In this document: positions 1 through 46,946 of the stretch, piece by piece | How the letters are laid out: each line of letters starts with the position of its first letter | How positions within the stretch are numbered: the stretch's first letter is position 1 | Source of the DNA: an uncultured Thermodesulfobacteriota bacterium | GTDB lineage: Bacteria > Desulfobacterota > B13-G15 | Assembly: GCA_964480925.1 (NCBI GenBank) | Contig: CAYZRR010000039.1 | Location: forward strand, 1-46,946 | DNA: 46,946 nt | Reading direction: 5' to 3' | Made by a program: the position numbers and the translations under genes | The notes under the pieces: generated by a model | Told to the model about the DNA's origin: nothing | Database searches by the model: none | The model's input: the letters and a program-made list of their open reading frames with translations, nothing else

Positions 1-404
1 TTTTCCCTTGCCTTTTTTAATCCCTCAATGACATTAGGAGAATCTCCACTTGTGGTTAAGGCCCAAGCAAGGTCCCCTTCGGATCCCAAGGCCTCTATTT
101 GGCGGGAGAATACCAGGGAAAAATCGCGGTCATTTCCTATACTGGTAAGGACCGATCCGTCAGTATTTAAAGCCAAAGCGGGAAGGGCTTTTCGTTCCAG
201 TTTCAACCGATTGATGAACTCCGCTGCCAGATGTTGGGCTTGAGAGGCGCTTCCGCCGTTTCCAAAAAGAAGGATTTTTTTTCCTTCTTTAAGGGTTTTA
301 TAAACCAGGTCTATTGCTCTTTGGAGTTCTTCACTCTGTTCCTCTAATATCTTCTCTATTGCTTGAGAAAGGTTTAAAAAAGCCTCTTTGATTTTATTGA
401 CCAC
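1..404 (-). CDS. gmhA: SIS-domain sedoheptulose-7-phosphate isomerase (GmhA/DiaA family); N-terminal ~134 aa only, C-terminus lies beyond the left edge
   Basis: Absent from the supplied ORF track (open at the window edge). Hand translation of the minus strand from GTG 404-402 (GGAGG at 415-411) gives VVNKIKEAFLNLSQAIEKILEEQSEELQRAIDLVYKTLKEGKKILLFGNGGSASQAQHLAAEFINRLKLERKALPALALNTDGSVLTSIGNDRDFSLVFSRQIEALGSEGDLAWALTTSGDSPNVIEGLKKARE. This is colinear with the GmhA pattern GNGGS..A.H.AEE...PA.AL..D.S....GND..F...F.R..EA.G..GD.L...STSGNS.NV. Confidence 0.75.
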   Translation of the reverse strand, partial: MVNKIKEAFLNLSQAIEKILEEQSEELQRAIDLVYKTLKEGKKILLFGNGGSASQAQHLAAEFINRLKLERKALPALALNTDGSVLTSIGNDRDFSLVFSRQIEALGSEGDLAWALTTSGDSPNVIEGLKKARE

Positions 405-1143
405 TTAACCCCTCCAAAAACCTTCTTACCACTTTTCCCAAATGAGGAAGGTAATAACCGCCCTCTAAGACCGCAAAACAAGGAAGAGTAATGGTGGCTT
501 CATAAATGAGCTTTCCTAAGCGGTAATAATCTTCCATATCGAGCGTTCTTCCCCAATCAAGCTTGTAGCGGTCAAAGCCAGCCGAGAGGGCCAATAAGTC
601 TTCTTTGAGACTCCCAAGGGCCTTTTCGGTTTCTCGGAGAAAATCATGGGGATCATCCTCTTGGATGTTTATCACCCTTACTTCATCACAAGAGGAGAAA
701 ATATCGGCAGTTCCATCTCCATAGTGAAGATCTATATCGAGAACCATGGCGCTTTTTATCACCTTCTCATCAAGGAGCTTTTTAACTGCGATGGCCACGT
801 TGTTGAAAAAACAAAAGCCCCAATGGAAATCGCGCCTCGCATGATGGCCAGGGGGTCTGATGAGGGCAAAGGCCTTTTCTCCGCGCAGGGCGATCCTTGA
901 GGCCGAAATGGCTCCTCCGACTGCCATAAGGGCCACTTTATAAAGGTTAGTGATTTCCTTTACCCTCGAGACAAGTTGAGGGGTATGAACGAGGAGCACA
1001 TCCTCTTCAGTTGCCTCTTGGGCCTCAACAAAAGGGAAGGAGTTTTCGAGTTCTCTTTTTATCACCTGGACCCTTTCGGGGGATTCCACCTGGGCTGTTG
1101 GATAATGGGTTTCGAAAAGGGGGTGATATACTACTTTTATCAT
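394..1143 (-). CDS. histone deacetylase / acetylpolyamine amidohydrolase family zinc deacetylase, unusually short (249 aa)
   Basis: Motifs present: RPPGHHA (His-His pair), DIDLHYGDGT (Asp-x-His zinc ligands), SAGFD, and EGGY (catalytic Tyr). The stop overlaps the gmhA-like GTG start by 11 nt. Confidence 0.8.
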   Translation of the reverse strand: MIKVVYHPLFETHYPTAQVESPERVQVIKRELENSFPFVEAQEATEEDVLLVHTPQLVSRVKEITNLYKVALMAVGGAISASRIALRGEKAFALIRPPGHHARRDFHWGFCFFNNVAIAVKKLLDEKVIKSAMVLDIDLHYGDGTADIFSSCDEVRVINIQEDDPHDFLRETEKALGSLKEDLLALSAGFDRYKLDWGRTLDMEDYYRLGKLIYEATITLPCFAVLEGGYYLPHLGKVVRRFLEGLSGQ

Positions 1144-1171
1144 TTGAAAGAGATTCTATAATGTTTCTGCC

Positions 1172-3634
1172 ATGTATGAAAGACTGCTTCCTTTGGTAAA
1201 AAGGCCTTCCTCTTACATCGATCATGAATTCAACCTATATAAAAAGGACCCGAAGGGAAAGATCCTTTTTTGTCTGTGTTTTCCAGATCTCTATGAGGTT
1301 GGAATGTCCCATATAGGGCTTCAGATCTTGTACCACCTTTTAAACTCCATGGAAGAAGTGATGTGTGATAGGGCATTTGCTCCCTTGCCGGATATGGAGG
1401 AAAAGCTTAGGGAAAATGGCTTTCCCCTTTTAAGTATAGAAGCCCGAATACCTTTGCGTGAGTTTCATATTCTGGGGTTTTCCTTACAGTACGAATTAAA
1501 CTACACGAACCTTCTCAACATGCTGGATTTGGGAGGCATTCCGCTTTTGAGTTCGGAAAGGGATCGGGATATGCCCCTGGTAATTGCGGGGGGACCTCTA
1601 GCTATGCAGCCTGAACCCTTAGCGGATTTTGTTGATGCCTTTGTGCTTGGTGATGGAGAAGTGGTTTTGCCGGAGTTAATAAGGGTTTATAAACTTTGGA
1701 GAGAAGCCAAAGGTAAGAAGGAAGATTTATTAGAGGCCCTTTCGGGGATTCCTGGTGTATACGTTCCTTCTTTTTTCCAAATTCGTTGGGAAGGACATGA
1801 GGTAAAAGAAATACGGCCTCTAAAAGAGGGATATGCTAAAGTAGAAAGAAGGATATTAAAGGATCTGGACTCCTTTCCCTTTCCTTCAAGGCCAATAGTG
1901 CCCCTCTCGAAAGTGGTTCATGAAAGGTTAAGCGTTGAAATTGCCAGAGGTTGTATAAGGGGATGTCGTTTTTGTCAAGCCGGTTTTATTTATCGACCTT
2001 TTAGAGAAAGGGATCCCAAACGGCTCCTTGAGATCATCGATGAAGCTATCAGAAACACTGGCTATGACGAAATATCGCTTCTTGCCTTAAGCGTTGGTGA
2101 TTGTAGTTTTCTTGAGTCTTTTCTTTTATGTCTTTTTCAGAGGTATGGTACTTCAAAAATCGCCCTTTCTCTTCCCTCTCTGAGGGTAGGGACGATCTCT
2201 CAAGAAATCTTAAAAACCTTAGCTCAAGTTAAAAGAACAGGCATAACCTTAGCGCCGGAAACCTCTAGTGAGAGACTCCAAAAGGTGATAAACAAAGTCA
2301 TCTCGGAGGAAGAGATTTTCTTAACCGTTAAAAGGGCCTTTGAGAACTTATGGAGACACGTGAAGCTTTACTTTATGATAGGCCTTCCGAGCGAATCCGA
2401 AGAGGATGTGAGGGGAATAGCGAACCTCGCCAAGAAGCTCTCTCGGTTTGGGGGGCAGATCAACGTGAGCGTAAGCGCTTTCGTTCCAAAGGCTCATACC
2501 CCCTTTCAATGGGAAAGGATGCTGGGGATTAAGGAGATAGAGGAGAGGTATAGTTTGTTAAGGAACCTGTTGAGGGGAAAGGGAATTCGCTTCAAATGGC
2601 ATAATCCTAAGATGAGCTTTTTAGAAGGGGTTTTTTCTCGGGGTGATAGACGTTTGGGAAAGGTGCTGCTGGAGGCTTTTAAGCTCGGTTGTAGGCTTGA
2701 TGGTTGGACCGAACACTTGAAATGGGAAAAATGGCAAGAAGCCTTTTTAAAGACAGGTCTTGATCCGGAGTCTTACCTGAGGGAGAGAAAAGAAGAAGAA
2801 ATCTTGCCCTGGGATCATCTCCAAAGTGGAGTAAGAAAGCAGTACCTCCTCAGAGAAAGGCAAAACTCCCACCAGGGGAGGCTCACTCCTCCTTGTGAAC
2901 CCAATTGTAAAAGATGCGGTTGCTGTTCAGAGGACATAAGCGTAAAAATTGTCCATTCTTTTCATTTAACCAATAACGCTCCTCCAAAAGGGTTTCTACT
3001 TTCTCAAAGAAAGTACAGTATGGTCCTAAGGGTAAGGTTTTATAAACTCGGAATAATGAGGTTTTTGGGGCACCTTGAAATGGTGGGTGTGATTCTTAAG
3101 GCCTTAAGGAGAACGGGTTTGCCCCTTAAGTTTTCTCAGGGTTTAAGCCCTCATCCCAAAGTAAGTTTCGGACAAGCTCTGCCCGTAGGGATTGAAAGCT
3201 TATGCGAGTACTTTGATGTTGAACTTTCAGAATCATGTTTACCCCAAGAGTTTAAGACGAAAATCAATCTCTCACTTCCTGAGGGTCTGAAGGTGATAGA
3301 GGTGAAAGAAAAGGCGGAGGATTGGAGGCCCCTCCATCAACTTTTTGAAGAAGATGTTTACTTGGTTTCAATTCCCGAAGAAATTGCCGAAGGCTTTAAT
3401 ACCTTTTCGGTAAAAAAGGAAGGCGTTGAAATTCGCCCCTTTAAAAAGGAGGATTTGCCCCCGATAGAAGAAGTAATGGATCATGTTGAAGAGAACTTCC
3501 TCAAAAGAGGAAGGACTTGCCTTTACAAGTTGAAGAGTGGCCTTAAAATAAGGGAAGTTTTAAGAGAATTTTACGCCGATTCTCAAATGCCCTTTTTAAG
3601 GATTTTGAAAATTAAATCCTTACCTCCCTTTTAA
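1172..3634 (+). CDS. B12-binding-domain radical SAM protein fused to a radical-SAM-associated C-terminal module (TIGR03960 + TIGR03936/DUF2344-like), function unknown
   Basis: 820-aa ORF with [14 protein letters not shown] (CX3CX2C) around aa 261-268. The N-terminal part is B12-binding-like. The C-terminal ~220 aa ([17 protein letters not shown]...) resembles DUF2344. The family assignment is from memory, not a search. Confidence 0.75.
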
Positions 3635-4545
3635 AGTCCCGCCTTTTGCAAAGCTTCCACCAATTGGCGCTGTTCAGGAGAAAGCGTTTTTGGAACTCGT
3701 ATCTTTATAACAACATAAAGATCGCCCCTTCCGCTTTCCTTAAGCTTAGGAAGTCCCAACCCCTTAAGCCTGAGCTTTGTTCCAGAGGAGGTTCCGGGAG
3801 GAACTTTGACCCTTTTGGGACCATCCAGGGTTTGAACCTCTATTGTGGTCCCCAAACAGGCTTCGCTGAAATTGATCTCCTTTTCGAGGTAAAGATCATC
3901 ACCCTCCTGGCGAAATAAAGGATGGGGGAGTATCTTGACCTTGACGTATAAATCACCCGGAGGAATTCCTGGACCGCCTTTTCCCGCAAGCCGTAATTTT
4001 TGCCCATCTTTTATGCCTGGAGGTATTTTCACAAGGATTTCCTTTTGCGTGCCATCGGGCATCCGTAATTGCAGTGTCCTTTCAGTGCCATTTAATACCT
4101 CTTCAAGCGTCACGTAAACCTCGGTCTCTATGTCTTGTCCCTTCCTTGAGGCTTCAGTAAAGAAATCAACGTCCCCAAACCCTTCACCAATCCTTCTGAA
4201 CCTTACCCTCCTTACCGAAGGCGTACCGAATATGAAGGAGAAGATATCGGAGGTACCAAACCCCAAATCCTTAAGCAGATCCCCTATGTCAAACCCCCTG
4301 AAGATGTCTTCTTGCGTGTATTGCTGACTGAAGGCTTGTGCCCCAAGCATATCGTATTGTCGCCGTTTCTCAGGATCGCTTAATACCGCATAGGCTTCAT
4401 TTATTTCCTTAAACTTCTCCTCCGCCTCTTTGTCCCCTGGATTACGATCAGGATGGTATTTTAAAGCTAAACGCCTATAAGCCTTCTTTATCTCGTCAAG
4501 AGTCGCGTCTCGGTTTACTCCCAGGATCTCATAGTAATCCTTCAT
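3631..4545 (-). CDS. cbpA: class II J-domain co-chaperone (CbpA-type DnaJ homolog, no zinc finger)
   Basis: J domain DYYEILGV...[14 protein letters not shown] with the HPD tripeptide, followed by a G/F-like linker and two DnaJ C-terminal beta domains. There are no CxxCxGxG repeats. The ATG at 4545 lies 2 nt after the stop of the upstream ClpX-like gene. Confidence 0.85.
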
Positions 4546-4547
4546 AA

Positions 4548-6293
4548 TTAATGCCTCCGATAATCAGCCTTTGATAATTTTTGCATTAATTCGTTGAGAT
4601 AGGTTTCGGGGTTTTCGACCCCTTCTTTTGGTATCACCAAATTAGTGATAGGTACACGTTCAGAAATAATCCTTAAAGCTGGTTCTAAGATGCTTTCAAG
4701 ATACAAAAAAATATCCCTGGAGTTTCTTTCACCTGTGTATAAGAGTTTAAGCAGATAATCTACCGCTCCTTGGTCAAAGGTTATATCAATACCGTAACGA
4801 TCCTTAAATGCCCTTTCAAAAGTCCTTATTTGCTTATAAGAGCGCCACATGTCTTCAAGGGCACTATTAAAGTCATCCTCCCCTTGAAGGAGTTTATTCA
4901 CCAACAACTCAACCCTTTCTCCTTCAAAAAGTGGGCCATATTGTGATTCAAATTCGGCTTTTCTTGATAAAATATAATTCTTTATGTCCTCTTTTTCTTT
5001 GCGGAGAGCATCTTCAAAGCGTTTAAGATAGTTTTCATCGAGAGGGTTACGTAATAACTTTTCCAATTCCGCTTCAGGGTTATCCACCAATTCCCTGGTT
5101 ACCAAAAGGTGTCTGATGTTACTTGAGGGCAGTTTTCTCTCATATTTTAAGAGCACGTTTTCCAATACGCTCACAAGTCCTCGCGCCCCTGTCTTTTGGG
5201 CATAAGCCAATTCGGCTATTCTCCATAAGGCGCCGTCTTCAAAAACCACTTCTATCCCATAGGCTCGAAAGTCACGTTTTTTATTGACAATTAGAGGATT
5301 ATTAGGGTTTTTGAGGATGGAATAAAGGTCTTCTATCCCGAGGGGTTCAAGAACCGCAATCACAGGTAATCTCCCCACAAACTCCGATTCAAAGCCGTAT
5401 TCGATCAGGTCTTCGGGCGTCACATGTTTTAAATATTCAAATCGTTCCTCTTTTGACCTCACCTCTTGAGCAAAACCGATCCCCTCTTTTTTTAAGCGGC
5501 GGCGCACAATGTCCTCTAACCCATTGAAGGCTCCGCTTACGATAAACAAGATGTGCCTTGTGTTAATGGTTCTTTTCTGCCTTTTCCCCGTACGTCGCCA
5601 TTGTTCGATGGCTTCCCATTGAGAGAGAGGATCGTTAGAGGGTTTAAGTTCCACTTCGGTCTCTTCCATCAATTTTAAGAGTCCTCTCTGAACCCCTGTA
5701 CGGGATACGTCGGGGCCTATTACGTTTCCGCTTGAGGCTATTTTGTCTATCTCATCAATATAAATGATCCCATATTGTGCTCTTTCCACATCTCCATCAG
5801 CTTCGATCACAAGTTCTCGTACTAAATCCTCCACATCGCCTCCCACGTAACCAGTCTCGCTGAATTTAGTAGCATCAGCTTTAACGAAAGGTACTCCAAT
5901 CCTTTCCGCTATCAGCCTAACCATGTAGGTTTTTCCCACCCCAGTTGGGCCAATGAGTATTATGTTATTCTTCACGCTCCCCAATCCCGTGGGTTCCTTT
6001 CCCCTGGATAGGTAATATTTTATGCGGTTATAGTGGGTGCAGATCTTGGTGGCGAGTATTTCTTTGGCCTTGTCCTGTTTTATGATAAAGGTGTTTAAAT
6101 AAGCTATCAGCTCCTCAGGTTTTATGTCAAAATCAATAGGAAGCTTTCGCCTTTCTGTTTTGTAGGTCTTATCCTGTATGAAGACCTTTGGTTCGAGCGT
6201 GGATACCACAAGCCTGATCTTATCTCCGTATTTCTTTTCCAAATACTTATTCAACTCCCTTTCAAGTTCCTTATAATCCGGTATTTTTTCCAT
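4548..6293 (-). CDS. ClpX-family AAA+ unfoldase paralog lacking the N-terminal C4 zinc-binding domain and carrying a ~170-aa C-terminal extension
   Basis: 581 aa. Walker A GPTGVGKT, pore loop ETGYVGGD, Walker [13 protein letters not shown]-type loop [10 protein letters not shown] and sensor region GARGL are present. The first ~85 aa contain no Cys. GGGAGGAG RBS upstream of the ATG at 6293. Confidence 0.75.
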
Positions 6294-6344
6294 GATTCTC
6301 CTCCCGATGATAGTTTAAGGGTTAAAGCGGAGTCTTTCAAATTT

Positions 6345-7502
6345 TTATCGTTTCGAGGGCAAAAGCTTCTGAGGGATGCCCAAAAGGAATTTTCCCTCCC
6401 TTATCCATCCTTTTAGGATTTCCGCTATTTCCTTGGCCTTTTTATAACTGGAAAGGGGGAAAGTAGGGATCTCTTTGCCTTGGAAGCGGATGGTCCCGCT
6501 TTTTAACTCTTTGTAACTCACATAACCCAAGGGTTTTACCTCACCTTGGGGATAATCGTAGCCGAGATCCACTATCTGCGTAAAAAGTTCATCATCGCCA
6601 AGACCCGTATAATAGGCCATTTCTTCATCAAGGACCGGGATGGGTATCCCGATGCCCACAAAAAGAGACGGGCCATATCCTAAGATACTGGCCCCCTTAA
6701 GCCATTTGGGACTCATCTCTTTTAAATTCCCAATAACTGCCAATGTACCAGCGGGCCCCAAAGGAACGCCCTTTTCGCTTCGAGGCACCTCTGGGTTGTG
6801 TTGGGTACCATGCCAAACCACATAACCTTCAGCTCCTCCCAAAAAGATTCGCGTTCCGATCCCTATGGTACGATAAAATGGGTCCTTAAGCAGGGGACTT
6901 AATTGACCACTACTACAATAACTCACATTACCGCCCTTAGGTTTTAAGACGCCCATGTAAGTGTAAATCATGCGATCCGAAAGATTAATGGCACAATTGT
7001 AATTTTGATAACAATTTCTCGGATTAAATAAAAAGGCATCTTTAAAATCCCAAAGCGTTAACTCCATTTCCACTCGCCGATTAGGATAGCAATCGGTTCC
7101 ATAACCTTCGGCGACCAATTTTACCTTCTTGCCGGAGACCAAATCCTCGATTACATGCCCCCCTCCATATTCAAAGGTGCCAGGATGTATCTTGTTTAAG
7201 GGATCATCCACGGTGGGTTCAGTGGCACCTATGTAAATGTCAACCGCAGCAAGCCCCGCATAAGCTGGTACATTATTTATCCATACCCGGTGGGCTTTTA
7301 TCCTCGGGCGAGTGTGACCGAAGTTTAAAAAAGCCCCAGAAGAACACATGGGGGCGAAGGTGCCGGTAGTAACAACATCGACCTCTTTGGCTGCTCTTTC
7401 TACTCCCTTTGACCTTACTATCTCCACCATTTCTTCAGCGGTTACCACCACTGCTTCGCCTCGCTTTATCTTCTCGTTGATCTCTTCAAACGTTTTAGCC
7501 AT
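6345..7502 (-). CDS. DUF39 / COG1900-type homocysteine biosynthesis protein
   Basis: Start moved from 7607 to ATG 7502 (GGGAGGG RBS about 8 nt upstream). The N-terminus AKTFEEINEKIKRGEAVVVTAEE is typical of the family as I recall it. 385 aa, with no obvious CBS or ferredoxin domain. Confidence 0.7.
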   Translation of the reverse strand: MAKTFEEINEKIKRGEAVVVTAEEMVEIVRSKGVERAAKEVDVVTTGTFAPMCSSGAFLNFGHTRPRIKAHRVWINNVPAYAGLAAVDIYIGATEPTVDDPLNKIHPGTFEYGGGHVIEDLVSGKKVKLVAEGYGTDCYPNRRVEMELTLWDFKDAFLFNPRNCYQNYNCAINLSDRMIYTYMGVLKPKGGNVSYCSSGQLSPLLKDPFYRTIGIGTRIFLGGAEGYVVWHGTQHNPEVPRSEKGVPLGPAGTLAVIGNLKEMSPKWLKGASILGYGPSLFVGIGIPIPVLDEEMAYYTGLGDDELFTQIVDLGYDYPQGEVKPLGYVSYKELKSGTIRFQGKEIPTFPLSSYKKAKEIAEILKGWIREGKFLLGIPQKLLPSKR

Positions 7503-7632
7503 TATATACACCCTCCCGCGATCCATTTTACTTGCCTCCCTTTGATAGATCAAGTTAAGGCAAAATAGGGGGTTGACATTTTTGGGGGAATTTGTGAAGA
7601 TAATCACATCGTAAGCGAATAAAGGAGGAAGG

Positions 7633-8667
7633 ATGATGTCTTTGAGGGTAATGAAAAAGGAAGAGGGGTATGAGTTTTTAGAAGGTGTAAAAAGGGATTA
7701 TCGAGTTATAGCTCCGGTAGCAGAGAACGGCTTTTTTGTCTTTAAACCGTTAGAGGAGGTGAAGGAGGTCGTATTTGATTATTCGATTGCCATTTATCCG
7801 GTGAAAAATTTTCTCCTTCCCCCCTATGAGGACTATCTGAAGTTCAAGCGGGCTGAAGTTCCTCAAGTGGAAGTCCTCTCGGAGGAGGTTCCTCAGACGG
7901 TCCTTTTTGGGATGAGGCCTTGTGATCTGAATTCGCTTTCCCTTTTGGACGATGCCTTTTTAGGTGATCCTTTGGATATGCTTTATAAGAAGCGAAGGGA
8001 TAACTTCGTTTTCATTGTGATGGATTGTATGGCTCCTTGTGATGAATTCAGTTTCTGTAAAGACATGGGCACTTTAAACGCAGAAAAAGGTTTTGACATT
8101 TTGGTGACCAAGGTAAATGATCTTTATTTTTTCAAACCCGGTAGTGATAAAGGAGCTTCCTTAATTCAAAAGTATGGGAAAGGAAAAGAGGCCTCCTCGG
8201 AGGAAGAGAGTCTTTTGAAAAAGGCCTATGAGGAACGAGAGAAGAACTTCTTCAAAAAATTGAAGATGGATAAAAATGAATTACCGAAGGTGTTGTGGAA
8301 GGGCTACGATAGCCCGTTTTGGGAGGAGGTTGCGAAAAAGTGCCTCTCCTGTGGTTCTTGTAATTTGGTGTGTCCTACCTGTTATTGTTTTGATGTGAGG
8401 GATAAAGTGGAGATAAACCTTAAAGAAGGTGTGCGGTTCAGAACATGGGATGGGTGTATGCTTGTAGACTTTGCCAAGGTGGCAGGAGGTGAGAATTTTA
8501 GGCCCACAACGGTTCAAAGGCTTCGCCACCGTTTTCTCAGAAAGGGCAAGTATCTATTGGATCGTTATGGGAAGGTGGGTTGTGTGGGTTGTGGAAGGTG
8601 TACAAGGCATTGTTTGGTTAAGATTAATCCCGTTGAAGTTTATAATGGGGTTTACAATCGGATTTAA
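7633..8667 (+). CDS. hydB: group 3b [NiFe]-hydrogenase (sulfhydrogenase) beta subunit, 4Fe-4S protein
   Basis: Ferredoxin-like Cys clusters CLSCGSCNLVCPTC and CVGCGRCTRHC. It is the first gene of a four-gene hydrogenase cluster. AGGAGG RBS upstream. Confidence 0.75.
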   Translation: MMSLRVMKKEEGYEFLEGVKRDYRVIAPVAENGFFVFKPLEEVKEVVFDYSIAIYPVKNFLLPPYEDYLKFKRAEVPQVEVLSEEVPQTVLFGMRPCDLNSLSLLDDAFLGDPLDMLYKKRRDNFVFIVMDCMAPCDEFSFCKDMGTLNAEKGFDILVTKVNDLYFFKPGSDKGASLIQKYGKGKEASSEEESLLKKAYEEREKNFFKKLKMDKNELPKVLWKGYDSPFWEEVAKKCLSCGSCNLVCPTCYCFDVRDKVEINLKEGVRFRTWDGCMLVDFAKVAGGENFRPTTVQRLRHRFLRKGKYLLDRYGKVGCVGCGRCTRHCLVKINPVEVYNGVYNRI

Positions 8668-8675
8668 TTGGAGGT

Positions 8676-9494
8676 ATGGAGATGGATTTAGCTTATAAGC
8701 CCAAATTAGCGAAAATTCTTGAGGTTAAGGAACTTACGGCAAGGGAAAAACTTTTCACTTTAAGGCTTGAGAACGGTGAACCCTTGAATCATCAGCCGGG
8801 CCAATTCGTGGAGGTCTCGGTTTTTGGGGTAGGGGAATGTCCCATCAGTATATGTTCTTCTCCCACAAGGGGTCCGGAGTTTCAGATGTGCGTTAGGGCT
8901 ATAGGTAATGTGACAAATGCCATCCACCAGCTTAAGCCTGGGGATTATGTGGGGATAAGGGGGCCATATGGACGAGGATTCCCCGTGGAAGAGGCTAAAG
9001 GGCAAGATTTGCTTCTGGCGGCAGGTGGGTTAGGGATGGCTCCTTTGAGGTCCTTTATTCAATATCTAATGGATAGAAGGTCTGATTACGGGGAAATAAC
9101 TATCCTTTACGGTTCAAGGGAACCTAAGGAGATTCTATTTAAGGATGAGATCGATCTGATGAAAAGTATAGGGCAGTGTTATCTCACCGTGGATCGGGGT
9201 GATGAGACGTGGCAGGGGCATGTGGGGGTTATAACTACCTTGTGTCCGATTGTAAAGGTTAACCCTCAAAGGACCATCGCTATTACGGTAGGTCCTCCGG
9301 TTATGTATAAGTTTATCCTTAAGGAGTTCTTCAATATGGGGATTCCTGAGGATCGGATATATGTGGATCTTGAGCGCCATATGAAATGTGGGGTGGGAAA
9401 ATGTGGGCATTGTCAGATAAACGGGCTTTACGTTTGTAAAGAAGGCCCAGTTTTTAAGTACACGGAAATAAAAGAATTGCCCGAGGCAATTTAA
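8676..9494 (+). CDS. hydG: group 3b hydrogenase gamma subunit, FAD/NAD(P)-binding oxidoreductase with 2Fe-2S cluster
   Basis: Ferredoxin-reductase-type fold (QPGQFVEV, LLLAAGGLGMAP) and the C-terminal motif CGVGKCGHCQ. Confidence 0.75.
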   Translation: MEMDLAYKPKLAKILEVKELTAREKLFTLRLENGEPLNHQPGQFVEVSVFGVGECPISICSSPTRGPEFQMCVRAIGNVTNAIHQLKPGDYVGIRGPYGRGFPVEEAKGQDLLLAAGGLGMAPLRSFIQYLMDRRSDYGEITILYGSREPKEILFKDEIDLMKSIGQCYLTVDRGDETWQGHVGVITTLCPIVKVNPQRTIAITVGPPVMYKFILKEFFNMGIPEDRIYVDLERHMKCGVGKCGHCQINGLYVCKEGPVFKYTEIKELPEAI

Positions 9495-9507
9495 AAGGAG
9501 GATTAGG

Positions 9508-10248
9508 ATGAAGCCAAAAGTGGCGATATTTGAGTTTGGGTGCTGTGAAGGATGTCAATTGCAACTCGTTAACCTTGAGGAAAAACTTTTGGATTTGGTA
9601 GAGATGGTGGATGTGGTCTCTTGGAGGGAAGCAAGTAGTGAGCATCATGAGGGGCCTTATGATGTGACCTTTGTGGAAGGAACTATCACCAGGGAGGAGG
9701 AGATAGAGAGGTTAAAGAAGATAAGGGAAGATTCCAAGTTCCTTATTGCCCTTGGAGCTTGTGCCCATTTGGGTGGGGTTAACTGCAATAAGAACGTAAT
9801 GGATCAGGAGGAAGTAAGACGGTACGTTTATGGCGATAAGGCCTCTTGGTTTCCTTCCATTTTGGCGAGGCCCTTGAGTGCGGTAGTGAAAGTGGATTAT
9901 GCGATTCCAGGGTGTCCGATTGACAAGGAGGAATTTTTACAGGTAGTAACTGCTCTCCTTTTAGGCAAAGAGGTGAGGTTGCCCAATTATCCTGTATGTG
10001 TGGAGTGTAAGAAGGCCAATAATATATGCGTATTTGAAAAGGGGCTCTTTTGCTTAGGGCCTATTACCAGAGCCGGCTGTGGGGCCAGGTGTCCTTCTTT
10101 TGGCGCCAGATGTATCGGTTGTCGTGGTCTTGTAGATGAACCCAATGTGGAAGCCCATAAGGAAGTGATGACGACTTATGGGCTTGATCTTGAGGATGTT
10201 ATGAAAAAATATAGGCTATTTTGGGGCTATTTGGAGGTGGGGAAATGA
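9508..10248 (+). CDS. hydD: group 3 [NiFe]-hydrogenase small (delta) subunit
   Basis: N-terminal FEFGCCEGCQ plus further Cys clusters (GACAHLGG, PGCP, CVEC, CLGP..AGCGARCP, CIGC), typical of F420-non-reducing/NAD(P)-linked small subunits. Confidence 0.8.
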   Translation: MKPKVAIFEFGCCEGCQLQLVNLEEKLLDLVEMVDVVSWREASSEHHEGPYDVTFVEGTITREEEIERLKKIREDSKFLIALGACAHLGGVNCNKNVMDQEEVRRYVYGDKASWFPSILARPLSAVVKVDYAIPGCPIDKEEFLQVVTALLLGKEVRLPNYPVCVECKKANNICVFEKGLFCLGPITRAGCGARCPSFGARCIGCRGLVDEPNVEAHKEVMTTYGLDLEDVMKKYRLFWGYLEVGK

Positions 10249-11531
10249 ATTTGGAAATAAACGTTCATCATGTCACCAGAGTAGAAGGACATGGTAACAT
10301 CGTAGTTAAGGTTGAAAACGGGCAAATCAAAGAAACGCGCTGGGAAGTGCCTGAAGCTCCTCGCTTTTTTGAGGCCATGGTAAGGGGGCATCATTATTCT
10401 GATGCTCCGTATTTGGTTTCGAGGGTTTGTGGTATATGCAGTATCGCCCATACTTTTGCGGCGCTTCAAGCTATAGAGGATGCTTTGGAGATTGTGCTTG
10501 ACGAAGAGTCTCTCCTTTTAAGGAAGCTTCTGCTTCATGCTGAGACCCTTCAGAGTCACATCCTTCATGTGGGGTATCTGGCTCTGCCTGATTTTTTGGG
10601 AGTTCCCAATGTGATACCCTTAGCAAAAACGCACAAAGATGAACTTCTTACTATAGTGCGTTTACATCGCTTGGCCAACGAAATGAGCGATGCGATTGGT
10701 GGAAGGACTACCCATCCGGTTAATACGGTGGTCGGAGGGTGGACAAAGGTACCCGATCGAGAGGTTTTGAAGCATTTCCAGGTCCGGTTGAGGGAAGCCA
10801 TAAGTGATATCAAGTCTTTAGTGGACTTTTGTACTACCTTAGAGATACCCGATTTTGAAAGGGAGACCGAGTACATTGCCCTTTACGATCCAAACGAATA
10901 TGCCTTTTATGGAGGTCAAATAGCTTCGACTGATGAGGATAAGAAAACACCCCTAAGGGATTATCGTAACAAGATCGAGGAGTTTATCGTCCCTTATTCG
11001 ACGGCTAAAAGGACCAAATCCTTGAGAAGTTCATACATGGTTGGTGCTTTGGCGAGGTTCAATATAAATTACAAGCTCCTTTCGCCATTAGCTCAAGAGT
11101 GCGCGGAAAAGCTAGGACTTAAGCCAAGGTGTTACAATACCTTTATGAACAACATTGCTCAAATAGTCGAGAGCGCTCATGCTATAGAGGAATCGATTCG
11201 TATCATAGATGAGTTGCTGAAAAGGCCACCAAAAGCCAATTGGTATAAAGGGAAAGGGAAACCGGGAAGAGGTGTAGGTGCCGTTGAAGCCCCACGGGGG
11301 TTATTGATTCATGAGTACGTGCTTGACGACGAAGGGAGGGTTAAAGGAGCGAACCTGGTGGTTCCTACCAATGAAAACCACCAAAATATAGAGGAGGATT
11401 TAAAGGCCTATCTGCCCAAATTATTGGGTAAGCCGAAGGAAGAAATCACCCATAAGTTAGAGATGTTGGTAAGAGCTTACGATCCGTGCATCTCTTGTTC
11501 AACCCATCTTTTAAGGATAGAGTGGGAATAA
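10245..11531 (+). CDS. hydA: group 3b [NiFe]-hydrogenase large (alpha) subunit
   Basis: Start moved to ATG 10245 (GGAGGTGGGG RBS, ATGA overlap with the hydD stop). N-terminal Ni-Fe ligand motif RVCGICSIAH and C-terminal DPCISCSTH, followed by the 7-aa tail LLRIEWE. Confidence 0.9.
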   Translation: MNLEINVHHVTRVEGHGNIVVKVENGQIKETRWEVPEAPRFFEAMVRGHHYSDAPYLVSRVCGICSIAHTFAALQAIEDALEIVLDEESLLLRKLLLHAETLQSHILHVGYLALPDFLGVPNVIPLAKTHKDELLTIVRLHRLANEMSDAIGGRTTHPVNTVVGGWTKVPDREVLKHFQVRLREAISDIKSLVDFCTTLEIPDFERETEYIALYDPNEYAFYGGQIASTDEDKKTPLRDYRNKIEEFIVPYSTAKRTKSLRSSYMVGALARFNINYKLLSPLAQECAEKLGLKPRCYNTFMNNIAQIVESAHAIEESIRIIDELLKRPPKANWYKGKGKPGRGVGAVEAPRGLLIHEYVLDDEGRVKGANLVVPTNENHQNIEEDLKAYLPKLLGKPKEEITHKLEMLVRAYDPCISCSTHLLRIEWE

Positions 11532-11540
11532 GTTAAATCG

Positions 11541-11580
11541 AGGGAGAGGGCATTGCAAAAGAAGCCCTCTCCCTTTATCA
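11541..11580 (+). terminator. intrinsic terminator-like hairpin after the hydrogenase operon
   Basis: AGGGAGAGGGC (11541-11551), 12-nt loop, GCCCTCTCCCT (11564-11574): a perfect 11-bp GC-rich stem followed by TTTATCATT. The U-tract is weak. Confidence 0.55.
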
Positions 11581-11588
11581 TTAAGATC

Positions 11589-12212
11589 ATGAAAAAATGG
11601 TACTTTATCCTTGTATTTCTCTTATTTCCCGCCGTTCTTTATGCCCTAAGTGTGGAAGAAGTGGCCGAGAGGTTAGAGCAAAAAGTTTTATCCTCGGGAA
11701 AGATATATATCCAAATGGAAAATACCAGATTTCTTCCTAAAGGTGAGAAGATCGAAATGAAGGGGCTTATTTGGCTACAAATGCCGGATAAATTCCGCAT
11801 GGACATTTTCCCCCCTCACCAGAGCATAACGTTACTTAAGGAAAAGCAATTGTTAATATACTTTCCGCAAGACAAAGTCCTTCAGGTAGTGATGCTTTCA
11901 AAAGATCCCAAGCTCTCCCAGTGGCTCAATTTTCTTCAAAAGCCTTGGGAGGAGATAAAAAGAAGGGGTGTTATTCGGAGTGTGGAGAAAGAAGGGATTC
12001 TGGTGGAGATGGATCCCAAGGATTTGCCGGAACTCGAATCCCTTCGCATCTGGATAGATCAAAACCTTTGGTTTCCGACAAAGATCGAGATGAAGGAAAA
12101 AAACGGGGAGCTTTCCGTTATCAACTACTTAAAAGTTGAGTTTGGGGCCTCTTTCGGAGTTGACATGTTCGAGTTAAAACTTCCTCCTGATGTGCAGGTT
12201 ACTGAACTTTAA
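11589..12212 (+). CDS. LolA-like outer-membrane lipoprotein carrier/sorting family protein (secreted)
   Basis: Start moved to ATG 11589, because the 11553 TTG sits in the terminator loop. Signal peptide MKKWYFILVFLLFPAVLYA. The beta-rich body with a GLIWLQMPDKFRMDI-type segment recalls LolA/LolA-like folds. The call is weak without an HMM search. Confidence 0.5.
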   Translation: MKKWYFILVFLLFPAVLYALSVEEVAERLEQKVLSSGKIYIQMENTRFLPKGEKIEMKGLIWLQMPDKFRMDIFPPHQSITLLKEKQLLIYFPQDKVLQVVMLSKDPKLSQWLNFLQKPWEEIKRRGVIRSVEKEGILVEMDPKDLPELESLRIWIDQNLWFPTKIEMKEKNGELSVINYLKVEFGASFGVDMFELKLPPDVQVTEL

Positions 12213-12828
12213 AAGGCTTTATGATCTTTCACCGTCCATTGGTGATCCTATGCCATATTATCCAGGTGATAAGGCTTTCGAAGCCTTCCCTATTTGTACT
12301 ATAGAGCGTTCAGGCTGTAATATGCACGAATTACACTTGGGGACTCATACCGGAAGTCATGTGGATGCTCCCTTTCATTTTTTAAAAGACGGAAAAACGG
12401 TAGATCAGATTCCTCTTTATCGGTTTATCGAGATGGTCCAAGTTCTGGAGGTTAAAAAGGGCAGAGTCTCCGTAGAAGACCTTTTTTCACTGGAAGAGGA
12501 TATAAGAGGAGTTCTTTTTAAAACCAAAAATTCAGAATATATGAGCTTAAAATCTTTTTATAAAGATTACACCTATTTGACCCTTGAAGCAGCGGAACAT
12601 TTGATAAAGAGAAAAATAAGGCTTATAGGGATCGATTACGTCTCTATTGAGGAATTCGGTACGCCTTCTTTCCAAGTTCATAAAAAACTCCTTGAGGCTG
12701 AGGTAATACTTTTCGAGGGGTTAAACTTAAAAGACGTTCCCCCTGGAAAGTACTTATTTATCGGTTTCCCCTTAAGGCTTAAAGGTATGGATGGTTCTCC
12801 GGTAAGGGCTGTTTTAATAGAGTTTTAA
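12190..12828 (+). CDS. cyclase family protein / kynurenine formamidase-like metal hydrolase
   Basis: HLGTHTGSHVDAPFHF matches the HxGTHxDxPxH cyclase motif. The N-terminal LYDLSPSI aligns with the usual IDLSHPI start, so the 12190 ATG (23-nt overlap with the upstream gene) is kept. Confidence 0.75.
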   Translation: MCRLLNFKRLYDLSPSIGDPMPYYPGDKAFEAFPICTIERSGCNMHELHLGTHTGSHVDAPFHFLKDGKTVDQIPLYRFIEMVQVLEVKKGRVSVEDLFSLEEDIRGVLFKTKNSEYMSLKSFYKDYTYLTLEAAEHLIKRKIRLIGIDYVSIEEFGTPSFQVHKKLLEAEVILFEGLNLKDVPPGKYLFIGFPLRLKGMDGSPVRAVLIEF

Positions 12829-13394
12829 TCCCTTCTCACCCTTTCCACGTATTCACCCGTGCGGGTATCCACCTTTACGACATCACCCTCTTGGATAAAT
12901 AGAGGAACTTGGATAACGGCTCCTGTTTCCAAAGTGGCGGGCTTCGACCCACCTTGTGCAGTATCGCCTTTTATGCCAGGAGTAGTGCTTATGACTTTTA
13001 ACTCCACGAAATTAGGTAGTTCCACCCCAATGGGTTTCCCTTTATAAAAGAGGATTTTTACCATGGAATTTTCGGGCATGAAATTTTCGGCTTCACCTAA
13101 TTGTTGTCGGGTGAGACTTAACTCCTCGTAAGTCTCAAGATCTAAAAAATGAAAGGAATCGCCTTCCTTATACAGAAACTGGACCTCTTTTTCCTCCAAT
13201 TCGGGTTCGTTAAAAGTTTCTCCTATGCGAAAGTTCTTTTCCAAAACCCTTCCGGAGACGAGGCTCTTTATTTTAGTTCGAACAAAAGCCTGGCCTTTGC
13301 CAGGTTTGACGTGTAAAAAGTCCACTATTACGTAAGGTTCTCCTTCCACTTCGATCTTTAAACCCTTCCTAAAATCCGAAGTGGAGATCGCCAT
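12825..13394 (-). CDS. efp: translation elongation factor P
   Basis: 189 aa with the KPGKGQAFVRTK loop carrying the conserved Lys (K33). Three-domain EF-P length and pattern. Confidence 0.95.
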   Translation of the reverse strand: MAISTSDFRKGLKIEVEGEPYVIVDFLHVKPGKGQAFVRTKIKSLVSGRVLEKNFRIGETFNEPELEEKEVQFLYKEGDSFHFLDLETYEELSLTRQQLGEAENFMPENSMVKILFYKGKPIGVELPNFVELKVISTTPGIKGDTAQGGSKPATLETGAVIQVPLFIQEGDVVKVDTRTGEYVERVRRD

Positions 13395-13403
13395 TTTGCC
13401 TCC

Positions 13404-15918
<2,515 letters not shown>

Positions 15919-15956
15919 TTAATGCTAACAAAATCCCTCCTTTGGGTCAATGTAGG

Positions 15957-15986
15957 TTGACAAAAGGATGGTTCCCGCTTAAAAAT
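15957..15986 (+). promoter_or_regulatory. candidate sigma70-type promoter placing the transcription start at or next to the start codon (possible leaderless mRNA)
   Basis: Perfect TTGACA at 15957-15962. A 17/18-nt spacer precedes TAAAAA/AAAAAT (15980-15986). The GTG at 15990 and ATG at 15993 follow 4-7 nt later, and no Shine-Dalgarno is present. Confidence 0.3.
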
Positions 15987-15989
15987 TAA

Positions 15990-16934
15990 GTGATGGAGAA
16001 AGCGCGCTTCAAAAGGCCTGATATTATACGTCCCCCCAGTGAGTGGAGAAGCTATTATTTGCCTTTAACAAGGGGATGTTCCAATCATTCTTGTACTTTT
16101 TGTAATTATTATGGCCAAAAGCTGTCATTAAGGGATTTGGAAGATGCATTAAAGGAGATTGACGCACTTTACATGTTCAAAAAATATGGAATAGTGTTTT
16201 CTGAGATTGATTCGATTGTTTATTATTTGGCCAGTGAATGGGACGGCAAGAGAATTTTTTTGCAAGATGGAGATGCTTTAGTTTATCCTTACGATAGATT
16301 AGTTAAAGTGCTTGAATATTTGAATGAAAAATTTCCCGAACTTGAACGTATAGGCGCTTATGCTACTCCTCAAGATATATTAAGGAGGAGTGTGGAAGAA
16401 TTAAGGAGACTGAAAGAATTAAAGCTCAGCATATTGTATGTAGGTCTTGAGAGCGGATCGGATGAGATTTTGAGGGAAGTTAAGAAGGGAGTTACTTCTT
16501 CTCAGATGATCGAGGCTGCGAAAAGAGTTAAAGAAGCCGGTATCACACTTTCGGTGACTCTTATTTTAGGGCTTGGAGGAGTGGAAAAAAGCGAAGAACA
16601 CGCTTATAAGACTGCGGAGGTATTATCCCAGATGGATCCAGAATATGCGGGTGCTTTAACTTTATTATTTGTCCCTGGTACTCCTCTTTACCGGGACTGG
16701 AAAGAAGGGCGATTTAAACCAATTGATCCCTTTAGGTCGTTAGAAGAACTAAAGATCATAGTAGAAAATTCCAATTTTACTAACTGTTTCTTTAGTTCAA
16801 TGCACGCGTCCAATTATGTGGCTATAAGAGGTTTTTTGCCAAAGGACAAGGAAAAGATGTTAAAACAACTGGACAATATCCTTCGACAGAAAGACACCTC
16901 GTTTTTGAGGCCGGAGTTTTTGCGAGCCCTTTAA
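15990..16934 (+). CDS. radical SAM protein with a non-canonical CX4CX2C cluster motif, function unknown
   Basis: [15 protein letters not shown], checked at the DNA level: tgt tcc aat cat tct tgt act ttt tgt. The downstream [10 protein letters not shown] and TLILGLGG segments are typical of the radical SAM TIM barrel. The start could be GTG 15990 or ATG 15993. Confidence 0.7.
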
Positions 16935-16972
16935 GCTTGACGCCTTCCGGTTTTTTTCTTAATCTTCTTTCC

Positions 16973-18409
16973 ATGATCGAATACGAGCCGGTAATAGGAT
17001 TAGAAGTTCACGTACAGCTTCAGACGCAAAGCAAGATCTTTTGTGGTTGTTCGACTACTTTTGGATCAGAGCCCAATACTCAGGCGTGTCCCGTATGTAT
17101 GGGAATGCCTGGTACTTTGCCCGTGTTAAACAAAAAGGCCGTAGAATATGCCCTTCGATTGGCCCTTGCTGCCAATTGTAAAATAGCTCCCTTTAGCCTT
17201 TTTGCCAGGAAAAACTATTTTTATCCGGATCTTCCCAAAGGGTATCAGATTTCGCAATACGAATTGCCTTTAGCTACTGGTGGGTGGATTGAGATCCCCG
17301 ATGGTGAAGGGGGGATAAAAAAGGTAGGCATAATAAGGATCCATCTCGAAGAGGATGCGGGCAAGTTGATCCACGGAGAAGGCGAGCAATTCAGCTATGT
17401 GGACTTCAATAGGGCTGGAGTTCCATTAGTGGAGATTGTTACGGCTCCTGATATCCGTTCACCAAAAGAAGCGGTGGAATTTTTGAAAATGTTAAGAACC
17501 ATATTGCGGTATTTAGAGATTTCGGATGGGGATATGGAAAAGGGCAATTTAAGATGTGATGCTAATGTCTCGGTGAGACCTCGAGGAACAAACCTTTTGG
17601 GAACAAGAACCGAAATCAAGAACATGAATTCCTTCCGTCATGTGGAAAGGGCCCTTTCTTATGAGATACAGAGGCAAATTGAGACCCTTCTAGAAGGAAA
17701 GGAGGTCATCCAGGAGACGCGGTTATGGGATCCTCAGCGAGGAATGACCATACCTATGCGCACTAAGGAAGAGGCCCATGACTATCGATATTTCCCCGAA
17801 CCGGATCTGGTTCCACTTGAGATAAAGGAAGAGTGGTTGGAAAAGATAAAAGCAGAATTGCCAGAACTTCCTCTGGAAAGACGTCAAAGGTTTGTAGAGC
17901 AGTATCTTCTTCCCGAATACGATGCTACGGTCTTAACTTCTTCCAAAGCGTTGGCCGATTTATACGAAAATTGCGTAAGCCTTTTCCCAGATCCCAAACA
18001 GGTAAGCAATTGGATAACCACGGAACTCTTAAGGCTTTTAAATGAGACGGGGAAAGACCCAGAAGAGTGTCCAATTGGAGCGGAGAATTTGGCTGAATTG
18101 CTCTCTCTCATAAAAGACGGCACTATAAGCGGAAAAATAGGAAAAGAAGTCTTGGAAGAGATGTTCTTAACTGGTAAAAGCGCAAAGCAAATAGTCAGGG
18201 AAAAGGGACTCGAACAAATAACAGATGAAGATTATTTAATGAGCATAATCAATGAAATACTTCAAGCTCATCCTAAGGAAGTCGAAGAATACCGAAAAGG
18301 CAAAGAAAAATTACTCGGATTTTTCGTGGGACAAGTGATGAAAAAAACCCAAGGAAAAGCCAATCCTCAACTCACAAATAAATTGTTGCTAAAGCTATTG
18401 AGGGGGTAA
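16973..18409 (+). CDS. gatB: Asp-tRNA(Asn)/Glu-tRNA(Gln) amidotransferase subunit B
   Basis: Start moved to ATG 16973, giving [16 protein letters not shown]. GatB core and a C-terminal GatB/YqeY domain ([17 protein letters not shown]). Confidence 0.9.
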
Positions 18410-18412
18410 ATT

Positions 18413-18910
18413 ATGGAAATATTGTGGGCACCTTGGCGTATGGAGTATATCTTATCGGATAAGCCTGAAGGGTGTGTTTTTTGTAAATGTGTTAAAACTG
18501 GTGATCATAAACAAAGTTTTTTGCTTTATTCTTCACAATACTGCTTTGTTGTGTTAAATCGTTTTCCTTACAATAATGGGCATTTAATGGTAATTCCTAA
18601 TAGACATGTTTCAGAGATTGAGGACTTAACGTCAGAAGAGTTGTCGGATTTAATACAAACAATAAAATTGTGCGTTGTAGTATTAAAAAAAGCGCTTTCC
18701 CCACATGGATTTAATATAGGTGCAAATTTAGGAAAAACGGCTGGAGCGGGGATAGTTGATCATTTGCACTTTCATATAGTACCCCGTTGGGAGGGAGATA
18801 CCAATTATATGCCGGTAATAGGAAATACAAAGGTCATGCCTGAGGTTCTGGAAAAGACTTATGAGAAGCTTTTGCCCTTTTTTAAGGAAAAGGAGGATAA
18901 GTCACTATGA
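18413..18910 (+). CDS. HIT family nucleotide hydrolase/phosphorylase
   Basis: Histidine triad HLHFHIVPRW, with NRFPYNNGHLMVIP upstream. Confidence 0.8.
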   Translation: MEILWAPWRMEYILSDKPEGCVFCKCVKTGDHKQSFLLYSSQYCFVVLNRFPYNNGHLMVIPNRHVSEIEDLTSEELSDLIQTIKLCVVVLKKALSPHGFNIGANLGKTAGAGIVDHLHFHIVPRWEGDTNYMPVIGNTKVMPEVLEKTYEKLLPFFKEKEDKSL

Positions 18911-19176
18911 CGTTTATTAAGCTTCTTATAGCTGCCTTTTTTTGTTTTTTGGCAATTACGTTTGCCTATCAAAACGATTTTAACGTGACAATAAAATATT
19001 GGGGTATAACTGAAGGCATAGAGGTTCCCTTTTTTGTTACGATAGTGGTGAGCTTCTTTTCGGGGTTAATAATAGGAGGAATAGGTGGGCTTATTAACGA
19101 CTTTTTGTTAAAAAGGGAGATAGCCAGGTTAAGAAAAGAGATTCAAAGTTCTGAGGGTGAAAAAGGGATTCAATGA
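18907..19176 (+). CDS. LapA-domain (DUF1049) small inner-membrane protein
   Basis: 89 aa with two predicted TM helices and a charged C-terminal helix (LKREIARLRKEI). ATGA overlap with both neighbours. Confidence 0.6.
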   Translation: MTFIKLLIAAFFCFLAITFAYQNDFNVTIKYWGITEGIEVPFFVTIVVSFFSGLIIGGIGGLINDFLLKREIARLRKEIQSSEGEKGIQ

Positions 19177-19937
19177 TATTTTTTGATCCCGAATCGGAGT
19201 CCCTTTTGCTGCCAGAAAAATTGGTGTTTTCTTTAACCGTAGGTGGTTTAAATAGTCATTTATTAAGTGTTAAGGAAAAGGTACTACTTCTTTTTTTGAA
19301 AAGGGATCTTAAAAGGGTTGTAAAATTCGGTGGTGGTAAGCTTCATCTTGCTTGGAAGCCTTATAGAACGGTTTATCAATGTGAGAACTTCACCGTTGCC
19401 CTTTCTCCTTTTGGGGCCCCCAATGCGGTAGCTTTAGCGGAGGAGCTTTATGCCTTTGGTGGCAGGGTATTTTTGGTCTTCGGGTACTGTGGATCTTTAA
19501 GCCCAGAGCTTCGAGGAGGTGACCTTTTCTTACCCCAGATGGCTATCAGAGAAGAGGGAACCTCTTACCATTACCTTCCTCCAGAAGAGATGGCGGAAGG
19601 AAGCGAGGGACTTGTAGACTTTTTATACGATTTTTTTCAAAAAAAGGGATTTTCCGTTAAAAAGGGTGTAATCTGGACCACCGATGCTATTTATAGGGAA
19701 ACCAAAAGAAAAATAGAAAAATATTGTTCCGAAGGATGTATGGCTGTAGATATGGAGACTTCAGCCATGTTTTGCTGGGGTAAGGCCAAAAACGTACATG
19801 TTGCATCCCTTCTTATGGTAAGCGATGGCTTTATTGATGGGAAATGGCAACCTTTTTTCAAAAACGGTTCGTTTATTCTAAAGAGAAAAAAAATATTAAA
19901 AGCTCTCACTGAAGCTTACAGTTCGTTAAAAATATAA
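19173..19937 (+). CDS. PNP/UDP family nucleoside phosphorylase
   Basis: VFGYCGSL, REEGTSYHY and MAVDMETSAMF segments are typical of the PNP_UDP_1 fold. The substrate cannot be assigned. Confidence 0.65.
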   Translation: MIFFDPESESLLLPEKLVFSLTVGGLNSHLLSVKEKVLLLFLKRDLKRVVKFGGGKLHLAWKPYRTVYQCENFTVALSPFGAPNAVALAEELYAFGGRVFLVFGYCGSLSPELRGGDLFLPQMAIREEGTSYHYLPPEEMAEGSEGLVDFLYDFFQKKGFSVKKGVIWTTDAIYRETKRKIEKYCSEGCMAVDMETSAMFCWGKAKNVHVASLLMVSDGFIDGKWQPFFKNGSFILKRKKILKALTEAYSSLKI

Positions 19938-19985
19938 GCACAGGAAGGAGTTTTGTTCCTTCCTGTGCTTTAGATTTGTTTTTAC
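19938..19985. terminator. bidirectional intrinsic terminator between convergent genes
   Basis: GCACAGGAAGGA (19938-19949) pairs perfectly with TCCTTCCTGTGC (19957-19968) over a 7-nt loop. It is followed by TTTAGATTTGTTTTT on the plus strand and by TTATATTTTT on the minus strand. Confidence 0.85.
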
Positions 19986-19992
19986 AATCAAT

Positions 19993-20430
19993 TTACTTTT
20001 CAATTTGAATCTTGATCTCTTTCTCTTTTGCCTTTTCTACTTTAGGTAAAACGATTTTCAATACTCCATCTTTGTAAGTAGCTTTCACGTTATTTTCGTC
20101 AAAATCTACCGGTAACCTGATTGATCTCGTGAAAGCTCCATATGAACGTTCAATCAAGTGGTACCGTTCGTCTTTCCTTTCGTGTTTCTTTTCTCCTTTA
20201 ATGGTAAGTATACCGTTAGCTACTGTTACTTCCACATTTGATGGATCAACACCGGGCAATTCAGCAGTTACGATTATCTCATCCTTGGTCTCTGCTACAT
20301 CAAGAGGAGGTATCCACTCAGCTCCTACTTCCTGTATTGGAGATTCTCCAAAGAATCTTTCCCACATACGATCCATTTCACGTTTTAAAGTTTCAATTTC
20401 AGCCCATGGCCTCCACTTTATTAATGCCAT
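19993..20430 (-). CDS. Hsp20/alpha-crystallin small heat-shock protein
   Basis: 145 aa. Alpha-crystallin domain (AELPGVDPSNVEVTV, GAFTRSIRLP, YKDGVLKIVLPK). GGAGGTG RBS. Confidence 0.9.
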   Translation of the reverse strand: MALIKWRPWAEIETLKREMDRMWERFFGESPIQEVGAEWIPPLDVAETKDEIIVTAELPGVDPSNVEVTVANGILTIKGEKKHERKDERYHLIERSYGAFTRSIRLPVDFDENNVKATYKDGVLKIVLPKVEKAKEKEIKIQIEK

Positions 20431-20555
20431 TTATATCACCTCCTTTCTTTCAATTTGATTTACTTTCCTATGAAAAAGGTAAACATTAGCGATTTTGTTT
20501 CAAGTTCAATTATGCCTTTACTCTTTTTTGTTTTTTGCGTTAAATTGGTAAACTG

Positions 20556-21254
20556 ATGATAGGGGTAATAGGGGGGGCTTCCTTATTAATAGCAGGGGAT
20601 TGTGAGGAAGAGCTTTTTTTCCATACTCCCTTTGGTGAACCTTCTTCTTCGATCAAGATCGTTAACTTAAAAGGGAAGAGGTTTGCCTTTCTTCAAAGAC
20701 ATGGGCCCGAGGGGAAGATACCTCCTCACCGGATAAATCATCGCGCCAATGTGGAGGTCCTTTTTTCTTTGGGCGTAAGGAAGGTCATAGGGGTTAATTC
20801 GGTAGGGAGTTTAAAAAGGGAGATACCCCCTGGTTCCATGGTAGTGCCTCATGATTTTTTGTGTCCTTGGTCGGTTTTGACCTTTTTTGATGATAAGGCC
20901 TTTCACGTTTTGCCCTCGTTGGACGAAGGGTTGAGAAAAGCCTTGATTGAAGCCTGTAAGAGAAACGGCTTTTCGGTTTTTGAAAGGGGCGTTTACGTTC
21001 AGACAATCGGTCCGAGGCTTGAGACTAAAGCAGAGGTTTTGTTTTTGAGCAGATTAGGGGATGTGGTGGGTATGACTATGGCTCATGAGGCCACCTTGTG
21101 TTGTGAGAGGGGTATACCCTACGCGAGCCTTTGTACAGTTGATAATTACGCTCACGGGATAGGAGAGGAGGCTTTGAGTCAGGATAAGATAAAGGAAATG
21201 GCTCAAAAGAACGCCGAAAAAGTAATAAAAGTCCTTGAGGAGTTGGAATTATGA
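20556..21254 (+). CDS. MTAP-family purine nucleoside phosphorylase (methylthioadenosine/methylthioinosine phosphorylase-like), short form
   Basis: IGVIGGASL, TPFGEPS, FLQRHG, PHRINHRAN, GVNSVGSL and GMTMAHEA are colinear with MTAP/PNP family II. Confidence 0.8.
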   Translation: MIGVIGGASLLIAGDCEEELFFHTPFGEPSSSIKIVNLKGKRFAFLQRHGPEGKIPPHRINHRANVEVLFSLGVRKVIGVNSVGSLKREIPPGSMVVPHDFLCPWSVLTFFDDKAFHVLPSLDEGLRKALIEACKRNGFSVFERGVYVQTIGPRLETKAEVLFLSRLGDVVGMTMAHEATLCCERGIPYASLCTVDNYAHGIGEEALSQDKIKEMAQKNAEKVIKVLEELEL

Positions 21255-22507
21255 GCCTTTTGATCAAAGGGGCAAAGATTTGGGGGAAAGAGGCGGCAGA
21301 TATTTACATTGAGGGAAATCGCATAAAAAGGATAGCACCTCGTTTGGATCTTCCCTCCGAGGAGGTTATAGAAGCAAAAGGTATGTGGGCGTTCCCCCCC
21401 TTCTTTAACGGGCATACCCATGCCGCTATGGTCCTTTTCAGAGGGTATGCCGATGACATGCCCTTAAAGGAATGGCTATCCGAGAAAATTTGGCCGCTTG
21501 AGGCCAAACTCACGGAGGAAGACGTTTATTGGGGAACAAAGCTTGCCTGTTTGGAGATGATAAAGTCGGGTACCTTATTCTTCAACGATATGTATTGGCA
21601 TTGGAGAGGGGTGGCCGAAGCGGTAAAGGAGATGGGCATAAGGGCCTGTGTGAGTGCGGTATTTATTGATTTTTTTGATCGCTCCAAATATGAGGAACAA
21701 GTCCGTTTAAACGTAAGACTTATGGAAGAATCCAAAGCTTATCCCTCACGGGTGATCTTCGCCCTTGGGCCTCATGCCATTTATACTTGTTCCGAGGAGG
21801 GGTTAAGGTGGTGTAGCGAATTCGCTAAGGAGCACGGTCTTTTAATTCATATCCATTTGAGTGAGACCGAAGAAGAGGTAAAGGAATGCTTAAAACTTAA
21901 GGGCTTAAGACCGGTTGAGTATTTGGAGAAGATCGGTTTTTTGGGCCCTAATGTGATAGCTGCTCATTCCGTATGGCTCTCGGAAAAGGAGATGGATCTG
22001 TTAGCCCAATATGAAGTTAAAGTCATCTATAATCCCGTTTCTAACATGAAGCTTTCGGTGAGAGGGGTTTTCCCTTATGGAGAATTGAGAAAAAGAGGGG
22101 TTCAGATTCTGCTTGGGACCGATGGATGTGCCTCTAACAACAATTTGGATATGCTACAGAGTGCGAAAATCGGGTCCCTTCTCCAAAAGCACCACACCGG
22201 TGACCCTCAGGCGATGCCTGCAAAAGAAGCCTTGGAGATCATCACCCGAGCAGGGGCGAAGGCCTTCGGGATAGAGGCCGAGCTCAAAGAAGGGGATCTT
22301 GCTGATCTTATCCTAATAAACCCTAATGATGAGAGATTGGTTCCTGGTTTTGATCCGGCTTCCGATTTGATATATTCGGCAACAGGTTCAGTGGTGGATA
22401 CCGCCATCTGTGACGGGAAGGTTCTCATGAGAGGAAGAAAGGTGGAGGGTGAAGAGGAGCTGGTAGAAGAAGTGCGGAAAAGGGCCTTTGAGCTTTTAAG
22501 CCGATGA
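21251..22507 (+). CDS. mtaD: 5-methylthioadenosine/S-adenosylhomocysteine deaminase-type amidohydrolase
   Basis: NGHTHAAM (HxH), IHIHLSETEEE, AAHSVWL and LGTDGCASNN motifs of the MtaD/Tm0936-like deaminase subgroup. ATGA overlap with the MTAP-like gene. Confidence 0.8.
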   Translation: MSLLIKGAKIWGKEAADIYIEGNRIKRIAPRLDLPSEEVIEAKGMWAFPPFFNGHTHAAMVLFRGYADDMPLKEWLSEKIWPLEAKLTEEDVYWGTKLACLEMIKSGTLFFNDMYWHWRGVAEAVKEMGIRACVSAVFIDFFDRSKYEEQVRLNVRLMEESKAYPSRVIFALGPHAIYTCSEEGLRWCSEFAKEHGLLIHIHLSETEEEVKECLKLKGLRPVEYLEKIGFLGPNVIAAHSVWLSEKEMDLLAQYEVKVIYNPVSNMKLSVRGVFPYGELRKRGVQILLGTDGCASNNNLDMLQSAKIGSLLQKHHTGDPQAMPAKEALEIITRAGAKAFGIEAELKEGDLADLILINPNDERLVPGFDPASDLIYSATGSVVDTAICDGKVLMRGRKVEGEEELVEEVRKRAFELLSR

Positions 22508-22974
22508 AATTCCTATTGGATCAAGCCTTAGGAGGACTTTGTAAATGGCTTAGAATTTTGGGCTACGATGCGATCTCCCTAAGAGAGGACCCCGAGACAA
22601 TCCTCAAAAAGGCTCAGGAAGAGGGAAGAATTATCGTCACCAGGACAAGAGGGCTTTTTGAAAAGATAAAGGGCAAAGGGCAGGTTTATTTTATAAGAGA
22701 AAATAAGCCTCTTTTTCAACTCAAAGAACTTTTCGGTAATTTGGACCTTAAGGTAAGGGAAGAGACGCTTTTTAGCAGGTGTCTTCTATGTAACCAAGAA
22801 CTAAGGGAGGTATCGCCCGACGAGGTGAAGGATAGGGTTCCGGATTTCATCTTTAGGACTCACACTCATTTTTCCGAATGTCCCAAATGCCATAGGGTCT
22901 TTTGGGGAGGGACTCATTACGAGAGGATGATAAAGACCCTTAGGGAGGTTTTCGGTGAGGATAACTGGGGGTGA
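22504..22974 (+). CDS. Mut7-C (PIN-like) RNase domain protein with C-terminal zinc ribbon
   Basis: FLLDQALGGLCKWLRILGYD N-terminus. CLLCNQEL...CPKCHRVFW zinc ribbon. Confidence 0.7.
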   Translation: MKFLLDQALGGLCKWLRILGYDAISLREDPETILKKAQEEGRIIVTRTRGLFEKIKGKGQVYFIRENKPLFQLKELFGNLDLKVREETLFSRCLLCNQELREVSPDEVKDRVPDFIFRTHTHFSECPKCHRVFWGGTHYERMIKTLREVFGEDNWG

Positions 22975-23515
22975 ATTAAAGGGCAGAAGGGTGAAAGGAC
23001 CTCAAGGAAGGTTTTTAAGGCCTACTTCCGAAAAGGTCAGAAAAGCCATATTCGATTTGCTTACGCCTTATGATATCAAGGGGAAGGTCCTGGACCTTTT
23101 CGCGGGAAGCGGCACTTTGGGCTTTGAGGCTTTAAGCCGAGGGGCCGAAGAGGTGGTTTTTGTCGAAAAGGATAAGGGAGTGGCGGATTTAATAAAAGAA
23201 AACTTAAAACTTCTCGGACTCGAAGGTAAAGCCAAAGTTTTAAATATGGAGGCGAAAAAATCGCTCCGAGTGTTAGCAGAAAAAGGGTTTATCTTCGATT
23301 TGATATTAATGGATCCTCCTTATAAGGATTACGCTAAAATTCATCTTATCCTTGAAGATATAAAAGCCAAAAAACTTCTTGCTTCCCATGGGTTGGTGAT
23401 CCTTGAGCATTCGTCCCGTGAAACACCACTTGAAATTTCCGGATGGAAGATTGTCTCTAACAGACGTTATGGTGATACTGCAATAAGTATTTTCATTCTC
23501 GCGGACGAAGAATAA
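22955..23515 (+). CDS. rsmD: 16S rRNA (guanine966-N2)-methyltransferase
   Basis: GTG start with GGGAGG 6 nt upstream. MRITGGELKGRRV, LDLFAGSGTLGFEALSRGA and MDPPY. Confidence 0.85.
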   Translation: MRITGGELKGRRVKGPQGRFLRPTSEKVRKAIFDLLTPYDIKGKVLDLFAGSGTLGFEALSRGAEEVVFVEKDKGVADLIKENLKLLGLEGKAKVLNMEAKKSLRVLAEKGFIFDLILMDPPYKDYAKIHLILEDIKAKKLLASHGLVILEHSSRETPLEISGWKIVSNRRYGDTAISIFILADEE

Positions 23516-23684
23516 GTTTATGTTCAAGTAAGTTTATCTCCACTATCTCCGCATCTACGGTTTTTTCTTCCCCAAAAAGGTTAATTAAGCGCAATTTTTC
23601 ACCTTCTGGAATGATAGTTGCAATCTCAGTTAATAACTCCTCAAGTTTCCCATCTTTCAGCAAATAAGCGGTTGACTGACACAT
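23493..23684 (-). CDS. cooT: CooT-family small nickel-binding protein
   Basis: 63 aa starting MCQSTAYL with the conserved Cys2. The beta-barrel-like pattern ...LINLFGEEKTV... matches the family as I recall it. Confidence 0.65.
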   Translation of the reverse strand: MCQSTAYLLKDGKLEELLTEIATIIPEGEKLRLINLFGEEKTVDAEIVEINLLEHKLILRPRE

Positions 23685-24442
23685 AGTTCTCCTCCTTTTA
23701 AAAAGTAATCGATAATGGACAAAGCTAAAGCTTCAAGCGTGTATTCATTAGGCATAACTTTTGGTTCAATTCCGTATTTTTTTAAAGCTTCTGCTGTTAC
23801 AGGGCCAATTACTGCTACTTGGAGATTGGAAGGTCGATTTTCGGATAGGGCTTTAAAGAAATTGTGAACCGCTTGAGCGCTGGTAAAAACCACAAGGTCT
23901 ATTTGATCCAATTCCTTAAGTAAAAAGGGCAGATTATCAGGCATTTCTACCTTATAAAGGTGAACCTCCGTTACTTCGGCACCTTCTTTAAGGAGTTTTT
24001 CTTTAAGAAGAGGACTTGCTTCTTTAGCCCTCAGGAGTAACACCTTTTTTCCTTTAATGCCTTTTTTTATCATTTCACACGCCAAGGTTTTCGAGTCGTA
24101 TTCCGAAGGCATTAAATCGACCTTTTGGCCGTATTCCGCTAAAGCTTTAGCAGTACCAGGACCTATGGCCGCGATTTTTACGGGAAAAGGATCGCGTTTT
24201 TCTTTTGAGAGAAATTGTTCGAAGAATATCTTTACCCCATTTTTGCTGGTAAACACAACCCACTCGAAGGTTGACAAATTTTCAACGAGCTCTTCAAAAA
24301 AGGGCGGTTTTTCCAATGGGGTTATCTTTAAAGTTGGGATCCATAGGACATGGATCCCCGCTTCCTCCAAGATCCTTTTAAGAGGGCTTTCTTCTTCCTT
24401 AGGTCTTGTTATCAAAACCTTAGGTCGTCTTGAATTGAGCAT
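23657..24442 (-). CDS. hemD: uroporphyrinogen-III synthase
   Basis: Start moved to ATG 24442, giving MLNSRRPKVLITRP. Two-lobe repeat with VVFTSKNGV and VVFTSAQAV, plus AAIGPGTA and AVIGPVTA. Confidence 0.8.
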   Translation of the reverse strand: MLNSRRPKVLITRPKEEESPLKRILEEAGIHVLWIPTLKITPLEKPPFFEELVENLSTFEWVVFTSKNGVKIFFEQFLSKEKRDPFPVKIAAIGPGTAKALAEYGQKVDLMPSEYDSKTLACEMIKKGIKGKKVLLLRAKEASPLLKEKLLKEGAEVTEVHLYKVEMPDNLPFLLKELDQIDLVVFTSAQAVHNFFKALSENRPSNLQVAVIGPVTAEALKKYGIEPKVMPNEYTLEALALSIIDYFLKGGELCVSQPLIC

Positions 24443-25518
24443 AGAGATATGCCTCGATGAAGTCGTCCAAATCTCCGTCCAATACCCTTTCGGCATCGCT
24501 TCTTTCCACATTGGTGCGGTGATCTTTTACAAGTTTATATGGTTGAAGGATATAAGACCTAATCTGATTTCCCCAGGCGATCTCCTTTTGATTTTTGTGA
24601 ATTTCCTTCCATTTTTCCAGCTTTTTTTGCCTTTCTAGTTCGTAAAGTTTGGCTTTGAGAAGTTTTAAAGCCATTGCCTTATTTTGATGTTGAGACCTTT
24701 CATTTTGACACTGGACCACAATGCCAGTCGGCAAGTGAGTTATTCGAACTGCGGTCTCGGTTTTATTAACGTGCTGTCCTCCAGGACCGCTTGAGCGGAA
24801 GGTCTCTATTTTGATGTCCGATTCTTTTATTTCGATCTTTATGTCATCGGGTGTCTCCGGGAATACGGAGACCGAAGCGAAGGAAGTGTGTCGGCGTCTA
24901 CTTGCGTCAAAAGGCGAGATCCTGACTAACCGGTGGACTCCAGTTTCTCCCTTTAAATAACCATAGGCGTACTCTCCTCGGATGAGTAAAGTGGCACTTT
25001 TAATCCCCGCCTCTTCGCCCGGGCTTAAGTCGACAACTTCACTTTTCCATCCTTTCTCTTCGGCATATCTAACGTACATCCTCAGTAACATTTCTGCCCA
25101 GTCCTGTGCTTCCGTACCTCCTGCCCCTGCATTAATGTTCAAAAAGGCGTTGGCTTTATCATCTTCCTCGGTAAAAAGCCTTTCGATCTCCCAACGTTTT
25201 ACTTCTGAACGTAATCTTTTGAGCCTCTCCTCGGCTTCTTGCAGAAATTCATTGTCTTCCAGACACAATTCGAGCAACGTTTGTATCTCTATTTCTTCCT
25301 TCTTTATTTGTTCCCAACGGTGGATCTCCCTTTCAAGATACGCCTTTTCTTGTAGTAACCTTTTCGCCTTCTCTTGATCGTTCCAAAAATCGGGCTTGGT
25401 CTCTTCCGATAGAATTTGATTTAACCTTTCTAATTTCTTAGAAAGGTCAAAGATAGCCTCCCAGAAGGGCTATCCGACCCTTTAAGTCCTCAAAATTTTG
25501 AAACAATTCCTCGTGCAT
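24420..25518 (-). CDS. prfB: peptide chain release factor 2, expressed through a programmed +1 frameshift (frame 0: 25518-25447; frame +1: 25448-24420; 365 aa)
   Basis: The ORF track shows only the downstream 285 aa. Hand translation from ATG 25518 (GGGGGAGGTG RBS) gives MHEELFQNFEDLKGRIALLGGYL, then TGA. Shifting +1 at CTT TGA C continues DLSKKLERLNQILSEETKPDFWNDQEKAKRLL... into the listed ORF. The SPF and GGQ motifs are present. Confidence 0.95.
25446..25462 (-). promoter_or_regulatory. prfB autoregulatory +1 frameshift site
   Basis: The minus strand reads GGGAGG CTAT CTT TGA C. This is an internal Shine-Dalgarno-like element 4 nt before the slippery CUU-UGA-C, as in the classical RF2 site. 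Confidence 0.9.
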
Positions 25519-26300
25519 CCTCTTACACCTCCCCCTTTTGGGAATCGGTCCATAAAATGATAATCACCATATTTCACTTCTACAAGAAACAGGCCTTCAG
25601 GAGGGGCGGTAAAAGAGGCCTTTTTTCGGTCGCGCGCTTCTAAGATTTGCCGGAAGTCCTCAGGCTTAATTTTGCCACGGCCTACATCTATTAAGGTTCC
25701 CACAATACTTCGGGCCATTCCTCTTAAAAAACCGCTTGCCTCAAATAGGAAAAAAAGAAAAGGTGAATCAAGCGTGATTTCTGCCCTTAACATTTCTCTA
25801 ACGGGGTTTTTTGCGCTTGATCCGCTCAGTTTAAAGCTGGAGAAATCGTGGCTACCTTTGAGCATTTCACAACATTCCTTCATCGCTTCAAGGTCAAGAA
25901 CTTGAGGGATATGCCAGCTAAAGCGCCTAATGAGGGGGGAGCGAATCGGCTTTAATAGGATCACGTATTCATAGGTTTTGCTCTTGGCCCAATATCGCGG
26001 ATGGAACTCCAAGGGTACCTCCTCTATTTGATGAATTACAATGTCCTCCGGCAAAAGCGCGTTAAACGCTTTAAACATGGCCTCAAGATGAAGACTTGAG
26101 TTTGTTTTGAAACAGGCCACTTGCCCAAGTGCGTGTACTCCCCTATCGGTGCGGCTTGCCCCAAGAAGATGGATATCCTCTCCTAAGACTTTTTTGATGG
26201 TATTTTCCATTACTTCCTGTACAGTCCGACAATTAGGCTGTTTCTGCCAGCCGAAAAAATCCGTTCCGTCATATTCGATCGTCAGTTTTATGTTCCTCAC
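25482..26300 (-). CDS. truA: tRNA pseudouridine(38-40) synthase
   Basis: MRNIKLTIEYDGTDFFGWQKQ and the catalytic GASRTDRGVHA. The 3' end overlaps the prfB start by 37 nt. Confidence 0.9.
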   Translation of the reverse strand: MRNIKLTIEYDGTDFFGWQKQPNCRTVQEVMENTIKKVLGEDIHLLGASRTDRGVHALGQVACFKTNSSLHLEAMFKAFNALLPEDIVIHQIEEVPLEFHPRYWAKSKTYEYVILLKPIRSPLIRRFSWHIPQVLDLEAMKECCEMLKGSHDFSSFKLSGSSAKNPVREMLRAEITLDSPFLFFLFEASGFLRGMARSIVGTLIDVGRGKIKPEDFRQILEARDRKKASFTAPPEGLFLVEVKYGDYHFMDRFPKGGGVRGCTRNCFKILRT

Positions 26301-27358
26301 AGCTTAATGGCGCCGCGGATACAGATCTCTTGACAACAATAACAACAAATACATTTTTCTAAGTCAAAAATCGGGCGTTTATCCTTTAACTTAATGGCCC
26401 TCGGGGGACATACTTGAGCACATTCTCCGCATCCTTCGCATTTTTGAGGGGCCAATTTGGGTTTAGGCATAAAAAACCTCCGTAGAAACTTAAACGGAGA
26501 GGGTAGGGGAATTGCCCCCTTAGGTAACTTGAAGCCCCTCAAATTCAAAGAATCCCCTAAGACCTTTATCTCCGGAAGGAGACTGCGCTTTTGGGCCACC
26601 TTTAGAGTTAAAAGGTCCTCAGGGGAAAGGCCTAATCCTTCTACAACGGCTCGGTCAAGCGCCAAAGGATCTTTTGAGGCGATTAATTTTCCGATGAACC
26701 TCAGATCCCCCGCTGAAGGACCATTTCCCTCCATACCCCAAACGGCATCCAAAATGGTCAAAGAGGGTTTAACCGTAAGCGCGATCTCCAAAAGAAGAGT
26801 CGAAAAGGCCTCTCTATCAATACCGGCTTTAAGGTGCCAGGAAGTTTTTTTCATGCCAGGTACACATCCGAAGAGGTTTTTAACCCCAAGGGTCAAAAGG
26901 GTCATCGAATGGGTTTTTAACTTGGGCAGATTAATCACGTGATTCACCTCGAGTACCCGAGGGTCCAGTTCGATTTTTTTGAAGGAGAACCCAGAGGGCG
27001 TATGTACAGTAACGCTTTGATCCAGGTTGATGATTTCGACCCCTTCACTTTTTGCCACTTCCGACATGCCCGTTCTTTTTGCGACCAATTGAAAAGGTCC
27101 TAAAGAGGGGCTATCACCTATTATCACCCGGGCTCCTATGTCCTTTAGTATCTCCGTTAGGGCTTTCACTAAAAGTGGATGAGTCGTTACGCCTTTTTCG
27201 GGGGGAGAGGGCCTTAAGAGGTTGGGTTTGATTAAGACTTTCTCGGTCGGTTTAATAAGAGTTTCTATTCCCCCTAAAGCGGAAAAAAGTTCTTCAAGTG
27301 TTCTTTTTAATAATTTTTCGTCATAGGAAGGGCAATCAAGAGAGATTACAGGGATCAT
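26297..27358 (-). CDS. DUF362 domain protein with C-terminal 2x[4Fe-4S] ferredoxin domain
   Basis: 353 aa. The C-terminus has CEGCGECAQVCP and CICCYCCQEIC. The N-terminal ~290 aa resemble DUF362 as I recall it (KPNLL..., THP, GxxGNGP). Confidence 0.65.
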   Translation of the reverse strand: MIPVISLDCPSYDEKLLKRTLEELFSALGGIETLIKPTEKVLIKPNLLRPSPPEKGVTTHPLLVKALTEILKDIGARVIIGDSPSLGPFQLVAKRTGMSEVAKSEGVEIINLDQSVTVHTPSGFSFKKIELDPRVLEVNHVINLPKLKTHSMTLLTLGVKNLFGCVPGMKKTSWHLKAGIDREAFSTLLLEIALTVKPSLTILDAVWGMEGNGPSAGDLRFIGKLIASKDPLALDRAVVEGLGLSPEDLLTLKVAQKRSLLPEIKVLGDSLNLRGFKLPKGAIPLPSPFKFLRRFFMPKPKLAPQKCEGCGECAQVCPPRAIKLKDKRPIFDLEKCICCYCCQEICIRGAIKL

Positions 27359-28131
27359 ATCATAAGGTTTAAGTTTTCCACTAAGTTTTGAAAGATTTTT
27401 GCTATTTCTTCCTTTACTCGAGGATCAAGATCATAAGGGGAGAGCCCCCTTTTATCCGCTTCTTGAATGGAAGGAAGATAAGGGAAATATCCCAAAATCG
27501 GTAACCCATTCATTCCTTCCTCGATAAACCTTTTGTCCTCTTCTGAAACGACCTTGTTTCCCACTACGAATATCCTTTTTACCCCCAATTGGTCTGCCAT
27601 TTCTTTAATCTGCCAAGCGGTGGAGATGCTTCTCTGTCCTGGTTCTACCACCACCAAAAAGGCATCGACCCCTTTTGTACTACCTCGACTTAAATGTTCG
27701 AGGCCCGCTTCCATATCTACGATGACGAACTCCTCTCGTTTGACCAGAATATGGTGAAGCAACGTTTTAAGGAGTGCATTTTCGGGACAAAAGCAACCGG
27801 TTCCAGCCTTTTGTAAGGTTCCAAGTATAAGGAGTTTCACCCCGTACTTGGTTTTACCGAAAGTATCAGGTATATCGTCCACTTTAGGGTTCAGATTGAA
27901 AAGACCCCCCGGCATCACTTCAGTTCGTTCCTTCACCAGTTCCTTCATCTGGGCTAAAGGTTTTACCCCCCTTATTTCTTCTTCCTTGAATCCGAGAGCC
28001 GAGGCCAAATTTGCATCAGGGTCCGCATCTATGGCCAAAACCTTATAGCCCTTTTCGGCTAGAAACCGAGCCAACCCTCCTGCTAAGGTGGTTTTTCCGA
28101 CTCCTCCTTTTCCTGCAACGGCTATTTTCAT
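27355..28131 (-). CDS. cooC: CooC-type (MinD/ParA superfamily) nickel-insertion ATPase
   Basis: Deviant Walker A AGKGGVGKTT, IDADPDANL, and the CooC-specific CxC motif in GTGCFCPEN. Confidence 0.8.
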   Translation of the reverse strand: MKIAVAGKGGVGKTTLAGGLARFLAEKGYKVLAIDADPDANLASALGFKEEEIRGVKPLAQMKELVKERTEVMPGGLFNLNPKVDDIPDTFGKTKYGVKLLILGTLQKAGTGCFCPENALLKTLLHHILVKREEFVIVDMEAGLEHLSRGSTKGVDAFLVVVEPGQRSISTAWQIKEMADQLGVKRIFVVGNKVVSEEDKRFIEEGMNGLPILGYFPYLPSIQEADKRGLSPYDLDPRVKEEIAKIFQNLVENLNLMI

Positions 28132-30743
28132 TGCTCCACCATTTTATCCATAAATTCCCTTTTGACCAACTCCAATTCTTCTTCTCGGGTCTTTATCTCC
28201 CCTTTGATCCTGGCTTCCAGGAGGCGCTTGAATATTAGATTGTAATGGGGACCCGGAGGTATTCCTAGGTCCTTTAAATCCTTTCCCCTGAGTTCCGGTT
28301 TTACCCATCGAGCTCGAGATATAAAATCGGCTAAAAGCTTCTGGATGTCCCTTTCTTCGCTTATCACCACAAGGTATAAAAGGATCTCTAAACTAAGTGG
28401 GCTTAACAACTCATAAACTTTATAGGGATCCTTTTCCCTTTTAATTTGCCAGAGCGCTTTTTTGGCTTTTTTTCTCTCCTCGATCAGTTTTTTTCTTAAA
28501 GAACTTCCCAAATTAAGCCTTTCGCAAAACTCGGCTTTGCTCTCTTCTTTAAGCGACTCGGTCAGAGAAAGTAGGAAAACCACGTATTGTTCAAGTCTTT
28601 CCGGCAGAAAAAGCAGATTATACCAATTCAATACTCCTTGAGTCTTGAGAATATAAGCTTTTGTTTTGGCCGATAAACTTAAATCCGGGTGAAACACCTT
28701 TAATAACCCCAGTTCTTCCATTTTTAAGAGGATCTTAAGGGGGTCGGGCTCTTCCAAGATCAATTTCAATTCGTTAAAAAGCCTGTGACCGCTCAATTTT
28801 TCGACCACTCCCGAATTGATGGCCACTTTCATAAGTGATTCGGTCTGGCGGTCCAGCTTAAAACCAAAACGGGCCTCAAAGCGAAGGGCCCGAAAGATCC
28901 TGGATGGGTCTTCTATGAAACTCATGCCGTGCAGTACCCTTATCATCTTATCCTTTAAATCCCTTTGCCCCCCAAAAAAATCTATGAGTTCGCCAAAGGA
29001 AGAGGGATTGAGGTCTATGGCTAATGCATTTATGGTGAAGTCCCTCCGGTATAAATCCATCTTAAGAGAACCTCTTTCCACCTTAGGGGGAGAAGCGGGT
29101 TCTGGATAAAACTCTATTCTCGCAGTGGCAACGTCCACCTTAAAACCTTCGGGTAGAAAAAGAGAAGCGGTGCCCATTGTTTTATGGACTTTGTAATTAA
29201 TGCCCAAATTCTCCGCCAGGATCTTACTGAAGGCGATCGCATCTCCTTCCACTACTATATCTAAGTCCATGTTTTTATTGCCCGTTAAAAGATCTCTCAC
29301 AAAACCTCCTACCAAGTAAGCTTTCATATCCATTTTTGTGGCCAATTCTCCCGCTTTGCGCAAAAACTCTAACACAAAAGGCGGTAGCCGGTCTTCGAGT
29401 AAGGTTTTTAGATTCTTTTTACGCCCCTTTTCCTCTTTTAATTTGAAACCCGTTGCAAATCCTTCAAATGCCCTTAGTATTTCGCTTTTAGTAACACCTC
29501 CTATAAGTTTACCTTCCTTTATCACGGGCAGAAGCCTCTCATTTCCCGATATGATCTTCTCATAGATTTCCCATAAGGGGGTTTCCTCCTTAAGAGCGGG
29601 GACCTCTCTCCTCATGAATTCGCTCACTTTCCTTTCGCCCAGTCCATGTAAGACGCCCTTCTCAACCTCTTCCCAACCTATCAGTCCCAGAAATTTCCCT
29701 TTTTCCGCTACAGGTAGCACTCCTAAGGCAAACTTTTGCATGATCTCATGAGCTTCTTTTAAGGTGGTGTCAGGTGGGATTGTCTTGAGAGGGGAGATCA
29801 TTATGTCTTTCGCCAAAACCGGGGGTTCTACAATATTAGGTAATAATTTGAGCAACCTTTCTTTTACATCTTGAGGCGTCATATTTTTGATAGTCGCTGA
29901 AGCTGCAGTGGGATGTCCCCCTCCTCCAAACTCGATGGCTATCTTGCTAACGTCCACCTTTGGGCTTTTGGAACGCATAATGAGAAGCACCCTATTCTCC
30001 ATTCTCAAGATCACAAAGAGAGCATCCCCACTTTCCATTCCTCTTAGCTTGTGGACCAGGAAGGCTATGTCTTGTAAATACTCTTCAGAAGAGGCAGAGG
30101 TGATAACTATTTCGGATCCATTGATATAGTATTTTTCTGCGTTTTCTAACATTTGACTGAGAAGTTTGATCTGTTCGGAGGTCATTTCTCGCGCCATAAT
30201 GTCATTTACCGCCTTCAAATCGGCTCCAAGTTCAATAAGAAAAGCAGCTTCTCGTAAATCTTCTGCCGTGGTCGAAGGAAAGGCGAAGGATCCGGTATCC
30301 TCGTAGATCCCGATTAGCATTATGGTGGCCTCATCCTTGGAGATCGTTATCCCTCTTTCCCTCAAAAGGCGCGTCATAATGGTGGTGTTCGCTCCCTTCG
30401 GTTCGATAACTTCTACCTTACCTCTGAAGTCATCGGGAGAAGGGGGGTGATGATCGTAAATGTGTACTTCTACTCCCTCTTTTTCCAAAAGCCGAGCAAA
30501 AACCCCTATGCGTGATCTCTGGCGGGTATCCACCACTATGAGCCTTTTAATGGCGGAGAGTTCCACTTCTTTTATGCGTTTTAAATTAAAGAGATAAAAA
30601 GCCGAGCTTATCAAAAAATCCCTAAGGCTTCTTTCCTGTGAACCCGGAAAAACTACAAAGGCCTCGGGATATAGTTTCTGAGCGGCGATGATTGAGCCCA
30701 AGGCGTCAAAATCGGCATTAAAATGCGTTAAAATTACCTCCAT
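28128..30743 (-). CDS. multidomain tRNA nucleotidyltransferase: DHH/DHHA1 phosphoesterase + CBS pair + class II CCA/poly(A) polymerase head domain
   Basis: 871 aa. DHH motifs HFNADFDALGS and YDHHPP. DHHA1 motif GGGGHPTAASA. CBS pair at about aa 320-440. Nucleotidyltransferase motif LVGGFVRDLL...DLDIVVEG and RDFTINALA. Confidence 0.85.
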   Translation of the reverse strand: MEVILTHFNADFDALGSIIAAQKLYPEAFVVFPGSQERSLRDFLISSAFYLFNLKRIKEVELSAIKRLIVVDTRQRSRIGVFARLLEKEGVEVHIYDHHPPSPDDFRGKVEVIEPKGANTTIMTRLLRERGITISKDEATIMLIGIYEDTGSFAFPSTTAEDLREAAFLIELGADLKAVNDIMAREMTSEQIKLLSQMLENAEKYYINGSEIVITSASSEEYLQDIAFLVHKLRGMESGDALFVILRMENRVLLIMRSKSPKVDVSKIAIEFGGGGHPTAASATIKNMTPQDVKERLLKLLPNIVEPPVLAKDIMISPLKTIPPDTTLKEAHEIMQKFALGVLPVAEKGKFLGLIGWEEVEKGVLHGLGERKVSEFMRREVPALKEETPLWEIYEKIISGNERLLPVIKEGKLIGGVTKSEILRAFEGFATGFKLKEEKGRKKNLKTLLEDRLPPFVLEFLRKAGELATKMDMKAYLVGGFVRDLLTGNKNMDLDIVVEGDAIAFSKILAENLGINYKVHKTMGTASLFLPEGFKVDVATARIEFYPEPASPPKVERGSLKMDLYRRDFTINALAIDLNPSSFGELIDFFGGQRDLKDKMIRVLHGMSFIEDPSRIFRALRFEARFGFKLDRQTESLMKVAINSGVVEKLSGHRLFNELKLILEEPDPLKILLKMEELGLLKVFHPDLSLSAKTKAYILKTQGVLNWYNLLFLPERLEQYVVFLLSLTESLKEESKAEFCERLNLGSSLRKKLIEERKKAKKALWQIKREKDPYKVYELLSPLSLEILLYLVVISEERDIQKLLADFISRARWVKPELRGKDLKDLGIPPGPHYNLIFKRLLEARIKGEIKTREEELELVKREFMDKMVEQ

Positions 30744-30806
30744 CCCTCTTCAAAGTTAAACGAGCTTCGAATGAGTGTAAAGGCATAGGTTTTATGTTAA
30801 AATTTT

Positions 30807-33080
30807 ATGATGATGAGAAGAAAGGGACTCGTGATTTTTATGGGATTTTTGTTCGGAATAATAGGGGTACCTTTATTTTATTTCACTTACTCTTTACCCC
30901 CCCTTAAAGACATTAACAGTTGGAAACCTCCCGTAATTACAAGGATAATCTCCGATGACGGTAAGGTAGTAGGTGAACTTTACCTTCAGAGAAGAATCCT
31001 CGTACCCAATGAGAATATTCCCCGCTTGCTCAAACAGGCTTTTGTAGCTGCTGAGGATGCGGATTTTTATCGTCATAAAGGGATTTCTCTTGTCGGCATT
31101 GCTAGAGCCATGTTAAAAAACGTGGAGGCTGGAAGGGTAGTTCAAGGTGGAAGTACTATCACCCAACAATTGGTAAGATCGTTGATCCTTGATCGCGAAA
31201 GGACGCTTTCCAGAAAGATAAAAGAGATGATTTTGGCTTGGCGTATCGAACAACAATTGACTAAGGACGAAATACTTTACTTATACCTCAATCAAATTTA
31301 TTTGGGACATGGCAATTATGGTATAGGAGCAGCGTCGGATTATTATTTCGGCAAATCCCCCGATCAGTTAAATTTAGCCGAAATTGCATTATTAGCCGGT
31401 TTGCCAAGGGCACCTGAGATTTATTCCCCTTATCGTAACTTTGAATTAGCAAAAAGACGTCAACTTTATGTTTTAAATAGAATGGTTGAAGAGGGATATA
31501 TCTCCGAAAATGAAGCCCGTATAGCTTATGCTACTCCTTTAAAATTGAGAGAACACGATCGCGAACTTCAAGAGGCTTCAGCTTATTATTTTGATTATGT
31601 AAGACAGTATCTTTTAAATCGTTATGGGGAAAAAGCAGTATATGAGAAAGGATTAACGGTTTATATCTCGATGGATTCACGACTTCAAAAGGCCGCTTTT
31701 ACATCTCTTCGAGAGGGAATTTTGAACATTAGCAAAAGGCAAGGTTATAAAGGACCAGAGAGAGTAATCAGCGAAAAGGAGATTAAGGATTTCTGTAAGG
31801 CTCTCGAAGATGAGAATAAGAGAATAGAAGTGGGTAAGGTTTACCTGGGGGTGGTTCTTAATGTGGAGAAGGATAAGGTGTGGGTTAGTATGGGAAAGGA
31901 AAAGGGGTTCCTTGAATCAAAGAATCTCGCTTGGCTTAAAGGAGGTTTTAAAAGAGGTCATGTTATAAGGGTGAAGGTAAAAGAGAAACTTGAGGATGCC
32001 TTTAAGCTTGAGCTTTATCAAGAACCAGAAGTAGAAGGTGCTATTTTTGCCATGGAATTGCCTACTGGTTACGTGAGAGCTATGGTGGGGGGTTATGATT
32101 TTCATCGGAGTCAGTTCAACCGGGCTCTTCAGGCTAAACGGCAACCGGGTTCGGCCTTTAAGCCAGTGGTATACGCTGCGGCTTTGACTAAAGGGTTTAA
32201 TCCGGTTAGTAAGGTTTTGGACGTTCCGGTGGTTTATCCGGAGGATAATTGGAAACCTATGAATTATCAAGGGCGTTTTTATGGTCCAGTGACGCTGAGA
32301 TTTGCTTTGGCTCAAAGTTTGAACTGCGCAACCGTTAATCTGGCAAGGGAATTGGGAATAGATTACGTGATACAATTCGCGAAACGCTTGGGGATTAATT
32401 CTCCCCTCAACAGAGACCTTTCAACAGTCTTAGGTTCTTCGCCGGTCACGCTTTTTGAGCTTGTTAGGGCCTTTGCCGTTTTTGCCACTGGTGGGCATCT
32501 TATACAGCCTGTTTTCGTTAAGAAAGTGGTGGATAGAGAGGGAGAGGTATTAGAAGAGAACGAACCTTTACCTTTAGAAGGAAAGCTTCGGGAACAAGGG
32601 ATCGAGCCTCAAGGAAGGTATAACCCGCAGGTTTTGAGCGAAGGAGTCGCCTACATCATGACTAACATGCTCCAATCAGTAGTCCAAGAAGGTACCGCTC
32701 AAATGGCCAAAAGTCTCGGCTGGCCATGCGCGGGTAAAACCGGAACCACAGACGATTACACTGATGCATGGTTTATAGGATATGTGTCCCATCTCATCGC
32801 GGGGGTATGGGTGGGGTTCGATAAGCCCAGATCCTTAGGACCGGGTGAAACGGGGGCACGGGCCGCTTTGCCCATATGGGTTAATTTTATGAAAGAGGCC
32901 CTTTCCGGACTTTCGCCCCAAGACTTCCCTTTACCCGAAGGCGAGGTGGTGTTTATGAGAATTAACCCCCAAACTGGATTACCCGCTTCTCCTGAAGAAG
33001 AAGGCATTTTTGAGCCTTTCCTCCAAGGAGCACAAGTTACGCCTTCTTCCCCAGACGCTTCTGGGCAGCTTCAAGAATAA
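30807..33080 (+). CDS. mrcA: class A penicillin-binding protein (PBP1A-type glycosyltransferase/transpeptidase)
   Basis: N-terminal TM helix. GT51 motifs EDADFYRH, GGSTITQQ and RKIKE. Transpeptidase motifs SAFKP (SxxK), SLN (SxN) and KTGTT. Confidence 0.9.
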   Translation: MMMRRKGLVIFMGFLFGIIGVPLFYFTYSLPPLKDINSWKPPVITRIISDDGKVVGELYLQRRILVPNENIPRLLKQAFVAAEDADFYRHKGISLVGIARAMLKNVEAGRVVQGGSTITQQLVRSLILDRERTLSRKIKEMILAWRIEQQLTKDEILYLYLNQIYLGHGNYGIGAASDYYFGKSPDQLNLAEIALLAGLPRAPEIYSPYRNFELAKRRQLYVLNRMVEEGYISENEARIAYATPLKLREHDRELQEASAYYFDYVRQYLLNRYGEKAVYEKGLTVYISMDSRLQKAAFTSLREGILNISKRQGYKGPERVISEKEIKDFCKALEDENKRIEVGKVYLGVVLNVEKDKVWVSMGKEKGFLESKNLAWLKGGFKRGHVIRVKVKEKLEDAFKLELYQEPEVEGAIFAMELPTGYVRAMVGGYDFHRSQFNRALQAKRQPGSAFKPVVYAAALTKGFNPVSKVLDVPVVYPEDNWKPMNYQGRFYGPVTLRFALAQSLNCATVNLARELGIDYVIQFAKRLGINSPLNRDLSTVLGSSPVTLFELVRAFAVFATGGHLIQPVFVKKVVDREGEVLEENEPLPLEGKLREQGIEPQGRYNPQVLSEGVAYIMTNMLQSVVQEGTAQMAKSLGWPCAGKTGTTDDYTDAWFIGYVSHLIAGVWVGFDKPRSLGPGETGARAALPIWVNFMKEALSGLSPQDFPLPEGEVVFMRINPQTGLPASPEEEGIFEPFLQGAQVTPSSPDASGQLQE

Positions 33081-34971
33081 GACCTAACATCTCCCTGTAA
33101 GTTATACCCGCTATTTCCGCCATTTTGGCTAAATGCCCATCCCAACACCACCCCGGATTGGGGTTTACTTCTAATAACTTCGGATTACCCTCGTTATCTA
33201 AACGCCAATCAAAGCGGCAATAGTCCCTGCATTCAAGTCTCGAAAACAATTTTAAACAACATTCAATGATGAACCCCTTAACTTCTTCAGGTAATTCTGC
33301 TTTAATCGATCGGATTTTTCCATAAGGCGAGTCTGGCAACCATTTAGCTTCATATCCACATATTCTTGGCAAATCTAAAGGTAATTGCGAATAATCCTCT
33401 TCAATAATAGGAAGTACTATGAAATCGTCAGGGGGATTTCCGATAATACCTACACTTAAATCTTTCCCTGTAAGGAATTCCTCAATGAGGATTGGCTTAT
33501 CATAACCAAAATTCTCGCGAGTTTCATGGATAACATCGAGTAACTCTTCGAGACTATTCACAACACTGCGCGCAGTAATCCCAAAACTTGAATCACCAAA
33601 AACAGGTTTGACAATTACAGGGAAATTTAACGAAAAATCGAAGGTGATATCCTCCGATTTTATTAATACACCTGAAGGTACGGGAATTCCCATTTCCCTT
33701 GCAACTCCCCGTATTAGTGATTTGTCGTAACAGTATATTAAACAACGAGGACCGGAACCAGTGTAAGGTATTCCTAATATTTCCAATAAAGCAGGGATAT
33801 GAGCTTCTTTCAATGGATCGTTGAAATAACCTTCGTCACACAGATTAAAGACAAAATTGATTTTAGGTTTGATCTTTATAAGATCAAATATTAATGTGTC
33901 ATGATTATCGAGATAACTAAATCTGTAATCCTCCAATTCGTTGAGAGCTTCTTTCAACTTATCGATGGTATAAATATCGTCGTCGTCAAAAATTCCCATT
34001 GGTTTCAAGGGATCGGGTTTTCTTTTGTCGCCTAGTAAAACCACCACATGTTTCAGCTCTTTTTTTGCTTTCTTTTTAACGAAGCTCCATTCCTTTTTCG
34101 CAACTGCGCTTACAAAAATGCGTCTCTCCATCATTCCCAAATCTTGGTTTCGTTGAGAATAACTTACAAATTCCTTATGAAACGTTATATCGCTGAAGCC
34201 TGCCGTTTGAAGGAGTTCCCTTAGGGCTTCGCGTGTGTAAAGCCTTTCAGCGTAAAATCTATCGGCAATGACTCCCTTTTCCACATGGGTTACTATCTCT
34301 CTACATATTAGCCTTTGCCCATCGCTTGAGAGGCTTCTTTCTCTACAGACAAAATGTTTTTTGTCTATCCATTCCCAACTCCTTGGTTGGAAATGCGTTT
34401 TTAGATACTCGCCATCGGCCACATCGATAAAAATTCGCCCCCATGGTTTTAGAACCTTGAAGACTTCCTTTAACACTTTGAGATCGTCTTTGAGTGACTC
34501 AAAATATCCAAAGCTGTTACCCAAAATCAGCACCACGTTGAAACTATCAGGACTGTAAGGAAGCTTTAAGGCATTACCTTCTCGAAATTTAACATTCAAT
34601 CCTTCCTTTTTTGCTTGATTTTTAGCCTTTTGAATTAAATAATGTGATCTATCAAGTCCCTCAACATATTTAAACCCCCTTCTTGCAAGTTCTAAACTGT
34701 GCCTTCCGTGTCCACAACAAAGATCCAATATTTTATCTTCGGTTGATAGTTTTAATATATCGAGCAATATATCCACTTCAATTTTTGTGATGAAGGGATC
34801 ATCCACTACGTCTCCATCCGTTTTCAAATAAAGGCTATCAAAGAGCTGAGACCACCAATTAGGACTAACCTTATCTTCAAGGTTTTCTATGGGTCCTAAA
34901 CATCTTGAAGAAAGGGAATTGGATTTTTGTCGATTGGAGTTAAAAACGTTTTTTTTCACGTTTTGATCCAT
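33037..34971 (-). CDS. fusion protein: class I SAM-dependent methyltransferase (N) + D-Ala-D-Ala-ligase-like ATP-grasp enzyme (C), function unknown
   Basis: Start moved to ATG 34971 (AAGGGGGA RBS). Methyltransferase part: ILDLCCGHGRHSLELARRGF, VEGLDRS, LILGNSFGYF and LKPWGRIFID. ATP-grasp part: NLCDEGY, IPYTGSGP, FPVIVKPVFGDSSFGI, ILIEEFLTGKDLSVGIIG and CRFDWRLDNEGNPKLLEVNPNPG. Confidence 0.75.
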   Translation of the reverse strand: MDQNVKKNVFNSNRQKSNSLSSRCLGPIENLEDKVSPNWWSQLFDSLYLKTDGDVVDDPFITKIEVDILLDILKLSTEDKILDLCCGHGRHSLELARRGFKYVEGLDRSHYLIQKAKNQAKKEGLNVKFREGNALKLPYSPDSFNVVLILGNSFGYFESLKDDLKVLKEVFKVLKPWGRIFIDVADGEYLKTHFQPRSWEWIDKKHFVCRERSLSSDGQRLICREIVTHVEKGVIADRFYAERLYTREALRELLQTAGFSDITFHKEFVSYSQRNQDLGMMERRIFVSAVAKKEWSFVKKKAKKELKHVVVLLGDKRKPDPLKPMGIFDDDDIYTIDKLKEALNELEDYRFSYLDNHDTLIFDLIKIKPKINFVFNLCDEGYFNDPLKEAHIPALLEILGIPYTGSGPRCLIYCYDKSLIRGVAREMGIPVPSGVLIKSEDITFDFSLNFPVIVKPVFGDSSFGITARSVVNSLEELLDVIHETRENFGYDKPILIEEFLTGKDLSVGIIGNPPDDFIVLPIIEEDYSQLPLDLPRICGYEAKWLPDSPYGKIRSIKAELPEEVKGFIIECCLKLFSRLECRDYCRFDWRLDNEGNPKLLEVNPNPGWCWDGHLAKMAEIAGITYREMLGLILEAAQKRLGKKA

Positions 34972-35051
34972 TCCCGTCCCCCTTATGCGATTTTTTCTGA
35001 TTGCAAATTTGCTCCAAATGACCTCATTTTTGCAAGAGGTTTTTAAAAGAG

Positions 35052-35081
35052 TTGACAAACCCAGTTTTTTTGGCATACAAA
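35052..35081 (+). promoter_or_regulatory. candidate sigma70-type promoter for pilMNOPQ
   Basis: Perfect TTGACA at 35052-35057, an 18-nt spacer, then TACAAA at 35076-35081, about 19 nt before the pilM ATG. The -10 element is weak and the leader would be very short. Confidence 0.2.
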
Positions 35082-35099
35082 TTTAAAGGGATTTTTGAA

Positions 35100-36152
35100 A
35101 TGAAAATATTGGAGGCTTTAAAGAGGGATAAAAAGGTTTCTTTAACATTAGGGATCGATATAGGCTCCAGCAACATTAAATTGGTCGACCTCAAACCCGA
35201 AAAAGACGTTTATCGGGTGGATAAAATCGCTTTACAACCTCTTCCTCCAGGCAGTGTCTCTCAAAGGGGTTATGTTAATTTGATAAGCGTAGCAGAAGCA
35301 CTACGTTTATTGATAAATGCGCATAAGTTAAAAAGGAGAAAGGTAGCAACTTCTGTAGCCGGACATGGAGTAATAGTAAAAAGATTACTTATACCCCCTA
35401 TGACTCAAAAGGAACTTGAGGAGAATTTAAGAATAGAAGCGAAAAAATATATTCCCGATGTAGAAGAAGTGGTATTGGATTTCCATATATTATCCCAAGA
35501 AGCGGAGGTTATGGAGATTTTACTTGTAGCAGCCAAGAAAGAGATAATTAATAATTATATAGCTATTTTAGAAGAGATAGAATTAGAACCAGTAATAATA
35601 GATGTAGATGCTTTTGCGCTACAGAATGCTTTTGAAATAAATTATCCTCACGAAGTCAAAAATGTTGTAGCTTTGTGTGATATTGGTGATAGTGTGACCA
35701 CTATAAATGTAGTTAAAAATGGGGAATGCCTTTTCACAAGAGATGTAGCCATTGGAGGAAGGTTTTATACTGAGGAGTTACAAAAAGAAATGGGTATAGG
35801 ATATGAAGAAGCCGAATCCCTGAAGCTTAGGCTTAAGGATGAGAAAAATCCTAAGGTTAACAAAGTCGTTAGTAGAGTGTCGCGCCTCATTTCGCTTGAA
35901 ATAGCCAAATCCTTAGATTTCTTCTCAGCTTCCTATCCGGATGAAAAGATTAATAAGCTTTATATAACTGGTGGGACTACAAAAGTGCCAGGCCTTAAGG
36001 AGATGATAGAGGAGCGTATAGGGATTAATGTGGACTTTTTTAACCCGTTTAACAATTTAATAGTTGATGCTAATAAGTTCCCCCTCGATTATTTGAAGGA
36101 AATTGCGCCTTTTACTGCAGTGGCCGTAGGTCTTGCCCTTAGGAAGGTGTGA
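35100..36152 (+). CDS. pilM: type IV pilus assembly ATPase-fold protein PilM
   Basis: Start moved to ATG 35100. Actin-like phosphate motif LGIDIGSSNIKLV, and ITGGTTKVPGL near the C-terminus. First gene of a pilMNOPQ array. Confidence 0.85.
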   Translation: MKILEALKRDKKVSLTLGIDIGSSNIKLVDLKPEKDVYRVDKIALQPLPPGSVSQRGYVNLISVAEALRLLINAHKLKRRKVATSVAGHGVIVKRLLIPPMTQKELEENLRIEAKKYIPDVEEVVLDFHILSQEAEVMEILLVAAKKEIINNYIAILEEIELEPVIIDVDAFALQNAFEINYPHEVKNVVALCDIGDSVTTINVVKNGECLFTRDVAIGGRFYTEELQKEMGIGYEEAESLKLRLKDEKNPKVNKVVSRVSRLISLEIAKSLDFFSASYPDEKINKLYITGGTTKVPGLKEMIEERIGINVDFFNPFNNLIVDANKFPLDYLKEIAPFTAVAVGLALRKV

Positions 36153-36155
36153 GAG

Positions 36156-36698
36156 ATGATAGAGATAAACCTTTTGCCTGTTAGTGAGATTCGCGAGAAA
36201 GAAAAGAAACGGTTTAAAGTTTCGGTCTCTCTGCTTCTTACAAGTTTGGTTATAGTAGTTTGTGTTTATCTAAAATGGACAGCCAATCAAAAGGAACGGA
36301 ACCTGGATGAGAATATAGGAAAGATAAATGAAGAGATAAAAAGATTGGATCTTTTAATTAAAGAAGTCGCCCAATTAAAAAACGAGAAAGAGGCTTTGGA
36401 AAAACGTTTGAAGGTAGCCGAGACTTTAGAGAAAGGGAGGCTCGAGGCCGCCGTTATAATGATGGATTTGAGCAAAAGGGTTCCAGAAAAGCTTTGGCTT
36501 GAGGGATTAGAAAAAAGGGGAGAATTAGTAAAGTGCAGTGGCATAGCTTTAGATGAGGAGACTATAGCCGATTTCATGACGGCTCTTAAGGGTTCTCCTT
36601 ACATAAAGAAAGTTGAGCTCGAATCTGTGAGGAAGCAATCGATAGGAGGGGTAAACCTTAAAAAGTTTGTCTTAACTTGTGAATTTAGGATGGATTAA
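36156..36698 (+). CDS. pilN: type IV pilus assembly protein PilN
   Basis: N-terminal INLLP motif, a single TM helix and a coiled coil. It sits immediately after pilM. Confidence 0.8.
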   Translation: MIEINLLPVSEIREKEKKRFKVSVSLLLTSLVIVVCVYLKWTANQKERNLDENIGKINEEIKRLDLLIKEVAQLKNEKEALEKRLKVAETLEKGRLEAAVIMMDLSKRVPEKLWLEGLEKRGELVKCSGIALDEETIADFMTALKGSPYIKKVELESVRKQSIGGVNLKKFVLTCEFRMD

Positions 36699-37295
36699 AT
36701 GGCGAGGTTTAAGTCAATAAAAAGAGAGATTCTCATTGTTATTTTATTGTGGATAGTTATTTTAGCTGTATTCTGGCAGGTCTTTTATAGGCCTCAAAAA
36801 TTAAGAATCATAGAAAAAGAACAACGTTTGGAGCAGTTGATAAATGAAAGAGATCGAAAGAAGATGATGGCTCAACAGTTGGATAAATATAGGAATGAAA
36901 TGGCCGAGATACGCAATAAATTGGCTGAGATTACTACAAAATTACCAGACGAAAAGGAAGTACCTGGTTTGCTCAAAATGGTATCTTTGGTGGGTAAAAA
37001 TTCAGGTTTAGATATTGAGTCCTTTCAACTTAAAGGGGAAGAAAGAAAGAGTTTTTATGCGGAAGTACCTTTTGAGATGAGTTTTGTGGGTAATTATCAT
37101 CAAATTGGAATGTTCTTTTATCAAGTGGGGCAGCTTCCAAGGATAATAACTATAAAGGAATTTTCCTTTTCTCCCATTAAAGAAGCAACAGGAGAGGAAA
37201 GATTTGTAAAACTTAAGGGAGCTTGTAAGGGGGCTACTTATTACTTCATAGAAGAAACATCTACGGCAGGTAAAAAGGATGAGAAGAAATCTTAA
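36699..37295 (+). CDS. pilO: type IV pilus assembly protein PilO
   Basis: A single TM helix, a coiled coil and a ferredoxin-like C-domain. Called by its position between pilN and pilP. Confidence 0.7.
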   Translation: MARFKSIKREILIVILLWIVILAVFWQVFYRPQKLRIIEKEQRLEQLINERDRKKMMAQQLDKYRNEMAEIRNKLAEITTKLPDEKEVPGLLKMVSLVGKNSGLDIESFQLKGEERKSFYAEVPFEMSFVGNYHQIGMFFYQVGQLPRIITIKEFSFSPIKEATGEERFVKLKGACKGATYYFIEETSTAGKKDEKKS

Positions 37296-37722
37296 AGAAG
37301 TTTTTGTTATTTTGCTTTTTGCCCTTTTTCCCGTATTTAATACCTTAGGCGAGCAGAAGGTGCTTATTTATAATCCAGAAACGTTAAGGGATCCCTTTAA
37401 GCCCTTTATAAAAAGGGAAGAGCCCATTAGACCAAAAGGAGTAATTGAGTCTCCCCTTTTAAAATATGAATTGAGCCAATTGAAACTTGTGGCGATAATT
37501 GTAGGCGGAAATGAAGATAGGGCTATGGTAGAAGATTCAGAAGGAAAGGGGTACATCATTCGCATAGGTGATTATATAGGTAATCGATTTGGAAGGGTTA
37601 AAGAGATAAGGAAAGATGGCGTGATTATAGAGGAGGCTTATAAAGACATTGTAGGACGAATCCGGACAAAAGAGATCATTTTATATCTTCATCCTCAAGA
37701 GAAAGGAGAAAAGAAGCCATGA
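37279..37722 (+). CDS. pilP: type IV pilus assembly protein PilP
   Basis: Signal sequence, an LRDPFKPF motif and a beta-sandwich C-terminus. Called partly by its position upstream of pilQ. No lipobox Cys is visible. Confidence 0.65.
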   Translation: MRRNLKEVFVILLFALFPVFNTLGEQKVLIYNPETLRDPFKPFIKREEPIRPKGVIESPLLKYELSQLKLVAIIVGGNEDRAMVEDSEGKGYIIRIGDYIGNRFGRVKEIRKDGVIIEEAYKDIVGRIRTKEIILYLHPQEKGEKKP

Positions 37723-39089
37723 AGCTTAAATTTAAAGTTGTGATATTAATTATAACTTTTGGATTATACGGGATATTTTTGAATCTTTCTTCAGTGGGGG
37801 CTTCTTCAACAGATTCTGTTTCTATTTTAGAGCGTTTGATGAAAGGCGAAAAAGAGTATAGCGGGACTCGAATAAGTTTGGATTTAAAGGATGCAGATTT
37901 ACCCAATGTATTAAGGTTATTTGCCGATGTAGCAAAAGTTAACATTTTAGTCACAGAGGAAGTTAAAGGGAAAGTGACACTACGTCTTTTAAATGTTCCT
38001 TGGGATCAGGCGCTTGATATCATTTTGGTTACTAATAATTTGGGTATGGAATGGGTAGGTAATGTTATTCGTATTTCTACTTTAGAAAGACTTCAGAAGG
38101 AGAAAGAGGCAAGGGCACAAACTAAAGTGGCGGAAGAAGCTATAAAGCCCGTAAGCACCGAATTGATACCCGTAAGTTACAGTAAGGCTTCTGATCTTGT
38201 TCCTAAAGTAAAAGATCTTTTGAGTCCTCGAGGTAGTGTAGTTGTTGATGAAAGGACTAATACTCTAATCGTTAAGGATGTGGAGGAAAGAATCCTTATG
38301 GTGAAGGAACTTATAAATCGCCTTGATTCTCAAACTCCTCAAGTATTGATCGATGCTAAAATCGTTGAGGCTACGACGGAATTTAAAAGGGAGTTGGGCA
38401 TAAGTTGGGGTGGTGCTTATAACACAAGTTATGAGGGGGATAAGGTATCGATTTCCGGAGCTTCTGAGGGTACGATGAAGCAATCGGGTACCTCGGACTA
38501 TCTTTTAAACCTTCCCGCAACTGTGGGCATTGGGTCGGGAGGAGCGGTGGATTTCTATATTGGGAATATAGGGCGCTTTTTTGAGGCAAAGCTTTCGGCT
38601 ATGGAACAAAAGGGGCTTGGAGAAGTCATTTCGAGTCCGAGGGTTGTGACCTTGGATCACACAGAAGCTTACATTGAACAAGGTATAAGAATCCCCTATT
38701 TGAAGCTTACCACAGAGGGTACGGTTTCAACGGAATTTATAGATGCCACCTTGAAACTCACCGTTACTCCTCATGTTACTGCCAATGGACACATTAAGCT
38801 TGACATAGAATGTTCGAAGGAAACCCCAGATTGGTCACGCATAGTTCAAGGACAACCCACCGTTAAAAAGAGCAGGGCTAAAACTCAATTGATGGTAAGG
38901 GATGGAGAGGTGATCGTCTTAGGCGGGATCTATGAATATTCTAAAACTGGTAGCACCCAAGGGGTTCCTGGTTTAAAGGATTTGCCGCTTGTCGGTTGGT
39001 TGTTTAAAAACAAAACCAAAGCGGAAGATAGAAAGGAATTATTGATCTTTATAACTCCCCGGATACTTACACCTATGGCTAAGAACTAA
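37719..39089 (+). CDS. pilQ: type IV pilus secretin PilQ (short form, no AMIN domain)
   Basis: Signal peptide, an N0/STN-like domain (ISLDLKDADLPNVLRLFADVAKVNILV), an N1 domain, and a secretin core ending VPGLKDLPLVGWLFKN...LLIFITPRIL. Confidence 0.85.
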   Translation: MKLKFKVVILIITFGLYGIFLNLSSVGASSTDSVSILERLMKGEKEYSGTRISLDLKDADLPNVLRLFADVAKVNILVTEEVKGKVTLRLLNVPWDQALDIILVTNNLGMEWVGNVIRISTLERLQKEKEARAQTKVAEEAIKPVSTELIPVSYSKASDLVPKVKDLLSPRGSVVVDERTNTLIVKDVEERILMVKELINRLDSQTPQVLIDAKIVEATTEFKRELGISWGGAYNTSYEGDKVSISGASEGTMKQSGTSDYLLNLPATVGIGSGGAVDFYIGNIGRFFEAKLSAMEQKGLGEVISSPRVVTLDHTEAYIEQGIRIPYLKLTTEGTVSTEFIDATLKLTVTPHVTANGHIKLDIECSKETPDWSRIVQGQPTVKKSRAKTQLMVRDGEVIVLGGIYEYSKTGSTQGVPGLKDLPLVGWLFKNKTKAEDRKELLIFITPRILTPMAKN

Positions 39090-39094
39090 CTTAT

Positions 39095-40234
39095 ATGTCA
39101 TTTTTGCTCAAAAAGCGGCTTCTTGTTTTTTTACTTACATTAATCTCATTGGTGGCAAACGCCCTTGGATCCCCGGTTTTTGTACGTGACTTAAAAGCAT
39201 GGCAAGAGGGGGGGTGCGTAAAACTATTGATTTTTTTAGAAAAGGAGGTCTCATATAAGGTGGGTTTTTTAAAAAAAGACCCTTTACAAAACCGTCCTTC
39301 CAGGGTTTATATTGACTTTGCGCCTGCACGGATTTCTAACGAAGTTCCTTCTTCTTTGGAATTAGGTTCAAAAGGCTATAAGATAAGGGTAGGTCAATTT
39401 GATTCTAATACCGTTAGGGTAGTGGTGGAAGGTATAAACCTTTGTTATCATAAAGTTTTCAAATTGGATTTTCCCTTCCGTTTCCAGATAGAACTATATG
39501 AAGAAAAAAGCGTTACCTCTCAAGGGATGCAACCGTTAACCGTAGTCATAGATCCTGGACATGGAGGAAAAGACCCGGGAGCAATTGGTCCTACCGGTTT
39601 AAAAGAAAAAGACGTGGTTCTCAAAGTGGCAAAGATTTTACGAGAAAAGGTCGAAAAACGTTTAGGATGGAGAGTAATATTAACCCGTGAAAATGATGAC
39701 TTCCTTCCACTGGAAAAACGCACCGAAATTGCTAATAAAGTAGGGGGGGACCTTTTCATCTCCATTCACTGTAACGCTTCTTACAATAGGGTTCAAAAGG
39801 GCGTTGAGACCTATTTCTTAAGCTTCACTACCGATCGTGAAGCTTTAAGACTTGCAGCCCGAGAAAATGGAGTGCCTCTTTCAAAAATAGATGCGCTTCA
39901 ATTAATTTTATACGATTTAATGTTAAGGGCAAAAGTCGACGAATCGGAAAAACTGGCTTCCTTAGTTCAAACTTCCTTAATAAACACTCTAAACAACCCT
40001 CACAATCATACTCCAGATCTTGGTGTCAAACGTGCTCCCTTTATAGTACTTGTGGGGGCCAAAATGCCCTCGATACTTGTAGAAATCGGTTTCATTAGTA
40101 ATCCTGAGGAAGAACGAAAGCTTAAAGATGATTCATATTTGGAGAAAATAGCCGAAGGAATACTTTACGGGCTAGAAAATTATGCCAAAAGTTATCTTAC
40201 TCCTAAATTATTTACAGGAGGTTACTCTAATTGA
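39095..40234 (+). CDS. N-acetylmuramoyl-L-alanine amidase (Amidase_3, AmiC-like) with N-terminal AMIN domain
   Basis: Signal peptide. AMIN-like region (VKLLIFLEKEVSYKVGFLKKDP..RVYIDFAPA...IRVGQFDSNTVRVVVEG). Catalytic VIDPGHGGKDPGA, SIHCNA and ETYF. Confidence 0.85.
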   Translation: MSFLLKKRLLVFLLTLISLVANALGSPVFVRDLKAWQEGGCVKLLIFLEKEVSYKVGFLKKDPLQNRPSRVYIDFAPARISNEVPSSLELGSKGYKIRVGQFDSNTVRVVVEGINLCYHKVFKLDFPFRFQIELYEEKSVTSQGMQPLTVVIDPGHGGKDPGAIGPTGLKEKDVVLKVAKILREKVEKRLGWRVILTRENDDFLPLEKRTEIANKVGGDLFISIHCNASYNRVQKGVETYFLSFTTDREALRLAARENGVPLSKIDALQLILYDLMLRAKVDESEKLASLVQTSLINTLNNPHNHTPDLGVKRAPFIVLVGAKMPSILVEIGFISNPEEERKLKDDSYLEKIAEGILYGLENYAKSYLTPKLFTGGYSN

Positions 40235-41460
40235 AATCTAAATTATTTTACGGATGGATAATTGTAGCTGTAGCTTTTATTTCTATGGCTTTTTGGATGG
40301 GAATTAGGGCGAGTTTTTCAGTTTTCTACAGTCATTTGGTAGAGGTTTTTTCGTGGGGAAGAGGAGAAGCAGCAGTGGCTCAATCAATAAGTTTTGTGAT
40401 GTATATGGCTTTTGTTCCTATTATCGGTACACTCGTTGATCGTTTTGATCCTCGAAAGGTTGTAGTTTTAGGAGTTATTATTTGCGGGATTGGTTTGATC
40501 TTATGTGCTTTTATCAAAAATTTATGGACACTGTATATCTATTATGGGATAATTGCCGGTACCGGCATTTGTTTCATAAGTATAGTTACTTATTCCGCCA
40601 TCTTGTCCCGCTGGTTTGAAAGGAAAAGAGGGTTTGCTTCAGGGATTGCTACCTCGGGGATGGGAGTTGGTACATTTCTGTTAGTACTTTTTGCAGAGAG
40701 AATGATTCAAATTTTTGGGTGGCGTGAGGCTTTTATAATTTTAGGAATTATCACGTTGGGAGTACTTTTGCCCACAAATGGCCTTTTTTTACGTTCTAAA
40801 CCTCAAGAGATGGGCCTTGAGGTAGATGGATTATCCTGCTCTTTGTCGCTTGATGATATAAGAAAGAATGATTACCGTTTTTGGGATGCTTTAAGAACGC
40901 GTAAATTCTGGTTTCTTGTGTGTTTCGCCTCTTTTGCTCTTATGGGTATTCAGATCATACTTGTTCATAATGTCCGATTTTTAGTGGATAAAGGTATAGA
41001 TGTCAAAATTGCTTCAGTTGCTTTTGCGGTAGTGGGGATAATTTCTTCTCTCTTTAGGATCATTTGGGGATGGCTTTCGGATAGAATAGGAAGGGAGTGG
41101 TCATATAGTATTGGGGCTATATGTTTGGCACTTAGCGCTTTATGGCTTATTTTTGTATATCCTGAGAATGATCTCCCTTTATACCTTTTTGTTTTGTTTT
41201 TTGGGATAGGATGGGGAGCCACTGCTCCTTCTTTTATGGCTGTGGCAGCCGATTTGTTTAAAGGTGAACAATTCGGGGCTATTTACGGTTTTTTTGAGTC
41301 CGCTATGTATTTGTTATCGATAATTGGGGTGTGGATAGCGGGTTACATTTTCGACAAGTTTGGTACTTATAAGCCTTCTTTCTTATTGGTGATCGGTTCT
41401 TCTTTGATTTCCATAGTGTTTTTGTGGATTGTTGCACCAAGGAAAATCAAAAAGGCTTAA
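40231..41460 (+). CDS. MFS transporter (oxalate/formate antiporter-like family)
   Basis: TTG start with AGGAGG 9 nt upstream. About 12 predicted TM helices. LFYGWIIV N-terminus and a GTLVDRFDPRK loop 2-3 motif. Confidence 0.75.
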   Translation: MKSKLFYGWIIVAVAFISMAFWMGIRASFSVFYSHLVEVFSWGRGEAAVAQSISFVMYMAFVPIIGTLVDRFDPRKVVVLGVIICGIGLILCAFIKNLWTLYIYYGIIAGTGICFISIVTYSAILSRWFERKRGFASGIATSGMGVGTFLLVLFAERMIQIFGWREAFIILGIITLGVLLPTNGLFLRSKPQEMGLEVDGLSCSLSLDDIRKNDYRFWDALRTRKFWFLVCFASFALMGIQIILVHNVRFLVDKGIDVKIASVAFAVVGIISSLFRIIWGWLSDRIGREWSYSIGAICLALSALWLIFVYPENDLPLYLFVLFFGIGWGATAPSFMAVAADLFKGEQFGAIYGFFESAMYLLSIIGVWIAGYIFDKFGTYKPSFLLVIGSSLISIVFLWIVAPRKIKKA

Positions 41461-43526
41461 TTATTCGAAATTATCTTTTTTATAGTTTCTAATAATTTTA
41501 AACGGTCGAAAGGTTTAACTAATAAGAAATCAAACGGAATATTTTCACTTAAATTTGGATATCCAGTAATACAAATAATCTTGACTGTAGGGGAGAGTTT
41601 CTTAAAAGATGTTATTAAAGTTTTCCCATCAATATTAGGCATTACGAGATCTACTATTACGGTTTTTAAACTTCTTCTTAGAGTTTTAAATAATTCTAAA
41701 CCTTCTTCTGGATTTGTAGTTCCGATGACATTGATTCCTTCCTTTTCGAGTACCTCTTTTATAAAGGAAATTATCCTTTCTTCGTCATCTATAACTAAAA
41801 TTGTATGCGTTCCCATGGGAACTGAAGTTGTATTTTTTTCTTGTTGTTGTAAAAGGGGCAAATAGATATGAAAAGTGGTTCCTTGGGAGACATAACTTTC
41901 CACCTCGATGTTTCCTTTATGTTCTTTCACTATTCCATAAACCACTGCCAGTCCCAGTCCTGTGCCTTTGCCTTTTTTCTTTGTGGTGAAAAACGGATCA
42001 AATATATAAGGTAGATGTTCAGGAGGTATTCCTACGCCTGTGTCAGAAAGGGATAACTTTGCCTTTTTTTCTCCTCCCTTTTCTACAATAGTAGTAGATA
42101 TCCTTAGAGCCCCACCTTGAGGCATAGCATCAAATGCATTAAGTATAATGTTTACAATAGCCTGTTCGAGCATTATTGGATCAGCTTTTAGCATTAAAGG
42201 TTTTTCATATAAATTCACACTGATTTCAATGTTTGGTGGTTTAAGATTACTTATTAATTTCATACTTTCGCTTACCACCATATTTAAATCTATTGTTACC
42301 ATATCTAACGGTTTTTTCCGGGCAAAATCTAATAATTTAGATACAATTTGGGAAGCCGAGCGTGCTGCTTGTTCTATATCGTTAAGCCTTTGCAAAAACG
42401 ATTCTGTTAATGATTCCTGCATCCTTAATAACTCTACGTTTCCTAAGATTGCAGAAAGTATGTTGTTGAAATCATGGGCGATTCCTCCTGCCATTATACC
42501 TATCGATTCCATTTTCTGTGAATATATAAGTTCAGCTTGCATTTTCTTTCTTTCGGATATATCTCGGCAAAATAGCTGTATATATTTTTGATCATTTATC
42601 TCAATTAAAGATGAGCTTATTTCTAATGGTATTCTATTACCATCTTTAGTGTAATGTTCTGTTTCGTATAATAAAGTATGTTTCTCCATAAGCTCTTTTA
42701 TTTTTCTCTCCCACGGCATTGATTTGTTCGGTACTTCGAGCATTTGAATATTTAAACCTTCTAATACCTCAAATCCATGAAGCTTTGAGGCATAAGGATT
42801 GGCTTTAATAATAGTTCCTTTGAGATTTGTAATTATTATGCCTTCGTTTGCATTTTCAAAGAGCGTATTTAATAAAGTTTCACTCATATGAAGTTCTTTG
42901 CTTCTTTCTTCAACTAATTGTTCCAATTTATAAGAATATTCGGAAAGTAGCTCTTTCTCTTTCGCAAGTTCTTGAGTTAATGTTATTTCCTTTTGTAAAC
43001 GCTTATTATCAAGATATCTCCAAATTAACAATGTTAAATTGATAATGATTAAGAAAAAGAAATTGACTATAAAAATAATTTTGTTAGTGAAGAAAAACAA
43101 AGCAGGGATAATATAAATAGCACATATGGCAATAGCATTAAAAGAGGCCCAAATTATCGGTAAAGGGATCATTCCCAAGGAAAAAATGGAAAGCAAGATC
43201 AAACCGGCATAGTAAGGAGAATGGGGGCCTTCATGATTTAATATCATTAATTCTATAACAACAGCACATAACGATGTTGTAACCAAAATAAAAATATTTA
43301 GTGGCAGTCTTTTGTTACGTAATGTACTTAATACAAAATAGCATAATATTAAAAAAGCAGAAATCAACGTTCTTAGCAAAAGAAAAAGATAAAAACGAGC
43401 GGGTACAGTAAGATAATCTAATAAAGAAAGGAGTAAAAACAGAAAGGCCCCGAAAAGAAGGAGAAACTCTACACGTCTGTAAGTAATCTTATAAAACTCT
43501 TCCTGAACGTATTTTTCTTTTGTCAA
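41457..43526 (-). CDS. hybrid sensor histidine kinase: polytopic membrane domain + coiled coil + PAS + HisKA/HATPase + C-terminal receiver
   Basis: TTG start overlapping the upstream stop (TTGA). About 6 TM helices in the first 170 aa. H-box GGIAHDFNNIL, N-box ILNAFDAM, G1 DTGVGI and G2 GKGTGLGLAV. Receiver motifs ILVIDDEE...VIVDLVMPNIDG. Confidence 0.85.
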   Translation of the reverse strand: MTKEKYVQEEFYKITYRRVEFLLLFGAFLFLLLSLLDYLTVPARFYLFLLLRTLISAFLILCYFVLSTLRNKRLPLNIFILVTTSLCAVVIELMILNHEGPHSPYYAGLILLSIFSLGMIPLPIIWASFNAIAICAIYIIPALFFFTNKIIFIVNFFFLIIINLTLLIWRYLDNKRLQKEITLTQELAKEKELLSEYSYKLEQLVEERSKELHMSETLLNTLFENANEGIIITNLKGTIIKANPYASKLHGFEVLEGLNIQMLEVPNKSMPWERKIKELMEKHTLLYETEHYTKDGNRIPLEISSSLIEINDQKYIQLFCRDISERKKMQAELIYSQKMESIGIMAGGIAHDFNNILSAILGNVELLRMQESLTESFLQRLNDIEQAARSASQIVSKLLDFARKKPLDMVTIDLNMVVSESMKLISNLKPPNIEISVNLYEKPLMLKADPIMLEQAIVNIILNAFDAMPQGGALRISTTIVEKGGEKKAKLSLSDTGVGIPPEHLPYIFDPFFTTKKKGKGTGLGLAVVYGIVKEHKGNIEVESYVSQGTTFHIYLPLLQQQEKNTTSVPMGTHTILVIDDEERIISFIKEVLEKEGINVIGTTNPEEGLELFKTLRRSLKTVIVDLVMPNIDGKTLITSFKKLSPTVKIICITGYPNLSENIPFDFLLVKPFDRLKLLETIKKIISNN

Positions 43527-44929
43527 TTCTTCTCAATCATGTAAAAAGTAATAATTCCCGATGGCTCTCTTATCAAAGTTATTTGTGATTTAGAAATTCC
43601 AGCTTTATCTAATAACATAAAAATGTCATAAGGGGTCCTTTGTAAAAATGCATTCCAATTAACAATCCAATGGTACACACTGGGGTCATAAGCGTTCGCA
43701 TCTTTAAAAGCAATAATTAATTTGCCTTGTTTATTGAGTATTTCATACAATGATTCGAATAAACTTATAACAATTTCGTCTGAAAGATAATCGAACAGAC
43801 CGATGCTGTAAATCAAATCGTATTTTCCGAATTCTTTTAAAATTCTTTCTGTTTTTACCATTCTGATAGCGTTATATTTTCTAAATGAAACTTGGTTATC
43901 GATACCGAGTAAAGAAGCTCTTCTTGCTGCAAAATCTAAAGCTTCATCATCAAGGTCAACACACGTAATATGTGCTTTTGATTCTTTTATTTCTTCGGTA
44001 AGTTCTATAAACTCTCGACAAGATCCACAACCAATATTTAAAACCTTCAAGTCATGTCGCGCGGTGAATTCTTTTTTTAGCAATGTTATCATTGTATTTA
44101 ACCTACCTCTTACTGCTTCTGCTAACTTAGCACGCAAGAAAATTTTGTCAAGGATCTCTCCTATTCCTGACGAAAGGGGCATGTTTCTATAAATTAGTTC
44201 CAAAAGCTTATAATCACCTGGATAACCCTTGGGCCATTTTCTTGCGTAATTTATGAAATAGCTTTTGGAAAAAACCGAATCCGTTTTTTCAAAGATGTCC
44301 CTTTTAAATTTTGAAAGGAAATCGTTATCACATATTCCCAACTCTTCTATCTCACGGCACAAATTGGCGATAGTATAGATATCGTTCTCTAAATCTAACA
44401 TTATCATTTCATTTGGCACCGTTTGATTTTTATGATTATCCACAAAATCGCATTTTTTGACAAATTGATCTATAGACGAATATATACTCTCTAATTTTGT
44501 TTTTAATAACTTTTTTTCAAATTCTTCGAGGAAAAGTGGAGAATAAAAATCAAGGGGAAAACCGCAAGAAGAGCAAATATTATCTTTGCTAGTTTTCAGC
44601 ATTCCACAGAATGGACAGTTACTTTGAGGTAGATGCTCTTTTATAGTATCAAAAATAGCCTGTTTTACTTTTAAATCTGGAGATTTAAAGCGTACAGCCA
44701 CTCCTTCATCTTCACTCCTTAAAACAATTCCTTTGGTTTCGATATTTTCGTCTTGAAGCTTAAAAATTAATTTTGTCCAGAATCCCTTTGATAAGTAATT
44801 TTTTAAGGAAAGAAAAGCTCCATGTAAACTCAAGTTTTTGGTGTATGTATCACAATGAGACATTTCCTCATTAGTGTAAATCACCCTTACTGGTACCTTA
44901 AGATTACACCTAAGGTCATAACGTCTCAT
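43523..44929 (-). CDS. PilZ domain + zinc ribbon + class I SAM-dependent methyltransferase fusion protein
   Basis: Start moved to ATG 44929 (GGAGG 6 nt upstream). PilZ signature RRYDLR (RxxxR, aa 2-7) and NLSLHG (NxSxxG, aa 32-37). CPFC-x10-CSSC zinc ribbon. Methyltransferase motifs VLNIGCGSCREF, CVDLDDEAL and DLIYSIGLFDYL. Confidence 0.75.
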   Translation of the reverse strand: MRRYDLRCNLKVPVRVIYTNEEMSHCDTYTKNLSLHGAFLSLKNYLSKGFWTKLIFKLQDENIETKGIVLRSEDEGVAVRFKSPDLKVKQAIFDTIKEHLPQSNCPFCGMLKTSKDNICSSCGFPLDFYSPLFLEEFEKKLLKTKLESIYSSIDQFVKKCDFVDNHKNQTVPNEMIMLDLENDIYTIANLCREIEELGICDNDFLSKFKRDIFEKTDSVFSKSYFINYARKWPKGYPGDYKLLELIYRNMPLSSGIGEILDKIFLRAKLAEAVRGRLNTMITLLKKEFTARHDLKVLNIGCGSCREFIELTEEIKESKAHITCVDLDDEALDFAARRASLLGIDNQVSFRKYNAIRMVKTERILKEFGKYDLIYSIGLFDYLSDEIVISLFESLYEILNKQGKLIIAFKDANAYDPSVYHWIVNWNAFLQRTPYDIFMLLDKAGISKSQITLIREPSGIITFYMIEKN

Positions 44930-45000
44930 ATTAATCCTCCTTAAATAAAACACTTCTACAAATTTTTAAGCAATTATTGTGCCTTACGTTTAATGGGTAT

Positions 45001-46092
45001 TTAAGTGGTCAAGAAAGCATGCGTGTGATTAAACTCTTCCCACACCTGGGAAAATTTTTCCTCTATTGAGAGAAAATTTTCCACAATGATGGGGTCAAGG
45101 GCATGTCCTTCTTCCATTTTTATGAGTTCCACACTTTCTTCATGGCCGAAAGGGGGTTTATAGGGTCGATTCGCCCTTAGAGCATCATACATATCCACCA
45201 AGGCCATTATTCGGGCAGATAGGGGTATTTCTTCCCCGATTAGCCCATCGGGATACCCTTTTCCATCCCATCTCTCATGATGCCATCTGGCGATCTCGAT
45301 GCCCATATTTATAAAATTGTTCTTAGGATATTTCTTCCGAACTTCTTCCAGTGCTCGGGCGCCGATAAGCGTATGCTGTTTCATTATCTCTTTTTCAGCT
45401 GGAGTAAGGGCCCCGGGTTTTAGGAGAATATCATCAGGAATCCCTATTTTCCCTATGTCATGTAAAGCAGAAGCCCAATATATAGTGTTTATAAATTCAT
45501 CATCAATTAGCGATTTATAGTAACTGTTATTTTTTAAAGAATTGGCTAATAATTTGCAAAAAGTTTGCACCCTTTCAATATGTTGTCCAGTTTCTACATT
45601 ACGATATTCTACAAGTTTAGATATAGCGACAATTGTTGAAAGTTGTGATTCGAAAATTTCCTTCGCTTTTTCCTCTACAAGCTTTAATAATTCTAAATTA
45701 TACTTTTTAAGTTGTAAGTTAGCTTCCCTAAGTTCAAGATGTGTTTTAACTCTTGCTAAAACTTCTCTTATGTGATATGGTTTTGTTATATAATCAGAAG
45801 CTCCTGCAGAAAATGCCTTAATTTTGTTATTTACATCTTCAATGGCCGTTATAAACAATATGGGTGTTTCCGATAAATTTGGGTTTTGCTTTAAAATTCT
45901 ACACAATTCAATACCGTTAAGTTCTGGCATTAAAATGTCCAAGATTATTATATCTGGAGGATCGTTTAAAGCTGACTTTAAAGCTTTTAATGGAGAATCG
46001 AAAGGACGTACGTCATATCCTGCTGTCTGAAGCATTTCCGTTAGTAATTTAAGATTAGCCACATCATCATCAACTATCATTATGGTTGACAT
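45001..46092 (-). CDS. response regulator with HD-GYP c-di-GMP phosphodiesterase output domain (RpfG-like)
   Basis: Receiver motifs IMIVDDD...IILDILMPELNG...ITKP. HD-GYP motifs ALHDIGKIGIPD and HHERWDGKGYPDGL. Confidence 0.9.
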   Translation of the reverse strand: MSTIMIVDDDVANLKLLTEMLQTAGYDVRPFDSPLKALKSALNDPPDIIILDILMPELNGIELCRILKQNPNLSETPILFITAIEDVNNKIKAFSAGASDYITKPYHIREVLARVKTHLELREANLQLKKYNLELLKLVEEKAKEIFESQLSTIVAISKLVEYRNVETGQHIERVQTFCKLLANSLKNNSYYKSLIDDEFINTIYWASALHDIGKIGIPDDILLKPGALTPAEKEIMKQHTLIGARALEEVRKKYPKNNFINMGIEIARWHHERWDGKGYPDGLIGEEIPLSARIMALVDMYDALRANRPYKPPFGHEESVELIKMEEGHALDPIIVENFLSIEEKFSQVWEEFNHTHAFLTT

Positions 46093-46946
46093 GGTTTTTG
46101 CTCAATTTTTTATAATGTCTCAATTTTTCAAGATACATATTTCTATCAGCTTCGTTTAAAGCCTTCTCTAAGGGTTCTCCTTTTTTGGGATCCCATAAGG
46201 AGGAGCCTATGGAAAGGCTTATAGGGACATGTGGATTTTCGGAATCGTATTCGTCTACTTTTTTGAGGATCCTTTCCTTCACAGTTTGAAGCCCTCCATT
46301 ATCGTTGGGTTCAAGGAGAACTACGAGGAATTCATCACCCCCATATCTTACCACGATGTCGCTTTCCCTTATCGAATTTTTTAATATTTGCGCCGTTTTT
46401 TTCAGAACCTCATCTCCTATTAAATGCCCTTTTTCATCGTTTATTACCTTCATATTATCTACATCTACCATCAAGAACCCAATAGGACGACCGTATCTTT
46501 GGGCCCTTTTGACTTCCTGTTCCAGATATAAAAAGAGAAAATGTCGGTTATAAAGACCAGTAAGTGCATCGGTGAGAGCCATTTCTTCGAGTTCTTTTTG
46601 TAAACGGATTTGTTTTATCATATTGCTTGTAAAGTTCAAGATTAATTCTACCAATTTATAATCCCTATCTTCGGGTTGTGAAAGAAATTTAATTTTTAAA
46701 ATCCCCACGTTCTTGATTGAATAAAGGAAAGTTGACCTATTTTCTAATTTTATTTGAAATTGGTCTACTTTTTCGGAGGCCAAAAATTCACAATTGACGT
46801 CGAAGATATTTTTTAATCCTTCTGAAAGAGTTTCAATTATTTCATTTTCTTCTTTTAATTCATATAATTGATAAATTAAATGAGTCGATTGTAATATACG
46901 CGTACGATAAAGTTCCGAAGAAAGTTCCAATAATTTCTTTTCCGTA
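46070..46946 (-). CDS. GGDEF diguanylate cyclase with a small N-terminal sensory (GAF-like?) region; the reading frame stays open to the right edge, so the N-terminus may be missing
   Basis: DALTGLYNRHF, active-site RYGGDEFLVV, and the I-site RESD exactly 5 aa before GGDEF. The listed M at 46930 is a TTG with no RBS, and the frame has no stop up to 46946. Confidence 0.85.
   Translation of the reverse strand, partial: TEKKLLELSSELYRTRILQSTHLIYQLYELKEENEIIETLSEGLKNIFDVNCEFLASEKVDQFQIKLENRSTFLYSIKNVGILKIKFLSQPEDRDYKLVELILNFTSNMIKQIRLQKELEEMALTDALTGLYNRHFLFLYLEQEVKRAQRYGRPIGFLMVDVDNMKVINDEKGHLIGDEVLKKTAQILKNSIRESDIVVRYGGDEFLVVLLEPNDNGGLQTVKERILKKVDEYDSENPHVPISLSIGSSLWDPKKGEPLEKALNEADRNMYLEKLRHYKKLSKNHVNHNDS

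Follow-up and report, generated by a model that had tools for sequence, protein, structure and literature searches.

The window analyzed here is the whole 46,946-nucleotide stretch of DNA from an uncultured Thermodesulfobacteriota bacterium, in which a series of GGDEF, REC-HD-GYP, methyltransferase and hybrid kinase genes is encoded on the minus strand. The features of this locus are as follows.

46070..46946, minus strand: GGDEF diguanylate cyclase, C-terminal part (Pfam GGDEF, 143.6 bits); the window ends within the gene
45001..46092, minus strand: REC-HD-GYP response regulator, an RpfG-like c-di-GMP phosphodiesterase (Pfam Response_reg, HD_5 and HD)
44936..44940, minus strand: GGAGG ribosome-binding site with a 6-nt spacer to ATG 44929 (read from the sequence)
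43523..44929, minus strand: PilZ / zinc-ribbon / helical-lid / class I SAM-methyltransferase gene, 468 aa, stop codon included (reading frame and translation)
44636..44929, minus strand: PilZ domain, aa 1-98 (Pfam PF07238, domain model and Foldseek)
44909..44923, minus strand: R3-Y-D-L-R7, RxxxR half of the putative c-di-GMP site (conserved in homologues)
44819..44836, minus strand: N32-L-S-L-H-G37, [D/N]xSxxG half of the putative c-di-GMP site (N/D32, L35 and G37 conserved)
44564..44617, minus strand: putative Cys4 zinc ribbon C105-P-F-C108-x10-C119-S-S-C122, aa 105-122 (Cys conservation and model)
44060..44533, minus strand: all-helical lid/linker, aa 133-290 (DSSP of the model)
44210..44236, minus strand: W232-P-x-G-Y-P-G-D239 loop within the helical lid (invariant columns, 67 sequences)
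43526..44059, minus strand: Rossmann-fold SAM-binding catalytic domain, aa 291-468 (Pfam, invariant residues and Foldseek)
41457..43526, minus strand: hybrid sensor histidine kinase (PAS, HisKA, HATPase and REC by Pfam; transmembrane (TM) part by hydropathy analysis)

The methyltransferase reading frame (43523..44953, minus strand) opens with a GTG and contains ATG 44929 internally. The first-pass annotation had moved the start to this ATG, with GGAGG 6 nt before it and a 468-aa product, and the reading frame, the sequence and the homologue starts all agree on this point. Specifically, every full-length homologue begins at the equivalent Met, in the form M-(R/A)-R, which supports ATG 44929 as the start of the gene. 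The methyltransferase stop overlaps by 4 nt with the TTG start of the kinase, which is predicted by hydropathy analysis to have approximately six TM helices with very short loops and in which no Hpt domain was found. The translation of the REC-HD-GYP gene has intact HD, HHE and GYP motifs, and its top NCBIfam match is 'response regulator c-di-GMP phosphodiesterase, NosR family' with a score under the cut-off. The cyclase contains both the GGDEF motif and an RxxD I-site; its orthologue in locus L008 is 698 aa long and that in L001 has a 5TM-5TMR_LYT + PAS + GGDEF architecture. The same four-gene order is repeated in L001, L008 and L010. Beyond the kinase, on the downstream side, are MFS, AmiC and pilMNOPQ genes. 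Promoter and terminator scans of the window gave results no better than shuffled sequence, so the evidence for an operon consists of gene spacing and conservation.

Both domains proposed in the first-pass annotation, a PilZ domain and a methyltransferase, are matched by Pfam profiles above the curated cut-offs. PF07238 matches aa 2-93 at 36.7 bits against a cut-off of 22.5 (E=5.7e-9). The AF2 model of the PilZ domain (pLDDT 88) has six or seven beta-strands and then a C-terminal helix (aa 86-97), and the top 45 Foldseek PDB matches to this N-terminal model are PilZ domains throughout, with target-normalised TM-scores up to 0.83 and most of the structures solved with c-di-GMP. The fold matches include BcsA/CeSA 4i86, Alg44 4rt0, MotI 5vx6, PA0012 8u0i and MapZ 5xly. 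The two motif halves reported earlier, RxxxR within MRRYDLR and NLSLHG at aa 32-37, are both present in the translation, and R3, R7, N/D32 and G37 are kept in at least 90% of 22 homologues with 35–85% identity. At position 34 most relatives, among them P0001 at 96% identity, have Gly instead of Ser, and the clade form of the second motif is [D/N]-L-G-L-x-G; this substitution could make c-di-GMP binding weaker or different. In the window protein the canonical Ser is kept. In one sub-clade (P0019-P0021, L033) the PilZ motifs are degenerate. We also note that the RxxxR motif at residues 3-7 is preceded only by the extreme N-terminus, which is an unusual placement.

Downstream of the PilZ domain, Cys conservation and the model suggest that the CPFC-x10-CSSC segment is a zinc ribbon, as had been annotated. 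C105 and C108 are invariant and C119 and C122 are kept in at least 90% of the 22 homologues, the AF2 model has short beta-bridges at this segment, and the Pfam Zn_ribbon_3 match is 16 bits, under the cut-off of 27. The helical linker described in the first-pass annotation is all-helical by DSSP of the model and contains WPKGYPGDY at aa 232-240, and this lid region is also common to PilZ-less relatives. Pfam Methyltransf_31/25/12 identify a class I methyltransferase at aa 293-410 (38–41 bits against cut-offs of 27–30, E~1e-10), and all three motifs attributed to the Rossmann fold were located, namely motif I VLNIGCGSCREF at aa 296-307, the CVDLDDEAL acidic loop bearing D325 and D327 at aa 323-331, and DLIYSIGLFDYL at aa 371-382. 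G302, D325, D327, N353 and G377 of the SAM site are invariant in 67 sequences, and on these residues the methyltransferase is predicted to be catalytically competent. In the full-length AF2 model (pLDDT 94.2, pTM 0.89) the methyltransferase gives Foldseek matches with E down to 4e-12, and its structural neighbors are natural-product small-molecule O-/C-methyltransferases with helical lids rather than protein methyltransferases.

A profile of this family matched ∼590 clusters (50% identity) at E≤1e-30 from Nitrospirota, Thermodesulfobacteriota, Omnitrophota, Planctomycetota and Aquificota. At least three divergent N-terminal PilZ types are fused to the one methyltransferase core: the zinc-ribbon type, a short 'RRYERRP...DISEAG' type and an Omnitrophota type. 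The zinc-ribbon and short types show no detectable similarity to each other by hhalign and form separate clades of the methyltransferase core tree, while fully canonical RRxxxR...DxSxxG PilZ domains occur in other clades of the family. Cultured planctomycetes carry a PilZ-less form of the enzyme. The idea that the enzyme is gated by c-di-GMP is strengthened by this joining of at least three divergent PilZ types to the same methyltransferase family, as well as by the presence of a GGDEF cyclase, a REC-HD-GYP phosphodiesterase and a hybrid kinase in the window operon.

Gene neighborhoods were compared at 74 GTDB species loci. At 63 of these, what follows the methyltransferase gene is either a homologous PAS hybrid kinase with six TM helices or a dedicated acyl-synthesis set. 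The homologous TM-PAS kinase lies directly 3′ of the methyltransferase at 26 loci, and at 37 loci genes for an SDR ketoreductase (KR), KS, FabA-like dehydratase (DH), KS, ACP and FAD oxidase lie downstream, a set that ends in the homologous kinase wherever the contig is long enough. Both arrangements share a homologous kinase membrane domain. In the window no dedicated genes for acyl-chain synthesis adjoin the methyltransferase, so its substrate would need to come from housekeeping metabolism. Among kinase-adjacent loci, a REC-HD-GYP gene is found within four genes at 7 of 16 that bear a PilZ domain versus 0 of 10 that lack it (Fisher p=0.023, a statistic from a small sample that ignores phylogeny). 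An Omnitrophota locus encodes 7TM kinases, a REC-KS fusion, an ACP and a PilZ-methyltransferase. In a cultured planctomycete the methyltransferase adjoins REC-HD-GYP and Hpt genes, and no polytopic membrane kinase partner was found at the planctomycete loci examined.

PhcB (RSc2735) of Ralstonia solanacearum, a SAM-dependent methyltransferase encoded in the phcBSRQ operon, produces the quorum signals methyl 3-hydroxypalmitate/myristate. Many relatives of the window protein, P0011 of the PilZ-zinc-ribbon type among them, carry the JGI automated name 'extracellular factor (EF) 3-hydroxypalmitic acid methyl ester biosynthesis protein', and these automated names assign relatives to the PhcB orthology group. 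The two proteins are also of similar length (467 aa for PhcB and 468 aa for the window protein) with a C-terminal methyltransferase domain. In Ralstonia phcS directly follows phcB, as inferred from chromosome positions (PMC6989110), and in the window a polytopic-membrane sensor kinase gene likewise comes directly after the methyltransferase gene, in a conserved pairing. The names of the relatives and this gene order thus point indirectly to a PhcB-like enzyme, as the first-pass annotation had surmised. In contrast to the Ralstonia system, the window pairs the methyltransferase with a PAS hybrid kinase that carries a REC domain, its operon contains c-di-GMP enzymes, and equivalents of PhcR, PhcQ and PhcA were not found at the window locus. 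The literature contained no report that we could find of a PilZ domain in PhcB or of c-di-GMP binding by it, and quorum responsiveness is reduced by an R22C change in the PhcB N-terminus, a part of the protein outside its methyltransferase domain (PMC6989110).

We think there is close to an even chance that the window enzyme is a PhcB-like acyl-signal methyltransferase that is gated by c-di-GMP and forms a feedback loop together with its sensor kinase. The enzyme would be cytoplasmic, and in it a helical-lid small-molecule SAM methyltransferase would be preceded by a PilZ domain that serves as c-di-GMP receptor and by a Cys4 zinc ribbon. Its substrate would most likely be a hydrophobic fatty-acyl-derived carboxylate, converted to a methyl ester as PhcB does, and the product would be a membrane-partitioning signal that the immediately downstream kinase may sense inside its six-helix membrane domain. 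The TM-PAS-GGDEF cyclase and the REC-HD-GYP phosphodiesterase of the same operon would make and degrade c-di-GMP, which by analogy with BcsA gating could turn the methyltransferase on or off from the N-terminal RxxxR / [D/N]xSxxG site. Were the REC-HD-GYP protein a phosphorylation target of the hybrid kinase, as RpfG is of RpfC, the signal would feed back on c-di-GMP and on its own synthesis. A self-contained quorum-type circuit, possibly in several phyla, in which a PilZ-set PhcB-like synthase, a six-helix kinase sensor and an RpfG-like HD-GYP protein couple extracellular signal and intracellular c-di-GMP post-translationally in both directions, is a broader reading that we regard as possible but doubtful.

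A gene that adjoins two-component proteins in every phylum examined might instead encode a protein-methylating enzyme. Its target could be the neighboring kinase or REC-HD-GYP protein, in an adaptation reaction like that of CheR, and the fusion would be a cis counterpart of MapZ-CheR1, in which c-di-GMP is already known to control a protein methyltransferase. Several relatives do give Pfam CheR matches, at 16–22 bits against a cut-off of 27, but these span only the generic SAM-binding motif region, and the CheR N-terminal domain and beta-subdomain are both absent. Furthermore, the top 50 fold matches contain small-molecule O-/C-methyltransferases and no CheR structure, and half of the loci have a tight KR/KS/DH/ACP operon between methyltransferase and kinase, which speaks for an acyl substrate. 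We consider protein methylation quite improbable. We also consider it unlikely that the enzyme is a lipid or metabolite methyltransferase of membrane or pigment biosynthesis (BioC-like priming or CFA-synthase-like) in a pathway that the kinase merely regulates. Weak NCBIfam matches to BioC, cyclopropane fatty-acid synthases and CpaM, all far under their cut-offs, are consistent with this explanation, and the KS/KR/ApeI-like DH/ACP/FAD-oxidase sets of relatives resemble aryl-polyene-type synthases. However, the methyltransferase-kinase pair is still kept at the window locus where such biosynthetic genes are lacking, and a kinase membrane domain that is homologous in both arrangements better fits a synthase and its sensor than a pathway for structural lipids.

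A different objection concerns the PilZ domain, which may be a structural or protein-interaction module that does not bind c-di-GMP, with the enzyme regulated otherwise or not at all. The Gly at position 34 in most relatives, the degenerate motifs of the sub-clade and the location of RxxxR at the very N-terminus could all be read in this way. They are countered by the conservation of R3, R7, N/D32 and G37, by the Ser of the window protein, by the canonical PilZ domains in other family clades and by the cyclase and phosphodiesterase in the same operon, and we therefore give this explanation little credence.

The outputs described for PilZ domains are for the most part polysaccharide synthases, flagellar brakes, pili, transcription factors and adaptor proteins. 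If the methyltransferase is indeed gated in cis by c-di-GMP, it would add small-molecule methylation to these outputs, and if its product is a diffusible acyl methyl ester it would constitute a direct post-translational link from c-di-GMP to cell-cell signaling as well as a first handle on signaling chemistry in the largely uncultured anaerobic Thermodesulfobacteriota, Nitrospirota and Omnitrophota. The circuit reading would imply a PilZ-methyltransferase / membrane kinase / optional acyl synthase logic across Nitrospirota, Thermodesulfobacteriota and Omnitrophota, which might extend even to Ralstonia PhcB. For this well-studied pathogen the question is raised of whether the PhcB N-terminus is a PilZ domain with R22 in its RxxxR motif. 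Experiments are feasible because the family is large and includes cultured planctomycetes with the PilZ-less enzyme.

In the Xanthomonas RpfF/RpfC/RpfG DSF system a lipid signal is linked to c-di-GMP turnover and RpfC phosphorylates RpfG. The window similarly encodes a membrane hybrid kinase and a REC-HD-GYP protein with intact motifs beside a predicted fatty-acid-type signal synthase. It differs in that the synthase candidate is a methyltransferase whereas RpfF is a crotonase, in that the hybrid kinase lacks an Hpt domain, and in that c-di-GMP would also act back on the synthase via PilZ, a feedback that to our knowledge is not known for the Rpf system. The first-pass annotation had stated that no PilZ-controlled methyltransferase is characterized, which was too strong, as c-di-GMP-bound MapZ controls CheR1 of Pseudomonas aeruginosa in trans; MapZ entries 5xly and 5y4r are among the fold matches of our PilZ model. 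In Xanthomonas citri a PilZ adaptor binds an N5-glutamine methyltransferase (PMC11250160). Both MapZ-CheR1 and this PilZ adaptor-HemK pair resemble the window protein in combining PilZ with a SAM-dependent methyltransferase, and they are precedents for methyltransferases controlled in trans by PilZ. Unlike these separate single-domain adaptors acting on protein methyltransferases, the PilZ domain of the window protein forms one chain with a small-molecule-type methyltransferase, a cis fusion of a kind for which we found no characterization in the literature. A PilZ domain fused in cis to an enzyme does gate catalysis in the BcsA cellulose synthase. As in BcsA, whose PilZ structures 4i86, 4p00 and 5ej1 are among the best fold matches, RxxxR and [D/N]xSxxG lie in a domain covalently joined to a catalytic domain. 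The BcsA PilZ domain is C-terminal and its output is a membrane glycosyltransferase, whereas that of the window protein is N-terminal, is followed by the putative zinc ribbon and has a soluble methyltransferase as its output.

The minus-strand ORF at 43523..44953 opens with an upstream GTG, and translation places ATG 44929 inside it. We prefer ATG 44929 as the start of the PilZ-methyltransferase because the corresponding M-(R/A)-R is where the full-length homologues all begin. This ATG is preceded by GGAGG at 44940-44936 on the minus strand with a spacer of 6 nt, and translation from it gives a protein of 468 aa. The first-pass annotation had proposed this ORF, start, GGAGG and length from the sequence, and all are borne out by our reading and by the homologue starts. 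Each motif it listed was found at the residues it had assigned, and its observation on 43523-44929 is confirmed. Its reading of the protein as a PilZ-methyltransferase fusion, for which it had suggested a Pfam search, agrees with profile matches above cut-off for both parts: PilZ at aa 2-93 (36.7 bits against a cut-off of 22.5, E=5.7e-9) and class I methyltransferase profiles at aa 293-410 (38-41 bits against cut-offs of 27-30). Methyltransf_20 gave a marginal match at aa 242-405 that extends back into the helical region (24.2 bits against 21), and zinc-ribbon profiles remained sub-threshold.

We then aligned 22 full-length homologues with 35-85% identity. Residues R3, R7, L35 and G37 are kept in at least 90% of them, as are the zinc-ribbon cysteines C119 and C122, while C105 and C108 never vary. 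No substitution occurs in the loop W232-P-x-G-Y-P-G-D239 or at the SAM-site residues G302, D325, D327, N353 and G377, whether in these homologues or in a 67-sequence alignment that takes in PilZ-less relatives. Most relatives, among them the 96%-identical homologue P0001, have glycine in place of the serine of [D/N]xSxxG, and the motif of the clade is therefore [D/N]-L-G-L-x-G.

A full-length AlphaFold2 model built on the 67-sequence alignment (pLDDT 94.2, pTM 0.89) predicts a beta-barrel plus helix at aa 7-97, short beta-bridges near the cysteine pairs, and an all-helical region at aa 133-290 followed by the Rossmann domain. When aa 1-135 was modeled separately (pLDDT 88), the top 45 Foldseek matches were all PilZ domains; PilZ matches of this model include BcsA/CeSA, Alg44, MotI, PA0012, YcgR, MrkH and the MapZ-CheR1 complex. 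Foldseek neighbors of the whole model are small-molecule O- and C-methyltransferases with helical lids, among them 3ocj, SgvM, SibL and MfnG, all of them distant (query-normalised TM-scores of at most 0.38). Among solved structures, no close relative emerged from sequence or profile searches; the best match was 3ocj (E=1.5e-4), a functionally uncharacterized Bordetella protein.

Several other identities were considered for the methyltransferase. CFA synthase, BioC, CpaM, UbiE/UbiG and PrmC were rejected because all NCBIfam matches fell far below their cut-offs. A CheR-like enzyme was rejected because its matches were confined to motif I and sub-threshold, and no CheR structure appeared among the top fold matches. 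Sequence and context suggest that the PilZ-methyltransferase works on a small molecule, an acyl-derived substrate, and that its product is coupled to a membrane sensor kinase of its own.

From upstream to downstream, one strand carries the GGDEF, REC-HD-GYP, PilZ-methyltransferase and hybrid kinase genes, and the kinase gene overlaps the PilZ-methyltransferase stop by 4 nt.

Genes of the c-di-GMP operon and the adjoining pilus cluster
46070 to window end, minus strand: GGDEF cyclase, truncated where the window ends; it retains the GGDEF motif and the RxxD I-site
45001-46092, minus strand: REC-HD-GYP response regulator; HD, HHE and GYP motifs intact
43523-44929, minus strand: PilZ-methyltransferase, the gene under study
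41457-43526, minus strand: hybrid histidine kinase; roughly six TM helices joined by very short loops, ahead of PAS, HisKA, HATPase and REC
35052-39089, plus strand: complete pilM-pilN-pilO-pilP-secretin (pilQ) type IV pilus assembly cluster, adjoining the operon

Past the hybrid kinase lie an MFS transporter, an AmiC-type/AMIN-domain amidase and then the opposite-strand pilMNOPQ genes. These pil, amidase and MFS neighbors recur in two relatives' loci, L008 and L010; L008, a Thermodesulfobacteriota MAG contig, is 93.8% identical in DNA to the window over 11.4 kb with the same gene order. MASE8 was rejected for the kinase membrane domain: relatives show it as "weak" only, and the window kinase has no such match. 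Promoter and terminator scans gave sites no more numerous than in shuffled sequence. Most other large window genes that we checked are housekeeping genes, and no acyl-chain synthesis genes were found among them.

Three further genes of the window were recorded in passing. A 679-aa protein (33037-35076, minus strand) has the unusual combination of a class I methyltransferase (aa 107-220) and a C-terminal ATP-grasp domain of the D-Ala-D-Ala-ligase type (aa 463-668). An 871-aa protein (28128-30743, minus strand) carries DHH-DHHA1 together with two CBS domains and a head domain of the poly(A) polymerase/CCA-adding type. In the gene for release factor 2, a programmed +1 frameshift site lies at 25445-25460 on the minus strand (GGGAGG, then TAT CTT TGA C), upstream of the ORF at 24420-25277, in which the PCRF match begins at profile position 60; this frameshift is classical, ordinary and well known.

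A profile built from the full-length proteins was matched at E<=1e-30 by 591 clusters (50% identity), out of 1.84 billion representatives searched. When one genome per GTDB species was scanned with a pattern, 250 relatives emerged; the best 80 of them, nearly all in metagenome-assembled genomes, belong to Thermodesulfobacteriota, Nitrospirota/Thermodesulfovibrionales, Aquificota and Planctomycetota. Plasmid tblastn matches were distant Rhizobium and Enterobacter methyltransferases only. Cluster look-up of the GC-rich representatives returned metagenome proteins only, and two homology searches starting from GC-rich members arrived at Omnitrophota and Planctomycetota.

The methyltransferase core, comprised of the helical lid and Rossmann domain (~340 aa), occurs in several forms. 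A form of ~350 aa without an N-terminal domain is common in Planctomycetota, cultured isolates included. The window protein belongs to a PilZ plus zinc-ribbon form (~468 aa); others carry a shorter canonical PilZ with "RRYERRP...DISEAG" (about 426-449 aa), a third PilZ type in Omnitrophota (~450 aa) that NCBI already labels "PilZ domain-containing protein", or a REC fusion (~580 aa). The zinc-ribbon and short PilZ types each match Pfam PilZ, but a common origin of the two is unsupported (hhalign probability 0.7%), and the core tree places them in separate clades. Because these types are mutually undetectable by hhalign and mark separate clades, PilZ input to this methyltransferase has been kept, or gained more than once, across long evolutionary distances.

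ORFs were called in the loci of the best 80 of the 250 relatives and compared with the window proteins; 74 of these loci yielded the methyltransferase ORF. Directly downstream in 26 of the 74 is a kinase homologous to that of the window, membrane domain included. In another arrangement (37 of 74), the downstream genes are a tight set encoding an SDR ketoreductase, ketosynthase, FabA/ApeI-like dehydratase, second ketosynthase, ACP and FAD amine-oxidase-like enzyme, followed by the same kinase wherever the contig is long enough. Both arrangements are found with and without PilZ. Only 8 of the loci having at least one downstream gene show neither, and in 4 of the 8, all planctomycetes, a very large cytoplasmic kinase is encoded on the upstream side. 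Of the kinase-adjacent loci, 7 of the 16 with PilZ and none of the 10 without it have a REC-HD-GYP gene no more than four genes away (Fisher p=0.023, from a small sample uncorrected for phylogeny). In a cultured planctomycete the methyltransferase gene adjoins REC-HD-GYP and Hpt genes.

The tight operon at 7995-16393 of locus L030 encodes a PilZ-methyltransferase, SDR ketoreductase, two ketosynthases, ACP, FAD amine-oxidase-like enzyme and 6-TM hybrid kinase. Similar operons occur in L022, L027, L034, L071 and others and are found in many Nitrospirota; some carry an extra FabA/ApeI-like dehydratase. This enzyme set resembles an aryl-polyene-type synthase. On the Omnitrophota chromosome CP070807.1 (L088), 7TM histidine kinases flank a receiver domain fused to a ketosynthase (217-1824) and the ACP gene next to it, followed by a PilZ-methyltransferase; acyl-chain synthesis may here be under direct phosphorylation control. 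REC-PilZ two-domain proteins adjoin the methyltransferase-kinase pair at L004 9679-11682 and L007 4250-5594. In L007 two of them lie upstream of a PilZ-less methyltransferase, and where the methyltransferase has no PilZ of its own, c-di-GMP input may come from elsewhere, in trans.

The c-di-GMP-gated methyltransferase proposed in the first-pass annotation is plausible and is strengthened by this context. The assembled parts suggest a signal/c-di-GMP loop, in which the kinase would sense the signal within the membrane and control the HD-GYP phosphodiesterase; c-di-GMP, coming partly from the operon's cyclase, would bind the PilZ domain, which would set methyltransferase activity. If BcsA is a guide, the lid may be kept inactive by the N-terminal arginines until c-di-GMP captures them. 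Inhibition of the methyltransferase by c-di-GMP would lead to autoinduction, and activation would lead to homeostasis.

The first-pass annotation knew of no characterized PilZ-controlled methyltransferase. This does not hold in trans, as MapZ acts on CheR1 (PDB 5xly, 5y4r) and in Xanthomonas citri an N5-glutamine methyltransferase is bound by a PilZ adaptor (PMC11250160). It stands for the fusion: our literature search on PilZ and SAM-dependent methyltransferases found no paper on one, and two surveys of PilZ architectures mention methyltransferases in the MapZ context only. A search on PhcB and c-di-GMP likewise found no paper on c-di-GMP binding by PhcB.

The REC-HD-GYP and hybrid kinase pair of the window resembles RpfG/RpfC of the DSF system. 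In Ralstonia, PhcB produces methyl 3-hydroxy fatty acid esters (PMC8578825), and gene positions place phcS (RSc2736) directly after phcB (PMC6989110). In PhcB (RSc2735), the adaptive mutation R22C replaces a conserved arginine located outside the methyltransferase domain and lowers quorum responsiveness (PMC6989110). The canonical PilZ-methyltransferases of our family have RRxxxR at about residues 13-27, a coincidence of position with R22 that is "a lead and not a result". Equivalents of PhcR, PhcQ and PhcA are absent at the window locus. JGI automated annotation gives the PhcB orthology name to many relatives, including the PilZ-zinc-ribbon homologue P0011. The link to PhcB is an indirect one, in which the window pair would follow the phcB-phcS logic of an acyl-substrate methyltransferase tied to a membrane sensor kinase. 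The PilZ-methyltransferase architecture is widespread, annotated but uncharacterized, and would be a variant of two known kinds, the PilZ-gated enzyme and the PhcB-like signal synthase.
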